A DNA stretch of 64,000 nt from Eledone cirrhosa (lineage: Eukaryota): positions 32,364,001-32,428,000 of the forward strand of contig OZ024742.1 in the NCBI GenBank assembly GCA_964016885.1. The letters are read 5' to 3'. Below, piece by piece: positions 1 to 64,000 of the stretch. Each line of letters starts with the position of its first letter. The stretch's first letter is position 1. The position numbers and the translations under genes were made by a program. The notes under the pieces were generated by a model that saw only the letters and a list, made by a program, of their open reading frames with translations, was not told the DNA's origin and did no database searches.

Positions 1-339
1 TTGACAGAGGAAAGGTAAATCATATTATAACAGATTAGATGGGTACTATGTTAGATATTACTATGTGTCATATTATACCAAAGAGGAAGTGTGCTGTATA
101 ATAAACATTGATATCAGGTTGATTCAATAACTACCCGGTCCCAAATATGAACCCATGAACTTATGGTCGTCAGTCAAACACTTTAACCATTGTATGTATG
201 TATGTATACACGTATGGATGGATGGATAAATGTATGTATGTGTGTATGTGTGTATACATGTATGTATGGATGGATGTATGTATGGATGTATGCATGTATG
301 TATACATTTATATATGTAAATATGTATGTGTGTATGAGA

Positions 340-2790
340 ACAACTGGAAGGACTTCAGGAGCTTGGTCCTATGAGGCTTCAGCAGAGGTCCTTGGCTTTG
401 TCACAAGAAAACAAGGACTGGTTTGATGAGAATGACCAGGAGGTCAAGGCTCTGCTAGACAGAAAACAAAAGGCACTTGATGCAGTTCTTAAAGGTGGTA
501 GCTCTGTTGGTCACAATTATGAGCATTACAGACAGGTAAAGAAGGAAGTGCAGATGAAACTCAGAGCTATGCAAAATACCTGGTGGAGCAACAAAGCAGA
601 TGAAGTTCAAGTGGCATCTGACGGCAACAATGTGAAACTGCCGCACTTTCTACTCACAGAGGTGTATGGCCCCTTTGAGATCGAAAGATGGCAAGCAATT
701 ACTGCGTGACCCAAAAGACACTCGACAGATAGAGAGATCACTTTGATGAGCTCTTAAACTAGGTTGATGATGATTTCATTTATTCCATTCCTATTGAACC
801 AGTGAAGCATATGAGATGTCTAATGTATCTTCTCTTGCAGGGGGGACTTCTGTTGTGCATAAGCTGAACTGTGGTAAGTCTCCTGGTATGGATGGTCTGA
901 GTGGAGCGGTTTTGAAGTGTTGTGGTGAAAACTTCACGCAGCGCCTGACTGACCTCATGAAAATGGTGTGGGAAGATGAGAATGTCCCACAAGAAGGATG
1001 CGCTCATGGTGATTCTCCATAAAGGAAAGGACGGCAAGGACAAATGTGGCAATTATCATGTCATATCCCTTCTTTCAGTAGTTGGTAAAGTCGTGTCGAA
1101 TATTGATGGATAGATTGATCCCAAGAGTTGCTCTGAATGTGTTGCATGAGTCGCGGTGTGGGTTCAGAAACGAAAGAGGAACAGTGGATATGATCATTTC
1201 TGTTCGGCAGCTGCAAGAAAAGTGTATCGAACAATGTATGGACCTTTACCAGGTCTTTGTTGACTTGACAAAGGCCTTTGACACTGTCAATCGAACTGCA
1301 TTATGGGAAAAAAATCAAAGGTAGGGTAGAATATTCTGCATCTTTTCCATGATGACATGAAGGCTTTGGTCAGTATTGGTGGTAGCATCTCTGAACCAAT
1401 ATCAGTTGAAAATGGAGTGAAGCAGGGGGACATTCCGGCTCCAACTCTGTTTTCCTTATATTTTACGATAGTGTTTCTCATGGCATTCAAATATTGTTCT
1501 CATGGGGTTTACATCAGGTATCGCACTTCAGGAAGGTTGTTCAACACCAGGCGCTTTGGTACAAGCACAAAAGTATTAACATCTATAATCCGAGAGTTTT
1601 TGTACGCAGACGACTGCGATCTTTTTGCACACTCACAAAGTGACATGCAGCATATTATGAATTCTTTTTCTGCAGCTTGCAGTACTTTGGGCATCACAAT
1701 AAGCTTGGAAAAGACTGTTGTGATGTATCAGCCAGCACCTGGAAACGAGTACACTGCACCAAGTGTGTACGTGTACGGAAAGAGGCTAAAAGTTGCTGAC
1801 AAGTTTGTTCACCTTGGTAGTACGTTGAACACTTCATGCACACATGATAATGAAATATCCTTAAGAATCAAGAAAGCCAGTGATGCTTTTGGACGGCTGC
1901 ATCAACGTTTATGGTCCAGACGAGGTATCACTATCGAAACCAAGGTGAAAGTGTATCTGACTTGTGTCGTCTCCTCTTTACTTTATGTTTGTGAAACGTG
2001 GGTCATATACAGAAAGCAGCTCAAGGATCTGGAGAGATTTCACCAACAATCTCTTCATAAGTTACTTGGGGTGTGGTGGAAAATGTTCGCAGTGATTTGG
2101 AAGTTCTAGAACGGAGCAGGTGCTTGACGAAAGAGAGCATAATCTTTCGGTATCGGTTGAGGTGGTGCAGTCACGTGGTCCGGATGTCTGATGATCGTAT
2201 TCCAAAGCAACTTCTCTATGGAGAACTGTGTGAAGGAAGGCGACCACCACATAAACCAAAAAGGTGGTACCGGGACTGTATCAGGGGAACCTTGGCTTGT
2301 GCTGAAATTTCATCTGACGAATGGGAGAAAATGGCTGACGAGCGTGTGAAGTGGAGACGTTTGATCAAATCAGGTGGTGAACACTTTGAAACTCGTCGGA
2401 GAGAACACCTAACACTGAAAAGGAAGGTGAGGATTGAGACTGTTCTGAACTGCCTGCTGTTGAACATCATCTGGTTTGCCAGCACTGTGGTCGAGTCAGC
2501 CTGAGCAAAGCTGGTTTGATTAGACATGAACAAAGTCATATCAGTAGACCTCATGTAGATTATGATCTGAAAAGGTGTAAGAAATGTACAAGCATGGGAG
2601 GTGTTAAAAGATACATGTGAACATACAGCCAGAACAAAGCAATGGAAGGTTTCGGGGGAGCCTAAAGTTACCATGTGTGTGCCAGAGGGTGCAAGTATTT
2701 GGCTGGTTTAAAGAGTCACATTTGTGCTTCACATTTTTGAACATTTTCTCGGGCGATGGCAATACTTGAACACGAGTTTGCAGCCATCAT
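340..2790 (+). mobile_element. Decayed RTE/BovB-type LINE (RT region to 3' end), frameshifted
   Basis: ORF pieces 371-709, 816-1022, 1082-1324, 1357-2109 and 2073-2504 give KSPGMDG, FVDLTKAFDTV, GVKQGDIPAPTLFS, LYADD and RLRWCSHVVRM..RIPKQLLYGEL. Ends in GCAGCCATCAT followed by (GTAT)n. Confidence 0.9.
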
Positions 2791-3084
2791 GTAATATGTA
2801 TGTATGTATGTGTGTATGTCGGGCCACTCTTGAGTGCTATTGGTAACATGTAACCCAGTACAACCTGTCACATGGTCGGGTCGTCGGCGACTAAACCGGC
2901 AACCCCACCAAGTTTACTTGGTGAGGAGGGTGATTTTGGACACCCTGCAGGACAAAAAACAAAACCTGACAAAGGGCGGAAGATCTCATAAGAGTCAACG
3001 GCCATCCAAAAGTGTGTAAATATGTATATACACATGTACATATGTATGTATATGTATATGTGTATATACATGGGTGCATGTGTA

Positions 3085-3445
3085 TGTACATGTGCGGGGA
3101 CATAGAAATAATCGGGCTGGACACCCGATCGCGCAGTTAAACCACTGGGAGTGAAGGACCCCTAGCCTTTGTCAGGGCATTCTTCTAGGAGAAGGTAACT
3201 CAGGAAACTGGGATAACTCCGATATAAAACCTGCGGCTCAGTAGTTACCGATGATGTTGATATTTTCTTCTTTTTGGGTTATAGCTACTGTCGCTCAGAG
3301 AGTGGGATTGGCTCAGTGCACAGTCTTTCCTCATTTAAAAAAATATCTTCATGCACAGGCATTGCACGATAGAATTAATTAATAATTATTAATAATGGTA
3401 TATCGTGCAATGGCCATACTCGATAACGAGGGGGCAGCCATCATG
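3085..3445 (+). mobile_element. Short non-autonomous element sharing the 3' end of the RTE at 340-2790
   Basis: 3' end GCAATGGCCATACTCGATAACGAGGGGGCAGCCATCATGTA resembles 2753-2793 (GCGATGGCAATACTTGAACACGAGTTTGCAGCCATCATGTA). Confidence 0.5.
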
Positions 3446-4124
3446 TATGCATGCATGCGTGTATGTATGTGTGTGTTTGAGTGTGTATATATATATATAT
3501 GTGCATGTGGGTGTGTATATATATATATCCATATACATATTTATTCAGCTGATATAGGCTGGATTGGTTGGAATATCCTGACGCGAATTATTTCTGCTCT
3601 GTTAAATCGAAACAAATCTTGACTTTTTATTTGAGGTTTTCTATATAAGAGACCGGGAGACCATGTTGATACTATGAAGGCCATTTGTCCTAAGCCGCCT
3701 GAACTATTGCTCCCGGATGAGCCCACATCATGGTACAAAGGCAACCTAAGGGCAGCAGCAACAAACTCCCTCTTACATCAATGGCCAGCCAACACAGGCT
3801 GGAGATAGAATGTGTAGCAACAAGGGCAGTACCCAATCATGGTCTCAGCCGGATGGCTGGAACAGCTAAAAGAGTATATATATATATTTAATATAGAAAT
3901 GGCTTCAACAGGACTAGAACTGTTTCATTCGGAGGAAATCATCAGAAAAGCCGACTGTCAATGTAATATGGTGGTATTTATACATTTTCTGGTGGTAGGG
4001 GAGGGTAGTAAATTGATGCTAAGTAGACAAACACATACACACTGACAGGCACTCCTAATTTTCAAGATTCATTTATTCCAAACAAAGGGTTTTCATTGAG
4101 TGGCAATATTAAAATGCTCTGCTA

Positions 4125-7100
4125 TCATCATCATCATCATCATCATCATTTTACGTCCGCTTTTCCCTGCTTGCAAGGGTGGGACAGGTCTTATTCAGCA
4201 CATCTCCACCGTGAGCTTCAATGATCTGAGGTCTGTTCTCACCACCTCCGCCCATGTTTTTCGTGGTCTACCTCTACCACGTCTTCCTTCAACTGGCAAT
4301 TCCTGGCACTTCTTCACCCATCGGTCATCCTCCATGCGCATCACATGTCCATACCACCTCAGTCTCTTCTCCTCTTCTCCCGTACACTACATTCTATCCC
4401 TCTCAGACACAGTTTCTCTCTCAACACATTTATGCTGGGTCGTTCACGCACATCCAACGGAGCATGCTTGCCTCATTTCTCTCCAGCCGTCGCATATCCT
4501 CTGCAGTTGCTGCCCATGTCTCACTACCATGCAGCATCGCGCTCCTCACACAGGCATCATACAACCGGCCTTTCGTACGCAGGGAGAAACCCTTCTTCGT
4601 CAACAGAGGAAGCAGCTCCCTAAACTTCTTCCAACCCGTCCTTATTCTAGATACTATGGCCTCGGAACACCCTCCTCCCATGCTAATCTGATCTCCTAGG
4701 TACCGGAAGCTATCCACCACTTCTATAGCGCCCTCTTGCATTTGAAAAATGTGTCTATCAGTGCGACTTTTACTGTCTAATTTCCCTGTACATCTACTGC
4801 ATACATATTTCTCCCTACCTGTAAGTTTGCCTGCTATCCCGCTACATCTCTCGTGTTCCCGGGATCTGCATTGTGTGCATTTTATAGAATTTATGCCAGT
4901 TCCTTTTCTGCATATCGAACATGGCCATTTCCCTGACGGAATCAGGGTTTTGTCCTCTTTTCTACTCATCAACACTTTTGTCTTAGCTAGATTCACTCTC
5001 AGTCCTCTTGCTTCCAACTGTTGTTTCCATAGCCAGAATTTATTCTCTAGCTCCTCTACTGATTCTGCTATAAGAACCAGATCGTCAGCATAGAGAAGTT
5101 CCCATGGACAGCCAGTCTTAAACTCCTCTGTTATGGCTTGGAGGACTATAATGAACAAGAGCGGGCTGAGGACCGAACCCTGATGTACTCCTACTTGTAT
5201 CTGGAATTCCTCACTAGACTCCATTCCTACCCTGACTTTACTGAGAGTACCTCTGTACAAAGTTTGCACTGTCCTCACAAGCCATTCCTCAACACCTAGC
5301 TTCCTTAGGGATCACCAGATGACAGATCGGGGTACCCTATCAAAGGCCTTCTCTGGGTCAACAAAGGCTAAGTATAGTGGCTTATTCTTCTCTAAGAACC
5401 TCTCTTGCAATTGTCTCACCAAGAAGAGGGCATCTGTTGTACTCTTCCCAGGCACAAAACCAAACTGCATCTCATCTAGTTTGACCCTTTATCTAATTAG
5501 TTGTGCTAAAATCCTTTCTGCCACTTTCATAACCTGATCTATCAGTTTTATACCCCTATAATTGCTCCTCTCCAAAGCATCCCCTTTACCTTTGTAGCAA
5601 TTTATGAGAATACTGCTGCACCAGTCTTTGGGTATGACACCAACATATATAGCCTGATTGATGATGCGTGCAACCAGTTTAGTGCCTACGTCCCCTGATG
5701 CCTTCAGCATCTCAGCAACTATTCCCCAAGGTCCGGCAGCCTGACCATTTTTCATTTCCCTAATCGCCTCTTGGACCCTATATTCGTCAATCTCAATAGC
5801 TAGTCCCTCTGTCGGATCTACCAAGGGTAATTTCTCTCTCTCCCATTCGTTCTCCACATTCATCAGTCTCTCATAATGACATTTCCAGGCCTCCTTTTTC
5901 TGATCATTCGTGACACTAAGTACACCGGCATCATCCCGGACACATTTATCTCCAACAACATCCTGATTTGCATTGACACACTGCCTTGCAATGTGGAACA
6001 CCGCACGCCTCTGATCTTCCCGTCGCAGAACATTGGCAAACCTCCTACTCTCTGCCTCCCTGCGTGCTAAGTACACCTGACGTCTAGCTTCTCTCTTAGT
6101 GGCTGTATATTCTTCCCTACTCCCACCCTTTTTCCAAGCCTTCCATGCTAGTCTTTTGTCTCTAATAGCCTTATCTACTGTGCTGTTCCACCACCAGGTC
6201 ACTCTCTGTCTGGTTGGAGCTCTGCTCCAGCCACAGGTTTCATCAGTAGCCTGCAGCAAGTTGTCACGTATGAAATTCCAGTTATTATCTATGCCATACG
6301 TCTCTAAATCGTCTTCTTTTTCGTCATATACATCTTGAAGGGCTTTCCTAAATTTGTATTTTAGTGAAAGGTCTTTTAGCTTCCAGACCTTTCTTCTCCA
6401 CACCTTCCTATATATCTCATTCCATCTCTTGCTTACTGAGATATCACTAACAACTAACCTATGCTGTGGGGTACATTCTTCCCCAGGGTATGCCTTGGTA
6501 TTAGACACTATCTGCCTGTCCCGCTGCCTAACGAGCAAGAAGTCAATCTGGCTTATGTGCTCACCAGATTTGTAGGTTATTAGGTGATTGGCAGGTTTCT
6601 GGAAGTTTGTGTTTCAAATAGTCAATGTACTCGCATCACAAAATTCAAGAAGTCTCACTCCTTCTTCATTTCTTGAACCGTAACCGTGCCCACCATGTAC
6701 CCCAGTGTAACCATCCTGGAGCTGTCCAACATGACCATTGAAGTCTCCTGCTAGCATAACGATGTCTCCGTCCTCTGTCATTGCGGTTGTTTGCAAAAGT
6801 TGCTCATAAAAGCAGTCTTTCTCATCTTTGCCTAGGCCTGCTTGGGGAGCATAGACCGAGATGATTGTCAGTAGTCTCCTACCTACAACTAATCTAAGCT
6901 TAATTATTCGATTACTAACTCGAACTACCTCTATTGTCTTATTGATCCATTTCTCAGCCAGGAAAATGCCTACTCCCCCTAGCCCATCATCCTTACCTAC
7001 CCGGATTAGCTTATAGCTAAGACGCTTGCCTACGACTAGTCTCGCAGAGGCACCTCTCCATCTCACCTCTTGCACGCAGCACACATCCACCTGCCTTCTC

Positions 7101-7370
7101 TCCAGCATCTCCGCTATTTCAGCAGATCTACCTCTGAGAGTGCCAACATTAAGTGTTGCAACTCTGAGATGCGACGTCTTCATATTTTGTTGTTCCTATT
7201 TGTTGCTGTGCTGATAAGCGTTTTGGCATTGATACACTGGTTGGATGCCCTTCCTAACACCAGCGCCACTTTACAGCATGGACTGGGTGCTTTTATTTGT
7301 GCCACCAGCACTAGAGAGGATGTCTTACTAGACTCAAGGGCCCTCTCTACCCCTCCATTTTACAGCATGG
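4125..7370 (-). mobile_element. Near full-length RTE-clade LINE (APE endonuclease + RT with inserted PHD-like finger), disrupted by stops/frameshifts
   Basis: 6614-7183 is APE (TLNVGTL, CVQEVRW, SVYAPQ, GDFNGHVG); 5489-6538 is linker and RT N-terminus; 4430-5278 is RT (GVHQGSVLSPLLF, LYADD). (CAT)n tail at 4125-4149. 5' limit approximate. Confidence 0.93.
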
Positions 7371-8645
7371 TCATTAAAAAAAAACAAAAAAAAACATTGA
7401 CACGACGCACACACAAACACTCACACACCAACACTCATGCATACAAACCACAACCATACACACGCCACTCACATACCAACACTCATTCATGCATACAATC
7501 ACACACACCACTCACAAACACACATATATATATACATATATTACCGACAGTACTGATACAAAATCAAAATCAAAATCAATATCATGTCAACTGTTGACCT
7601 TTCCCAGTCCAGTTCAGCTTGTATATAATAATAATAATAATTGTTTGCTTTACGCTGGTAATGGCGGTGGTGGTGGTGAATGGTGGTGGATGGTGCCAGT
7701 GTGGTGGTGGTGGATGGTCAGTGATGGTGGTGGCAGTTGTTGGTGCTGTAGTTGTTGTCGTTGTTGCTGTTGTTGTTGTTGATGTTGCTGCTGTTGTTGT
7801 TGTAGTTGTTGCTGTGTTGAAATCTGGTCGCATCCACTGAGATATACATATACACACACATATATATATATGTATATACACATACATACATCAAAAGAGT
7901 CAGCAGTATGTCAACAGGGAACAGGGAACAGGTCAGCCACCTTAGATAGAGTAATGAGTACTGTGGTGATGGTGGGAGCGAGTGTAGACATTATTGTTAT
8001 TGTGGTGGCGGGGGGGTCAGTGAGATGTACAAGTTCATAGATCACCTCTCTCTTTTCCTCTCTCTTCAAAATTTTGAATTTATGGCCTTTTGCAATGGCG
8101 GACAAGTATATATAATATATATATATATGAAGCAAAAAAAAGAAAATTTAATTGATACGAAAGATTTCCTGGTAGAAGTTCAGGTGTATTCAGTGTTGGT
8201 ATCCAGTTTCGGGGTATCCAATTAGAAAATCCAACGAATTTTTGAGAGGGGTCCACGCAAGCATTGATATATATATATGTATATATGTAAAATGTAAGCA
8301 GAAATAACAACACATATACTAATGAACATACATTAAACACAGAGGGACTGTAAATGGTAATAGCAATATTTAGATATAAATATAAATGTACATATCTCTA
8401 TTGGTCTCATAATTTTTTTTTTTTCTCTTTCCCCTTGTGTGTAGCTACACGTGGTTGTGTGTTGCTGCTGACTCTAGCAGAGCCCGAGAAAACACGTCTT
8501 GCCCTAAACAGCTGCTGCTCCCTGTAAAAGATATAAATATGTGTGTGTGTGTTCGTCTATATATATATGTGTGTGTGTGTGTGTTTGTGTATATATATAT
8601 ATGTGTGTGTGTTTGTGTATATATATATATATGTGTGTGTGTGTT

Positions 8646-8699
<54 letters not shown>

Positions 8700-8701
<2 letters not shown>

Positions 8702-9926
8702 CAAATTTCAATAATATTAAAACACCCTAATGGGGGTTAAACGCCCTATAGTGAAAAGTTTGGCCAATAAATGGGACAAGATTTTACGAACTCCTCCTAT
8801 GGTTTGGGAGATAGACCCCCATAACCATATATATTCTGAAACTACATTGCCCAGGGTACTTGTATAAGTATATTTCATTTTAATCAAAGGGTTCATCGGG
8901 GGCACAAAACCGCCGCTGAAACTTTACCTTCGATTTATATGAAATTTAAACCATAGGTAAATGATAAGATATGATGCCTATTCACAAAATTTCAGCAAAT
9001 TTCAATAAAGTTAAAATACCCTAATGGGGGTTAAACCCCATATTAGGGTTCACCGGTGGCACAAACCCCTGCTGAAAATGTTTTCCCCTCGATTTATATG
9101 CAATTTAAACCATAGATAAACGACAAGATATGATGCCTATTCACATCATTTCAGCAAATTTCAATAAAATTACAATACCCTAATGGGGGTTAAACCCCCT
9201 ATTAGGGTTCACCAGGGTGCACAAAATCCCCGCTGAAAATTTTTTCGGTTCGATTTATATGCAATTTAAACCATAGAAAAATGAAGAGATATGATGCCTA
9301 TTCACAAAATTTCAATACTATTTTAAAGGAACGATCGACTTTCGTCAAATCGGACCGAGGGAACAATGTTTCCGTTGGTCTTTCCAATTGCTAATACTAT
9401 CTATCGGTCGCAACTCCAGGTTGAAGGAGCAACGTGAAATAAAGTGTCTTGCTCAAGGACATAACGCATTGCCTGGTCCAAGAATCGAACTCACAACCTT
9501 ACGATTGCGAATCCAATTCCCTAACCAATCAGCCACACGCCTTCACTTTCAATACTATAAGACACCTTAATGGTGGTTAAACCCCCTATTAGGGTTCCCC
9601 GGGGGTACAAACCCCCACTGAAAACTTTTCCATTTTGATTTATATGAAACTTAAACCATAGGTAAATGACAAGATATGATGCCTATTCACAAAAGTTTTC
9701 AATTGATATTTTGAAAAAAATTATTTACAAGAAACAAAATAAGAATAAGATCTAATAATGCAATTTTGATTTGATATATTACAAAAAATGATGATTTCCA
9801 ATTTTTCATGCATTATATTTTACATTGATTTTTTCTCCATAAATTATATCACTGATTCAAAATCAATCATCATTTTCTTACAAAAAAAATGTGTGAAACG
9901 CGGCAAGGCGCTGGTAATTCGGCTAG
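8700..9926 (+). mobile_element. Non-autonomous Helitron-type element with internal ~170-bp tandem units
   Basis: Repeated CAAATTTCAATAA..ACCCTAATGGGGGTTAAAC..TTTAAACCATAG..GATATGATGCCTATTCACA units. Terminus GCGGCAAGGCGC..GGCTAG|T at 9900-9927 (GC-rich imperfect hairpin + CTAG before T). Confidence 0.6.
9322..9546 (-). mobile_element. tRNA-derived SINE with CORE-like domain, inserted with a 12-bp TSD
   Basis: Minus-strand A box TGGCTGATTGG, B box GTTCGATTC, then CCTTGAGCAAGACACTT. TTTCAATACTAT is duplicated at 9310-9321 and 9547-9558. Confidence 0.85.
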
Positions 9927-9974
9927 TATATATATATATGTGAGTGTGTGTGTATATATATATGTGTGTGTGTG

Positions 9975-10960
9975 TGCTCATTATGTAGGAGAGGTGTAGG
10001 TAGAAACTCCATCCTCTGCCCCATATGCAAACTATGGGTACACAAGAGATGTAGTGGGATCTCAGGAAGTTTAGTTAAGAATGTAGGTTTTACATGTACA
10101 GTTGCACCAGGACAGTAAGCAGCAAACAATCACTGAAAACAAGTGACATCAAAGTCTGGGAGGACTTGGTAAAAACAATACCGAATTAGCAGTTCTGAAA
10201 GAACGGGATGGAAGAAGTTGAGGGAACTACTGCCACAGCTGGATACAAAAGGCTTTTCTCTCAGAATAAAAGGTAGACTGTATGATGTGTGCACATGAAC
10301 GGCAATATTGCATGGTAGTGAGAGCTGGGCGCTGTGTGTAGAAGACTTGCGTAGATTAGAAAGGAATGAAGCTTGTATGCTCCAATGGATGTGTAATAGT
10401 AATATATGCGAACAGCAAAGCATAAACAAACTGAAAGAGAAACTAGGCATAAGAGGAATCAAATGTTGTGTGCAGGAGAGGAGATTATGTTGGTATGTAC
10501 ATAATTCATATGAAGGATGACAGCTACATAAAGTCCCAGAAAGACTTGAGATGAAGTGATAAAAGCCGACCTTGCCCAATTGCACCTCTAAAAGGCAATG
10601 ACACAGAACCAAGATCTCTGGGGTTATGAGGTAATACAGAAACCCCAACTTCCCACGCGCCCAGGCCAAGGCTGAAACATACATACAGTATACACCACTC
10701 CATCCCACCCACCAATATATCTTTCATGAGAACAGGCCGAAACACTGTAAAAGCAGTCGTGATGGTGACACGGTAAAAAACACCCAGTCCACACTGTAAA
10801 GTAGTCGTGGAGGAATCACAACAAAAAACACCCAGTCCACACTGTAAAGTAGTTGTGGAGGAATCACAACAAAAAACACCCAGTACTCACTGTAAATGAG
10901 CTTGGCATTAGGAAGGGCATCCAGCTGTAGAAACCAAGCCAAAATCAGTTCTTTATGAGC
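9975..10960 (+). mobile_element. Decayed RTE fragment (PHD-finger/RT C-terminus) followed by SINE-type body repeats
   Basis: Translates to ...WVHKRCSG..., GWKKLRELLP and HGSESWAL..DLRRLERNEA; homologous to 13314-14090. Confidence 0.8.
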
Positions 10961-10997
10961 AAGACATGGTCACCTGACCTAACATGGCCAACAATAG

Positions 10998-11378
10998 AAG
11001 GCACATGGCTCAGTGGTTAGAGCATTGGGCTTGCAATTGAAAGGTTGTAGTTTAATTCTCAGACCGGGTGATGTGTTGTTTCCTTGAGCAAGACACTTTA
11101 TTTCACATTGCTCCAGTTTACTCAGCTGTAGAAATGAGATGATAGGACTGGGGTCCCTATCATTTGACTGCAAAGTGGTCGTGGAGGTGCCACGGCAAAA
11201 AAAAAAATAACCCAGCACTCACTGTAAATGAGGTTGGTGTTAGGAAGGGCATCCAGCTATAGAAATCAAGACAGAATCAGTTCCTGTATAAGCAAGACAA
11301 GGTCAGCCGACTGGACACTGCCCACAACAGGACAACCCATACTAGCGTAGAAGAACTGACATAAAATGATGATGATGA
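10998..11378 (+). mobile_element. tRNA-CORE SINE with RTE-derived tail
   Basis: A box TGGCTCAGTGG, B-box-like GTTTAATTC, CCTTGAGCAAGACACTTT, GGTGTTAGGAAGGGCATCCAGC, (GAT)n tail. Confidence 0.85.
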
Positions 11379-11419
11379 AATATAACAGAGTTTTATAGCT
11401 TGCTTGAAGCATTGATGAA

Positions 11420-11785
11420 TAGGAAACACAAATTTAAATTTTGAAAACCAAGTTGAGGGCCTTTGAACCCCAGGCTATTGCAATAGCTGCTCCTGATTCT
11501 AGATGTGGAAGACGGGACATTGGTACCACACAGTGACGTCCTGTTCGAGAATTGGTCCAACTCTCAATGCGAAAGTTTGGTCTTAGTCCCCCCAGGATTT
11601 TCTATATGTATATCATTGCATATCTCTCCCATCTTCATTCCGAGGAGTAGAGTTTCAGTTCTTTTAGACTCTCCCAGTAGTTTATCTCCTTCATCGTGGC
11701 AACCTTCTTGGTGTAGCTTCATTGGATTGCTTCAAGCTCCATGGTTAGTTTGATACTATGGGGTGACCACAGCTGGGAGCATTCA
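11420..11785 (-). mobile_element. CR1/L2-group LINE RT C-terminal relic
   Basis: Minus-strand translation LEAIQ*SYTKKVATMKEINYWESLKELKLYSSE*RWERYAMIY resembles the CR1-group LExxQ..Y.ERL..L.LYSLERRRERY motif. Confidence 0.7.
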
Positions 11786-12148
11786 TCATCATTTCATTTT
11801 ACGTCCACTTTTTCCCTGCTTGCAAGGGTGGGATGGGAACTGATTCTGGCTTGATTTCTACAGCTGGATGCCCTTCCTAACACCAACCTCATTTACAGTG
11901 AGTGCTGGGTGCTTTTTTCCCGTGGCACCTCCACATCCACTTTACAGTGTGGGCTGGGTGCTTTTTTGCCGTGGCACCTCCACGACCACTTTGCAGTGGA
12001 ATGATAGGGACCCCAGTCCTATCATCTCATTTCTACAGCTGAGTAAAGTGGAGCAATGTGAAATAAAGTGTCTTGCTCAAGGAAACAACACATCACCTGG
12101 TGTGAGAATTGAACTCACAACATTTCGATTGCAAGGCCAATGCTCTCA
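11783..12148 (-). mobile_element. tRNA-CORE SINE with RTE 3' tail (head truncated)
   Basis: Same family as 19030-19365 and 60170-60485; begins with the RTE 3' terminus TTTTACGTCCACTTTTTCCCTGCTTGCAAGGGTGGGA. Confidence 0.85.
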
Positions 12149-12210
12149 ATATGTATGTATATATATATATACACACATATATATAAACTAATATATACAC
12201 ACACACACAC

Positions 12211-13037
12211 TGACCGCTCATGAAATTCACCCAGCTTTTGCTGACCGGATAACCATCATGTTGCTTGCTGTTTTCCTACCTTCGGTTTGCTTTTCCTTCT
12301 ATGTTGTTTACTTGTCTCACTCACTTTACACGATTCACTTGTCCCAATAGCTTATTTTAGTTATTGCTCGCACCAACCTGAGGTATCTGATTTTTAATGC
12401 GATGAAATACCAATGATGGTTGGCAAATCACTGATGAGGGACTAATTTTATAATATGTAACCCATGTGCAACCACGCAGTATTCCCCTTTCTTCCCATGT
12501 TTTTCATACATATTTACCTCGACTGCGATTATCTGTTTCTCTCTTTCTCTCTTACTGCTCCCCTGTTCTCTCTGTTTCTCTCACCTTCTTTCGCCCCCTC
12601 TGTCAGTTACACTTTCTCTCGACTGACCTCTTCCTCGCACTCACTCACTCTCTGTTTCTCCGCTTCTCATTTCCTCCCGTTCGTTAGTAGTGGGGTTCTT
12701 TCTTTCTCACATCTCATTCACGGAGGACGGTCTGTTTTCTGACCACTCATGAAATTCACCCAGCTTATGCTGACCGGATAACCATCATGTTGCTTGCTGT
12801 TTTCCTACCTTCGGTTTTCTTTTCCTTCTATGTTGTTTACTTGTCTCACTCACTTTACACGATTCACTTGTCCCAATAGCTTATTTTAGTTATTGCTCGC
12901 ACCAACCTGAGGTATCTGATTTTTAATGCGATGAAATACCAATGATGGTTGGCAAATCACTAATGAGGGACTAATTTTATAATATGTAACCCATGTGCAA
13001 CCACGAAGTATTCCCCTTTCTTCCCATGTTATTCATA
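12211..13037. repeat. Partial tandem duplication: ~300-bp direct repeats with period 529 bp, inside (TA)/(CA) microsatellite
   Basis: 12211-12510 is nearly identical to 12740-13037. Confidence 0.9.
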
Positions 13038-13049
13038 TATATATATATC

Positions 13050-14088
13050 GTCATCATCACCGTTTTACGTCCGTTCTTCCACGCTAGCATGGGTTAGACG
13101 GGTTGTCCTGTTGTGGGCAGTGTCTGGTCGGCTGACCATGCCTTGCTCATACAGGAACTGATTTGGCTTGATTTCTACAGCTGGATGCCCTTCCTAACAC
13201 CAACCTCATTTACAGTGAGTGCTGGGTGCTTTTTCGTGGCGCCTACACGTCCACTTTACAGTGTGGGCTGGGTGCTTTTTTGCCGTGGCACCTCCACGAC
13301 CACCTTGCAGCTTGTACCCATGGGAGGTCGGGTACTCTGTATTACTGCGTGACGCCAGAGGTCACGGTTGTGTGTCATCGCCTTTGAGCGGTGTAATTGG
13401 GTAAGGTCGGCTTTTATCACCTCATCCCAGGTCATCTTGGGTCTCCCCAGTCCGCGGTTTCCATCGACTTCTAGTGCTCTGCACCTTTTTATGCAGCTGT
13501 CATCCTTCATATGCATCACATGTCCATACCAACGCAACCGCCTCTCCTGCACACAGCATTTGATTCCTCTTATGCTCAGTCTCTCTCAATTCATTTATGC
13601 TTTGTCGTTTGCGTATATTACTATTACACATCCATCGGAGCATGCAGGCTTCGTTTCTCTCTAATCTACGTAAGTCTTCCACCTTCAGCGCCCAGGTCTC
13701 ACTACCATGCAACATCGCTGTTCGAAGATACACACATCATACAGTCTGCCTTTCATTCTGAGGGAGAAGCCTCTTGCAGCTAGCAGTGGTAGTAGTTCCC
13801 TAAACTTCTTCCATCCCGTTCTTACCCTAGTTATTGTACTTTCTGAACACCCCCCTCCGCTGCTAATTTGATTACCTAGGTAGCAGAAGCTGTCTACTGT
13901 TTCTACAGAGCCCTCCCAGAGATTGGTGGTACTTGTTTCCTGTGGCTGTTTGCTTGCTGTCCCAACACAGCTGCTGCATGTGAAGCCTACATTCTTAATT
14001 AAGCTTCCTGAGATCCCGCTACATCTCTTGTGTACCCATTGTTTGCATTTGGGGTAGAGAATGGAGTTCCTACCTACACCTTTCCTAC

Positions 14089-14090
<2 letters not shown>
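13050..14090 (-). mobile_element. RTE 3' fragment joined to a SINE-type tail
   Basis: ORFs 13256-13552 (RRLRWYGHVMHM..RGLGRPKMTW) and 13500-13733 (MLHGSETWAL); (CAT)n tail near 13050. Confidence 0.85.
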
Positions 14091-14129
<39 letters not shown>

Positions 14130-14131
<2 letters not shown>

Positions 14132-14546
14132 ATGTAAAGTTATGTTGGTGCCACAACATCCAGGCCGAAACATATGAGATCGTGTAGGTGTCATGACAAA
14201 AAAAACACACAGTCCACGCTGTAATGTGGCCGTGTAGGTAACACGGTAAAAACCTCCCAGTCCCACACTGTAAATGTGGTTGGTGTTAGGAAGGGCATCC
14301 AGCTGTAGAAAACCCGCCAGACAGTCCACGCTGTAATGTGGCCATGTAGGCAACATGGTAAAAACCTCCCAGCCCCACACTGTAAATGTGGTTGGTGTTA
14401 GGAAGGGCATCCAACTGTAGAAAACCCGCCAGACAGTCAGTCCTATGCGAGCAAGACAACCACTCTTGCCTCAAGTGGGAAAACTCCCGTCCAAACCCAT
14501 GCAAGTGTGGAACATGGACGTTAAACGATGATGATGATGATGATGA
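14130..14546 (+). mobile_element. SINE/RTE-UTR-derived element with internal ~114-bp tandem duplication
   Basis: ACAGTCCACGCTGTAATGTGGCC..GGTGTTAGGAAGGGCATCC..GAAAACCCGCCAG occurs twice; ends GGACGTTAAACGATGATGATG. Confidence 0.75.
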
Positions 14547-14565
14547 TAGTAATAATAATACATAT

Positions 14566-15118
14566 GAAGACTAAAATCCAAAGAGGGCTCGATAGGGATA
14601 AATATATATCAATTATATAAGAACCGTAGAGCAAATATTTATTAAAATAACAGATTAAAGTTTAAGCAAAGAATCGGCTGCTTTCACCCTTAATGGGATC
14701 TCCTGAAACTAAAAAAAAATCAATCTGTGAACGCAGAAGTAAATATTTCGAAAAACGTTGCAACCGAAGGAAGACAGAAAGACGATACTTTGGTTCGTGG
14801 AGACGTAGTTTTAGGATTTCTTCCAGCTTGGTATGGGTATGTTTTTTGTAGAAATATTCAGATGTTTCTGCATGATGAATATAAGTCAATAGAGTACTCA
14901 GTCAAGGGAGCCAAACAGTAATAATAATAAATTTGAAGACTAACATCCAAAGAGGGCTCAATGAGGATAAATATATATCAAATATATAAGAACCGTAGAG
15001 CAAATATTTATTAAAATAACAGATTAAAGTTTAAGCAAAGAATCGGCTGCTTTCACCCTTAATGGGATCTTCTGAAACTAAAAAAATATCAATCTGTGAA
15101 CGCAGAAGTAAATATTTC
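14566..15118. repeat. ~369-bp unit in partial tandem (1.5 copies); third copy at 49748-49923
   Basis: GAAGACTAAAATCCAAAGAGGGCTC...CTTTCACCCTTAATGGGATCT at about 14566, 14935 and 49748. Confidence 0.85.
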
Positions 15119-15380
15119 TAAGCCGACCTTTCCCAATTGCACCTCTCAAGGGCAATGACACACGACCATGACCTCTGGGGTCACACAGTAATACAGAAGA
15201 CCCAACTTTCCACAGGAACATATAGACAAAAAAAACAAAGGAAAACAAATATTATGTCCTATTAACTAATCCGACCTCCAAAATGCTTGCAATTGACTAT
15301 TTTTTTAGCATATTAACAACAAATATGATTTCCACTGCAATTAAAAATGACTAGCTTTGTAAATGATATTTCCACCCACA

Positions 15381-16854
15381 TGCTCTGGAGAGGAGCAATT
15401 ATAGGGGTATAAAACTGATAGATCAGGTTATGAAAGTGGCAAAAATAATATTAGCACAACTAATTAGAGAAAGGGTCAAGCTAGATGAGATGCAGTTTGG
15501 TTTTGTGCCTGGGAAGAGTACAACAGATGCCCTCTTCTTGGTGAGACAATTGCAAGAGAGGTTCTTAGAGAAAAATAAGCCACTATACTTAGCCTTTGTT
15601 GACCTAGAGAAGGCCTTTGATAGGGTACCCCGATCTGTCATCTGGTGGTCCCTAAGGAAACTAGGTGTTGAGGAATGGCTTGTGAGGACAGTGCAAACTT
15701 TGTACAGAGGTACTCTCAGTAAAGTCAGGGTAGGAATGGAGTTAAGTGAGGAATTCCAGATACAAGTAGGAGTACATCAGGGTTCGGTCCTCAGCCCGCT
15801 CTTGTTCATTATAGTCCTCCAAGCCATAACAGAGGAGTTTAAGACTGGCTGTCCATGGGAGCTTCTCTATGCTGACAATCTGGTTCTTATAGCAGAATCA
15901 GTAGAGGAGCTAGAGAATAAATTCTGGCTATGGAAACAACAGTTGGAAGCAAGAGGACTGAGAGTGAATCTAGCTAAGACAAAAGTGTTGATGAGTAGAA
16001 AAGAGGACAAAACCCTGATTCCGTCAGGGAAATGGCCATGTTCGATATGCAGAAAAGGAACTGGCATAAATTCTATAAAATGCACACAATGCAGATCCTG
16101 GGTCCACAAGAGATGTAGCGGGATAGCAGGCAAACTAACAGGTAGGGAGAAATATGTATGAAGTAGATGTACAGGGAAATTAGACAGTAGAAGTCGCATT
16201 GATAGACACATTTTTCAAATGCAGGAGGGCGCTATAGAAGTGGTGGATAGCTTCCGGTACCTAGGAGATCAGATTAGCATGGGAGGAGGGTGTTCCGAGG
16301 CCATAGTATCTAGAATAAGGACGGGTTGGAAGAAGTTTATGGAGCTGCTTCCTCTGTTGACGAAGAAGGGTTTCTCCCTGCGTACGAAAGGCCGGTTGTA
16401 TGATGCCTGTGTGAGGAGCGCGATGCTGCATGGTAGTGAGACATGGACAGCAACTGCAGAGAATATGCGACGGCTGGAGAGAAATGAGGCAAGCATACTC
16501 CGTTGGATGTGCAGTGTAAATGTGCGTGAACAACCAAGCATAAATGTGTTGAGAGAGAAACTGTCTGAGAGGGATAGAATGTAGTGTACGGGAGAGGAGA
16601 CTGAGGTGGTATGGATATGTGATGCGCATGGAGGATGACCGATGGGTGAAGAAGTGCCAGGAAATGCCAGTTGAAGGAAGACGTGGTAGAGGTAGACCAC
16701 GAAAAACATGGGTGGAGGTGGTGAGAACAGACCTCAGATCATTGAAGCTCACGGTGGACATTACGAAGGACCGTGACGAGTGGAGAGATGCTGTGCTGAA
16801 TAAGACCCGTCCCACCCTTGCAAGCAGGGAAAAGCGGACGTAAAATGATGATGA
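15381..16854 (+). mobile_element. 5'-truncated RTE LINE, close relative of the copy at 4125-7370
   Basis: ORFs 15430-16161, 16219-16584 and 16619-16843; YADD mutated to YADN; TGA at 16159-16161. Splits CCACCCACA|TCCTCCCTC of the satellite unit; (GAT)n tail. Confidence 0.93.
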
Positions 16855-19029
16855 TCCTCCCTCTTTTTTCTAAAAAGCTAGTCATTTTCATCAGGTTTCC
16901 ATGTCATAACCATTGATAATATGTGCATAAAATAGTAATTTGCAAGCACCATTTATGTCAAATTGGGTGGTAAGCACACACAAAAAAAAATGCCAAATGA
17001 AAATTTGTCACACCAAAATCAATATCTTGGAGTGATGTAGTATGGTGTGGTTTGGTGAAGTTTCTACAAAGATAGTCATTTTCGACAGGTTTCCATGTTA
17101 GATTGGGTAGTAAGCACACGGAAAAAAAATGTTTCACACCAAGATCAATAGCTTGATGTGATGTAGTATGGTGTAACTTGGTATGGTGTGGTTTGGTTTG
17201 GTTTAGTGAAGTTATGAAATGGAAACCAATTGTAAACGATAGATTCCCATGTCATATTCATTGATAATGTGTGGGAAAATAGTAATTTGCAAGCACCTTT
17301 GATGTTAGTTTGAGGTGGTAACCACAACAAAAAAAAAAAGCAGGTAGCAAATTTGTCACATTAATGTCCATATGATGTAAATAGTAGGAGTAGGTGTTCT
17401 GTAATAAATTTACCATATAGTGAAGTATGGTTATGGTGAAGTATATGGTGTGGATTGAGGTATATTAATGTGCTGTGGTGTGCTTTGTTATAAGTGAGGA
17501 TTTAAATTTCCACTTTGATTTATGTTAGAAAAAAAAATTTTCCTTCGTTTTTGCATGTGCTATCAACTTCCAAGAAGCTCGCAGTGGATTATGCTTTTAG
17601 CATATTAACAAAAAATATGACTTCCGATGCAATAAAAAATGGCTAGCTTTTTAAATGGTATTTCCACCCACATCCTCCCTCTTTTTTCTACAAAGCTAGT
17701 TATTTTCATCAGGTTTCCATGTCATAACCATTGATAATATGTGCATAAAATAGTAATTTGCAAGCACCTTTTATGTCAAATTAGGTGGTAAGCACAAAAA
17801 AAAAAAAAAAAAAATGCCACATGAAAATTTGTCACACCAAAATCAATATCTTGGAGTGATGTAGTATGGTGTGGTTTGGTGAAGTTTCTACAAAGATAGT
17901 CATTTTCGACAGGTTTCCATGTCATAATTATTGATAAGTGGAAAAAAAATAGTCAATTGGGAGCACCTTTAATGTCAGATTGGGTAGTAAGCACACAGAA
18001 AAAAAAAAAGGAAACGGGAAAAAAATGTTTCACACCAAGATCAATAGCTTGGTGCGATGTAGTATGGTGTAACTTGGTATGGTGTGGTTTGGTTTGGTTT
18101 GGTGAAGTTATGAAATGGAAACCAATTGTAAATGATATATTCCCCATGTCATATTCACCTTTGATGTTAGTTTGGGGTGGAAACCACAAAAAAAAAAAAG
18201 CAGGTAGCCAATTTGTCACATTAATGTCCATATATTGTAAATGGTAGGAGTAGGTGTTCCGTAATAAATTTACGATATATTGAAGTATGGTTATGGTGAA
18301 GTACATGGTGTGGATTGAGGTAGATTAATGTGCTGTGGTGTGCTTTGTTTTAAATTTGAGGATTTAAATTTGAGGATTTAAATTTTCACTTTGATTTATG
18401 TTAAAAAAAAAAATTTTCCTTCATTTTTGCATGTATTATCAACTTCCAAGAAGCTCGCAGTGGACTGTGCTTTAACAAAAAATATGACTTCCGCTGCAAT
18501 AAAAAATGACTAGCTTTGTAAATGGTATTTCCATCCACATCCTCCCTCTTTTTTCTACAAAGCTAGTCATTTTCGACAGTTTTCCATGTCATAATTATTG
18601 ATAATATGCGCGAAAAATAGTCAATTGCAGCACCTTTGATGTCAAATTGGGTGGTAAGGACACAAAAAAAAAAAAAAAGAAACAGGAAGAAAATTTTTCA
18701 CACTGAGATCAAAAGCATGGTCTGATGTTATGGTGTGGTTTGTTATGGTGTGGTTTGGATTGTTGTAGTTATGACATGGGAACCTATTGCAAATGATAGG
18801 TTTCCATGTTATATACATTGATAATGTGTAAAAAAATAGTCATTTGTGAGCACCTTTGATATCAGATTGGGTGGTAAGCACACACACACAGAAAAAAAAA
18901 AAACAGGAAGAAAAATGTTCTCACTGAGATTAATAGCATGGTGTGATGTAGTATGGTGTAGTTTGATGTAGTTTAATGTGGTATGGTTTTCCAACCTCCA
19001 ACATGCTCACAGCCGACTATGCTTTTACC

Positions 19030-19365
19030 ATCATCATCATCATTTTACGTCCACTTTTCCCTGCTTGCAAGGGTGGGACGGGAACTGATTCTGGTTTGAT
19101 TTCTACAGCTGGATGCCCTTCCTAACACCAACCTCATTTACAGTGAGTGCTGGGTGGTTTTTGCCATGGCACCTACACGACCACTTTGCAGTGGAATGAT
19201 AGGGACCGTAGTCCCTATCATCCCATTTCTACAGCTGAGTAAACTGGAGCAATGTGAATTAAAGTGTCTTGCTCAAGGAAACAACACACCACCTGGTCTG
19301 AGAATTGAACTCACAACCTTTCGATTGAAAGGCCAATGCTCTAACCACTAAGCCATGTGCCTCCA
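19030..19365 (-). mobile_element. Complete tRNA-CORE SINE with RTE tail
   Basis: Minus-strand TGGCTTAGTGG...GTTCAATTC head and CORE-like block. Tail matches the RTE end at 16806-16854 (one mismatch). TTACCAT on both flanks is a possible TSD. Confidence 0.88.
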
Positions 19366-19844
19366 TTACCATATTAACAACAAATATGACTTTCACTGCA
19401 ATCAAAAATGACAAGCTTTGTGAATGGTATTTCCACCCACTTTCCGCCCTCTTTTTTCTACAAAGCTAGTCATTTTCAAGAGGTTTCAAAGTCTTCATTG
19501 ATAATATGTGCAAAAAATAGTTAATTGCGAACACTTTTAAAAAAGCAGGAAGAAAATTTTTCACATTGAGTGCAATAGCATGGTGTGATGAAGTATGGTG
19601 TAGTTTGTTATGGTGTGGTTTGGTTTGGTGTAGTTTGGTATGGTTTAGTTTGGTGTAGTTATAACATGGAAACCTATCATAAATTTACCAAGGTATGGTA
19701 TAATCTGGTTTGGTATAGTGTAGGTTAGTGTGGGGTGTTATTGTGTTGCATCGTATAGCGTGATTCTCTTTAAATTAAAATCATTAAAATGTAATGCCTA
19801 TCTTCTATATCTTAAAGAGTGACCTTAAATGTGATTGTAAATGA

Positions 19845-22780
19845 CTTTTTTCTCTGGATTAATGTTAGATTTAGGGTTAGTGTTAAGGTAAGTTTTACTG
19901 TTAATGGTAAGTTTATTGTTAGTGACTGTGTTACTGTTAGCATTACTGTCACTGTTAGTGTTACTGTAACTGTTACTCTTACAGTTACTGTTTGCGTTAC
20001 TGTCTGCATCAGCGTTAGCATTTGCATAAGCGTCTATGTAAGCTTTTGTGTTAGTGTCTATGTAGACTGGTGTTAGCATCTGCGTTAGTGTTTGGATTAG
20101 CCTTAGTGTTTGCGTAAGTGTCAGCATCTATGTCAGCATTTGCGTCAGCGTCTGCATTGGTGATAGTGATTGTGTCAGCATTTCCCTTAGCGTCTGAGTC
20201 AACATTAGTGTTAGCATTAGTGTTTGTTTCAGTGCCTGCGTCTACGTCAGCTTCCGAGTCAGCATTATCATTAGCGTCCGTGTCAGCACTTGTGTCAGTG
20301 TCAGCATTTCCCTCAGTGTCAGCGTTTGCATCAGCGTGCACGTCAGCATTTGCATTAGTGTTTGAGTTAGTGTTAGCATCAGCGTTTGCATTTGTGTAGG
20401 GGTTAGCATTTGCGTCAGCATCTGCATCAGCATTCACATTAGCATTAGCGTTTGTGACAGCGTTTCCTTTAACGTCTTTGTCAGCATTTCCATTAGCGTC
20501 TATGTCAGTGTTTCTGTTAGCTTCTACGTCAGTGTTTCCGTTAGCGTCTGTGTCAGTGTTTCCGTTAGCTTCTACGTCAGCGTTTCCGACCGCGTCTGTG
20601 TCAGCGTCAGTATTTACATCTACATCAGCGTCAGCGTTTCAGTTAACGTTAGTGTTTATGTTAGCGTCTGTGTCAGCGTTTCCGTTAGCACTGGCGTTTC
20701 CATTAACCTTTCCTGTGGCGTCCGCATCATTGCAGCGTCTGCGTCAGTGTTTATATTAGCATCGGCGTCAGTGTTTACGTTAGCATCTGTGTTAACGTGT
20801 GTTAGCGTCTGTGTCAGCATTTTCATTAGTGTTTGCATCAGTGTGTCCTTTAGCTTCTACGTCAATGTTTACGTCTGCGTTAAGGTTCACATTAGCATCG
20901 CTGTCATCATTTGGGTCAGCATTTGCATTTGCTTTAACATCTGCATCAACATTTGCGTCTGTGTTTGCATTTGCTTTAGTGTTTGCATCAGCGTGAGCAT
21001 TTGTGTCAGTGTCTACGTCAGAGTTAGAGTCTGTGTAGCATTTACATCAGCGTGTGCGTCAGAGTCTTTGTCAGCATTCGCCTTTGCACCTGCATCAGTA
21101 TTCACGTTAGTGTTTGTGTCAGCATAAGTGATTGTGTCAACATTTGCGCTAGCGTTTGTGCCAGCATAACCATCTTCATCAGTGTCAGCTTTGGCATTAG
21201 TGTTTCCATTAGTGTTTGATTTTGTATTAGTGTTGGCATTTTTGTTAGTGTTAGTGTTCAGGTTAGTATTAGTGTTTGTGTTAGTGTTCAGGTTAATGTT
21301 GACTTAGTTTTCTGGTTAGTGTTAGTTTTCAGGTTAGGGCTCGTGTTACTTTTAGTGTTAGTGCTCAGGTTAGTGGTTTATGGTAATGTTAGTTTTAGTG
21401 GTACTGTTAGTGTTCAGGTTAATGTTTGTGTTAATGTCAGTTTTAGTGTTAGTGTTTACGGTAATGTTAGTGTTAGTGTTAGTGTTTTATTTTGTGTTAA
21501 TGTTTGTGTTAGTGTTTCCATTAGTGTTAGTGCTAGTCTTTGTTTTTCTGTTAATGTTAGTGTTTGTTTTAGTGTTGAGGTTAATGTTAGCTTAGTTTTC
21601 TGGTTAGTATCAGTTTTCGTGATAGTTTTAGTGTTAGTGTTTTTTTTAGTGTTAGTTTTCATGGTAGTGTTAGTGTTACTGTTAGTGCTCAGATCAGTGT
21701 TAGTGTTTGTGTTACTGTTTATGGTAGTGTTAGTTTCAGTGCTAGTGTTTAGGTTAATGTTAGTTTTAGTGTAAGTGTTCAGGTTAGTGTTAGTGTTCAA
21801 GTTATGTTAGTGTTAATGTTAGTTTTAGTTTTAAGGTTAGTGTTAGAGATTGTGTTAGTGTTTGTTTTTGTGTTAATATTTGTGTTAGTATCTCTGTTAG
21901 TGTTAGTTTTAGTGTAAGTGTTCAGGTTAGTGTTAGTGTTTAAGTTAATGTTAGTGTTAGTTTTAGTGTTATGGTTAGTGTTAGAGATTGTGTTAGTGTT
22001 AGTATTTGTTTTTGTGTTAATATTTGTGTTAGTATCTCTGTTAGCATTAGTGTTTGATGTTTCCATTAGTGTTAGTGATTGTGTTAGCGTTAGTCTTTGT
22101 TTTTGTGTTAATGTTAGCGTTAATGTTAGCATTAGTATTTCTGTTAGTGTTAGCATTAGTGTTTATGTTAGTGTTCAGGTTAATGTTAGCTTAGTTTTCA
22201 GGTTAGAGTTAGTGTTCAAGTTAATGTTAGTTTTAGTGTTAGTGTTGAGGTTAGTGTTAGCGATTGTGTTAGTGTTTGTTTTTGTGTTAATATTTGTGTT
22301 AGTATTTCTGTTAGCGTTAGTGTTTGTTTTAGTGTTGAAGTTAATGTTAGCTTAGTTTTCTGGTTAGTATCAGTTTTCAGATTAGTGTTTGTGTTAGAGT
22401 TACTTTTAGTGTTAGTGCTCAGGTCAGTGTTAGTGTTTATGGTAGTGTTAGTTTTAGTGCTAGTGTTCAGGCTAATGTTTGTGCTAATGTTAGTTTTAGT
22501 GTAAGTGTTCAGGTTAGTGTTAGTGTTTGTATTAGTGTTTATGGTAGTGTTAGTTTTAGTGCTGGTGTTCAGGTTAGTGTTAGTGTCAGTTTTAGTGTTA
22601 GTGTTCAGGTTAGTGTTTGTGTTAGTTTTCTATTTAATGTTAGTTTTCAGATTTTGTGTTTGTGTTAGTTTTCATGTTAGCGCTAAGTTCACTGTTAGAG
22701 CATGTGTGAGTGCAAGTGTTAGGGTAAGTGTTATTTTTAAAGTTCGGTTTTCTACTTTCCAGGAAAAAGTTGATCCTCTC
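19845..22780. repeat. ~2.9-kb degenerate hexamer array (TTAGTG / TCAGCR), G/T-rich on +, bounded by short inverted ends
   Basis: 6-bp periodicity throughout. Ends GACTTTTTTCTCTGGA (~19845) and TCCAGGAAAAAGTTGA (~22760). Confidence 0.85.
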
Positions 22781-22789
22781 TAACTTGAG

Positions 22790-23000
22790 TGGTGTGATAT
22801 AGTGTAGTAAAGTATAGTGTTTCATAGTCTTGTGTGGTGTTGTCTATTGTTGTATAGTGTAGTATGGTATATTGTTTCATAGCATGGTCTGATGTGAGGT
22901 CGTACAGTGTTTCATAGTGTGGTGTTGGATAATGTGGTATAGTATAATGTTTGTCAGTGTGGTGTGGTATGGTATAGGTTGATGTAGTGTGGCTTAGTTT
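22790..23000. repeat. Degenerate pentanucleotide tract (GTGTG/GTATA/GTGTA)
   Basis: 5-bp periodicity; same class as 29410-29485, 29770-30157 and 31240-31700. Confidence 0.75.
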
Positions 23001-23823
23001 GATTATAATAATACAAATAATAATAACAATAATAATAGTAATAATAATTGTTCTTCTTGTTCATTTTCTTTGTCTTCTTCTGTGCCTTTGACTTCTTCTG
23101 TGCCTTTATCTTCTACTCTGCCATCTAAATACCAAAAACAAAGAATGTAAAACATATATGTTGCCTATCTCTCAGACTTTACAAAGTGCTGAGGAGATAA
23201 AGTTAATTTAAAGAGCAGTGTGCTCATGCACTGTGATCCTATAATGTAGCTTATAAGCTATTTCATAACTAAAAAACAATGTCAAACATCAACAAAATAT
23301 ATACAAATATCTTTGAATGTTTAAGTTAAACCTAGATAGATCGTATCTAAAGGTCATTAGGTTAAGGCTGAACTAAGATCATATCTATAAATCATTAGGT
23401 TTAGACTGAACTGAGATCATACTTTCTTCTTCTTTTCGTCATCTTCGTTACCCGTGTCTTCTTTGTCTTTGTTGTCATTTTCATTTTAGTCGTCTGCTTC
23501 GTCGTCTTTTTCTTCTTTTCCATCTAAATATAAAAAAAAAATTGTAAACAAATATATATGTTTCTTTTATTTGCCACCAGGGCATCAAAAGTGGGACAAG
23601 TACAAAGGGGGGAGTTTACGCAAAAAGGCGTCCTCAATAAGGAGGAGGCAATAACAATGTATAAAAATAAAATAAAATATAACAAAAAATAAAAGTTATA
23701 ACAAGATCCTCAATAGAGAGGAGGCGCCTTGGGGGGTCGCACACACCCCCGAAAAAAGTGTGCAAACCCTTTTCCTCAGGAGCACAGAGAGGGGGTGCTC
23801 CCTCGTTCCTTCCTCCTTTCCAC

Positions 23824-26800
23824 CTACAGGCTTATGTAAAGAGAAGGCCCATTCACACGGGCCATTCTCGCCACTTTCACCCACCTTTCATAAAAACGAC
23901 TGGGGTGGAGCACCTCTCTCTCCATCCTGATCCTTCTTCCGAAATGATATCGGAAGAAACGGACCAGTTGTTGGCCAGAGAGAAAGGTGCCTGACCTCAG
24001 TCCTTTCAGACGCATCCACCATACAACTTCTTTCACCATGGCTATTACGCACAGAAACACCGCCTCTCCTTCATCTTTGAAGGGGGGAGGCGGCTTGATC
24101 ATTACAATAGACTCGGTGGTCAACCGGATCGGTCCCACCCTTGACAGCAGTTGTTCGACATAGCCCCACAGATCGGCTACGCCCGAGCAGTGTACCAATG
24201 CGTGTGCAACGGTTTCCTCGTCGCACACGCATCTGGGACAGATCTTTTTGGCGGGGTCCCTACCCGGGCGCCCGTGTCTGTAGAGTTTTTCTCGGACGGG
24301 TAGAGCCCCTCGGTAGCACTGCCAGGCCAGGGACTTCTGGAAGTTGTCCATAGGTCCCGGGCTGAATGTCCTACCGAACAGGCTGGCCAGTTCGTCCTCC
24401 TCCATGTCTAGGGCTTCTCCGAGGGCATCGTCGCACCTGCTGCGTACCAGCCCTCTATAGAATGGTGCGGTGGAGTCTCCACTGACAACCGGATCCGCCT
24501 GCCAGAGGGCGGTGAGCGCCTGGGCACACTCAGTGTGCCAGGCGCCCAGTTTTCTCGGTCTTTGCTTGACCCAGGATTGCAGCTCGGTGAGTGAGACGAG
24601 TCTGGGAAAGGTTCGTCTCACAAATGAGGCCCACACCGGTTGACCGGTGAGGAATACGTAGAGGTGCCGTAGCCTTAATGCGTGTTTACGCATCATTAGC
24701 AACGGCATCCCCAGCCCTCCTTTCAAAGGGTGTTGACAGCAGATGGATCTCCTCACCATAGGCGCCCGCCTCTTCCAAAGGAATTGGAAGAGCGCGCGCT
24801 CCATCTTGGTGAGGGTTTCCCTTGGGCAGGGCACTACGGTCAGGCGGTAGTAGATGACGGACGCTATATAGGTGTTCGCCACCTCCGCCCGACCTTTCAG
24901 GGATAGTTTGCAACTGGCCCACTTCTGGGTCAGTGCAAACACCCTGTTCGTAACCTCCGCCCAGTTCTTCTCCACCTGGAGGTCCGGTCCGAACCAGACC
25001 CCGAGCAACTTCACCGGGCCCTCCGTCCAGCGTCCGACGACGCCATCGGAGGGCATCGGTCTGCCCCTCCACGTGCCGAGTTGCAAACCGATCGACTTGT
25101 CCCGGTTCAGCTTAGCCCCTGTGAACCTTTCGTACTCCTCCAGTAAGGTGCCGACCGCCTCGATTTCGGAGGCCGTCGACACCATTACTGTCACGTCATC
25201 GGCGTAGGCCGACACCGCTTTCCGCAATCCTGGTTCCAAAGGGATGCCCTGCAACAACTCCAACTTCCGCAGTAGTGGCTCGAGAGTCAACACATACAGA
25301 AGGGAGGAGAGAGGGCACCCTTGTTGGATGGACCGCGCGATTTTGAACGGCTCCGAGAGGTAGCCGTTCACCTTGACCCTAGAGCAGATGCGGCTGCTGT
25401 GCATAGCAGTGATCCAGCCCCTGAAAACGGGTCCGAAGCCTGCCGCCGCTAGCACCGCATCCAGGTAACCATGGTCGACCCTATCGAACGCCTTGGATTG
25501 ATCCAAGTTGATCAGAGCCCCACCAAAGCCGGGTTCATTCCCAACCCTCTCTATGATGTATCGCATGAGGTGGAGGTTGTCATGGATGGAACTGGACGGG
25601 ATAGCGCATGTCTGCGCATCTCCCACCAGGTTGCCCACGACAAGCGCCAACCTCTTTGCTAGCACCTTGGCCAAAATCTGTAACTCTGTATTTAGCAGAG
25701 TTATGGGCCTGAAGTTACTTATTTCGTCCCCCTTGTTCTCGTCCTTCCTCACTAGCTTGACTACGCCCTTGGTCACAGTACAGGGAATTCTCCCGTTCTG
25801 TTGCCAGTTGCAGTAGACCGCCTCGAGGAGATCAGGGAACATGTCTGGCATAGCTAGATATAATTCGTAAGGAAGACCATCGAGACCTGGGGATTTGCGT
25901 TTGCCGCATTGGCCCAGCACGTCCTCTATTTCAGCGGTCGAAATCGGCTCCTCGCAGGACTTCGCCTCCCTGTCCGAGAGACGCGGCAGGCCGTCGAGGT
26001 ATGGACCGAAGTCCACATTCCCAACCGGCTCCCCGCCCCTCCCGAACAGTCGGGCAAAGTGCCTTTGAAAGGCCTCACACATCTGCTTAGGCTCAAGAAT
26101 CGCCCGTCCATCCAGGTCTCGCAAAGACCAGATAGTGGATTTAGTTCCACTGTTGGCCTCTGTCACGCGGGCCCAGCTAACAGCTTTGGTCCCCTCGTTC
26201 CCTAGAGCACGTATTTTACTTCGGACAACACAGCCTTCGTGCTTCGCGTCGAAAAACTGGCTCAAAGCCGTTCTCGACGCTAGCACTCTGGCCACGTCGC
26301 TTCTAATTGCCTCTGCTACTCTATCTATTAGCTCCCTTTCCTTCCTATTCCTATCCGCAGCTAGAACCTTACTAAATTCTATCGAGACTACTCTAATCTC
26401 TCTCTTTAGAGATACCCACCACCTGCTGTTGGCCATCGCTCCAGTCAATCGTTCCTTAACTAACGTACTAATCCGATCCCTGTAGGCTCTACTTGCCGGC
26501 AAGGACAAGTTGAGCTTCCAGTAACCGGGGCCCTGTCTATGCATTCTATCAAGGTTGACCATGCAGGTCACCAACTTGTGGTCTGAATAGCCAACCATGA
26601 GCATTTCTGGACAACTTAAAAAGTCCCTGTCCTTATTTCTAACTAAAAATCTATCTAGATACGACCTAGATGATCCGCTGCGATTTGACCAAGACCAGGT
26701 AGGCACCGTCGGAAAATCTAGTCGAAATCTATCGGCCAGGTCAAATCGGCCGAGTAACCTCTTGAGGCTGTTGCACCCCTCTCTATCGGGACATGCCCCT

Positions 26801-27282
26801 GCATAGTCCCAACGTGCATCCAGGATACCATTCCAATCCCCCACTAAAAGCAGGGAACGGGACGTCCCTAGAAAAGACTCCAGACGCTGGAAAAAGTCGG
26901 GCCGCTCTGTCCCAAAAGGGGCATATGCGGCTACCAGCCTAAAGGCTCTACCTTCACCACTGCCAAGGTCCAGCACCACCAGTCGACCCCCTGGGTCCAA
27001 GTGAACTATCTGTGTTGCAAGGCCCATATGTTTTTGCAGCAGAACGACAACCCTACCCCCACCTCCGGGCTGACAGAGAGATGCGTGCATCTCAAAGTCG
27101 TCAAAGGTGGGGGCTAGCTGCCGCATGCTGCTGATCCGAGCCTCGCAGATAACCATCACATTTATAGATTGTGACCTGAGGTCATTTAGAAGCATTGCTT
27201 GCTTCCAAGACGAGCCCAGGCCACGCGCATTTAGACACCCTACTCTTAGCACAGCCATGTTGGTGTTAAGGAGAAAAGGCAC
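23824..27282 (-). CDS. Tx1-type ORF2: APE endonuclease + reverse transcriptase + C-terminal CCHC finger (uninterrupted, 1152 aa)
   Basis: LNARGL, VGDWN, SYLDRF, SDHKLV, GPGYWKLN, KSPGLDGLP, FRPITLLN, DQSKAFDRV, QGCPLS, AYADDV, GGLGMP, CPRC..ETVAHALVHC. Confidence 0.95.
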   Translation of the reverse strand: MPFLLNTNMAVLRVGCLNARGLGSSWKQAMLLNDLRSQSINVMVICEARISSMRQLAPTFDDFEMHASLCQPGGGGRVVVLLQKHMGLATQIVHLDPGGRLVVLDLGSGEGRAFRLVAAYAPFGTERPDFFQRLESFLGTSRSLLLVGDWNGILDARWDYAGACPDREGCNSLKRLLGRFDLADRFRLDFPTVPTWSWSNRSGSSRSYLDRFLVRNKDRDFLSCPEMLMVGYSDHKLVTCMVNLDRMHRQGPGYWKLNLSLPASRAYRDRISTLVKERLTGAMANSRWWVSLKREIRVVSIEFSKVLAADRNRKERELIDRVAEAIRSDVARVLASRTALSQFFDAKHEGCVVRSKIRALGNEGTKAVSWARVTEANSGTKSTIWSLRDLDGRAILEPKQMCEAFQRHFARLFGRGGEPVGNVDFGPYLDGLPRLSDREAKSCEEPISTAEIEDVLGQCGKRKSPGLDGLPYELYLAMPDMFPDLLEAVYCNWQQNGRIPCTVTKGVVKLVRKDENKGDEISNFRPITLLNTELQILAKVLAKRLALVVGNLVGDAQTCAIPSSSIHDNLHLMRYIIERVGNEPGFGGALINLDQSKAFDRVDHGYLDAVLAAAGFGPVFRGWITAMHSSRICSRVKVNGYLSEPFKIARSIQQGCPLSSLLYVLTLEPLLRKLELLQGIPLEPGLRKAVSAYADDVTVMVSTASEIEAVGTLLEEYERFTGAKLNRDKSIGLQLGTWRGRPMPSDGVVGRWTEGPVKLLGVWFGPDLQVEKNWAEVTNRVFALTQKWASCKLSLKGRAEVANTYIASVIYYRLTVVPCPRETLTKMERALFQFLWKRRAPMVRRSICCQHPLKGGLGMPLLMMRKHALRLRHLYVFLTGQPVWASFVRRTFPRLVSLTELQSWVKQRPRKLGAWHTECAQALTALWQADPVVSGDSTAPFYRGLVRSRCDDALGEALDMEEDELASLFGRTFSPGPMDNFQKSLAWQCYRGALPVREKLYRHGRPGRDPAKKICPRCVCDEETVAHALVHCSGVADLWGYVEQLLSRVGPIRLTTESIVMIKPPPPFKDEGEAVFLCVIAMVKEVVWWMRLKGLRSGTFLSGQQLVRFFRYHFGRRIRMEREVLHPSRFYERWVKVARMARVNGPSLYISL

Positions 27283-29144
27283 TTACCTCTCTGCGTCCCG
27301 GGAAACGGGCCGCTCAATTTCCATGCTGGTTGGGGATGGGTTGTTGGGTGGGGTGGTGGTTTGTGGAAGTGAAGGGGCATCGGTGTGTTGTGGGGTTGGG
27401 GTGTTTGTGGTTGAGTGGGTGTCTGGGGGGTGGGAGTGGGGGTGGGGGGTTTAGGAGGACGCGGTTGATTGGTTTGGCGCAGGGGGGGGCCCACGTCCTC
27501 CGTGAAATTTATTTTCAGTGTTTTGTACAAGTTCATTGGGACTTTTATCATTTTTAAATGAGGTAGTCCCACAGCAGTTATAAAGTTTGGCCCTTCAGTT
27601 TGGACCGAAGGGTTTGCTAAAATTGTTTTCCGTAATTCTTTGTTGTCTGTGTTCATGTATGTATATTGTAAGGTCTTTTTTTGTGTAGCAGTTAGTGTTG
27701 TGTGACGGGGAGGGGTGTTTGTGTGTAGTTTGTGTTCTCTTGGGGGGGGGGGGGGTTAAAGTTAACATGTGTGTCTGTGGTGCGTCTCCTCTTCTTTCTT
27801 TTTACTTGTTGGAAGGGATCTTTTTCGTCTTGCGACGAAAGGGGTTCGTCTTCCTTGTTGGGTGGGAGGGGTATGTTTTCTGGTAGTGTTTGCGGTGTGT
27901 GTGTTTTTGTATTTGTTTTGGGTGGGGAGGGATTGGGTGGGACGGTATTCTGTGTTATTTTTTCACGTGTTTGTTGTTGTTGTTGTGGTGGTGGTGGTGG
28001 TGGTGGTGGGGTTGTTGGTTTTTGTTGTTGTTGTTGTTGTGGTTGTTTTTGTTGTTGTTGTTGGGGTGGTGTTGGTGTTGGTAGCAGTGTTTTTTTCTGT
28101 GTGAGCTGGAGACAGGCAGCCCTCAGGTGACCTCTATTGCCACAGAGGTAACAGGAGGGACGCCTACCCTCCACAATAATGTTGAGGTGGGTACGGTCAT
28201 CCAGCATGACGTGCTCAGGGATTTGGGCGATGCGTTCTGGCCTTATTTGGGTCAGAACTTCTATGCTCGTTCCACTGAACGCGTCGCCGGATGCCTTCCC
28301 TATTGAAATGAGGTTGTCCTCGTCTAAATTGAGGAAGCCGGTTAGTAACCACCAGTAGTTTATGTTTGGGGTGATGGTGGTTATCCATATCCTCTGGGTT
28401 TTTTTACCCATGTAGGTGGGGAAGAAGGTGTAGTGTGTGGACCGAATTGGCGACACAGAGTATTTTTTCGCCGCCAATTCGTCTTTCATCAATATGGATA
28501 AACTCCCATAGAGTTTATCCTTTTGTATAAAAGTGATGTCTCTCATCGCGTCTTTCAAGACTAACTGAATTTCAGCTTGAGATGGTTGCGCTGGTTTTTT
28601 TGTTTTATTTAAAATTGTTCGGAATACGACAGTTCGTAATTCCGTCTGTTTTTTTAGTTCTGGAGGTGAATGTATAGAAAACGAACCGTTTTCGCCAAAA
28701 GATACATATTTCTTGGCTTTTTCCAGCATTTCTTTTGCTTTTGAAATATCTTCAAGCACATACGCGACTGATAATTTAGCCGTTTGTGCAAAAGATATTT
28801 TGTTTTCGCTTTGGATTTTAGTATTGTTTTGTTTCTCGTCGTTTGAGTTGTTTTCATCTTTGTTGTTGTTGTTGTCTTTCTCGTTTGGTGTGTGGATACT
28901 TGTGACGTTTGTGTTGTTGTTGTTTTTGTTGTCTTTATTATTGCTGTTGTTGTCGTTGTTGTTGTTGTTGTTTTCAAATTCTTGTGTAGTTGTGGCTACA
29001 TCTAGTGGTCGGTCAACAGGTGAAGACAATTCTTCCTCTCTCTGACCTCTGCCATTGGCATCTGCTGCTGTGACAGTGGCAGGGGAAGCTGTGAGTATGA
29101 CTTCCCCTTTCCTTCTTTGATTGATGGTGAAGATGCTTCAGCCA
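27246..29144 (-). CDS. Tx1-type ORF1 (gag-like, CCHC zinc knuckle, Asn/Gln/Pro-rich), split by apparent frameshifts
   Basis: Core ORF 27692-29029 has CYLCGNRGHLRAAC. It probably continues in 27246-27656 after a G homopolymer (~27742-27755). Candidate ATG at 29144 is in another frame. Confidence 0.75.
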
Positions 29145-29769
29145 TTTTTCTCAAAATAGGGTTTTTCGAAGTTTTTCGAAAGATAAAATGTTCACAATAT
29201 TATTTCGCCCAAAGGCGCAGAATATTTTGAGAGACCGACCAGATCAAGATTTGACCTGGCAGTCCCTCTACAAAATGGTACAAAAATGAAAGTTTACAGT
29301 TTACAATTTCCGTATGAATTTAAACAAACAAATATATAGCTGATCTCTCAGACTTTCATGAAACACCGAGGAGATACAGTTAATATAACGAATGGGGAGC
29401 TCATATATATATATGGTATAGCATGGTGTTATGTGGTCTGGTGTGGTACAACATGGTGTGATGTGGCGTGGTATGATATGGTGAGGCGGGGGTAGGGGAC
29501 ACAACGTTAGATTAATGTTAACAATACACATGTGATGAGAAGAGGGAAACAGTGTTTAACTAATTTTAACATTACATGTAGCATCCATCTACAGGTGATT
29601 AAGTTAAGACTGAGGTGTAATCATATGAAAAGGTCAATTTAAAACTACACTGAGATTCTGCTTAAAATGATGGTCAATGAAGTGTTTACTTACTCAGATC
29701 CTTTGAAATAACTTTCTTTCTCTTACTGTAACTGGACATACCTACGAAATAGAAAACAGTCGAATAGAC

Positions 29770-30157
29770 AGTGGTGTGGTGTGGTGTGGTGTAGTGTGGT
29801 GTAGTGTAGTGGAGTGTGGTTTAGTGTAGTGGACAGTGGTATGGTGTAGTGTAGTGGAGTGTGGTTTAGTGTAGTGGACAGTGGTGTGGTGTAGTGGAGT
29901 GTGGTGGAGTGGAGTGTGGTTCAATGTAGGGTGGGGGATATGGTGTAGTGAAGTGTGGTGGGATGTAGTGTGGTAGCATGTGGTGTGATGGCATGTGATG
30001 TGATGTGGCATGGTGAAATGTGATGTGGTGTGGCATGGTGAAATGAGATGAGGCGAGACGAGACGAGATAAGATGAGATGTGATGTGATGTGGTGTGGTG
30101 TGATGTGGTGAGATGTGATGTGGTGTGGTCTGATGTGGTGTGCTGTGATGTGATGTG
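29770..30157. repeat. Pentanucleotide tract (GTGTG/GTGTA/GATGT)
   Basis: Direct observation. Confidence 0.85.
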
Positions 30158-31235
30158 AAATTTTTTTATCCTATTTTTTATGAGCTATCAACTAATCCAA
30201 TCTCCAAGGTGCTTGAAACTGACTTTTTCCTCCCCAGGAAAACGGCGGGGTGAGGTGGTTCCCCCTTCACCCGGATAACCCCTGCTTACTCAGAATTATC
30301 TCTTTGATTCTATTTCCATGCGTTATCAGTAAATATGACTTCCAAATCAGTCAAAAACAATTAGCTTTGGAGAAAGAGGAGTGGGAGAGGGGAAGAGTTT
30401 TGCAGATCTACACCCCACTCACATGTCGTGGGACTTAATCATTTTCGGTATATTTCCTGTGCTATTTCCTGTGCTATTTCCTGTGCTATTAATTAATCTG
30501 ACCTCCTAGATGCTTCCAACCAACTTATTTCCCTGGGTTAGGTTTAGGGTTGGGGTAATGTTTAGGGTTTAGTTTTAGGGTTGGGGTAATGTTTAGGGTC
30601 TAGTTTTAGGGTTGGGGTAAAGTTTAGGGTTTAGTTTTATGTTTGGGGTAAAGTTTAGGGTCTAGTTTTAGGGTTGGGGTAAAGTTTAGGGTTTAGTTTT
30701 AGGTTTGGGGTAACGTTTAGGGTTTAGTTTTAGGTTTGGGGTAAAGTTTAGGGTTTAGTTTTATGGTTGGGGTATAGTTTAGGGTTTAGTTTAAGGGTTG
30801 GGGTAATGTTTATATTTAGATTTAGCTTGGTTTGGTTTAGATTTAGAGTTTAGGGTTGGGGCTAGATTTAAATTTATGTTTAATTTAGTTTTGGTTTCCA
30901 AATCCCAGGAAAAAATTGATTCAGAGCAATTAAAAGGTCAGATTAGTTGATAGCACTCAAAAGGAGACCGAAGAAAAATCATTAGGGTATACATCTACAA
31001 AACGGCAATGGTTTTTCCACCTGCTTTACCCCTCCTTTTTCCTAGAACAACTAATCATTTCCAACTGGTTTGGAGGTCATATTCGTTGATAACATACGAA
31101 AAATCTTAGAGAAAACTCTGGGGTTAAATGAGAGAAGTGCATCCACCTAAGTTTTCCATGAAGAGAGTGTCAATAACAAACATCTTGGAGTTCAAATTAG
31201 TTGATAACACATGAAAAAATATGATGAAAAAATTT
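30158..31235. mobile_element. ~1.1-kb fold-back element: ~350-bp imperfect inverted arms around a telomere-like 31-bp minisatellite
   Basis: Paired arm blocks: GCTATCAACTAAT/ATTAGTTGATAAC, GTTATCAGTAAATATGACTTCCAAA/TTTGGAGGTCATATTCGTTGATAAC, GTTTTGCAGATCTACACCC/GGGTATACATCTACAAAAC, GTGCTATTAATTAATCTGACCT/AGGTCAGATTAGTTGATAGCAC. Confidence 0.75.
30535..30870 (+). repeat. 31-bp G-rich minisatellite GGGTTGGGGTAAAGTTTAGGGTTTAGTTTTA (G-quadruplex-capable)
   Basis: About 9 tandem copies containing TTTAGGG and runs of G3-G4. Confidence 0.9.
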
Positions 31236-31239
31236 TGCA

Positions 31240-31700
31240 TGTTGTGTGGCGTGGAGTAGTGTGGTGTGATGTAGTGAGGTGTGTTTTTATGTGGTGTGAT
31301 GTAGTGAGGTGTGGTGTGTTGTGGTGTTATGTGGTGTGGCGTAGTGTGGTGTGTTTTTATGTGGAGTAGTGTGGTGTGTTGTAGTGAGGAGTGGTGTGTT
31401 GTGTTGTAGTGAGGAGTGGTGTGTTGTGTTGTGGTGTTATGTGGTGTAGAGTAGTGAGGTGTGTTCTTATGTGGAGTAGTGTGGTGTGTTCTTATGTGGA
31501 TGGATGTAGTGAGGAGTGGTGTGTTGTGTTGTTATGTGGTGTGGAGTAGTGTGGTGTGTTTTTATGTGGAGTAGTGTGGTGTGTTCTTATGTGGTGTGAT
31601 GTAGTGCGGTGTGTTGTGTTGTGGTGTGGGGTAGTGTGGTGTGTTGTAGTGAGGAGTAGGGTGGTGTGCTGTAGTGAGGAGTGGTGTGTTGTGCAGTGAG
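31240..31700. repeat. Pentanucleotide tract (GTGTG/GTAGT/GTGTT)
   Basis: Direct observation. Confidence 0.85.
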
Positions 31701-32029
31701 GTTCTTCATCTTTATCTTTCTCTTCTTCATCTTTGTATTCATCTTCTTTGTTTTGTCTTCCATCTAAACAAAAAAATATATATAAAACATATGTAGCCAA
31801 TCTCTCAGACTTTTACAAAGCTCCAGGGAGATAAATTTAATATAAGTGGTGTGTTCCGGAACAGAGATACTACAAAATAGCTTAAAAGCTATATATATAT
31901 ATACATATTGTTATACTTTGGGAGGGTCATGTTGCCAATAAGAAACACACGCACCAGTTGCTTTCACTTCAATTTATTATAATAAATTTCTGGTTGGTTG
32001 GTTCCACAACCAGATAGTTGTTTATATAT

Positions 32030-32074
32030 AGTCATAGTTCTTTCGTCACACACTCTGTGACCTCTTCAGTGACT
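32030..32074 (-). ncRNA. Minimal type I hammerhead ribozyme motif (PLE pLTR)
   Basis: AGTCA-CTGAAGA-G-GTCACA(GAGTG)TGTGAC-GAAA-G(AA)C-TA-TGACT: 5-bp stem I, 6-bp stem II, vestigial stem III. Confidence 0.75.
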
Positions 32075-32274
32075 GGGGATTCCTTTCTTTGTTTCTGTGC
32101 CTCTCCTTTGTTCTGTCCTACGCCATTTTGTTTCTGTGTGTGTGTTGTGTGCTCAGTCTGCGCATGCGCCACATCCGGGTGTCTGTGTGTGTTTATGTTC
32201 ATTTATTTATTTGTTTATTTACATGTTACTGGTTGGTTGTTTGTTCTATGTGTGTGTGTGTTTTCATTTTGTCC

Positions 32275-35200
32275 TTAATTGTAAGTTGTGATGTTGCTGT
32301 TCCACTTATATTTTCTATTTAATTTTGGTTGTAATTCTTTTATGTTTATTGCCTCTGTAATTTGTCTAAACATTGCGTCTTTTCTGTGTGTAGATTCTAT
32401 TTTTATTTCTATGTTCTCTAATTTACCCTTGTGTTCTATTTTAGCATGTTGGTAGAGTACAGATGATTCTTTACTATCTTGAAGGTCTCGCCAATGTTCA
32501 TTTATCCGTTCCCCTACACTACGAGCTGTCTCACCTATGTACACTATATTTTTGTCTCTACATTGTCCTTCAGTACATCTTATGCTATACACTACATTTC
32601 TAGTTTTACAGTTAATATGGGGGCTTATTTTACAGGTTATACATTTCTTATCTATACATGAGGGTCTTTGAAAAGGGTATTCTTGCTAATAAGTGTTTTT
32701 ACGGAGGTACCTGGTCTTTCTACTATCTTAATATTGAGTTTATGTTTATTTAGGGCCCTTCTAATTTTGTAAGCTAATTCACCTCTATGGGTTGTATCGA
32801 TGAACATTACACTCTGGTATTTATTGCTATCATACCATGAGTTTATTCTATTAGCCTTGTTCCTAGTTCTTTCTATTCTATTCCAAAATTTGCTCCTATA
32901 CAAGAGGCAGGTCCCATTTATGTCATTATTTACCATTTTTTCCCATTTGGTTCTGGCTCCTCTATACACTCTGATTTTATCTCTCTGATTGTAGCCAGAG
33001 AACTGCATACGGTGGATGAAGTGTTGAATGTGTCTCTCTAGTTCTTCGGGGTTGCACATGCGGGACACATTCCTCATCACCCGTACCAAATCCGCAATCA
33101 GTATGTTGATTATGGTATGGTCCGAAACGGCCGAGTTTCGGTGGATCAGATGTTTGGAAGTCATGGGTTTGGCATAATGGGAATGGAGGATTTGTTTTTT
33201 GTTGTTAATGGTATCTAACCAGAGCTCTGTGTCTAGTACAGGTAATCGATGGTTGGGGTGTTTACTTGGGTAGTCTATAGTAACTCTAATGCTCTGGTGG
33301 ATGGATTTTGCTATTTGCTGGATGCTTTCCATTGTGTTTTTCTCTAGTTCCTGACTGTTCTCTAGTGGGGGTGTCTTAACTACGATGTTTATATCATCAA
33401 CGTAGCGGGAGTACATTATCAGGGTTAAGGGGTCTTCTAATTGTTCTTTAAGTTTAAGTTTAAGTCTACTGTCTCACCATACCATGAATAAGTTAGCTAT
33501 GTCGCCTGCAATGCTAACACCAATGGCTGCTCCTTCCTCTTGGGCATATGTTTTTCCATTAAATTTGAACATATGTTCCTTAAGGGTTAGTTTTATGCTG
33601 GCCCCTACCGCATGTGCAATCATTTTCTTCAGTTCATCGTGGTTTTCGGGTGTCCGTATGGCTCTGGTCCACCCGTTCCATCTATCTGTGTGGGTTTTCT
33701 TGGCCATTGAGGTAATGGTAGGTGGTCTGCCTCTTGCTGGTCTTGTAGGGCACAGGTTGCTAAGGTCATATGTGTCTAGGTAATTATTACTATAGGTAAG
33801 CTTAAATAGGAGTCCCAGCTCACTGGTATCAATCCCACGGAACTCAACCTTGCTCTCACTGATCATTTCTACGCATTTCTCCACAGCAAAATCCACGTCA
33901 ATAGATGGATACAGGGACACAACATCCATACTACCTATTATGCAGTTTCTTAGGTCCCTAGATCGGTTACCCTCGCCGATTCTGCTGAGGAGGTCCTCCG
34001 TGCTGTCACATACATCTGTGGACATTTCAATGATGGGGCGTATGATCAGGGAGAGGAAGTAGGACAGTCTGTAGTTACTAGCAATGTTAGCTCCACAGAC
34101 TGGCCGTGTTGGTGGTCCCGCGACAGGGTCACTGCCCGTTTTATGGTCTTTTCGAAGCCCATACAACGCCGGCATGTCATTGTTCCAGGCCTGGAAGTTG
34201 TTGGCAGTCCTTTTGTTGGGCTGCATTATATTCGTCCACATCACCATATGGGCATTGTGTTAGTGATGTGGGGTTGCATTGCCTGGATGTAGTTTGGCAG
34301 GCTGTCAACCGACATTCTGCCAGACTTGTCTGTTGGAAAGCATGCTATCTCTCCATTACGCGAGCGCTGCATGAGCTTACGCAAGCCATTTGCAGATTTT
34401 TCTCCCAGTAGCTGGGCCTCCATTCTATTATGCTTCTTGCTATACTGTTCTATAATATTTCTAAGTTCGGATCTAGGTATACTAAATTGTGCTTCTGTTT
34501 GTTCATCGACCTGCGACGGCAATTGTGTGCGTTTGTTAAATGGTAAAGTCGTGGCGTGGACTCGTCGCAGGTCGAACGATTTATCGGAGGGATTATAAAA
34601 CGTAGAGTTCCAGGCTGCTGCTTTATGTGTACTAGTGCTATTGTTATTGTTAGTTGTGTTGTTTCTATTTCTATTTCCACCAACAGCCTCATGGTTGTTT
34701 CTATGTCTCTCATAATTACTCCTGTCTCTTTCCACTGGCTCATTGTTGTTATCTAGCCTATTTTGTGTGTCTGTGTGTTCGTCTTGGTTATTCTCTTTGT
34801 CCTTAGTCTCCTTTCTCTTTTTAATCCTATTACTTTCCCTTATTTCTGTGATTTCTGTGCTACTGTCATTACTTGTTTTCTGTGTCTGTGTATTTGTTAA
34901 GATTGTGGTGGTGAGAGGCATTGAATGTGTGTGTGTTATTGTTGTTGATGTGTGCTGTTGTTGATGTGTGTTGTTGTTGTCTCCGTGTGTGTTATTGTTG
35001 TTGTGTGTGTTGTTATTGTTGTTTGTGTCTGCGTGTCTGTTGTTGTTGTTTCTGGGCATGTTGTTATTGTTGTTGTTGTTGGTGTGTGTGTTGTTGTTAT
35101 TGTTGTTTGTGTCTGTGTGTCTGTTGTTGTTGGGATGTGTGTTGTATATGTGTGTGCGTATATTGTTGCTTTTGTTTTTGTTTTTGTTTTTGAGGCTCCA

Positions 35201-35330
35201 GCGTAGTTTTGTAAATGATTTTTCTATTTCTGACAGACAACTAATCATATTTACCTTCTTGAATGTCGCAAATTTCGGGGGTAAACACAACACAGATAAC
35301 TCGTCATTATCTATTATTGTGTTGCCGTAT
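32275..35330 (-). pseudogene. PLE polyprotein (RT + GIY-YIG), 5'-truncated, with one in-frame TGA and two frame breaks
   Basis: LPPKF, PTDKSG, LYGLRKDHK..PTRPV, SMDVVSLYPSI, YAQEEGAAIG, RYVDD, PVLD, YAKP, then CITC..C..NVVYSIRC..VYIGETARS..ERINEH..H..H..EA. Confidence 0.9.
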
Positions 35331-36509
35331 ATATTTGATTACCTGTACTAGACACAGAGCTCTGGTTAGATACCATTAACAACAAAAAACAAATCCTCCA
35401 TTCCCATTATGCCAAACCCATGACTTCCAAACATCTGATCCACCGAAACTCGGCCGTTTCGGACCATACCATAATCAACATACTGATTGCGGATTTGGTA
35501 CGGGTGATGAGAAATGTGTCCCGCATGTGCAACCCCGAAGAACTAGAGAGACACATACAACACTTCATCCACCGTATGCAGTTCTCTGGCTACAATCAGA
35601 GAGATAAAATCAGAGTGTATAGAGGAGCCAGAACCAAATGGGAAAAAATGGTAAATAATGACATAAATGGGACCTGCCCCTTGTATAGGAGCAAATTTTG
35701 GAATAGAATAGAAAGAACTAGGAACAAGGCTAATAGAATAAACTCATGGTATGATAGCAATAAATACCAGAGTGTAATGTTCATCGATACAACCCATAGA
35801 GGTGAATTAGCTTACAAAATTAGAAGGGCCCTAAATAAACATAAACTCAATATTAAGATAGTAGAAAGACCAGGTACCTCCGTAAAAACACTTATTAGCA
35901 AGAATACCCTTTTCAAAGACCCTCATGTATAGATAAGAAATGTATAACCTGTAAAATAAGCCCCCATATTAACTGTAAAACTAGAAATGTAGTGTATAAC
36001 ATAAGATGTACTGAAGGACAATGTAGAGACAAAAATATAGTGTACATAGGTGAGACAGCTCGTAGTGTAGGGGAACGGATAAATGAACATTGGCGAGACC
36101 TTCAAGATAGTAAAGAATCATCTGTACTCTACCAACATGCTAAAATAGAACACAAGGGTAAATTAGAGAACATAGAAATAAAAATAGAATCTACACACAG
36201 AAAAGACGCAATGTTTAGACAAATTACAGAGGCAATAAACATAAAAGAATTACAACCAAAATTAAATAGAAAATATGAGTGGAACAGCAACATCACAACT
36301 TACAATTAAGGACAAAATGAAAATACACACACACATAGAACAAACAACCAACCAGTAACATGTAAATAAACAAATAAATAAATGAACATAAACACACACA
36401 GACACCCGGATGTGGCGCATGCGCAGACTGAGCACACAACACACACACAGAAACAAAATGGCGTAGGACAGAACAAAGGAGAGGCACAGAAACAAAGAAA
36501 GGAATCCCC

Positions 36510-36554
36510 AGTCACTGAAGAGGTCACAGAGTGTGTGACGAAAGAACTATGACT
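36510..36554 (+). ncRNA. Minimal type I hammerhead ribozyme motif (inverted pLTR copy)
   Basis: Identical to the reverse complement of 32030-32074. Confidence 0.75.
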
Positions 36555-36937
36555 ATATACAAACAACTATCTGGTTGTGGAACCAACCAACCAACCAGAA
36601 ATTTATAAATTTATTATAAATTTATTATAATAAATTGAAGTGAAAGCAACTGGTGCGTGTGTTTCTTATTGGCAACATGACCCTCCCAAAGTATAACAAT
36701 ATCGGTTTCAACACACGATTTCAGATAAAGAATCTTGCTAAACAAATTCAGAAACGAAATATATATACATATATATATATATATAAATAAATATACACGG
36801 GTGTGTATGATTGTGTATAGAAGATTATATTAATAAAAGGAATTCCAACTTTGTCTGATTTACTCGTTTTATTTACAATCCTTTAAAATTATAATGGTAT
36901 TAGAATGAAATAGTATGGTAGAATATTAAGTGTTAAT

Positions 36938-36976
36938 TAAACAAGTACTTTCATGCTTTCGCAATCTTCAGGTTCA
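36938..36976 (-). ncRNA. Minimal hammerhead ribozyme-like motif
   Basis: TGAAC-CTGAAGA-T-TGC(GAAA)GCA-T-GAAA-GTAC-TT-GTTTA, with palindromic AAGTACTT in stem III. Confidence 0.6.
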
Positions 36977-37898
36977 TATTCTGTGGTGACAGTCAAGTTT
37001 ACAATTTTCAACTGTAATGAGATGGGTAAATTTTGTGCCTTATATACAGTGAAAAGCGGTTACAGAATGCTATATTTTGCAAACTGTATTTCGATCAATC
37101 GGTGTGTAGTTTCACTGGATTACTGAAGCTGATTGGTTTAGGCATCACGGTTGGTTGGGCATGTCTAACGACTTCTATTTGGCCCTATTCAAAGCATCAA
37201 TTGTTTTGCTATTTTTAGAAATGATGAAAATAGCATTTTCTAGGGTTTTTATACCCCTAAGAATTATTATTGTTCATTTAGCTTGGTTTGGAATTTTGAA
37301 AAATATTCCCAAATGCAAATATGAACTGCAAAAGCAGAAATCTAATTTACTGCACTAAATGCCCGAATTGTGAAGAACTATATGTCGGTCAAACTGGAAA
37401 TGCACTATCGGAACGTGCATGGGTGCACCTACAGCAAATCAGAGACCCAAATGTCCGTCAGATACCCCTGAGTAACCATCTAGCATCATGTGGTCAGAAA
37501 ATATTTATAATATTTCGATTCTACAAATTACACAGGCCAAGTGAAATCAAGAGGAAAATCAAAGAAAAGAATTTTATTGATAAATTCCAACCCAAGCTAA
37601 ATGAACAATAATTCTTAGGGGTATAAAAACCCTAGAAAATGCTATTTACATCATTTCTAAAAATAGCAAAACAATTGATGCTTTGGATAGAGCCAAATAG
37701 AAGTCGTTAGACATGCTCAAGCAACCGTGATGCCTAAACCAATCAGCTTCAGTAATCCAGTGAAACTACACACCAATTGGTCGAAATACAGTTTGCAAAA
37801 TATAGCATTCTGTAGCCGCTTTTCACTGTATATAAGGCACAAAATTTACCCATCACATTACAGTTGAAAATTGCAAACTTGACTGTCACCACAGAATA

Positions 37899-37937
37899 TG
37901 AACCTGAAGATTGCGAAAGCATGAAATTACTTGTTCA
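37899..37937 (+). ncRNA. Minimal hammerhead ribozyme-like motif (second pLTR copy)
   Basis: TGAAC-CTGAAGA-T-TGC(GAAA)GCA-T-GAAA-TTAC-TT-GTTCA. Confidence 0.55.
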
Positions 37938-38343
37938 ATTAACACTTAATATTCTACCATACTATTCAGATTACATCTATATATATATACACATACATAT
38001 ATATATATATACATTCATATATATACATACATACACACATATACATATATACAAATACGCATAGACATGCATATATATACACATATACATCTATATACAT
38101 GCATATATATATATATACATATACAATATGTATAGGATTCCTTTCCCTTTGAGCACATAATTTACAGGGAATAACGCGACTATGGTTCCGTTAATTTATC
38201 TTCATATATATATATATACATATACATACGCACATATGCATACACACACATATGCATACACACATATATATACATACACACATATATATACATACACACA
38301 CACATATATAAAGATATACATATATATAGATTCATACATACAT

Positions 38344-38409
<66 letters not shown>

Positions 38410-38413
<4 letters not shown>

Positions 38414-38545
38414 CGAAGGAAATGTGGTAAGGAACCAGGTGGACCATAACGCACCAAAGTACTCAATACTTGGGGTAGTAGAGTGGGTAATAGGAACCAG
38501 TAAGACCCCGACAGCTGAGCTCAAGCCGTTTCGACGGCTAATTAT
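38410..38545. repeat. Dispersed repeat in (TA)n; inverted copy at 52535-52672
   Basis: GAAGGAAATGTGGTAAGGAACCAGGTGGACCATAACGCACC.. is the reverse complement of ~52630-52670. Confidence 0.85.
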
Positions 38546-38951
38546 TTGTGTATATATAATATATACAAAGCATATAAATAAATTTACAGTAGAATAACAT
38601 AGCAAATATGTTTTAAATATATACATAAATAACATTACCAATGCTTAAATAACAGTATAAATTGTTCGTGATTCTTTCAGAAGTATATATTCCTTTAATG
38701 TTGCAATATTAAAGAAAATATACGTATATATATATATACATATATTTATTCAACTAAGGAAAGTTGGTTGATTGAAAATCTGCCGACTCTTTCATAAGAG
38801 ATGACAAACACTCAACAGTTTATGTTTATCCGGAGTTTTATTATAATAATTGTTTCTACTTTGGCACAAGGCCAGTAATTATGCAGTGTATTACTGGTAC
38901 TTTATTTTATCGACCCCTAAGGATGAAAGGCAAAGTTAACCTCGGCGGGTT

Positions 38952-39221
38952 ATAATAATAAACAAGAAAGACGGTATCATTTGCTCATCCCTATTTATTT
39001 TATTATGCGTATTTCATTTGTATAACACCTGCCCTACGTGTTCTCATATCAACGAATATCAACGAATATCTCATATCAACGGATATTTACATCTTGCATG
39101 GATTTTTGTCGGAAGAAAACACGTAGGGCAGATATTATACAAATGACATATGTCTTCGAAATAAGTATAATAAAATAAATAGGGATGAACAAGTGATACC
39201 GTCTTTCTTCTTTATTATTAT
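38952..39221. repeat. Short fold-back (inverted arms ~38952-39042 and 39117-39221)
   Basis: AAGAAAGACGGTATCATTTGCTCATCCCTATTTATTTTATTAT versus ATAATAAAATAAATAGGGATGAACAAGTGATACCGTCTTTCTT. Confidence 0.85.
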
Positions 39222-39240
39222 ACACACACACACACACACA

Positions 39241-39328
<88 letters not shown>

Positions 39329-39349
39329 CATAGTAATAATAATAATATT

Positions 39350-41942
39350 TATACTTATATATGATTATAAATATGGATGGTAGTACTAAGTACTAGCCAG
39401 TTACCGGTAGGAGAAAAGGCTCAATGTAAATTTTCAAATGTATTACAGAGCCGAGATGTAAAATATAAAACAATAAAATCTTAGTTTAATACATTTAATT
39501 GCTGATAATTTTTTTTTTACATACTTACATATATATATAATATAAGATCAAAAGATGGTTAAAAGAGTTCCATGTATTTTATTATGCGCATTTCAAAAAC
39601 AAATATCATCATGAGATGACATTTGCGTTTTCGTCAGATAAAATAGGGATACATGATATGAAGGTTAAAAAACACTTGTGAATAGTGAAGTTTTAAATCA
39701 TCATATGAAAAGTAATTTAAGATTGATGTGTGATATTGGGAAAAAAGTGAGGTGGGGGTTGGAAAGGGTGAAAAAGAGGAGGAGATGAGAGTAAAGAATG
39801 GTGGGGGAAGTGTATAATAAGGAAGGATGAGATAGGAGGAGAGATGGGTGATAGAAAGAGAGAGATAGCCTTTATAACTGAGAAAAAATATATATTGTTT
39901 CACAGAGAGAGGTTATGGAAGATAATATATAATTTAAAAGAATTTGAAAATAAAAAGTTGATGAAGAGAAAAAAAATTAAGAATAATATTAAATTAAGGT
40001 TTGCATATTGAAGGGTTTAATAATATGTGCGATGAAAAGAAATTGTTAATATGTATTATTAAAATAAAAATATTAATGTTATTAAGGATATAAGGTGAAA
40101 AGAAGTAGAAGAGTGGTTGAATTATGAATTTAGAGGAATTAGTTAGTGTTTAAGTTTGTTTTTATGTAATGTAATATGTATGCGTAATACATGTAAATAG
40201 TTTGTTTACAAATGAACGCAGGAAGCAAAGAAGAAAATAGTGTTTAAGGAAGAGAAGACTCTAACATCAAAATATATGTTTATGAAGTATTTTCTAATGG
40301 TAATAATATAATGTAATAAAGGAGATTAGTTAGGGTCTAAGTTTGTTTTTATGTATTGTGATATGTGATATGTAAAAGTCAGGCGAGCATGAAAGGGAGA
40401 AAAATATAATGAACTGAGGAGGAATAATCTAACGTCAAAAAAATGTTTGTTTACGAAGGATTTTTAAAGGTAATGCTATAAAGTATTTAAAAGGTAATAA
40501 TAATTTTTAGGGCCAATGATATGAAGAAAGATGGAAGAGTGGATATGTTGTGGTGAGTAATAATAAGAATTGAGAAGTAGTTAGGAAGAAAAAGTACAGA
40601 TTAGAGGTTAGAAATTAAAAGAAAAGAGGAAGAAAGGAAAGTGATAAATAGGAATGATATAGAATGAGTAACTAGTATTATATAATGTATAATAAATAAT
40701 ATTGAAATAAGGTAGAAAGATGGGTGTATTTTTAAAGAAATATATATATAAGCGTTTGAGAAAAAGGATTTTAAACTGGTAAAGTATTAGATATTAGCTG
40801 TATACTTTATGGAATGTTCTGTGGAATTTGTGCAAGCAGAGAGAAAATAAGTCAGTGCGTCTATTTATTATGGAATCTAAATTAGATATAATGGTAAATT
40901 TCTCACATAAACAAAGATTACACGTTCTGGATAGGGAGGCATTCAAGTAGGAAGAGGCAGAACAAACTTTCCTCCAAGAGATGTTATAGTTAATATTTTT
41001 ATCTTTCAATGACCATATGAGTTCTGAGAGTGCCGTGTTGGTTCTTTTAAGTTGGTATTTAAAAGAAGAATTGTGATTATAAAAACAAGCTTTGAAGGAG
41101 GTGAAAGTGGAGCCGAAATAGGTAAAGGAATTGGTATCAGTTATAACTTTACATTCATAGACTAAGTTTTTTTCAAGACAATGGTTGTTGAGAGGACATT
41201 TATTTTTAACAGGGCAATTACAATTGCGATTAGAGAAATTAACAGAGTTATTAACAAGTGACCTAGTGTTATCTATAGGAGGAATTGGATTGGAGAAGTT
41301 ATTTACGATAGGAATAATAGTTTCCTGATTTAGATTGGTATTAAGAACATTTGACGAAGTTACGTTTGACGTCGTATTTTAGTTTGCAGAAACTAGCCTA
41401 GAGTTAACAATGACGTCGGGAGTACTACTGCTATTATTATGACATTCAGTGTTGGAAGGAAGTGATTTAGTATTTAATATTTTATTGTTGTGTTTGGAGA
41501 TAATGTTGGAGATTTTGGAGGAGGTGGAATAGGAAAATGTTATTGTATGTTTGTTAAATATTTTACTATAGATATGTGAGGGAGGGAAGCATTTATTTAA
41601 GGCACTAAAGAATAATTTAGGAATATTATTATTAATAGAAATGGAGAAAGGAGCATTATACCAGATTATATTTTTGTATCTAGGTCTTTTATTTATGTTA
41701 TTGGAATGATCATAATTAATTATTTTACTGTAAGATCTTCTAGGATTGGTTTCTTTACTGTATTTGATTTTATCCGGATAACCGGCTTTAGAAAGCGCAT
41801 TATTATAGTAATTGGCGTTAGCATCAAAGATATTTTTATTAGATGATAAGTTTGATATTCTTTTTCCAATATTACTAACTATAGCATTTTTAATGTTAGT
41901 GGGGTGGTTAGATTTAAAATTAACATAATTTAGATTCTCATT
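39350..41942 (-). mobile_element. Third Penelope-like element, 5'-truncated (RT thumb + CxC/GIY-YIG + long AT-rich 3' UTR)
   Basis: YVNFKSNHP..RISNLSS..YNNALSKAGY..IIWYNAPFS; after one in-frame stop, CNCPVKNKCPL..CL..LVYEC..YFGST..NH..TALS..IWSLK..CNLCLCEK. The 3' limit is approximate. Confidence 0.85.
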
Positions 41943-42006
41943 ATATATATATACATACATACATATATATACAATATATTAATAAATGGAAACTGATATT
42001 ATTTAC

Positions 42007-42400
42007 CATTTTCTTATCTTTTGCTTTTACTGCTTCTTTTCTCTTGCGTTTGTTGACACTTGCCCTGGAGAAAAATGGCGCCAAACTTTTCCTTTTGAAA
42101 GAATAATGTGATTTGTCACGTGATATTACCTCTAAATATGTGAATACGTATATACACCACATATATATATATATATACGCAGAAACACACACATACAATA
42201 ACGACGAGTACTACGATTCTGGGGGAGCGAATGATGGAGAAGATGAAGCTCTCTGCCGCAGAATAAATGGTATTTAATTTTAATAATAATAATAATAATA
42301 TATATATATTTATTTCTTAATTGAATTGATGGCACTACAACGCTATTAGCTGTCAGTCGAAAGCAGCCGATGAAAGCAAAACATCGTTTATTTCCGTATT
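42007..42400 (-). promoter_or_regulatory. Candidate promoter / 5' exons of a minus-strand gene
   Basis: Non-repetitive, CpG-enriched patch with YY1-type AAAATGGCG (42072-42080) and E-box GTCACGTGAT (42115-42124). Candidate exon 42007-42064 (CAG|...ATG|GTAAAT) and an upstream donor at 42196. Confidence 0.35.
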
Positions 42401-43149
42401 ACTACCACGCGCAAGTGGAATTACTTAAATGAAATTTTTTTTTTTAGTTCATATAGTTCATGGTATTAGCTGTCAGAAGTAACTCCACTGTTGGTGAAAA
42501 TTCATTTAAGTTCATGGTAATGTTGCAGTGGGAAATGTCTATCTGATAATTCTAAAAAAATTTACCTACATTAGTTTTTATTTTAAAGGAAAAGGGTGGG
42601 TGGGTGCGAACCAGATAATTCTTCTTTTTTTATTATTATTTTTAATATGGTTAGGGAGGAAATGATAGGGTGGGTACCAAATTTTGTCCTCGGTAGCGAT
42701 TGACAATCGCCACCGACGAATGCAAGAAAGTTCTCCAGGAAAGTTAACCAGGAATCTTTAAAAAAATCTCTCCATCGACGTTAACAAAGAACTTACTAGA
42801 TCTACAAAACCAAATTGTAAAATTATAATATTATAAAATTAAATTAAATTGTTTAGAACTACAACTGAAGTCATTCTTTTTCTTTTTTTAAATATACCTA
42901 ACTGAACCAAGGATTTCACACATTTCCCAGTATATATATATATGTATAGAAACATATATGTATATGTATGTATGAGTAATTTTTTTCTCTCTATATATAT
43001 GCTTGAAATTCTTTTATCGATTTATTTTCTTCATCTGGTAAACCCCAAAACTTTATGTAATTTGTCTTTGTAATGTCTTCCCTATTTTCTGTCTCTTGCA
43101 GAGATGGTGTCTCAGGTATCTGGTTCAAATACATTTCTGTTCATGACTA

Positions 43150-44100
43150 TTACTGGTATTGTACAAGCCTTAAAAGGTTACATTTACTTAAATTCAATTA
43201 TTAGATATTTATATTTACTGAGCATTAAGAACTCTTTCCAAGAGATGTTACAATCTGATGGTATGCTCATGTCAATTAAAAGATGTTTTGTTTTTACAGT
43301 CCTTCATAAATATATCAAGTCTATTGTCACATTCTTGTCTCCTCTTACTGCATCTGGGTAGTGTTTGCACTATTTACTATGTTTTTGTGCTGTAAAACCT
43401 GCATATTATTCAGTGTAAATATTGCCCAACTATTATGCCTGGACTTATACTCCTGGGGAGCTAATACTTTGCAGCCTGAAACATGTGGTCAATGGTCTTA
43501 ACATGTTCATCACAAATCAGCACTTTGCGCCATTTCTGATCACATTGGCTTGAAAATTGAACCAAAATGAATCTCTCACTCACTGCTTTTAAACCAGAAC
43601 TCCACAGCCACTGCTTCTTTGCTACATAAGACAAGCTGCCTATTCATAAGTTTTTGTTCCCATTTTGCACATAGTTTCTCTTGACCTTCATTTTTCATCA
43701 GTACTTACCTGCCATAATTTTTCAAATTTTCTTTATGTATTTTTAATTCTTCAGTAAACTTCTAGCTTCTCTTTATGATTGAATGTAAACTGTTCTTCTT
43801 TTCATGTTCTACAAATATTTTCAGCATCCAGATATCTGTAGATTTAAGGTATTGTTCGAGTCCAATGTATCATTTCTCTACCTTCACCTTTTCTAAGGAG
43901 ATAGAAGCAATCCAAATCTGCTTTTGTGTAATGCAGTTTATTACAGCTCAGAAGTTTCCTGATTGTGGTGTCCATTTTCTTTATTTTGTTAATGTTAAAA
44001 TTCATGATGTTAATTATTATTATTATTATTATTATAATAATTATCATTTTTATAATAATAATAATTTTTATTATTTCTGCCATCAGCTGGGCCTGTCTGA
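43150..44100 (-). mobile_element. Decayed R4/Dong-type (RLE) non-LTR retrotransposon fragment
   Basis: KMDTTIRKLLSCNKLHYTKADLDCFYLLRKGEGR resembles DRKTRKLL..HHPKAD.DRLY.PR..GGRG; downstream TIDH..GCKVLAPQEYKSRH. Confidence 0.7.
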
Positions 44101-44720
44101 GATACATACAGGATGACAAAATTGTCCCGTATAAACTCATCGAATGTCCAAGTATTGCTGACTTGTGGGTTTATGTCGAACACCTGCTGTCATGTAGGAC
44201 GGATCTAGCTATCAACTAAGTCCATTGTGAAGATTGCTCTGCCGCCTTCCTTTAGTTGGGAAAAAAGGGTAGTTATGGCAAGAGATTGTGTAGTGGACAC
44301 ATTTTAAAGGGTTGAAGGCAAGCACTTTCTTCTTCGGTAAAGACCTAATTACCCTTTTCAGGTTTCACTTGAAGAAGAAAATTAAGGTGGAAAGGAAAGT
44401 GCTACTTTTGAACCAGTTTGTTGAAAGGTGGGTGAGAGTGGCAGGCATGATCGAAGTGAATGAGCCTGCACCTGTATATTAGAGGACAACTGGGAGAGAG
44501 CACTGACCCTAGTGATCAAGGTGACTGTGGCTTTTTGTGGATTTTTTCCATGAGTGGCCCTCTGAAATCTTTCCCTGTTTTGCTTTGTTTGAACTTTTAA
44601 ATGTTTATTTTTTTAGTTTTTGTTATAAAATTTTTTTTTACACAAAAACCCACACTGTATTGACCTGTGCTGTCTCCATTGTTTGCTTAATGTCAGCCCT
44701 CTATGGCTAATAAAGAAACC
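44100..44720 (+). mobile_element. Old Tx1-family 3' fragment
   Basis: IADLWVYVEHLLS matches VADLWGYVEQLLS of ORF2 23824-27282; ends GCCCTCTATGGCTAATAAAGAAA like the full-length copy. Confidence 0.8.
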
Positions 44721-45224
44721 CTTATTATTATTATCATTAGTTTCATTTTTAACAACACATGTGAATGACAAAACAACCTTCAAACCTGAGTATCCTGTCT
44801 TTTGCCAGAAACATTTCATCAGTTAATTATGCTCCATACGATTCTCATATTCCAACAGATTCAGCCACTTCTTTAACATATACAGAATTTATAAACTTAA
44901 CAGATATGAATTAATAGTAGTACTAACATGGTGTGATACATAATAGAGAAGTATATGAAAGCATATGCATATTTATAAATACACACAAGTCTCACTGTTG
45001 GCATTTTAAGCTGTGGTCATGTCACAGCTACTTCAGTAACTGTGGGAGAATGCTAAATGCTATTATCGTTATTTGAAAAAAAATCTATATATAAGCAGAT
45101 ATTTGGTACAGAGGCAAAATAGACTGAGTAAACATCACTGATGATGGATAAAATCCTGAAATACTAGTATTTATTGTTCACAGCTTAAAATATACGTAGA
45201 GAGGCTTATGTATATTTATCATGC

Positions 45225-45400
45225 TTTGCCGCATGTAGTTACGTGCCTATACGTTCTGAGTTCAAATCCCGCCAGTTAGCTTTGTTTTTCATCCTTATGG
45301 GGTTGATAAAATAAAGTACCAGTAACACACAGGTCAATTTAATCAACTTACCCCTCCACAAAATGATTGACCTTGTGCTTAAATTAAAAACTATTATATA
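45225..45400 (+). mobile_element. Second tRNA-derived SINE family (partial)
   Basis: GAGTTCAAATCCCGCC..CTTTGTTTTTCATCC..GGGGTTGATAAAATAAAGTACCAGT; reverse complement of the 59150-59430 type. Confidence 0.7.
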
Positions 45401-46137
45401 TGTATATGCTTTCGTGTACACCTCTATTCTGAATCTTGCTATGTTGGCACAACTGTTAATTAACACCTGCTTGTCGAGCTTGCACTGTATGCAAATGAGC
45501 ATCACTATAACTGTATTATTTGTAAAAGCTAGCTGGTTAAGTACGGAAATTGCTGAATTTCTTTTCACTTCCGTGATACTTAAAACAGAAAAGCTCCAAT
45601 GATTAAATTTGACATTCCTTCGGTAAAGTTGATATGTGAGTATATTTGGCTGCTATTTCTAGCAAGCTGAGCAAACGTAAAAGCTTCGTTGATAGCTGGT
45701 TTACAGTTTGGTGATTGTATGAGACAGTGTACAGGGGAGATAATTGGTCTAATTTATTATCTGATGTTTAACAAATCGAAGATAAATTATTAAAATGACT
45801 GGTTCCAGTCATTAAACTGCGGCCATACCGGGGCACCACCTCGAAGAGATTTAGTTGATTATATCGACCTCAGCATTTATTTGAAACAAGAATCTATCGA
45901 ACACTTTTTGTCGAACCTCAAGGTTTCTGGACTAAAACAAACATTAAATACACACGCGCGTGTGTATAATGTATATAGACATATAGTAATACATTGTATA
46001 GAATGTACTGTGATAATCTAGACACGTATTCCCTCTACAGTACAGCTTACTAGTTGCACAGATACTGTACATTCTGGCATACAGTGATAGATCGTATGAA
46101 AGTCTTCACATGTTCTATTTCTCTACTTTCTAATTTG

Positions 46138-46400
46138 TGAAGGTGTGTGGCTTAGTGGTTAGAGTATTCGTTTTACAATCTAAGGTCTCGATTTTGATTC
46201 CTAAAGGTGCGTTGTGTCTATGATCAAGACACTCGCATTGCTCTAGTTCACTCTACTGCCAAACCTTTATTTCAAAGGTCCAACCTTGTTACACACTATG
46301 CCACACTGAATTCTCCCGAGAATTTCACTAAAGGTACACGTGTCTGTGGAAATGCCCTGCTATTTACACATTAATTTCACAAGCAGACTACCGTTGATGA
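46138..46400 (+). mobile_element. Diverged tRNA-CORE SINE
   Basis: GAAGGTGTGTGGCTTAGTGGTTAGAG head followed by a degenerate CORE-like block. Confidence 0.6.
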
Positions 46401-46649
46401 AACAATTGGTACATTTGCTGTCGGTCCAACATATTTCTGTAGTTTATCTGCAGTTGCACAGATACTGCACATTCTGACATACAGTAATAGATGGTATGGA
46501 GTGACTGCGACAGTCTGGTCACTCTCCACTGCCCTGTTCTGTATAGTCTTGTGGTGGAAAAGGTAGACTCAGTCAAGACACAACAGTTGCTGTTCCTCTA
46601 AACTTAGTATGGGAAGTGTACATCCCAGCACAGTGTTTGGTATTTATAA

Positions 46650-46850
46650 AGTTATTTTTCTCCTGCATGTGGCATTCGAGACGTTTGGTGGAGTTGAGCC
46701 ACTGACAACGAAGTTCTTGTCTTTAGTCGCGACTCACCTTACTAAGGTGTCAGGTGATGCCCATGAGGGTACTTGGTTATTTCAGCATCTTAGCCTCACC
46801 ATCACCCGTGGTAATGCTGTGAGCATGTTGGCTTGCCTCAAAGTGTGAGG
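46650..46850 (+). mobile_element. CRE-clade (restriction-like endonuclease) retrotransposon C-terminal relic
   Basis: VAFETFGG..TKFL..SGDAHEGTWLFQHLSLTITRGNAVSML resembles the P.A.ET.G..FL..GD.RE..WL.QRLS.AIQRGNA motif. Confidence 0.7.
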
Positions 46851-46944
46851 TGCAGCCGATTGTCACACTTGGTGGTGAATTGACGAGCCCAACACCCTAA
46901 ACACAAGGCCACATACCTAACAGGTGCCTTAAGAGATATAATAA

Positions 46945-47385
46945 TGGTTTCTACTTTAGGCACAAGGCCAGCAATTTGAAGGCAAGGGGAAAGTCGATTA
47001 AATCGACCCGAGTGCATTACTGGTGCTTTATTTATTGACTCCATGAAAGGCAAAGCTAACCTCGGTGGGATTTGAACTCAGGATGTAAAGGGCCATAACT
47101 CTATGCTGAAAAGCATAGTGTCTGATGCTCTATCGATTCTGCCAATCCAGCAGCCTTAGAGATAGAGATATATTGGTTTCTTATATAGGCACAAGGCCAG
47201 TGATTCTGGGGGAGGGGAAAGTCGATTAAATCAACCCAGTGCGTGACTCGTACTTTATTTTATCAACCCCGTGAGGATGAAAGGCAAAATTAACCTTGGC
47301 GAGATTTGAACTCGTAAAGGGCTGTAACTATGCTGCAAAGCATGGCGTCCGACCCTCTACCGATACTGCCAATCCACCACCCTAG
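46945..47385 (-). mobile_element. Two tandem copies of the second SINE family
   Basis: GGTTTCTACTTTAGGCACAAGGCCAG...GAAAGGCAAAG..ACCT..GATTTGAACTC...CTGCCAATCCA occurs twice. Confidence 0.8.
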
Positions 47386-47668
47386 ATAGAGAGATATAAT
47401 AATGATAATGATGTAAATTACTAATAACTTGGTGGCCTGTATCAGTGTGTTATAGGATTTTGAAGTAGAGTGACATGGAAAACAAGGTATATAAACAAAA
47501 CAAAACAAAAACAACAAACTCAATATAACAATGAGGAATGACAGAATTCAACGTTTTGGGTGGTGAGCTTTTTGTCAAGAAAAGAAAAGATATATATATA
47601 TATATATATATATAGGAAGGTAGAGAGACGGCTAAAATAGACAGAAAGGTACATAGGATATATATATA

Positions 47669-48522
47669 CAGGGTGCGGACGATATTTGTTCGTAATTTTC
47701 AACTGCTAATTTTATGCAAATTTTTTTTACTTCCGTTGTCACTCTTGTCTTCATAAAAACAGTGACTATATTTCCCTTATTTATTTTCAGAATAATTGAT
47801 TATGAATAATTTTGAACCTCCAAATTTGTGGAAGAGATACAGAGTTCTTGGAATCCGTGCCGGGAGGACAAATAAGACCAGAAGATCAACTCCCAGAACA
47901 ACAGGTGGCTCGCTGTCTCATCCAAAAACGTGCCCAGAGTCATGCAGACAAAGTTTCCAGCGACATTGGTCTTAGGTGTCGTCATGCCACCTCACTTCTT
48001 TCCTGGGGGCCTCAAGCTGAACACCGATGGCTACATCCGCGTTCTGAGCGAGGTAGTAAAGCCCTGGATCAACCAGGTAGCTGCAGGTAGGCCGTACGTG
48101 TGGCAAGACTCAGTGCCCTGCCATACCAGCCAAAAGACCCAAGCCTGGCTGTCAGAGAACTTCGTCGACCACACTTCACCTGACATCTGGCCTCCCAGCT
48201 CACCTGACTTCAACCCCCTCGACTTCTTTGTGTGGGGCGCAGTGGAACGAGACACCAACAGATCTAGCTGCAATACGAAAGACGATCTGAAGGCGAGGAT
48301 CACAAGTACCTTTAGGTGCCTAAGCCAGGAGACAGTGATGAAGGCCTGTAGCCGGTTCCGAGGCCGTCATCAAAGCCAATGGCGGGTTTATCGAGTGAGA
48401 TCGAAAGAACAAGTCATGAAGACAAACTGACCCAAGTTTGATAAATAAATCTTAAAAAATAAAACTACTGTGTTAATTTTTCCTAGACAGTAATCTTGAG
48501 AACAGATATCATCTGCACACAA
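47669..48522 (+). mobile_element. Internally deleted Tc1/mariner-superfamily DD37D (maT) transposon
   Basis: TIRs CAGGGTGCGGACGATATTTGTTC / GAACAGATATCATCTGCACACAA with TA flanks. ORF 47930-48430 has QD-x37-D (WPPSSPDFNPLD). Confidence 0.85.
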
Positions 48523-48526
48523 TATA

Positions 48527-49440
48527 CGGTTGGACAGTAAGTTCACGCCATTATTTGCAATCACCGGCTGCCATCATATAGGAATGTACATGATTCCATC
48601 CCTGTAGAATTCTAGCGCTTCGATGCAAAGAATTCTGCCAGCCACTGATTTAATTGGTCTTCGACTTCATTGTATTGCTCATCGAGACAAGAAAGTGATA
48701 TTCTGTAGGTGCTAGGTGAGGCAAATACAACAGGTGAAGCAGAACCACCTAACCTAGCTCCAGCAGCTTCTCATGGATCAATCTTTATGTATGTAGCCTA
48801 GCATTATCATGGAGGAATTGAACATGGCCATGATGTGGACGTACTTGTACGGTTTACGCCACTAATCTGTCAAGTTGTAGGTAATAGACACCAGGGGTTA
48901 TGTTGGTGATCAGTGGGAGCTACCCATCCAGTCATACCAGATGCTCAGAAGGGCCTTGCAAGGGTGGAAGCCAGCCTTTGTTTGATGTGGTGATGCACTC
49001 TCTTTATTAACCCACAATCGCTAATGTAGACACCATTTTTCATCACCAGTGACAATGGAATGTAACCAGTTGTTTGTGCAATGGTAGGAGAGTAGAGAAG
49101 TCACAGTTGCTGCCCAACATTCATGGTTATGGCCAGTTAGATTGTGGGGTAGGCATTGGTCCAGGTTGGACACCTTCCCTATTGCATGTAAGTGACTGAC
49201 GATGGTTGTTTTCGATGCCCCAATCATTTTAGAGAGTTGACGTGATGCCTGGTGTGAGTTAGCTTCCACCAGCTCACGCATTTGCTTGTCATTGAAGTTG
49301 GATTGATGTCCTACACAAGATCAATCTTTAAGGCAGTAATCACTGGTATGGAAGCATGTGAACCAATCCCTTGAACTGCATTCGGGCATCGTGTGTGACA
49401 CAAATCCATTGTTAATGAGATGACTCAATGCTGCTGTACT
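48527..49440 (-). mobile_element. Decayed mariner (DD34D-type) transposon
   Basis: WLHSIVTGDEKWC and HTH (SRQLSKMIGASKTTIVSHLHAIGKV) in 49021-49281; HDNARLH near 48800; TIR-like end at 48527 after TA. Confidence 0.8.
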
Positions 49441-49507
49441 TAGGCCAGATTTTTTTAGGAAACTCTACCAAATTACATTACATTATATATATATATATAT
49501 ATATATC

Positions 49508-49724
49508 GTCAGTCAATTGACTTTCATCAAATCGGACTGGGGAAACAATGTTTCCATGGGTGTTTCCAATTGCTAATACTATCTATCGGTCACAACTCCT
49601 GGTAGAAGGAGCAACGTGAAATAAAGTGTCTTGCTCAAGGACATAGCGCATCAGCCGGTCCTGGAATCGAAATCACAACCTCACGATTGCAAATCCAATT
49701 CTCTTACCACTCAGCCATGCGCCT
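49508..49724 (-). mobile_element. tRNA-CORE SINE, same subfamily as 9322-9546
   Basis: Shares TCAAATCGGAC..GGAAACAATGTTTCC..CCAATTGCTAATACTATCTATCGGTC. Confidence 0.8.
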
Positions 49725-49814
49725 ATATATAAAGTAATAATAAATGTGAAGACTAAAATCCAAAGAGGGCTTGATAAGGATTATATATAAACCCATAAAG
49801 CAAATATTTATTAT

Positions 49815-49923
49815 AACAGATTAAAGTTTAAGTAAAGAATCACTGCTTTCACCCTTAATGGGATCTTCAGAAGAACCTGTTAAGGGTGATAGCAGCAATT
49901 CTTTGCTTAAACTTTAATCTGTT
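49815..49923. repeat. Fold-back hairpin made from the 14566-type repeat
   Basis: Arms 49815-49858 and 49880-49923 are imperfect reverse complements. Confidence 0.85.
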
Positions 49924-49929
49924 CTTATA

Positions 49930-49972
<43 letters not shown>

Positions 49973-50924
49973 AAGTAGAAAAATAGTTAATATAGATGTA
50001 CAGAGTGATAGAATGACAGACAGCTAGAAAGAAAAAAAATAGGTAGATAGCTGGATAAATAGAGAGATTGTCAGACAAATAGATATTAAGATATATAGCT
50101 AGATAACCAGAAAAATAGATGGATGAATAAATAAACAGATAAATAACTACATAGTGCTGATGCCATAACAAAATGCACCAATTACACCACAGCCATAGAA
50201 ATCAGTTAAATGTGGAACAAGTGAGCAAGATAAGGTCTCTTCAACACATCTGGTCACAGAACATGACCCCCATCCAACCCCTTGCCATCATGGAACGTGG
50301 ATATAAAAGGATGATGATGATAGGTGAATAATTAGATAGATATAAAGAGAAAAAACTAAATAGAGATAAAGAAGCCTAGATTTTAATTACTTTATACTGG
50401 AAACTTATAAAAGAAAAGAGAACAGAAAGAAACTCAAACAAAAATGTCAATATTTCCTTGTATAGACAATATTTCTGGCTTTTGGGGTGTCAATAGTATT
50501 GATTTCTACTTTATTTAATTAAAAAATATACAAAAATAAAATGGGGGGGGGGGGGGGGGGTAAAACAAAACATTTTAAAGGAAAAAGAAAACAAATGAAA
50601 AACACATAATATATACACACACACATACATATTTACATATATATACATTATACTACACACACACATATCCATTTGGTATTGATGAACGTGAGAATGAGAA
50701 CACAATAGGAAATAGTTTATAAAGGTCGAGTCAGAAGACACTGTCAGATGACCAGGGCCATATTATTCATAAGACTGAGAACTGGTCAATGTCTTTTCTT
50801 TTGGGGTGAAAGATAGAAATACTTGAGGCTTGCCCACGGGTAGTACAACCCAGCAAAGAAGGCTGTAACCCACAGGAGAAACTCCAGAGTAACAAGCCAT
50901 TGACTATACTTTAATAATAATAAT

Positions 50925-51220
50925 AATGGTTTCTGATTCAGGCACAAGGACAGCAATTTGAGGGGGGGGGGGTCAGTTGATACTGTAAGGATGAATGGTA
51001 AAGCTAACCTCGGCGAGATTTGAACTCAGAATGTAAAGAGGCGTAATTCTATGCCCCAAAGCATATTGTCTGATGCTCTACCGATACTGCCAACCCACCA
51101 CCCTTAATAATAATCATTGTTCCTACTTTTGGCACAAGGCCAGCAATTACTCCAGTACATTACTAGTACTTCATTTTATCAACCTCGTAAGGATGGAAGG
51201 CAAAGTTAACCTCGGCAGAT
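50925..51220 (-). mobile_element. Second-family SINE copies (two, partial)
   Basis: GGCACAAGG..AAGGATGAA.GG.AAAG.TAACCTCGGC motifs; further copies at ~38850-38950, ~52070-52190 and ~54880-55200. Confidence 0.75.
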
Positions 51221-52466
51221 ATGTTCAAAAGGATTAATCTAGGAGAGCAACAGAACAGACCCTACCACAAAATGAAACCTTCTATCTGCTTGTTGTCTTA
51301 GATTAGTTCTTGCAAATGTGTGTGTGCATGTCTGCGAGTATATATATGTTTGCCTGCACATATGAGCACGTGTGTGTGTATGTATGTATATACATATATA
51401 AAGAAATAAGATAGAAATGGAGAGTGAGAGATAAAAAGAAAATTTCAATCAAGGGAGATAGCTCATATTCAGAAAATTTTCAAGGGGAATAATTAAAAAA
51501 ATTCTGGAAAGAATAAAAATAGTTTTAAAAAAGTAAAAAAAAGTACAGAATGTAAAAATTAAAAGTTAAAAACAATGAGACGTATTTTTTCTTCTTTTTT
51601 TTCAATCAATTTTTTATAAAGAAAATAAGTCACGCGGTTGTCATAGTATTGTCTTTTAATAACAATAACGAAAAACGAGATTGATGGATAATGTTAAATT
51701 AATTATTTAATTGATTTTAAATGTAAATTATGTATATAGATATATATATATGTGTGTGTGTAGGATTTTATGGAGTGTTTTAAAACCCCGACTCCGTTGT
51801 TTTGATATCAATAATAAGTGGTGTGATGGTGAGTCGAAAGAAGAGGCGGAATAATATATACACATACATCTATATACCCACACACACACACACACATATA
51901 TATATATACATACACATAGAGTGTATATGTTTATATATCTGATACTATCTCCAAGTTGAAACTCCAGGCCAAAGGAGTTGGATTTTGAAATCAGAATGCA
52001 CAGAGCTCGATCAGATAGTGCAGAGCATTCTGTCAGAGTCTATACTATTTTCCACCAATCCACAACCTCTGCCTCACTGGTTCTTTATCAACCACCGGAA
52101 GACAGGCAAAGTTGACCCCAACAAGATTTGAACTCAGAGCCCAGAGAGTCAGAACAAACACTGATGCTCTAATCACTGTCAATTCGCCTATATGTATATA
52201 TATGTGTGTGTTGTAAACATTTTTTTTTCAATGGTCATGAAACTATGCAATTGGTTATGAAATAATTATTTAACAAACAAAGAAAAACAAACAAACAAAT
52301 TATCAGAACTGCATATGGCGCAAAAAAAAAAAAAAAAAGAAAAAAATGTCTTTGATATATGTCCTGAATTCTGATATAGAGATATATTCAGTACAAGAAT
52401 TACAGGAGATTGGATATTTACTTTCAAAGAAAATGATTAACCACACGCGCACACTATATATACATA

Positions 52467-52593
52467 TAGGAAAATGTTCAAGACCCCGACGGCAGAGCTC
52501 AAGCCGTTTCGATGGCTATTTCTGGACAGCTATTCCAGAAATAACCATCAAAACGGCTTGAGCTCTGCTGTCGGGGTCTTGAACATTTTCCTA
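52467..52593. repeat. 127-bp near-perfect palindrome at the end of a dispersed repeat
   Basis: TAGGAAAATGTTCAAGACCCCGAC.GCAGAGCTCAAGCCGTTT..TCTGGA / TCCAGA..AAACGGCTTGAGCTCTGC.GTCGGGGTCTTGAACATTTTCCTA. Confidence 0.92.
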
Positions 52594-52944
52594 TTACCCA
52601 CTCTACTACACAAAGTATCGAGTACTCTGGTGCGTTATGGTCCACCTGGTTCCTTACCACACTTCCTTCATTATATATATATATCTGTTTAGTATTGACA
52701 GTTGTAAGTCTACCATAGATTTTTTAAGGTTGAGTCAGTGTGATACTGGAAACATACACTGACTCTACATTAATAAAACTATATATATTCCAATACTTAC
52801 ATGGCCACATATATTTACTAAGCTTCACTTCATCAAAGAAGATATGTTTTTTCTGAAGAAGCTGGACAAATACAACGCATCACTGAAACATTGTGGTCAT
52901 GTTGTAAGAATATATATATACAATACACCCCCACACACACACAC

Positions 52945-53001
<57 letters not shown>

Positions 53002-53128
53002 CAGATGTAGCAATTAAAATATCCAAAGGCGTGGAGAGAAAACATTCTTGTGAGAAGAGTTATAATCAGTGCTACATGTTTAATTGTTAGTTAAGCCTAA
53101 CTAAACTTGAAACATGAATGTATGTGTA

Positions 53129-53174
<46 letters not shown>

Positions 53175-53626
53175 TATACACACACACACACACATACACA
53201 AACCCACATATATAACTTATTTCAGGTGGAAATAACTTCTTCAAGACTATGTTTTACTGGGTTGAAATCATTGATGATTTCAAGTAAATAAAACAGTATT
53301 AGTGATGTAGAAGTCACTTCCACCTAAAATAAATTATCACAATATCTCACTACACAATGTATTGAGTACTTTATTTATTTGTAGTCTTTCTACCTTCCTC
53401 TATGGAAAAACTCTCTCTCTCTCTGAGAAAAAGTATTTCTGGCAAGTTTTTAAAATTTTTGATTCTTTGAGCTTCCAGAAAATATCATTCATTGTCCTTT
53501 GGAATAGGTTAAATGGATCTTCCCTGTCATTGTATATACATACATTTTATACATATGCAAACATTTCACATTCAACAGCACAGTTTACTATGCCAGAGAG
53601 TTTTAAATCACACAAGTAATAGAATG

Positions 53627-53675
<49 letters not shown>

Positions 53676-53797
53676 ATATATATATATAGAGAGAGAGAGG
53701 GGGGGGTTGCATGTTATATATCTTATACTACATACAGTTCATATATCAAGGATAAGTTAGTGCTGTTTGAAAGGTTCATATTGTATAATGTAGTTTT

Positions 53798-53842
<45 letters not shown>

Positions 53843-55539
53843 TAAAAGTGGGCACGCTGGTGACACAACAAAAAGCACCAAGTCCTCTCTGCACTTGGTT
53901 GTGTTGGTACCACAAAAAAAAAAAAAAGCACCCAGTCCATCCTGTCAGATGGTCATTTTGGTGCCACGATAAAAAAGCATCCAGTCATAGAAACCAAGCC
54001 CCAAACAGTTCCGTATGAGTATGACCTGGTTACCTGACCTGAGTTGCCTCATAATGTGACAGCCCATCCATGCAAGCATGGAAGATAGACATTAAATGAT
54101 GATGATTATACACACACACATATATATACATACATATATACACATACACACATACACTCACATATATAACACACACATTTCCCATTATGAGGATGAATAG
54201 TTAGTGCTGATTCAGAGGTTTCTGACACATACATACATATTTGTATATATGCATACATTCCACGTTTGAGAGCAGTTTGAGCTGGATTATAAATACTGCA
54301 CATGATAATGTATGCACATGTTTAAGCACCAGATAGTACTGTCTGAGACCACTAAATCTTATATCTCAGCCTATTCTATAGATTTCAAAGTCTACGTATC
54401 ATATAGTGTTAATCATTTTTTTTTTTTTTCATAGAACATGTTGAAAAATATGGAAGGAAAGAAGAGTAAAAAAACAGAAATCTATATATGAATTACACAC
54501 ACATATATATATACATATATATGTATGCCCCAGCATGGCCTCAGCCGGATGGCTAGAACAGGTAAAAGAGTTAAAGAGTATACATATATATATATATTTA
54601 TACATACATATATATATATATATATATATGCACGCACAAGTGCACACCCATATATATAAAAGGCTGTGTAGTCATGCATTAATTTATTTAGACACACACA
54701 ACCTACAACACCACCAGCAGCAGCTATCACAAGTTCAAATACAGCAGCCATAGAGAATATTTAAAGAGAATTTTTCAAGAAGAAGGAGGAGAAGATGAAG
54801 AAGAAGAAAAATAAGTAAGAAGAGAATTGAAAATAGTTTTCCGTTTTGTTTCATAATAATAATAATAATTATAATTATAAATTTCTAAGATTGGCTCAAA
54901 GCCTGAAATTTGCGAGAAGCAGGAGAGAAGGGTATAGATGATGAAATTGACCCTAGTTCATAACTGGTACTTTATTTTATCAACCCACTGGAAAGATGAA
55001 AGGTAAAGTTGACCTCGGCGGGATTTGAACACAGAACACCAAATCATGTCAACTAAATATCACAAGGTATTTAGTTCTGATGTTACCCTTTCTATCAATC
55101 AACTGCTGCCAATTTAGCCCAGAAGGATGAAAGGCAAAGTCTACTTTGGCAGAATTTGAACCCAGGGCACCCAGACATGTAAACTAAATACTGCCAGGTA
55201 CTTGGTTTTTATACTACTCTTTCCATTAACCCACTGTCATTTTTTTTTCTTTGTTTTAAAATATCAATAAAACCTAAATATTTGGCTAAAATAATTTCAA
55301 AATTGTAACAGCAGAAGTAACTTTTGTCTGTGTATTTGTGTGTGTGTGTATGTCTAACTGTGAAGAATTTATGTACGCGTGATTTGGATGTATGCATTTT
55401 TTCCAGATAAGCAGTAAAAAAACTGCATTCGTCAATTTTTAAACAACAACAAAAACAACAGTAAAAACAACAACATATAGAAAAAAAATTTAAACAAACA
55501 ACAATAACAATTATAAAGTTACTACAACAACCAAGTAGA

Positions 55540-55986
55540 CTACGTTTTCTCAGCATCAGAAAATGGTAAATCTGTAGGATCTGTAGTTGAAGATGGTATG
55601 TTGTTGCTGTCAGATCGAATGTCCGAAACCGAGGAATGTTGAGCAGCCTGAGGATTAGTGCTTTCTTTCTCTAGAGTGGCCACGCGGTCCAAAAGAGCAG
55701 CTCGCTCAATTTCAAGAGCCTGCAGTTTGGAACGCAGTCGTGTCTCGTTGGTCTGGAAGTTATTAATGGCACTCTCCAAGCTGCGTTGGTGACTGAGTGC
55801 ATTCTGAAGTTTATCCATCAACTCCCTGTTTTGTTCTTTTAAAGAACGGTTGGCACCTTCTAGACGGTGAATGATGCTGTTGCCACTGTGGTGCTCTTTC
55901 TGTGAGGTGTAGACCATTTCTTCTTGTAACACCTGGTACTCAACTTCATAAGCATGGAGTTGCTTGCTGTAATCCACTTCAAATGC
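55540..55986 (-). CDS. TBC1D1: TBC1D1/TBC1D4-like Rab-GAP, terminal coding exon (coiled coil)
   Basis: CAG|AFEVDYSKQLHAYEVEYQVLQEE...* resembles the TBC1D1/4 KQLxAYEVEYHVLQ motif. The ORF track labels this ORF '+', but it reads on the minus strand. Confidence 0.92.
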   Translation of the reverse strand, partial: AFEVDYSKQLHAYEVEYQVLQEEMVYTSQKEHHSGNSIIHRLEGANRSLKEQNRELMDKLQNALSHQRSLESAINNFQTNETRLRSKLQALEIERAALLDRVATLEKESTNPQAAQHSSVSDIRSDSNNIPSSTTDPTDLPFSDAEKT

Positions 55987-56132
55987 CTGAAAGACAGAGA
56001 TAGGGAGAGGTATTTCTTAGATAATGAAATAACACAAAATTTTCCATTACTGAATTACTTCAATTTGCATCAATTAATACAATAATTTCCACACAAATTA
56101 GAATTAGAACAAGCACTATGAAATTAAAAGTA

Positions 56133-56390
56133 CAGTGTACCCCAGGCATTCGCGGTTCTGGTTATTCAAAACATCTTTTGCAATTTTTTTAATGGTAATA
56201 TATATTTTTTAACGCTAAATTATTAATAACAATATACCGTATTTGCCGCCCTATTGGACGCTCGCTCTTTTTTTATTATATTTTACATTATATTTTTATG
56301 TTTATAAGCATTTTTATGGAGCGCGTCCCATATTCGTGGGTGCTCTAGGAACGTAACCCCCCCCCCTCCATGAATACTGGAGGACAACTG
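56133..56390. mobile_element. Tigger/pogo-like MITE (intronic)
   Basis: TA|CAGTGTACCCC..CATTCGCGG ... CCATGAATAC..GGACAACTG|TA imperfect TIRs. Confidence 0.5.
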
Positions 56391-57485
56391 TACATCTATT
56401 TCTCCATCATGTTGACAACATCCCCCACACCATTTCATCCCCTTTCTGAAACCATATATAGGTATAATTTCATACCTATCCTCCTCCCCTATTACCCCAC
56501 TCCCTAGAGCAGAGAGGGATCTTCAGTTGGGACTATGACCAACCTTTCTCATGACAGTGCCACAAAAATGCACCCGGTACACTCCATATGGGTAGTTGGT
56601 GACAAGGACCCCATGCTGTAGAAATTATGCCTAAAAGGGTTGAGAGGATCGTTCAGTTGTGTTAATGACAACAACCTCCCTAGTGTTGGTGATCTTCACA
56701 ATAAATACACCCAGTACACACTGTAACTTGGTTGGTGTTAGGAAGGGTATCCAGCTGTAGCAAGCTTGCCAAAGAAAGGGTTGGGAAGAACTTTCAGTTT
56801 GTCTCAAAAGACAAGACAACCTCTGCTGTGCTCTTAATAGAATATAAGACTATGTAAGCAAGATGCAGATCCTCGGCCTGTCTGGGAGGTTAGTAGCCCC
56901 ACTTTAGTACTGACTTCATCTATGTAGACCTGGCCAACCCTTTCTAGCAGGGAAAGCAGAATGAAGATGATAATATATAATATATATATACATACAGATA
57001 TAAATATATATATATATATATACACACACACATATATATATATATACACACACACTCATATACATATATAAATATATATACACACACTGGCTGCAACTCT
57101 GAGGATATCACAAAACTGTGTGTCCTGATAGTAATTTGAGGAGGTGAGGCGTGGTATGCAACTCCAAGTAGAAGTGTTGACATGGTCATACGTATATCAC
57201 AGAAAAATACTTCCTGTGATTGGTTCAAATCATGGCAACAGCGCCGTGACATCACAGAGTAGTGAGGTTTTGTGAGCACCATTAGAAAGTACTGCACCTC
57301 GGTGCCAATGGCTATGTGAAACTCCCAGCTGAGCACATCAAGCTCTGGATGGACAGTGTAGCTAATGGGAGGCCCTATTTTTCAACAGGACACTGCTTCC
57401 TGCCCACAAAGCCACTCAGGGCTGGCTCTTCGCCAACATGCCATACCAATGGTTTCCGATTTATATATGTGTATGTTACTCTTAC

Positions 57486-57655
57486 CTGATTGATGATTCT
57501 CTCCATCTGCACAAGACCCATGCTTGGTAAAGTTGTTTTCAGAAACTCTACAATGCTCTCAAACGATTCACAATGCATGATTAACTGTTTGTGGTCTCCA
57601 AGAAGGATGAGGCATATTTTAAATATGGAATCAATTCCTTGTAAGAAGATCAGGT
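57486..57655 (-). CDS. TBC1D1: TBC1D1/4-like exon
   Basis: AG|(D)[15 protein letters not shown]...MERIINQ|GTAAG; 170 nt, phase 1 to 0. Confidence 0.93.
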
Positions 57656-57959
57656 CTAGAAATAAATAAATACAGGTATTAGTCTTCAGAACATTAAGCA
57701 ATCATAATCACCATCATTATTTTACATTTCTTTCGATAAAATAAAGTACCAGTAATATACTGGATAATTGCTGGCCTTGTGCCAAAAGTAGAAACAATTA
57801 TTTTACATCTCTTTCACATACTGGCATGAGTTGGACTAGCTGTCACTGTCCAAAACCAGATGGTTAATTTGATCCCTAATTAGTTGTACAATAACTCTGT
57901 AACTTTTATGACCTAGTCCATCAACTTGATGCCTCAGTAGTTTCCGCTGCTATGCCAAT

Positions 57960-58720
57960 CATTTTGTATAGCTCTATTTTGTATTTCTTAGTTTACAATA
58001 TGGGTGGTTATGGTGTGACCTACCATCCCAGATGCTTTCAGCATCTCAGCAACTATTCCCGATGACCCAGCTGTTTTGCTTGTCTTCATATCTTTAATAG
58101 TCTTACTTACTATGCTGCCACTGACTTGTATAGCTGGCCACTCTGTTGGGTCTACTTGGGGAAGATAACCTTTCTCCATGCATTCTCCTCACTCATCATT
58201 CTCTCATAACACTTCCATACTGCCCTCTTTCCAGTGTTGGTGAGGGCAAGTGTACTATTGTCATCTTGGACACACTTCTCCCTAAGATCATTATTTTCCC
58301 TGACATACTGCCTCACAATCTTGAACACCTCACCTCTTTGGTCCTCACGTTGCATAACATGCATAAACTTTTTATTTTCTGCTTCCCTCCTTGCCAAGTA
58401 TACTTGTCATCTCACTATTGGTCTCTTGGTAAAGTTCTCTGCTTCTCCAATTTTGCCATTCTTTCCATGCCTGTCTCTTAGCCTTAATTGAATCATCCAC
58501 CCTACTATTCCACCAGTTCCCGCAATAGTTGTACTTAATTCTGTCTCCTGCCTTTCATCACTCATGAACACGTCCCCAAGATACTTAAACTTCTCCATAT
58601 GCTTCAGTGGAACTCCACTGTTCCAGCTTCCTTGAGAGGACGAGTCTCTCAGTCTTCACAGCACTAATTTTCATTCCTACCATGCTGCACTCAACAGCAA
58701 ACCTACCAAGTGCAAGTCAG
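57960..58720 (-). mobile_element. Intronic RTE fragments
   Basis: ARREAENKKF..REDQR..KCVQDD and GIVAEMLKASG match 5489-6538; EKFKYLG near 58580. Confidence 0.75.
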
Positions 58721-58966
58721 AGATCACTTTCTGATAAGTTAAGTAATACCATGTTGGTTTCAATTTAGCACCATTTATCCGAACACAAATACTTAGGCAT
58801 TTGTATAGACATCAGGGCAACAAGAAGCTGTCCATCAATCCGATACTCCTGGTGATGATTATAATGATAATGGTAATAATTACGATGATGATGATGATAG
58901 CACTGATGATAATTATGATAAAAGCAATGCCATTAAGTGCATGAAGTGGCTAAAATGAAGACTTAC

Positions 58967-59126
58967 CAAAGACTCTGGAGACGAAGCCCAAAGGAAACTG
59001 GGAAGCGAATATGGTGAGGAACCATGGGGCAGCATATAGGGTCGGCACAATCTCGTGTTCTTCAAAATGTTCATAGAGGTCTCGATGGTTGTCATGGATG
59101 AGACGTGTCAGTTGGTACAACTTGAT
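58967..59126 (-). CDS. TBC1D1: TBC1D1/4-like exon (TBC domain)
   Basis: CAG|[33 protein letters not shown]|GTAAGT; 160 nt. Confidence 0.95.
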
Positions 59127-59149
59127 CTGCCCCATACAACAATAAAAAC

Positions 59150-59430
59150 AATATATTATTTATGAGCTAACCTAAGTAGTGTTTGAACATGAATTGCTTC
59201 ACCTTAATAATTGTTTCTACTATAGGCACAAGGCCAGCAATTTGGAGAGAGGGGAAAGTCGATTAAATCGATCCCAGTGCATTACTGGTGCTTTATTTTA
59301 TCAACCCTGTAAGGATGAAAGGCAAAGCTAACCTCAGCAGGTTTTGAACTCAAAACGTAAAGGGCCATAACTATGCAGTAAAGCACAGTGTCCGACACTC
59401 TACCGATACTACCAATCCACCACCTTCCAA
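59150..59430 (-). mobile_element. Second-family tRNA-derived SINE (full copy from ~59210)
   Basis: Minus-strand GGTGGTGGATTGGTAGTATCGGTAGAG...GAGTTCAAA head. Confidence 0.75.
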
Positions 59431-60169
59431 TAATAATAATAATAGTAGTGAGCCTATGCAAAATGATAAATAACATAAAAGGTCTGCAAGTACTGTCACT
59501 GGTCAATGTGCAAAACTATGGCTATCAATTGTCCAATAGGTGGTACCATTATATCCCAGACAGTGTCCTTGATGACAGAGACAAACTCTAGATATTCTGG
59601 AACTTCACTAATAAAACAGATTGCAAATATGAACAACTGACTTGATATTGTAGTTATGCACAAAAAACAGACATGAATGCCATATTTTTTATGTTGCCAG
59701 CCCAAGAGACTAAAGATAGACATGAAAGAAATATACTGACTTGAAGATAAAAATTGCATGAATATGGTCAAACCACCCAACAACATATAGATAATTCCAG
59801 TTGTCATTGGAACTTTGGGTTCAATACCATTAACCCTTTAACATTTACATTACTCTACATTTACTATTTTATTTTCATGCTAAACACTTTATCTTACATA
59901 ATTCTCTCACATAATATTGGATCTATGAGATTTTGATACTATTTATTTTGAGAACAATATCTTAACTTAAGTATGAGTGGCCGGTTACAGCCGGTTTGAA
60001 CAGAAAGAGGTGAGAGAATTCTGGCTAGATATGGCCGGTTTAAATGCTAAAGTGTTAATCAAAATTAGCAAATAGACCTTGAAAGACAACCTGCACTCCT
60101 ACAGAAGACTGCACTGTCGAGACTCAACAGGCAATAAAAGATCTATTTACTGGGCAAAACATCAATAAT

Positions 60170-60840
60170 TCATTTCATTTTACGTCCGCTTTTCCCTGCT
60201 TGCAAGGGTGGGACGGGAACTGATTCTGGCTTGATTCCTACAGCTGGATGCCCTTCCTAACACCAACCTCATTTACAGTGAGTGCTGGGTGCTTTTTTTA
60301 CCGTGGCACCTCCACGACCACTTTGCAGTGGAATGACAGGGACCCCTGTCCCTATCATCTCATTTCTACAGCTGAGTAAACTGGAGCAATGTGAAATAAA
60401 GTGTCTTGCTCAAGGAAACAACACATCACCCGGTCTAAGAATTGAACTCACAACCAATCGATTGCAAGGCCAATGCTCTAACCAATAATAAAAATAATAA
60501 TTGTTTCTACTTTTGACACAAGGCCAGCAATTACCCAGTGCATTACTGGTACTTTATTTTATCGACCCCATATGGATGAAAGGCAAAGTTAACCTCGCCG
60601 GGATTTGAACTCAGATCATACAGGGAGGTAACTCTATGCTTCAAAGCATGGCGTCCGACCCTCTACCGATACTGCCAATCCACCGCCTTTAATAAAAATA
60701 ATAATGATTTCTAATTTAGGCATAAGGCTGGCAATCTGTAGAAAGGAGAAAGTCAAATATATCAACCCCAGTACTTTACAGGTACTTTATTTTATCGACC
60801 TTGGAAGGGTGAAAGGCAAATTGACTCCGATGGGATTTGA
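60170..60840 (-). mobile_element. SINE cluster: CORE/RTE-tail SINE (60170-60485) plus two second-family copies
   Basis: Homology to 19030-19365 and 59210-59430. Confidence 0.8.
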
Positions 60841-60921
60841 AAGGAAGAAGAGGAAGAAGAGGAGGAGGAATATGGATAATTGGAGCAAAACTGATCAGGT
60901 TGATTGAAAATATGTATTTAC

Positions 60922-61014
60922 CTGCAAAGCTGTCATGCTTGGTCTGAACTGATTCCGTAGTCCCATGTTAAACATAAGATATTTCAAGATGTGGAAAGCA
61001 GATTCTTCATCCAT
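60922..61014 (-). CDS. TBC1D1: TBC1D1/4-like exon (too short for the ORF track)
   Basis: CAG|MDEESAFHILKYLMFNMGLRNQFRPSMTALQ|GTAAAT; 93 nt, phase 0-0. Confidence 0.93.
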
Positions 61015-61898
61015 CTGAGACAAGGAATAAAAATGGTAAATATTATCAAGTGGTGATGGGAAGGTTGTTTATATAACAGAATAGCTAAGATATTTACTGG
61101 AGTAGACACAACAGACCCAGTGGACATCATCATCAACAAGTGTTTTAATACAATAGTCCCCATGAAAGCAGGAGTTAGCCTTGCAAACTCCATGACATGG
61201 GCTTCTTTTTGAGGCAAGGTTTTACCGTTAGATACCCTTTCTATCTCCAACCCATTTAGTCACCATGAAGGGATATGATGAATACAGACATCATCATCAT
61301 CATGGTCTGAAACAATTATCTCATATTTTATTGTAGTTTCTACAGCTGGATGCACTTCCTTATGCCAAACAGTTTAGAGTGTACTGGGTGCATTTTATCA
61401 TAGCATCTGCACTAATACTTTACAGAGTATCGTGGATGTATTTTATCACAGTATCAGTACTAATACATAACAGTGTGTACTGGGTGTATTTTCTCAAGCC
61501 ACCATAACTAACACTTTACAGAGTGTACTAGGTGTATTTAATTGTGCTGCCAGCACTGACACTTCACAGAGTGTACTGGGAGCAATTTATTGTGGTACCA
61601 GCACAAGAAGTTGACATGCACTTGGCAACACTGAAGATTCCTCTCAACCCTTGGTTTGGCAGGATACCTTTCCTAATGCCAATCACTTTACACATAAGCA
61701 TTTTATAAATATAAGCTCCCATAACAATGTCTTGTACTTTCTTGACATGACCCATTAATTTCTCACACTTAAATGTATATACAAGCCAGCCCATAACCAT
61801 TTATGTTTGAAACACAGAATAAAAAAGTAAGGAACACAATCTTCCATTGTAGTAGAAAGCAGCATAATTAAGAAATGGTATGAAATTCAAGAACATAC

Positions 61899-62050
61899 GT
61901 GTATTAAGAGCATTCCTGCAATGAAACTGAGACCTTGGCAGTAGCCAACTTCTTGGTCAATTAAACTGTAGGCCTTTAACAGATTGAAGAGTGCCAGTTG
62001 GCCTGGACCCAGCTGTGTCCGGAAATAAGGGTGTTTTGGAAAGGTCCGCC
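61899..62050 (-). CDS. TBC1D1: TBC1D1/4-like exon (catalytic Arg and Gln fingers)
   Basis: AG|(G)[36 protein letters not shown]|GTATGT; completes the IxxDxxR and YxQ motifs. Confidence 0.96.
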
Positions 62051-62189
62051 CTAGAAAATAGAAAAAAACATAAATGAATAAATGAATTGAATAATGAGAA
62101 GTTTCTAAAATCAAATATACAACCACATCAACACCATCGATTTTATGCCCATTTTTCCATGCTTGGTGTTCTCACAAGTATAACATCCC

Positions 62190-62540
62190 TCCACTTTATT
62201 GCTTTACTCCTTAATGAGGTGTAATTTCTTAAGGTCTGCTTTCACCACCTTTGCCCATGTCTTTCTTGGTTTTCCTCTTCGGCAGTTTTCTTCAGCTTGG
62301 AACTCAAAGTACTTATTAACCCAACCATCATCATCTATACAAATTTTCATGTCTGTACCAGTGCAATCCTCTCTCTTACACAGATCTGATTCTTTTTAAA
62401 GTTTAATTTGTCTCTCAGCTCTTTTATACTTTATTGATCATGCACACTAACATTACACATCCAAAAGAGCAAACTCAATTCATTTTTACCCAGCCTTCAC
62501 ACATTTCACACCCATGCAACATCACACTCCTGATGCAACA
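62190..62540 (-). mobile_element. Old RTE 3' fragment (intronic)
   Basis: Similar to 4200-4530 (ACCACCTTTGCCCATGTCTTTCTTGG). Confidence 0.6.
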
Positions 62541-63380
62541 ATGTTTTAAAGCTATTTTCCCTGCTAAAGCAGAGTTTGGCCTTGTCAGCATCATGATATG
62601 GGGTCCTTTTTGAGGTAATGTTTTACAGCTGGATGTCCTTCCTGGCACCAACCCTTTTAGTTGCTTTTTATAACACAGAGATTACAGTGCAGCTATTATA
62701 CATTATACATCCAGCAGAGCAAGCTTGATTTGTTTTCCTCCAGTTTTCCTACATCTTTTGCATTCCATGCGTCAGTCTCATTACCATTTAAATTTGCACG
62801 TCCAATGCAAGCACCATACAATATACTCATTACAGAGAGAATACACCACTGTCATCATCATCATTTTACATCAGCTTTCCAGGCTGGTATGGGTTATCCT
62901 ACTCTGTGACTAAATAAGTCAGAGAGACATCATCTTGCTCACATGTTCTATATTTATCAGTTTCTATGGCTGAATATCCTTCCTAATGCCAATCATCTTA
63001 CAGAGTGTACTGGGTGTATGTTATTATGGTACTAGCACTTACACTTTACAGAATGTACTGGATCATTTTATCATGACACAAGCACTGTTACTTTACAGAG
63101 TCATTTTATCATGGCTCCAACACTACCACTTTACTGAGTGTGTAGGATATATCTTACTGTGGCACCAATACTAACATTTTACAGAGTATATGTGGGTGCA
63201 TTTTATTATGAAACTGGCACTACCACTTTAAAGACTGTACTGGGAGTATTTTATCATGGTACAGGACTAGAAAGAACCTCATGTGCTCAGCCAAACTAGA
63301 ACATTTTCTCTTCCTTATATTGCCAGTCTAAATATTTTTGATATATAAATGTCCCAGAATGTTGATAGAACTATACTCAC

Positions 63381-63542
63381 CTAAATCAATGAGTATGGCA
63401 TGTTGGTGGGTGGTGAGTCGGCGCATCAAATCATCATAGCTAGCATCATCAAGACCACTACCTGTGCTCATCATGGGTGACTGCAGCTGGGCTTGTTCAA
63501 CCAACAGCTGCCAGATGGCTCCACGACGACTTTTTGGTACTC
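63381..63542 (-). CDS. TBC1D1: TBC1D1/4-like exon (start of TBC domain); the gene continues beyond the window
   Basis: CAG|(G)VPKSRRGAIWQLL...HQHAILIDL(G)|GTGAG; 162 nt, phase 1-1. Confidence 0.95.
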
Positions 63543-64000
63543 CTGAAAAGAAAAGGGAAAACAATTTTTAAAAATGAAATTATAGGCATGAGCTGTGGTT
63601 TTAGGCTCAGATCCACTGTGTGGCACCTTGTACAAATACCTCCTACTATAGTCTCGGATTGATCAATACTGTCTTAGAGAAATTTAGCAGGCGGAAACTG
63701 TGTGGAAGCCCATCATACTTATGTATCATCATCATCATTGATCTATGTCAATTTTGCATGGGATAAATGATGTCACATTATTTGGTCAAACATGTTCAGA
63801 TGATTGTGTTTTGCTTATGCCAAACACTTTATAGAATGTAGTGAGAGTATTTTATCATGGCACCAGAACTATATATACATACATATATGTGAAGATGAGA
63901 GATAGAGAGAGATGTCTGGTAATAACTGACCTTGTTTAATGCAATCAATAAGGATCTTCTTGTCAAACCGAGTGTCTTTTCGTTCAGTGTTATTCAACAT

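What the first reader, a model, noticed from the sequence alone, without database searches (positions are those of the whole stretch)
15255..31900. Unnamed ~16-kb modular repeat system: fold-back arms, telomere-like cores, pentamer spacers and exon-like modules
Seen: with the RTE, SINE and Tx1 insertions removed, the region is built from one recurring toolkit. (i) Inverted arms related to GTGCTATCAACTAATC..GACCTCC..TGCTT (15255, 17557, 18433, 30181, 30483, with mates). (ii) G/T-rich TTAGGG-like cores. (iii) Pentamer tracts, all G/T-rich on +. (iv) A CCATCTAAA..TCTCTCAGACTT..GGAGATA module at ~23120, 23520/29340 and 31760. No transposase is visible. Inference: a large non-autonomous DNA-transposon/fold-back family or a subtelomere-like block of undescribed architecture.
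Basis: partly seen in the sequence, partly recalled or inferred. Interest (0 to 1): 0.72.

Follow-up and report, generated by a model that had tools for sequence, protein, structure and literature searches.

The report
Nested repeat cargo of giant Merlin
This modular block is passenger DNA: old fold-back mini-transposons and simple repeats strung into an older dispersed repeat, one version of which sits inside a family of very large (typically about 29 kb) jumping elements at dozens of places in this genome, likely carried there by a small Merlin transposase that sister copies encode.

Summary
The modules are real, but 15255-31900 is not a self-contained element; it has three layers. (1) The arms and telomere-like cores come from an old stand-alone fold-back MITE family (GG-starting ends; 4 of 7 both-end copies show an 8-bp duplication at 7/8 or better). 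(2) These MITEs, microsatellites and a hairpin module were strung into an older compound repeat, 3.5 and 11.7 kb in two fully measured copies and at about 19 loci; its mover is unresolved. (3) One version is cargo of a young giant Merlin transposon family. It starts 1094 bp left of the window, median length is about 29 kb, 79 and 76 exact end-junction hits were found, and 28 of 33 end pairs share an 8-bp target-site duplication at 7/8 or better. Two loci carry open 300-302 aa ISXO2-type transposase frames with the same ends. The window copy lacks its right end and carries its own RTE, Tx1 and Penelope insertions. A subtelomeric block and a live gene are not supported. This scan has reported the giant Merlin family before on other DNA of this genome; the dissection of its cargo is what this report adds.

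The parts
1..42330 (+). Part of one giant Merlin-ended element that lies in the window. Its left terminal inverted repeat is 1094 bp left of position 1 and begins a 389-bp complete MITE. The normal right end is missing in this copy.
14546..15254 (+). Shared cargo just left of the block: a duplicated ~205-bp common repeat and a SINE piece. The block's start differs here from the start seen in older-family copies.
15255..19850 (+). Tandem array of units: an old fold-back MITE followed by a pentamer tract, higher-order period about 870 bp; the number of units differs between sister copies
15380..16855 (+). 5'-truncated RTE LINE, not in the sister copies read; 94% like the copy at 4139-5580
19031..19362 (-). 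tRNA-headed SINE shared with sister giant copies
19850..22750 (+). TGTTAG/GTCAGC hexamer tract in the position of the MITE's TTAGGG-like core; 2.9-6.0 kb in the four full tracts read, no continuous frame
23054..23261 (+). Module 1: (TTC)n-rich stretch, CCATCTAAA, 33-nt hairpin, short palindrome TAGCTTATAAGCTA
23420..29404 (+). Module 2, split by the Tx1 insertion
23559..29325 (-). Tx1/L1-type LINE with open ORF1 (481 aa stop to stop) and ORF2 (1152 aa), 13-bp target duplication; not in the sister copies read
29771..30157 (+). Pentamer tract
30158..31235 (+). Nested fold-back MITE: outer arms, inner arms 30483-30532 / 30908-30956, TTAGGG-rich 31-bp-period core 30535-30900
31239..31700 (+). Pentamer tract
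31702..31904 (+). Module 3 and the fixed right end of the older compound family: TAGCTTAAAAGCTA then (TA)n
31905..36770 (.). Penelope-like element with inverted arms (97.7%) and a GIY-YIG remnant, inserted in the TA run; not in the sister copies read
42331..42445 (+). Inward-facing copy of the family's right-type terminus, where homology with sister copies stops

Best explanation
The block is non-coding cargo inside one right-truncated copy of a giant (median about 29 kb) non-autonomous Merlin DNA transposon family, likely cut and pasted as one piece by a ~300-aa ISXO2-type transposase that shares its terminal repeats. Shown: common ends, 8-bp target duplications, same-ended transposase copies, dispersal, and older relatives of the cargo outside any such ends. 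Inferred order of events: (1) an old Merlin-like fold-back MITE with a TTAGGG-like core spread; (2) MITE-plus-pentamer units were tandemly duplicated and joined to microsatellites and a hairpin module, giving an older compound repeat that dispersed by a route not resolved here (my odds: rolling-circle about 0.4, passive duplication or hitch-hiking about 0.35, RNA-mediated about 0.25); (3) two Merlin ends came to flank one shortened version plus other transposon debris, and the transposase moved the whole; (4) arrays grew and shrank by slippage or unequal exchange, new ends were sometimes added outside, and this copy took RTE, Tx1 and Penelope insertions and lost its right end.
For: Four of 5 other loci read at 50-80 kb share a sharp left boundary at -1094; the fifth begins with a transposase-bearing end. 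End pairs tested for an 8-bp duplication: 33, of which 23 exact, 5 at 7/8, 1 at 6/8 and 4 none; 2 further pairs could not be tested. Exact 27-mer junction hits: 79 left and 76 right, controls 0. 52 of 86 left ends have a same-strand right end within 100 kb, 3.9-62 kb, median 29 kb. Left ends: 40 of 40 scored are 98-100% identical. The transposase is PF12762 (E 1e-15 to 2e-19); open 300- and 302-aa frames lie at L137 and L138 with the same terminal repeat; 4 of 5 transposase-bearing giants have exact duplications. 36 of 40 best hits to an inner arm (window included) lie in the expected orientation near a giant end or transposase. Eight older relatives read at 20-50 kb keep the module order with no such terminal repeat. 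Nine giant cargo rows form one side of a branch against 11 older rows (90/86). Stand-alone fold-backs carry the same arms.
Against: The window copy itself cannot be closed with a duplication: no right end lies in the window or in the next 60 kb. 34 of 86 left ends were unpaired by exact-match lists and 4 of 33 pairs show no duplication. Some copies are duplicates of one insertion (C211 x4, C5 x4; C1:30.5 Mb and C2:128.9 Mb share flanks), so independent events are fewer than loci. Two of the exact duplications are AT-repeat and weak. Tree support for the single cargo clade is moderate, on 207 columns, unrooted, and the bootstrap had not settled. Transposase activity is not shown. No empty-site comparison with another individual was possible.
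Confidence: 0.88

Rival explanations
1. The block is itself the mobile unit in this window, moved by its fold-back arms or its own ends.
For: An older family with this architecture and a fixed right end exists outside Merlin ends. The arms derive from a real MITE family.
Against: Young copies share about 16 kb of cargo left of the block and about 11 kb right of it. The block's left start is cut off relative to older copies. No inverted match over 9 bp joins the two ends in 2 of 2 complete older copies.
Confidence: 0.05
2. The block is a captured or decayed gene on the minus strand, with acidic exons (modules) and a long Thr-Asn/Asp-Ala repeat exon (hexamer tract).
For: Modules read TTTAG|ATGG on minus and give D/E/K-rich peptides. 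One older copy (O) has a clean 90-bp AG..GT open stretch. Position 2 of the hexamer is 91-94% A while positions 1 and 4 vary, a codon-like bias, though the phase was chosen by that pattern.
Against: In 17 module-2 copies with both sites the length mod 3 is 0, 1 or 2, the giant copies carry a stop, and several older copies shift frame. Modules 1 and 3 run into microsatellites with no donor seen. All 4 full tracts have 55-225 stops per frame. The tract sits between MITE core flanks.
Confidence: 0.04
3. Subtelomeric block, segmental duplication without transposase, or misassembly.
For: TTAGGG-like cores. A few older-family copies lie within 1-4 Mb of a contig end (C4:377.76 Mb, C2:412.37 Mb; with contig lengths). 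Some giants were copied in tandem segmental duplications (C5, C211).
Against: Interstitial position and 17 contigs. Unique 8-bp duplications at exact terminal repeats. Short-read contigs of 4 runs (one study, possibly the assembly's own) cover 26-28 of 30 bins of 22740-23560.
Confidence: 0.03

Closest known systems
Merlin superfamily (IS1016/IS1595-related), as summarised in PMC8101967 (passages and a supplement search read; Feschotte 2004 not read)
   Same: 5'-GG terminal inverted repeats, 8-bp duplication, ~300-aa DDE_Tnp_IS1595 transposase, internal tandem repeats. Merlin is abundant in Octopus bimaculoides per that paper.
   Different: Size: median 29 kb and up to about 62 kb, against Repbase Merlin-2_DR, whose listed coordinates reach 11,976 (the longest I saw, not a survey). 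The cargo is a mosaic of other transposons, and new outer ends are added.
Multicopy Pack-TIRs of animals (PMC8277862, passages) and Pack-MULE / enlarged 16-20 kb CACTA elements (PMC6431247, passages)
   Same: Terminal-repeat elements that carry foreign DNA and amplify it by further transposition.
   Different: No host gene was found in the one copy scanned (27 frames; only RT and GIY-YIG remnants). Merlin is not mentioned in the main text of either paper (0 occurrences).
Maize macrotransposons / alternative transposition (PMC4270019, search listing and abstract start only); bacterial composite transposons (recalled)
   Same: Ends of two separate elements act together on the DNA between them; the left end here is a complete 389-bp MITE.
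   Different: Here the composite became a high-copy family rather than a one-off rearrangement.
HINE / DINE-1 non-autonomous Helentrons with central tandem repeats (PMC4067079, PMC7492417; passages) - for the older compound family
   Same: Non-coding, tetranucleotide microsatellite near one end, internal tandem arrays, palindrome at the other end, no duplication seen.
   Different: No 11-15 bp subterminal inverted repeat found (best 8-9 bp); flanked by TA runs rather than TT; several kb long and built from MITEs of another superfamily.

Membership tests
Merlin (giant family) | Terminal inverted repeats of 24-462 bp starting 5'-GG | tested here: met
   GGCACTACAACGCTATTAGCTGTCAGTC at both ends, 28 bp
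Merlin (giant family) | 8- or 9-bp target-site duplication | tested here: met
   23 exact and 5 at 7/8 of 33 pairs; not testable for the window copy
Merlin (giant family) | DDE_Tnp_IS1595 transposase in an element with the same ends | tested here: met
   PF12762 hits; same terminal repeat beside 27 of 30 transposase loci
Merlin (giant family) | Transposase activity on these ends | not testable with these tools
   needs an excision or binding assay
Merlin-type MITE (the fold-back arms) | GG-starting terminal repeats | tested here: met
   GGTAAATTTATAGAA / GGTATTATTATAGAA; a left end of this type was found in 13 of 19 loci screened, some with mutated first bases
Merlin-type MITE (the fold-back arms) | 8-bp duplication | tested here: inconclusive
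   7 both-end copies: 2 exact, 2 at 7/8, 1 alike but for a 1-base indel, 1 at 5/8, 1 none; fits an old family, small sample
Merlin-type MITE (the fold-back arms) | Autonomous partner with the same ends | tested here: inconclusive
   none among 20 loci of more distant Merlin transposases picked from 150 listed
HINE/Helentron (older compound family) | 11-15 bp subterminal inverted repeats | tested here: not met
   best 9 and 8 bp with one mismatch in 2 complete copies; the left end is ragged, so the true terminus may be missed
HINE/Helentron (older compound family) | 3' palindrome near the end | tested here: met
   TAGCTTAAAAGCTA at the fixed end; folding z only -1.8
HINE/Helentron (older compound family) | T-rich (TT) target, no duplication | tested here: inconclusive
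   TA runs on both sides hide the target; no empty site examined
HINE/Helentron (older compound family) | Rep/Helicase partner sharing the ends | tested here: inconclusive
   end-pattern searches gave 13 and 4 hits; the 13 continue into the same non-coding block, 2 of the 4 are known older copies and 2 were not read for a partner; no Rep/Hel search was run
Protein-coding gene | Conserved exon phase and open frame across copies | tested here: not met

The most novel reading that the evidence does not exclude
The older compound family is an undescribed kind of non-autonomous element: several kb of another superfamily's MITEs and a ladder of 2- to 6-base microsatellites, with no terminal repeats, one fixed hairpin end at TA runs and internal copies of that end, spread by one-ended rolling-circle or RNA-mediated copying. 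It was then re-amplified as cargo of a giant Merlin, so the same DNA rode three different transposition systems in turn.
Probability: 0.3. Interest if true: 0.7.

Novelty: new variant of a known kind. Interest (0 to 1): 0.5.

Why it matters
A ~300-aa transposase appears to have moved 20-60 kb units dozens of times in an animal genome, more than twice the longest Merlin I saw listed and against the expected fall of efficiency with size (PMC6431247, passage). The paired copies alone total about 1.5 Mb. The cargo shows how MITEs, interstitial telomere-like repeats and satellites can be assembled and spread by successive carriers, and repeat annotation would likely split such an element into many unrelated families. 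The same-ended open transposase frames make the size limit directly testable.

Tried and rejected
RNA evidence: no RNA holder listed. The 4 runs laid are contigs of unrecorded kind from one study; the two skips seen do not end in GT..AG, which says nothing on expression. Rfam on 14000-33000: only a sub-threshold tRNA hit in the SINE and two chance hits, so no hammerhead in the module. Module hairpin folding is weak (z -2.7, -0.9, +0.45) and covariation was not tested. Partner search for the old MITE among 20 Merlin loci: none. End-pattern searches for a partner of the older family: nothing identified. Window right end sought in 60 kb downstream: none. The giant carrying the open 302-aa frame (C3:15.88-15.91 Mb) also lacks its right terminal repeat. 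Searches read the wrong locus (L050) and are not used. The formal one-clade test did not run. Protein database searches of the low-complexity peptides were not run, as hits would be uninformative. Paper searches listed no paper describing giant Merlin elements or this compound family in cephalopods; the library lacks most subscription journals and Repbase/Dfam were not searchable. The O. vulgaris repeat library (PMC13282606; first third of the text read, supplements not opened) may hold pieces of these families. A sequence look-up of the older family in earlier scan notes returned nothing.
Full report
Observation. The window is G000:C3:32364001-32428000 in a 3.0-Gb genome; an octopod is likely from the repeats and earlier notes, but I did not test this. 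Reading 14000-34000, tandem-repeat and self-comparison runs confirm the four kinds of module at the quoted places. Caveats: the 17557 and 18433 arms are partial, and the big tract 19850-22750 is TGTTAG/GTCAGC-based with only 3 TTAGGG.

The real unit is larger. A search with one 870-bp unit found near-identical arrays at many places (256 candidates, 21 scored). Five of these read over 50-80 kb match the window collinearly far outside the block: four from exactly 1094 bp left of the window, with matches reaching about 42330 in copies A to C and 39319 in E; the fifth (D) starts with a transposase-bearing end. The boundary is the repeat GGCACTACAACGCTATTAGCTGTCAGTC, which opens a complete 389-bp MITE. 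Copies A, B, C and E close 21.5-31.3 kb later with the inverted repeat and an 8-bp duplication (3 exact, 1 at 7/8). Exact 27-mer junction patterns give 79 left and 76 right ends with 0 control hits. Adding 7 left and 17 right ends, 52 of 86 left ends pair within 100 kb (3.9-62 kb, median 29 kb, about 1.5 Mb). Of 26 further pairs examined, 24 were testable: 16 exact, 4 at 7/8, 1 at 6/8, 3 none. In two of these the duplication flanks an extra outer end, so the element sometimes grows by recruiting new ends. Some loci are segmental duplicates of one insertion.

The mover. Copy D carries an ISXO2-like (DDE_Tnp_IS1595) remnant. A genome search found 154 matches among 150 candidates scored; 27 of the 30 best loci have the same terminal repeat nearby. 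L137 and L138 hold open 300- and 302-aa frames, and L138 lies just inside the left end of a giant. Four of 5 transposase-bearing giants tested have exact duplications, 17-26 kb long. These features match the Merlin definition in PMC8101967 (passages). Activity is inferred, not shown. Left ends are 98-100% identical (40 of 40 scored), so the spread is recent.

The window copy. It carries an RTE (15380-16855), a Tx1 with open ORFs (23559-29325) and a Penelope-like element (31905-36770) that the sister copies read lack. At 42331 an inward-facing right-type terminus appears, homology stops, and no right end exists in the window or the next 60 kb. An intramolecular or alternative transposition event is my inference.

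What the block is made of. 36 of 40 best hits to an inner arm sit in giants. An exact 21-mer of the arm has 164 hits. Of the first 30, 24 carry the whole block context, one of them an older-family copy. Of 20 more that I picked for lying away from known ends, 6 were again the giant block, 2 were weak partial matches and 12 were stand-alone fold-backs or fragments. Stand-alone copies (0.3-0.7 kb where both ends were found) are nested fold-backs with ends GGTAAATTTATAGAA or GGTATTATTATAGAA, often with a TAACCC core; 4 of 7 both-end copies show an 8-bp duplication at 7/8 or better. They are probably a second, old Merlin-type MITE family; no partner was found among 20 other transposase loci. Pentamer tracts in the arrays typically begin right after this MITE's right end (seen). 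The hexamer tract's two flanks align with the flanks of the MITE core, so it is an expanded, mutated core; it has no continuous frame in any of 4 full copies.

An older compound family. Diverged relatives with the same order of modules and no giant-type terminal repeat were read at 8 loci over 20-50 kb. A segment that they have and the giant cargo lacks matches 19 places over most of its length at 78-100%, query included, of 40 candidates scored; several are duplicates of one another. They end at TAGCTTAAAAGCTA followed by TA repeats in the complete copies, start raggedly in GATA/GGTA microsatellite, and are often head-to-tail inside; two fully measured copies are 3.5 and 11.7 kb. On a 207-column segment the 9 giant rows are 97-100% like the window (D 93%, with a deletion) and form one side of a branch (90/86) against 11 older rows at 71-93%, which fits a single capture but is not a rooted test. 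It resembles HINE/DINE-1 elements (PMC4067079, PMC7492417; passages) in its microsatellite, arrays and end palindrome but fails the subterminal-repeat test, so I do not file it there; its mover is open.

Exon-like modules. They read like acceptor sites with acidic peptides, and one older copy has a clean 90-bp AG..GT stretch, but lengths, frames and stops vary across 17 copies. I read them as (TTC)n-derived sequence beside a repeated hairpin/terminus; an ancestral exon is not excluded. There was no RNA to test this. No host gene was found in 27 frames of copy A.

Comparison and verdict. The giant family is a Merlin by all testable criteria and a size and cargo variant of it; the longest Merlin I saw listed reaches about 12 kb. 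The scan has already reported this family several times in this genome; I reached the reading before that look-up. New here is the three-layer origin of the cargo. Supplements of the O. vulgaris repeat paper and Repbase/Dfam, which I did not see, may already hold the MITE or parts of the older family. Confidence 0.88 in the main reading; interest 0.5.

Noticed in passing
G000:C1:30.48-30.50 Mb (L073/L096) and C2:128.90-128.93 Mb: Two giant copies on different contigs share both flanks, so one insertion was copied again with its surroundings.
   Followed up: no
G000:C211 (four copies about 160 kb apart) and C5:12.46-13.10 Mb (four copies about 175-215 kb apart): Giants, and on C5 an older-family copy, sit in tandem segmental duplications.
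   Followed up: no
   Followed up: no
L138:2680-3050: An unrelated fold-back family with a TAACCC core flanks the giant, so telomere-like cores recur in several small element families here.
   Followed up: no
window 15226-15254: A ~25-bp micro-inversion relative to sister copies just before the first arm.
   Followed up: no
window 23824-29137 (minus): Tx1-type LINE with two uninterrupted ORFs, possibly still competent; a 91% relative lies 5 kb from older-family copy F.
   Followed up: partly
window 55543-56016 (minus): Coiled-coil coding stretch, probably a host exon, right of the element; only a weak Pfam GAS hit (E 6e-4).
   Followed up: partly
window 47876-48427: Tc1/mariner-type DDE_3 remnant (E 2e-4).
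   Followed up: partly
G000:C17:28.3-29.0 Mb, C3:370.9 Mb, C2:329.45 Mb: A ~58/116-bp tandem repeat related to the middle of the older family forms separate arrays.
   Followed up: no
contigs C1-C4: Four contigs of 379-443 Mb hold 56 of 86 left ends and about 54% of the assembly; other contigs seen are 137 Mb or less.
   Followed up: no
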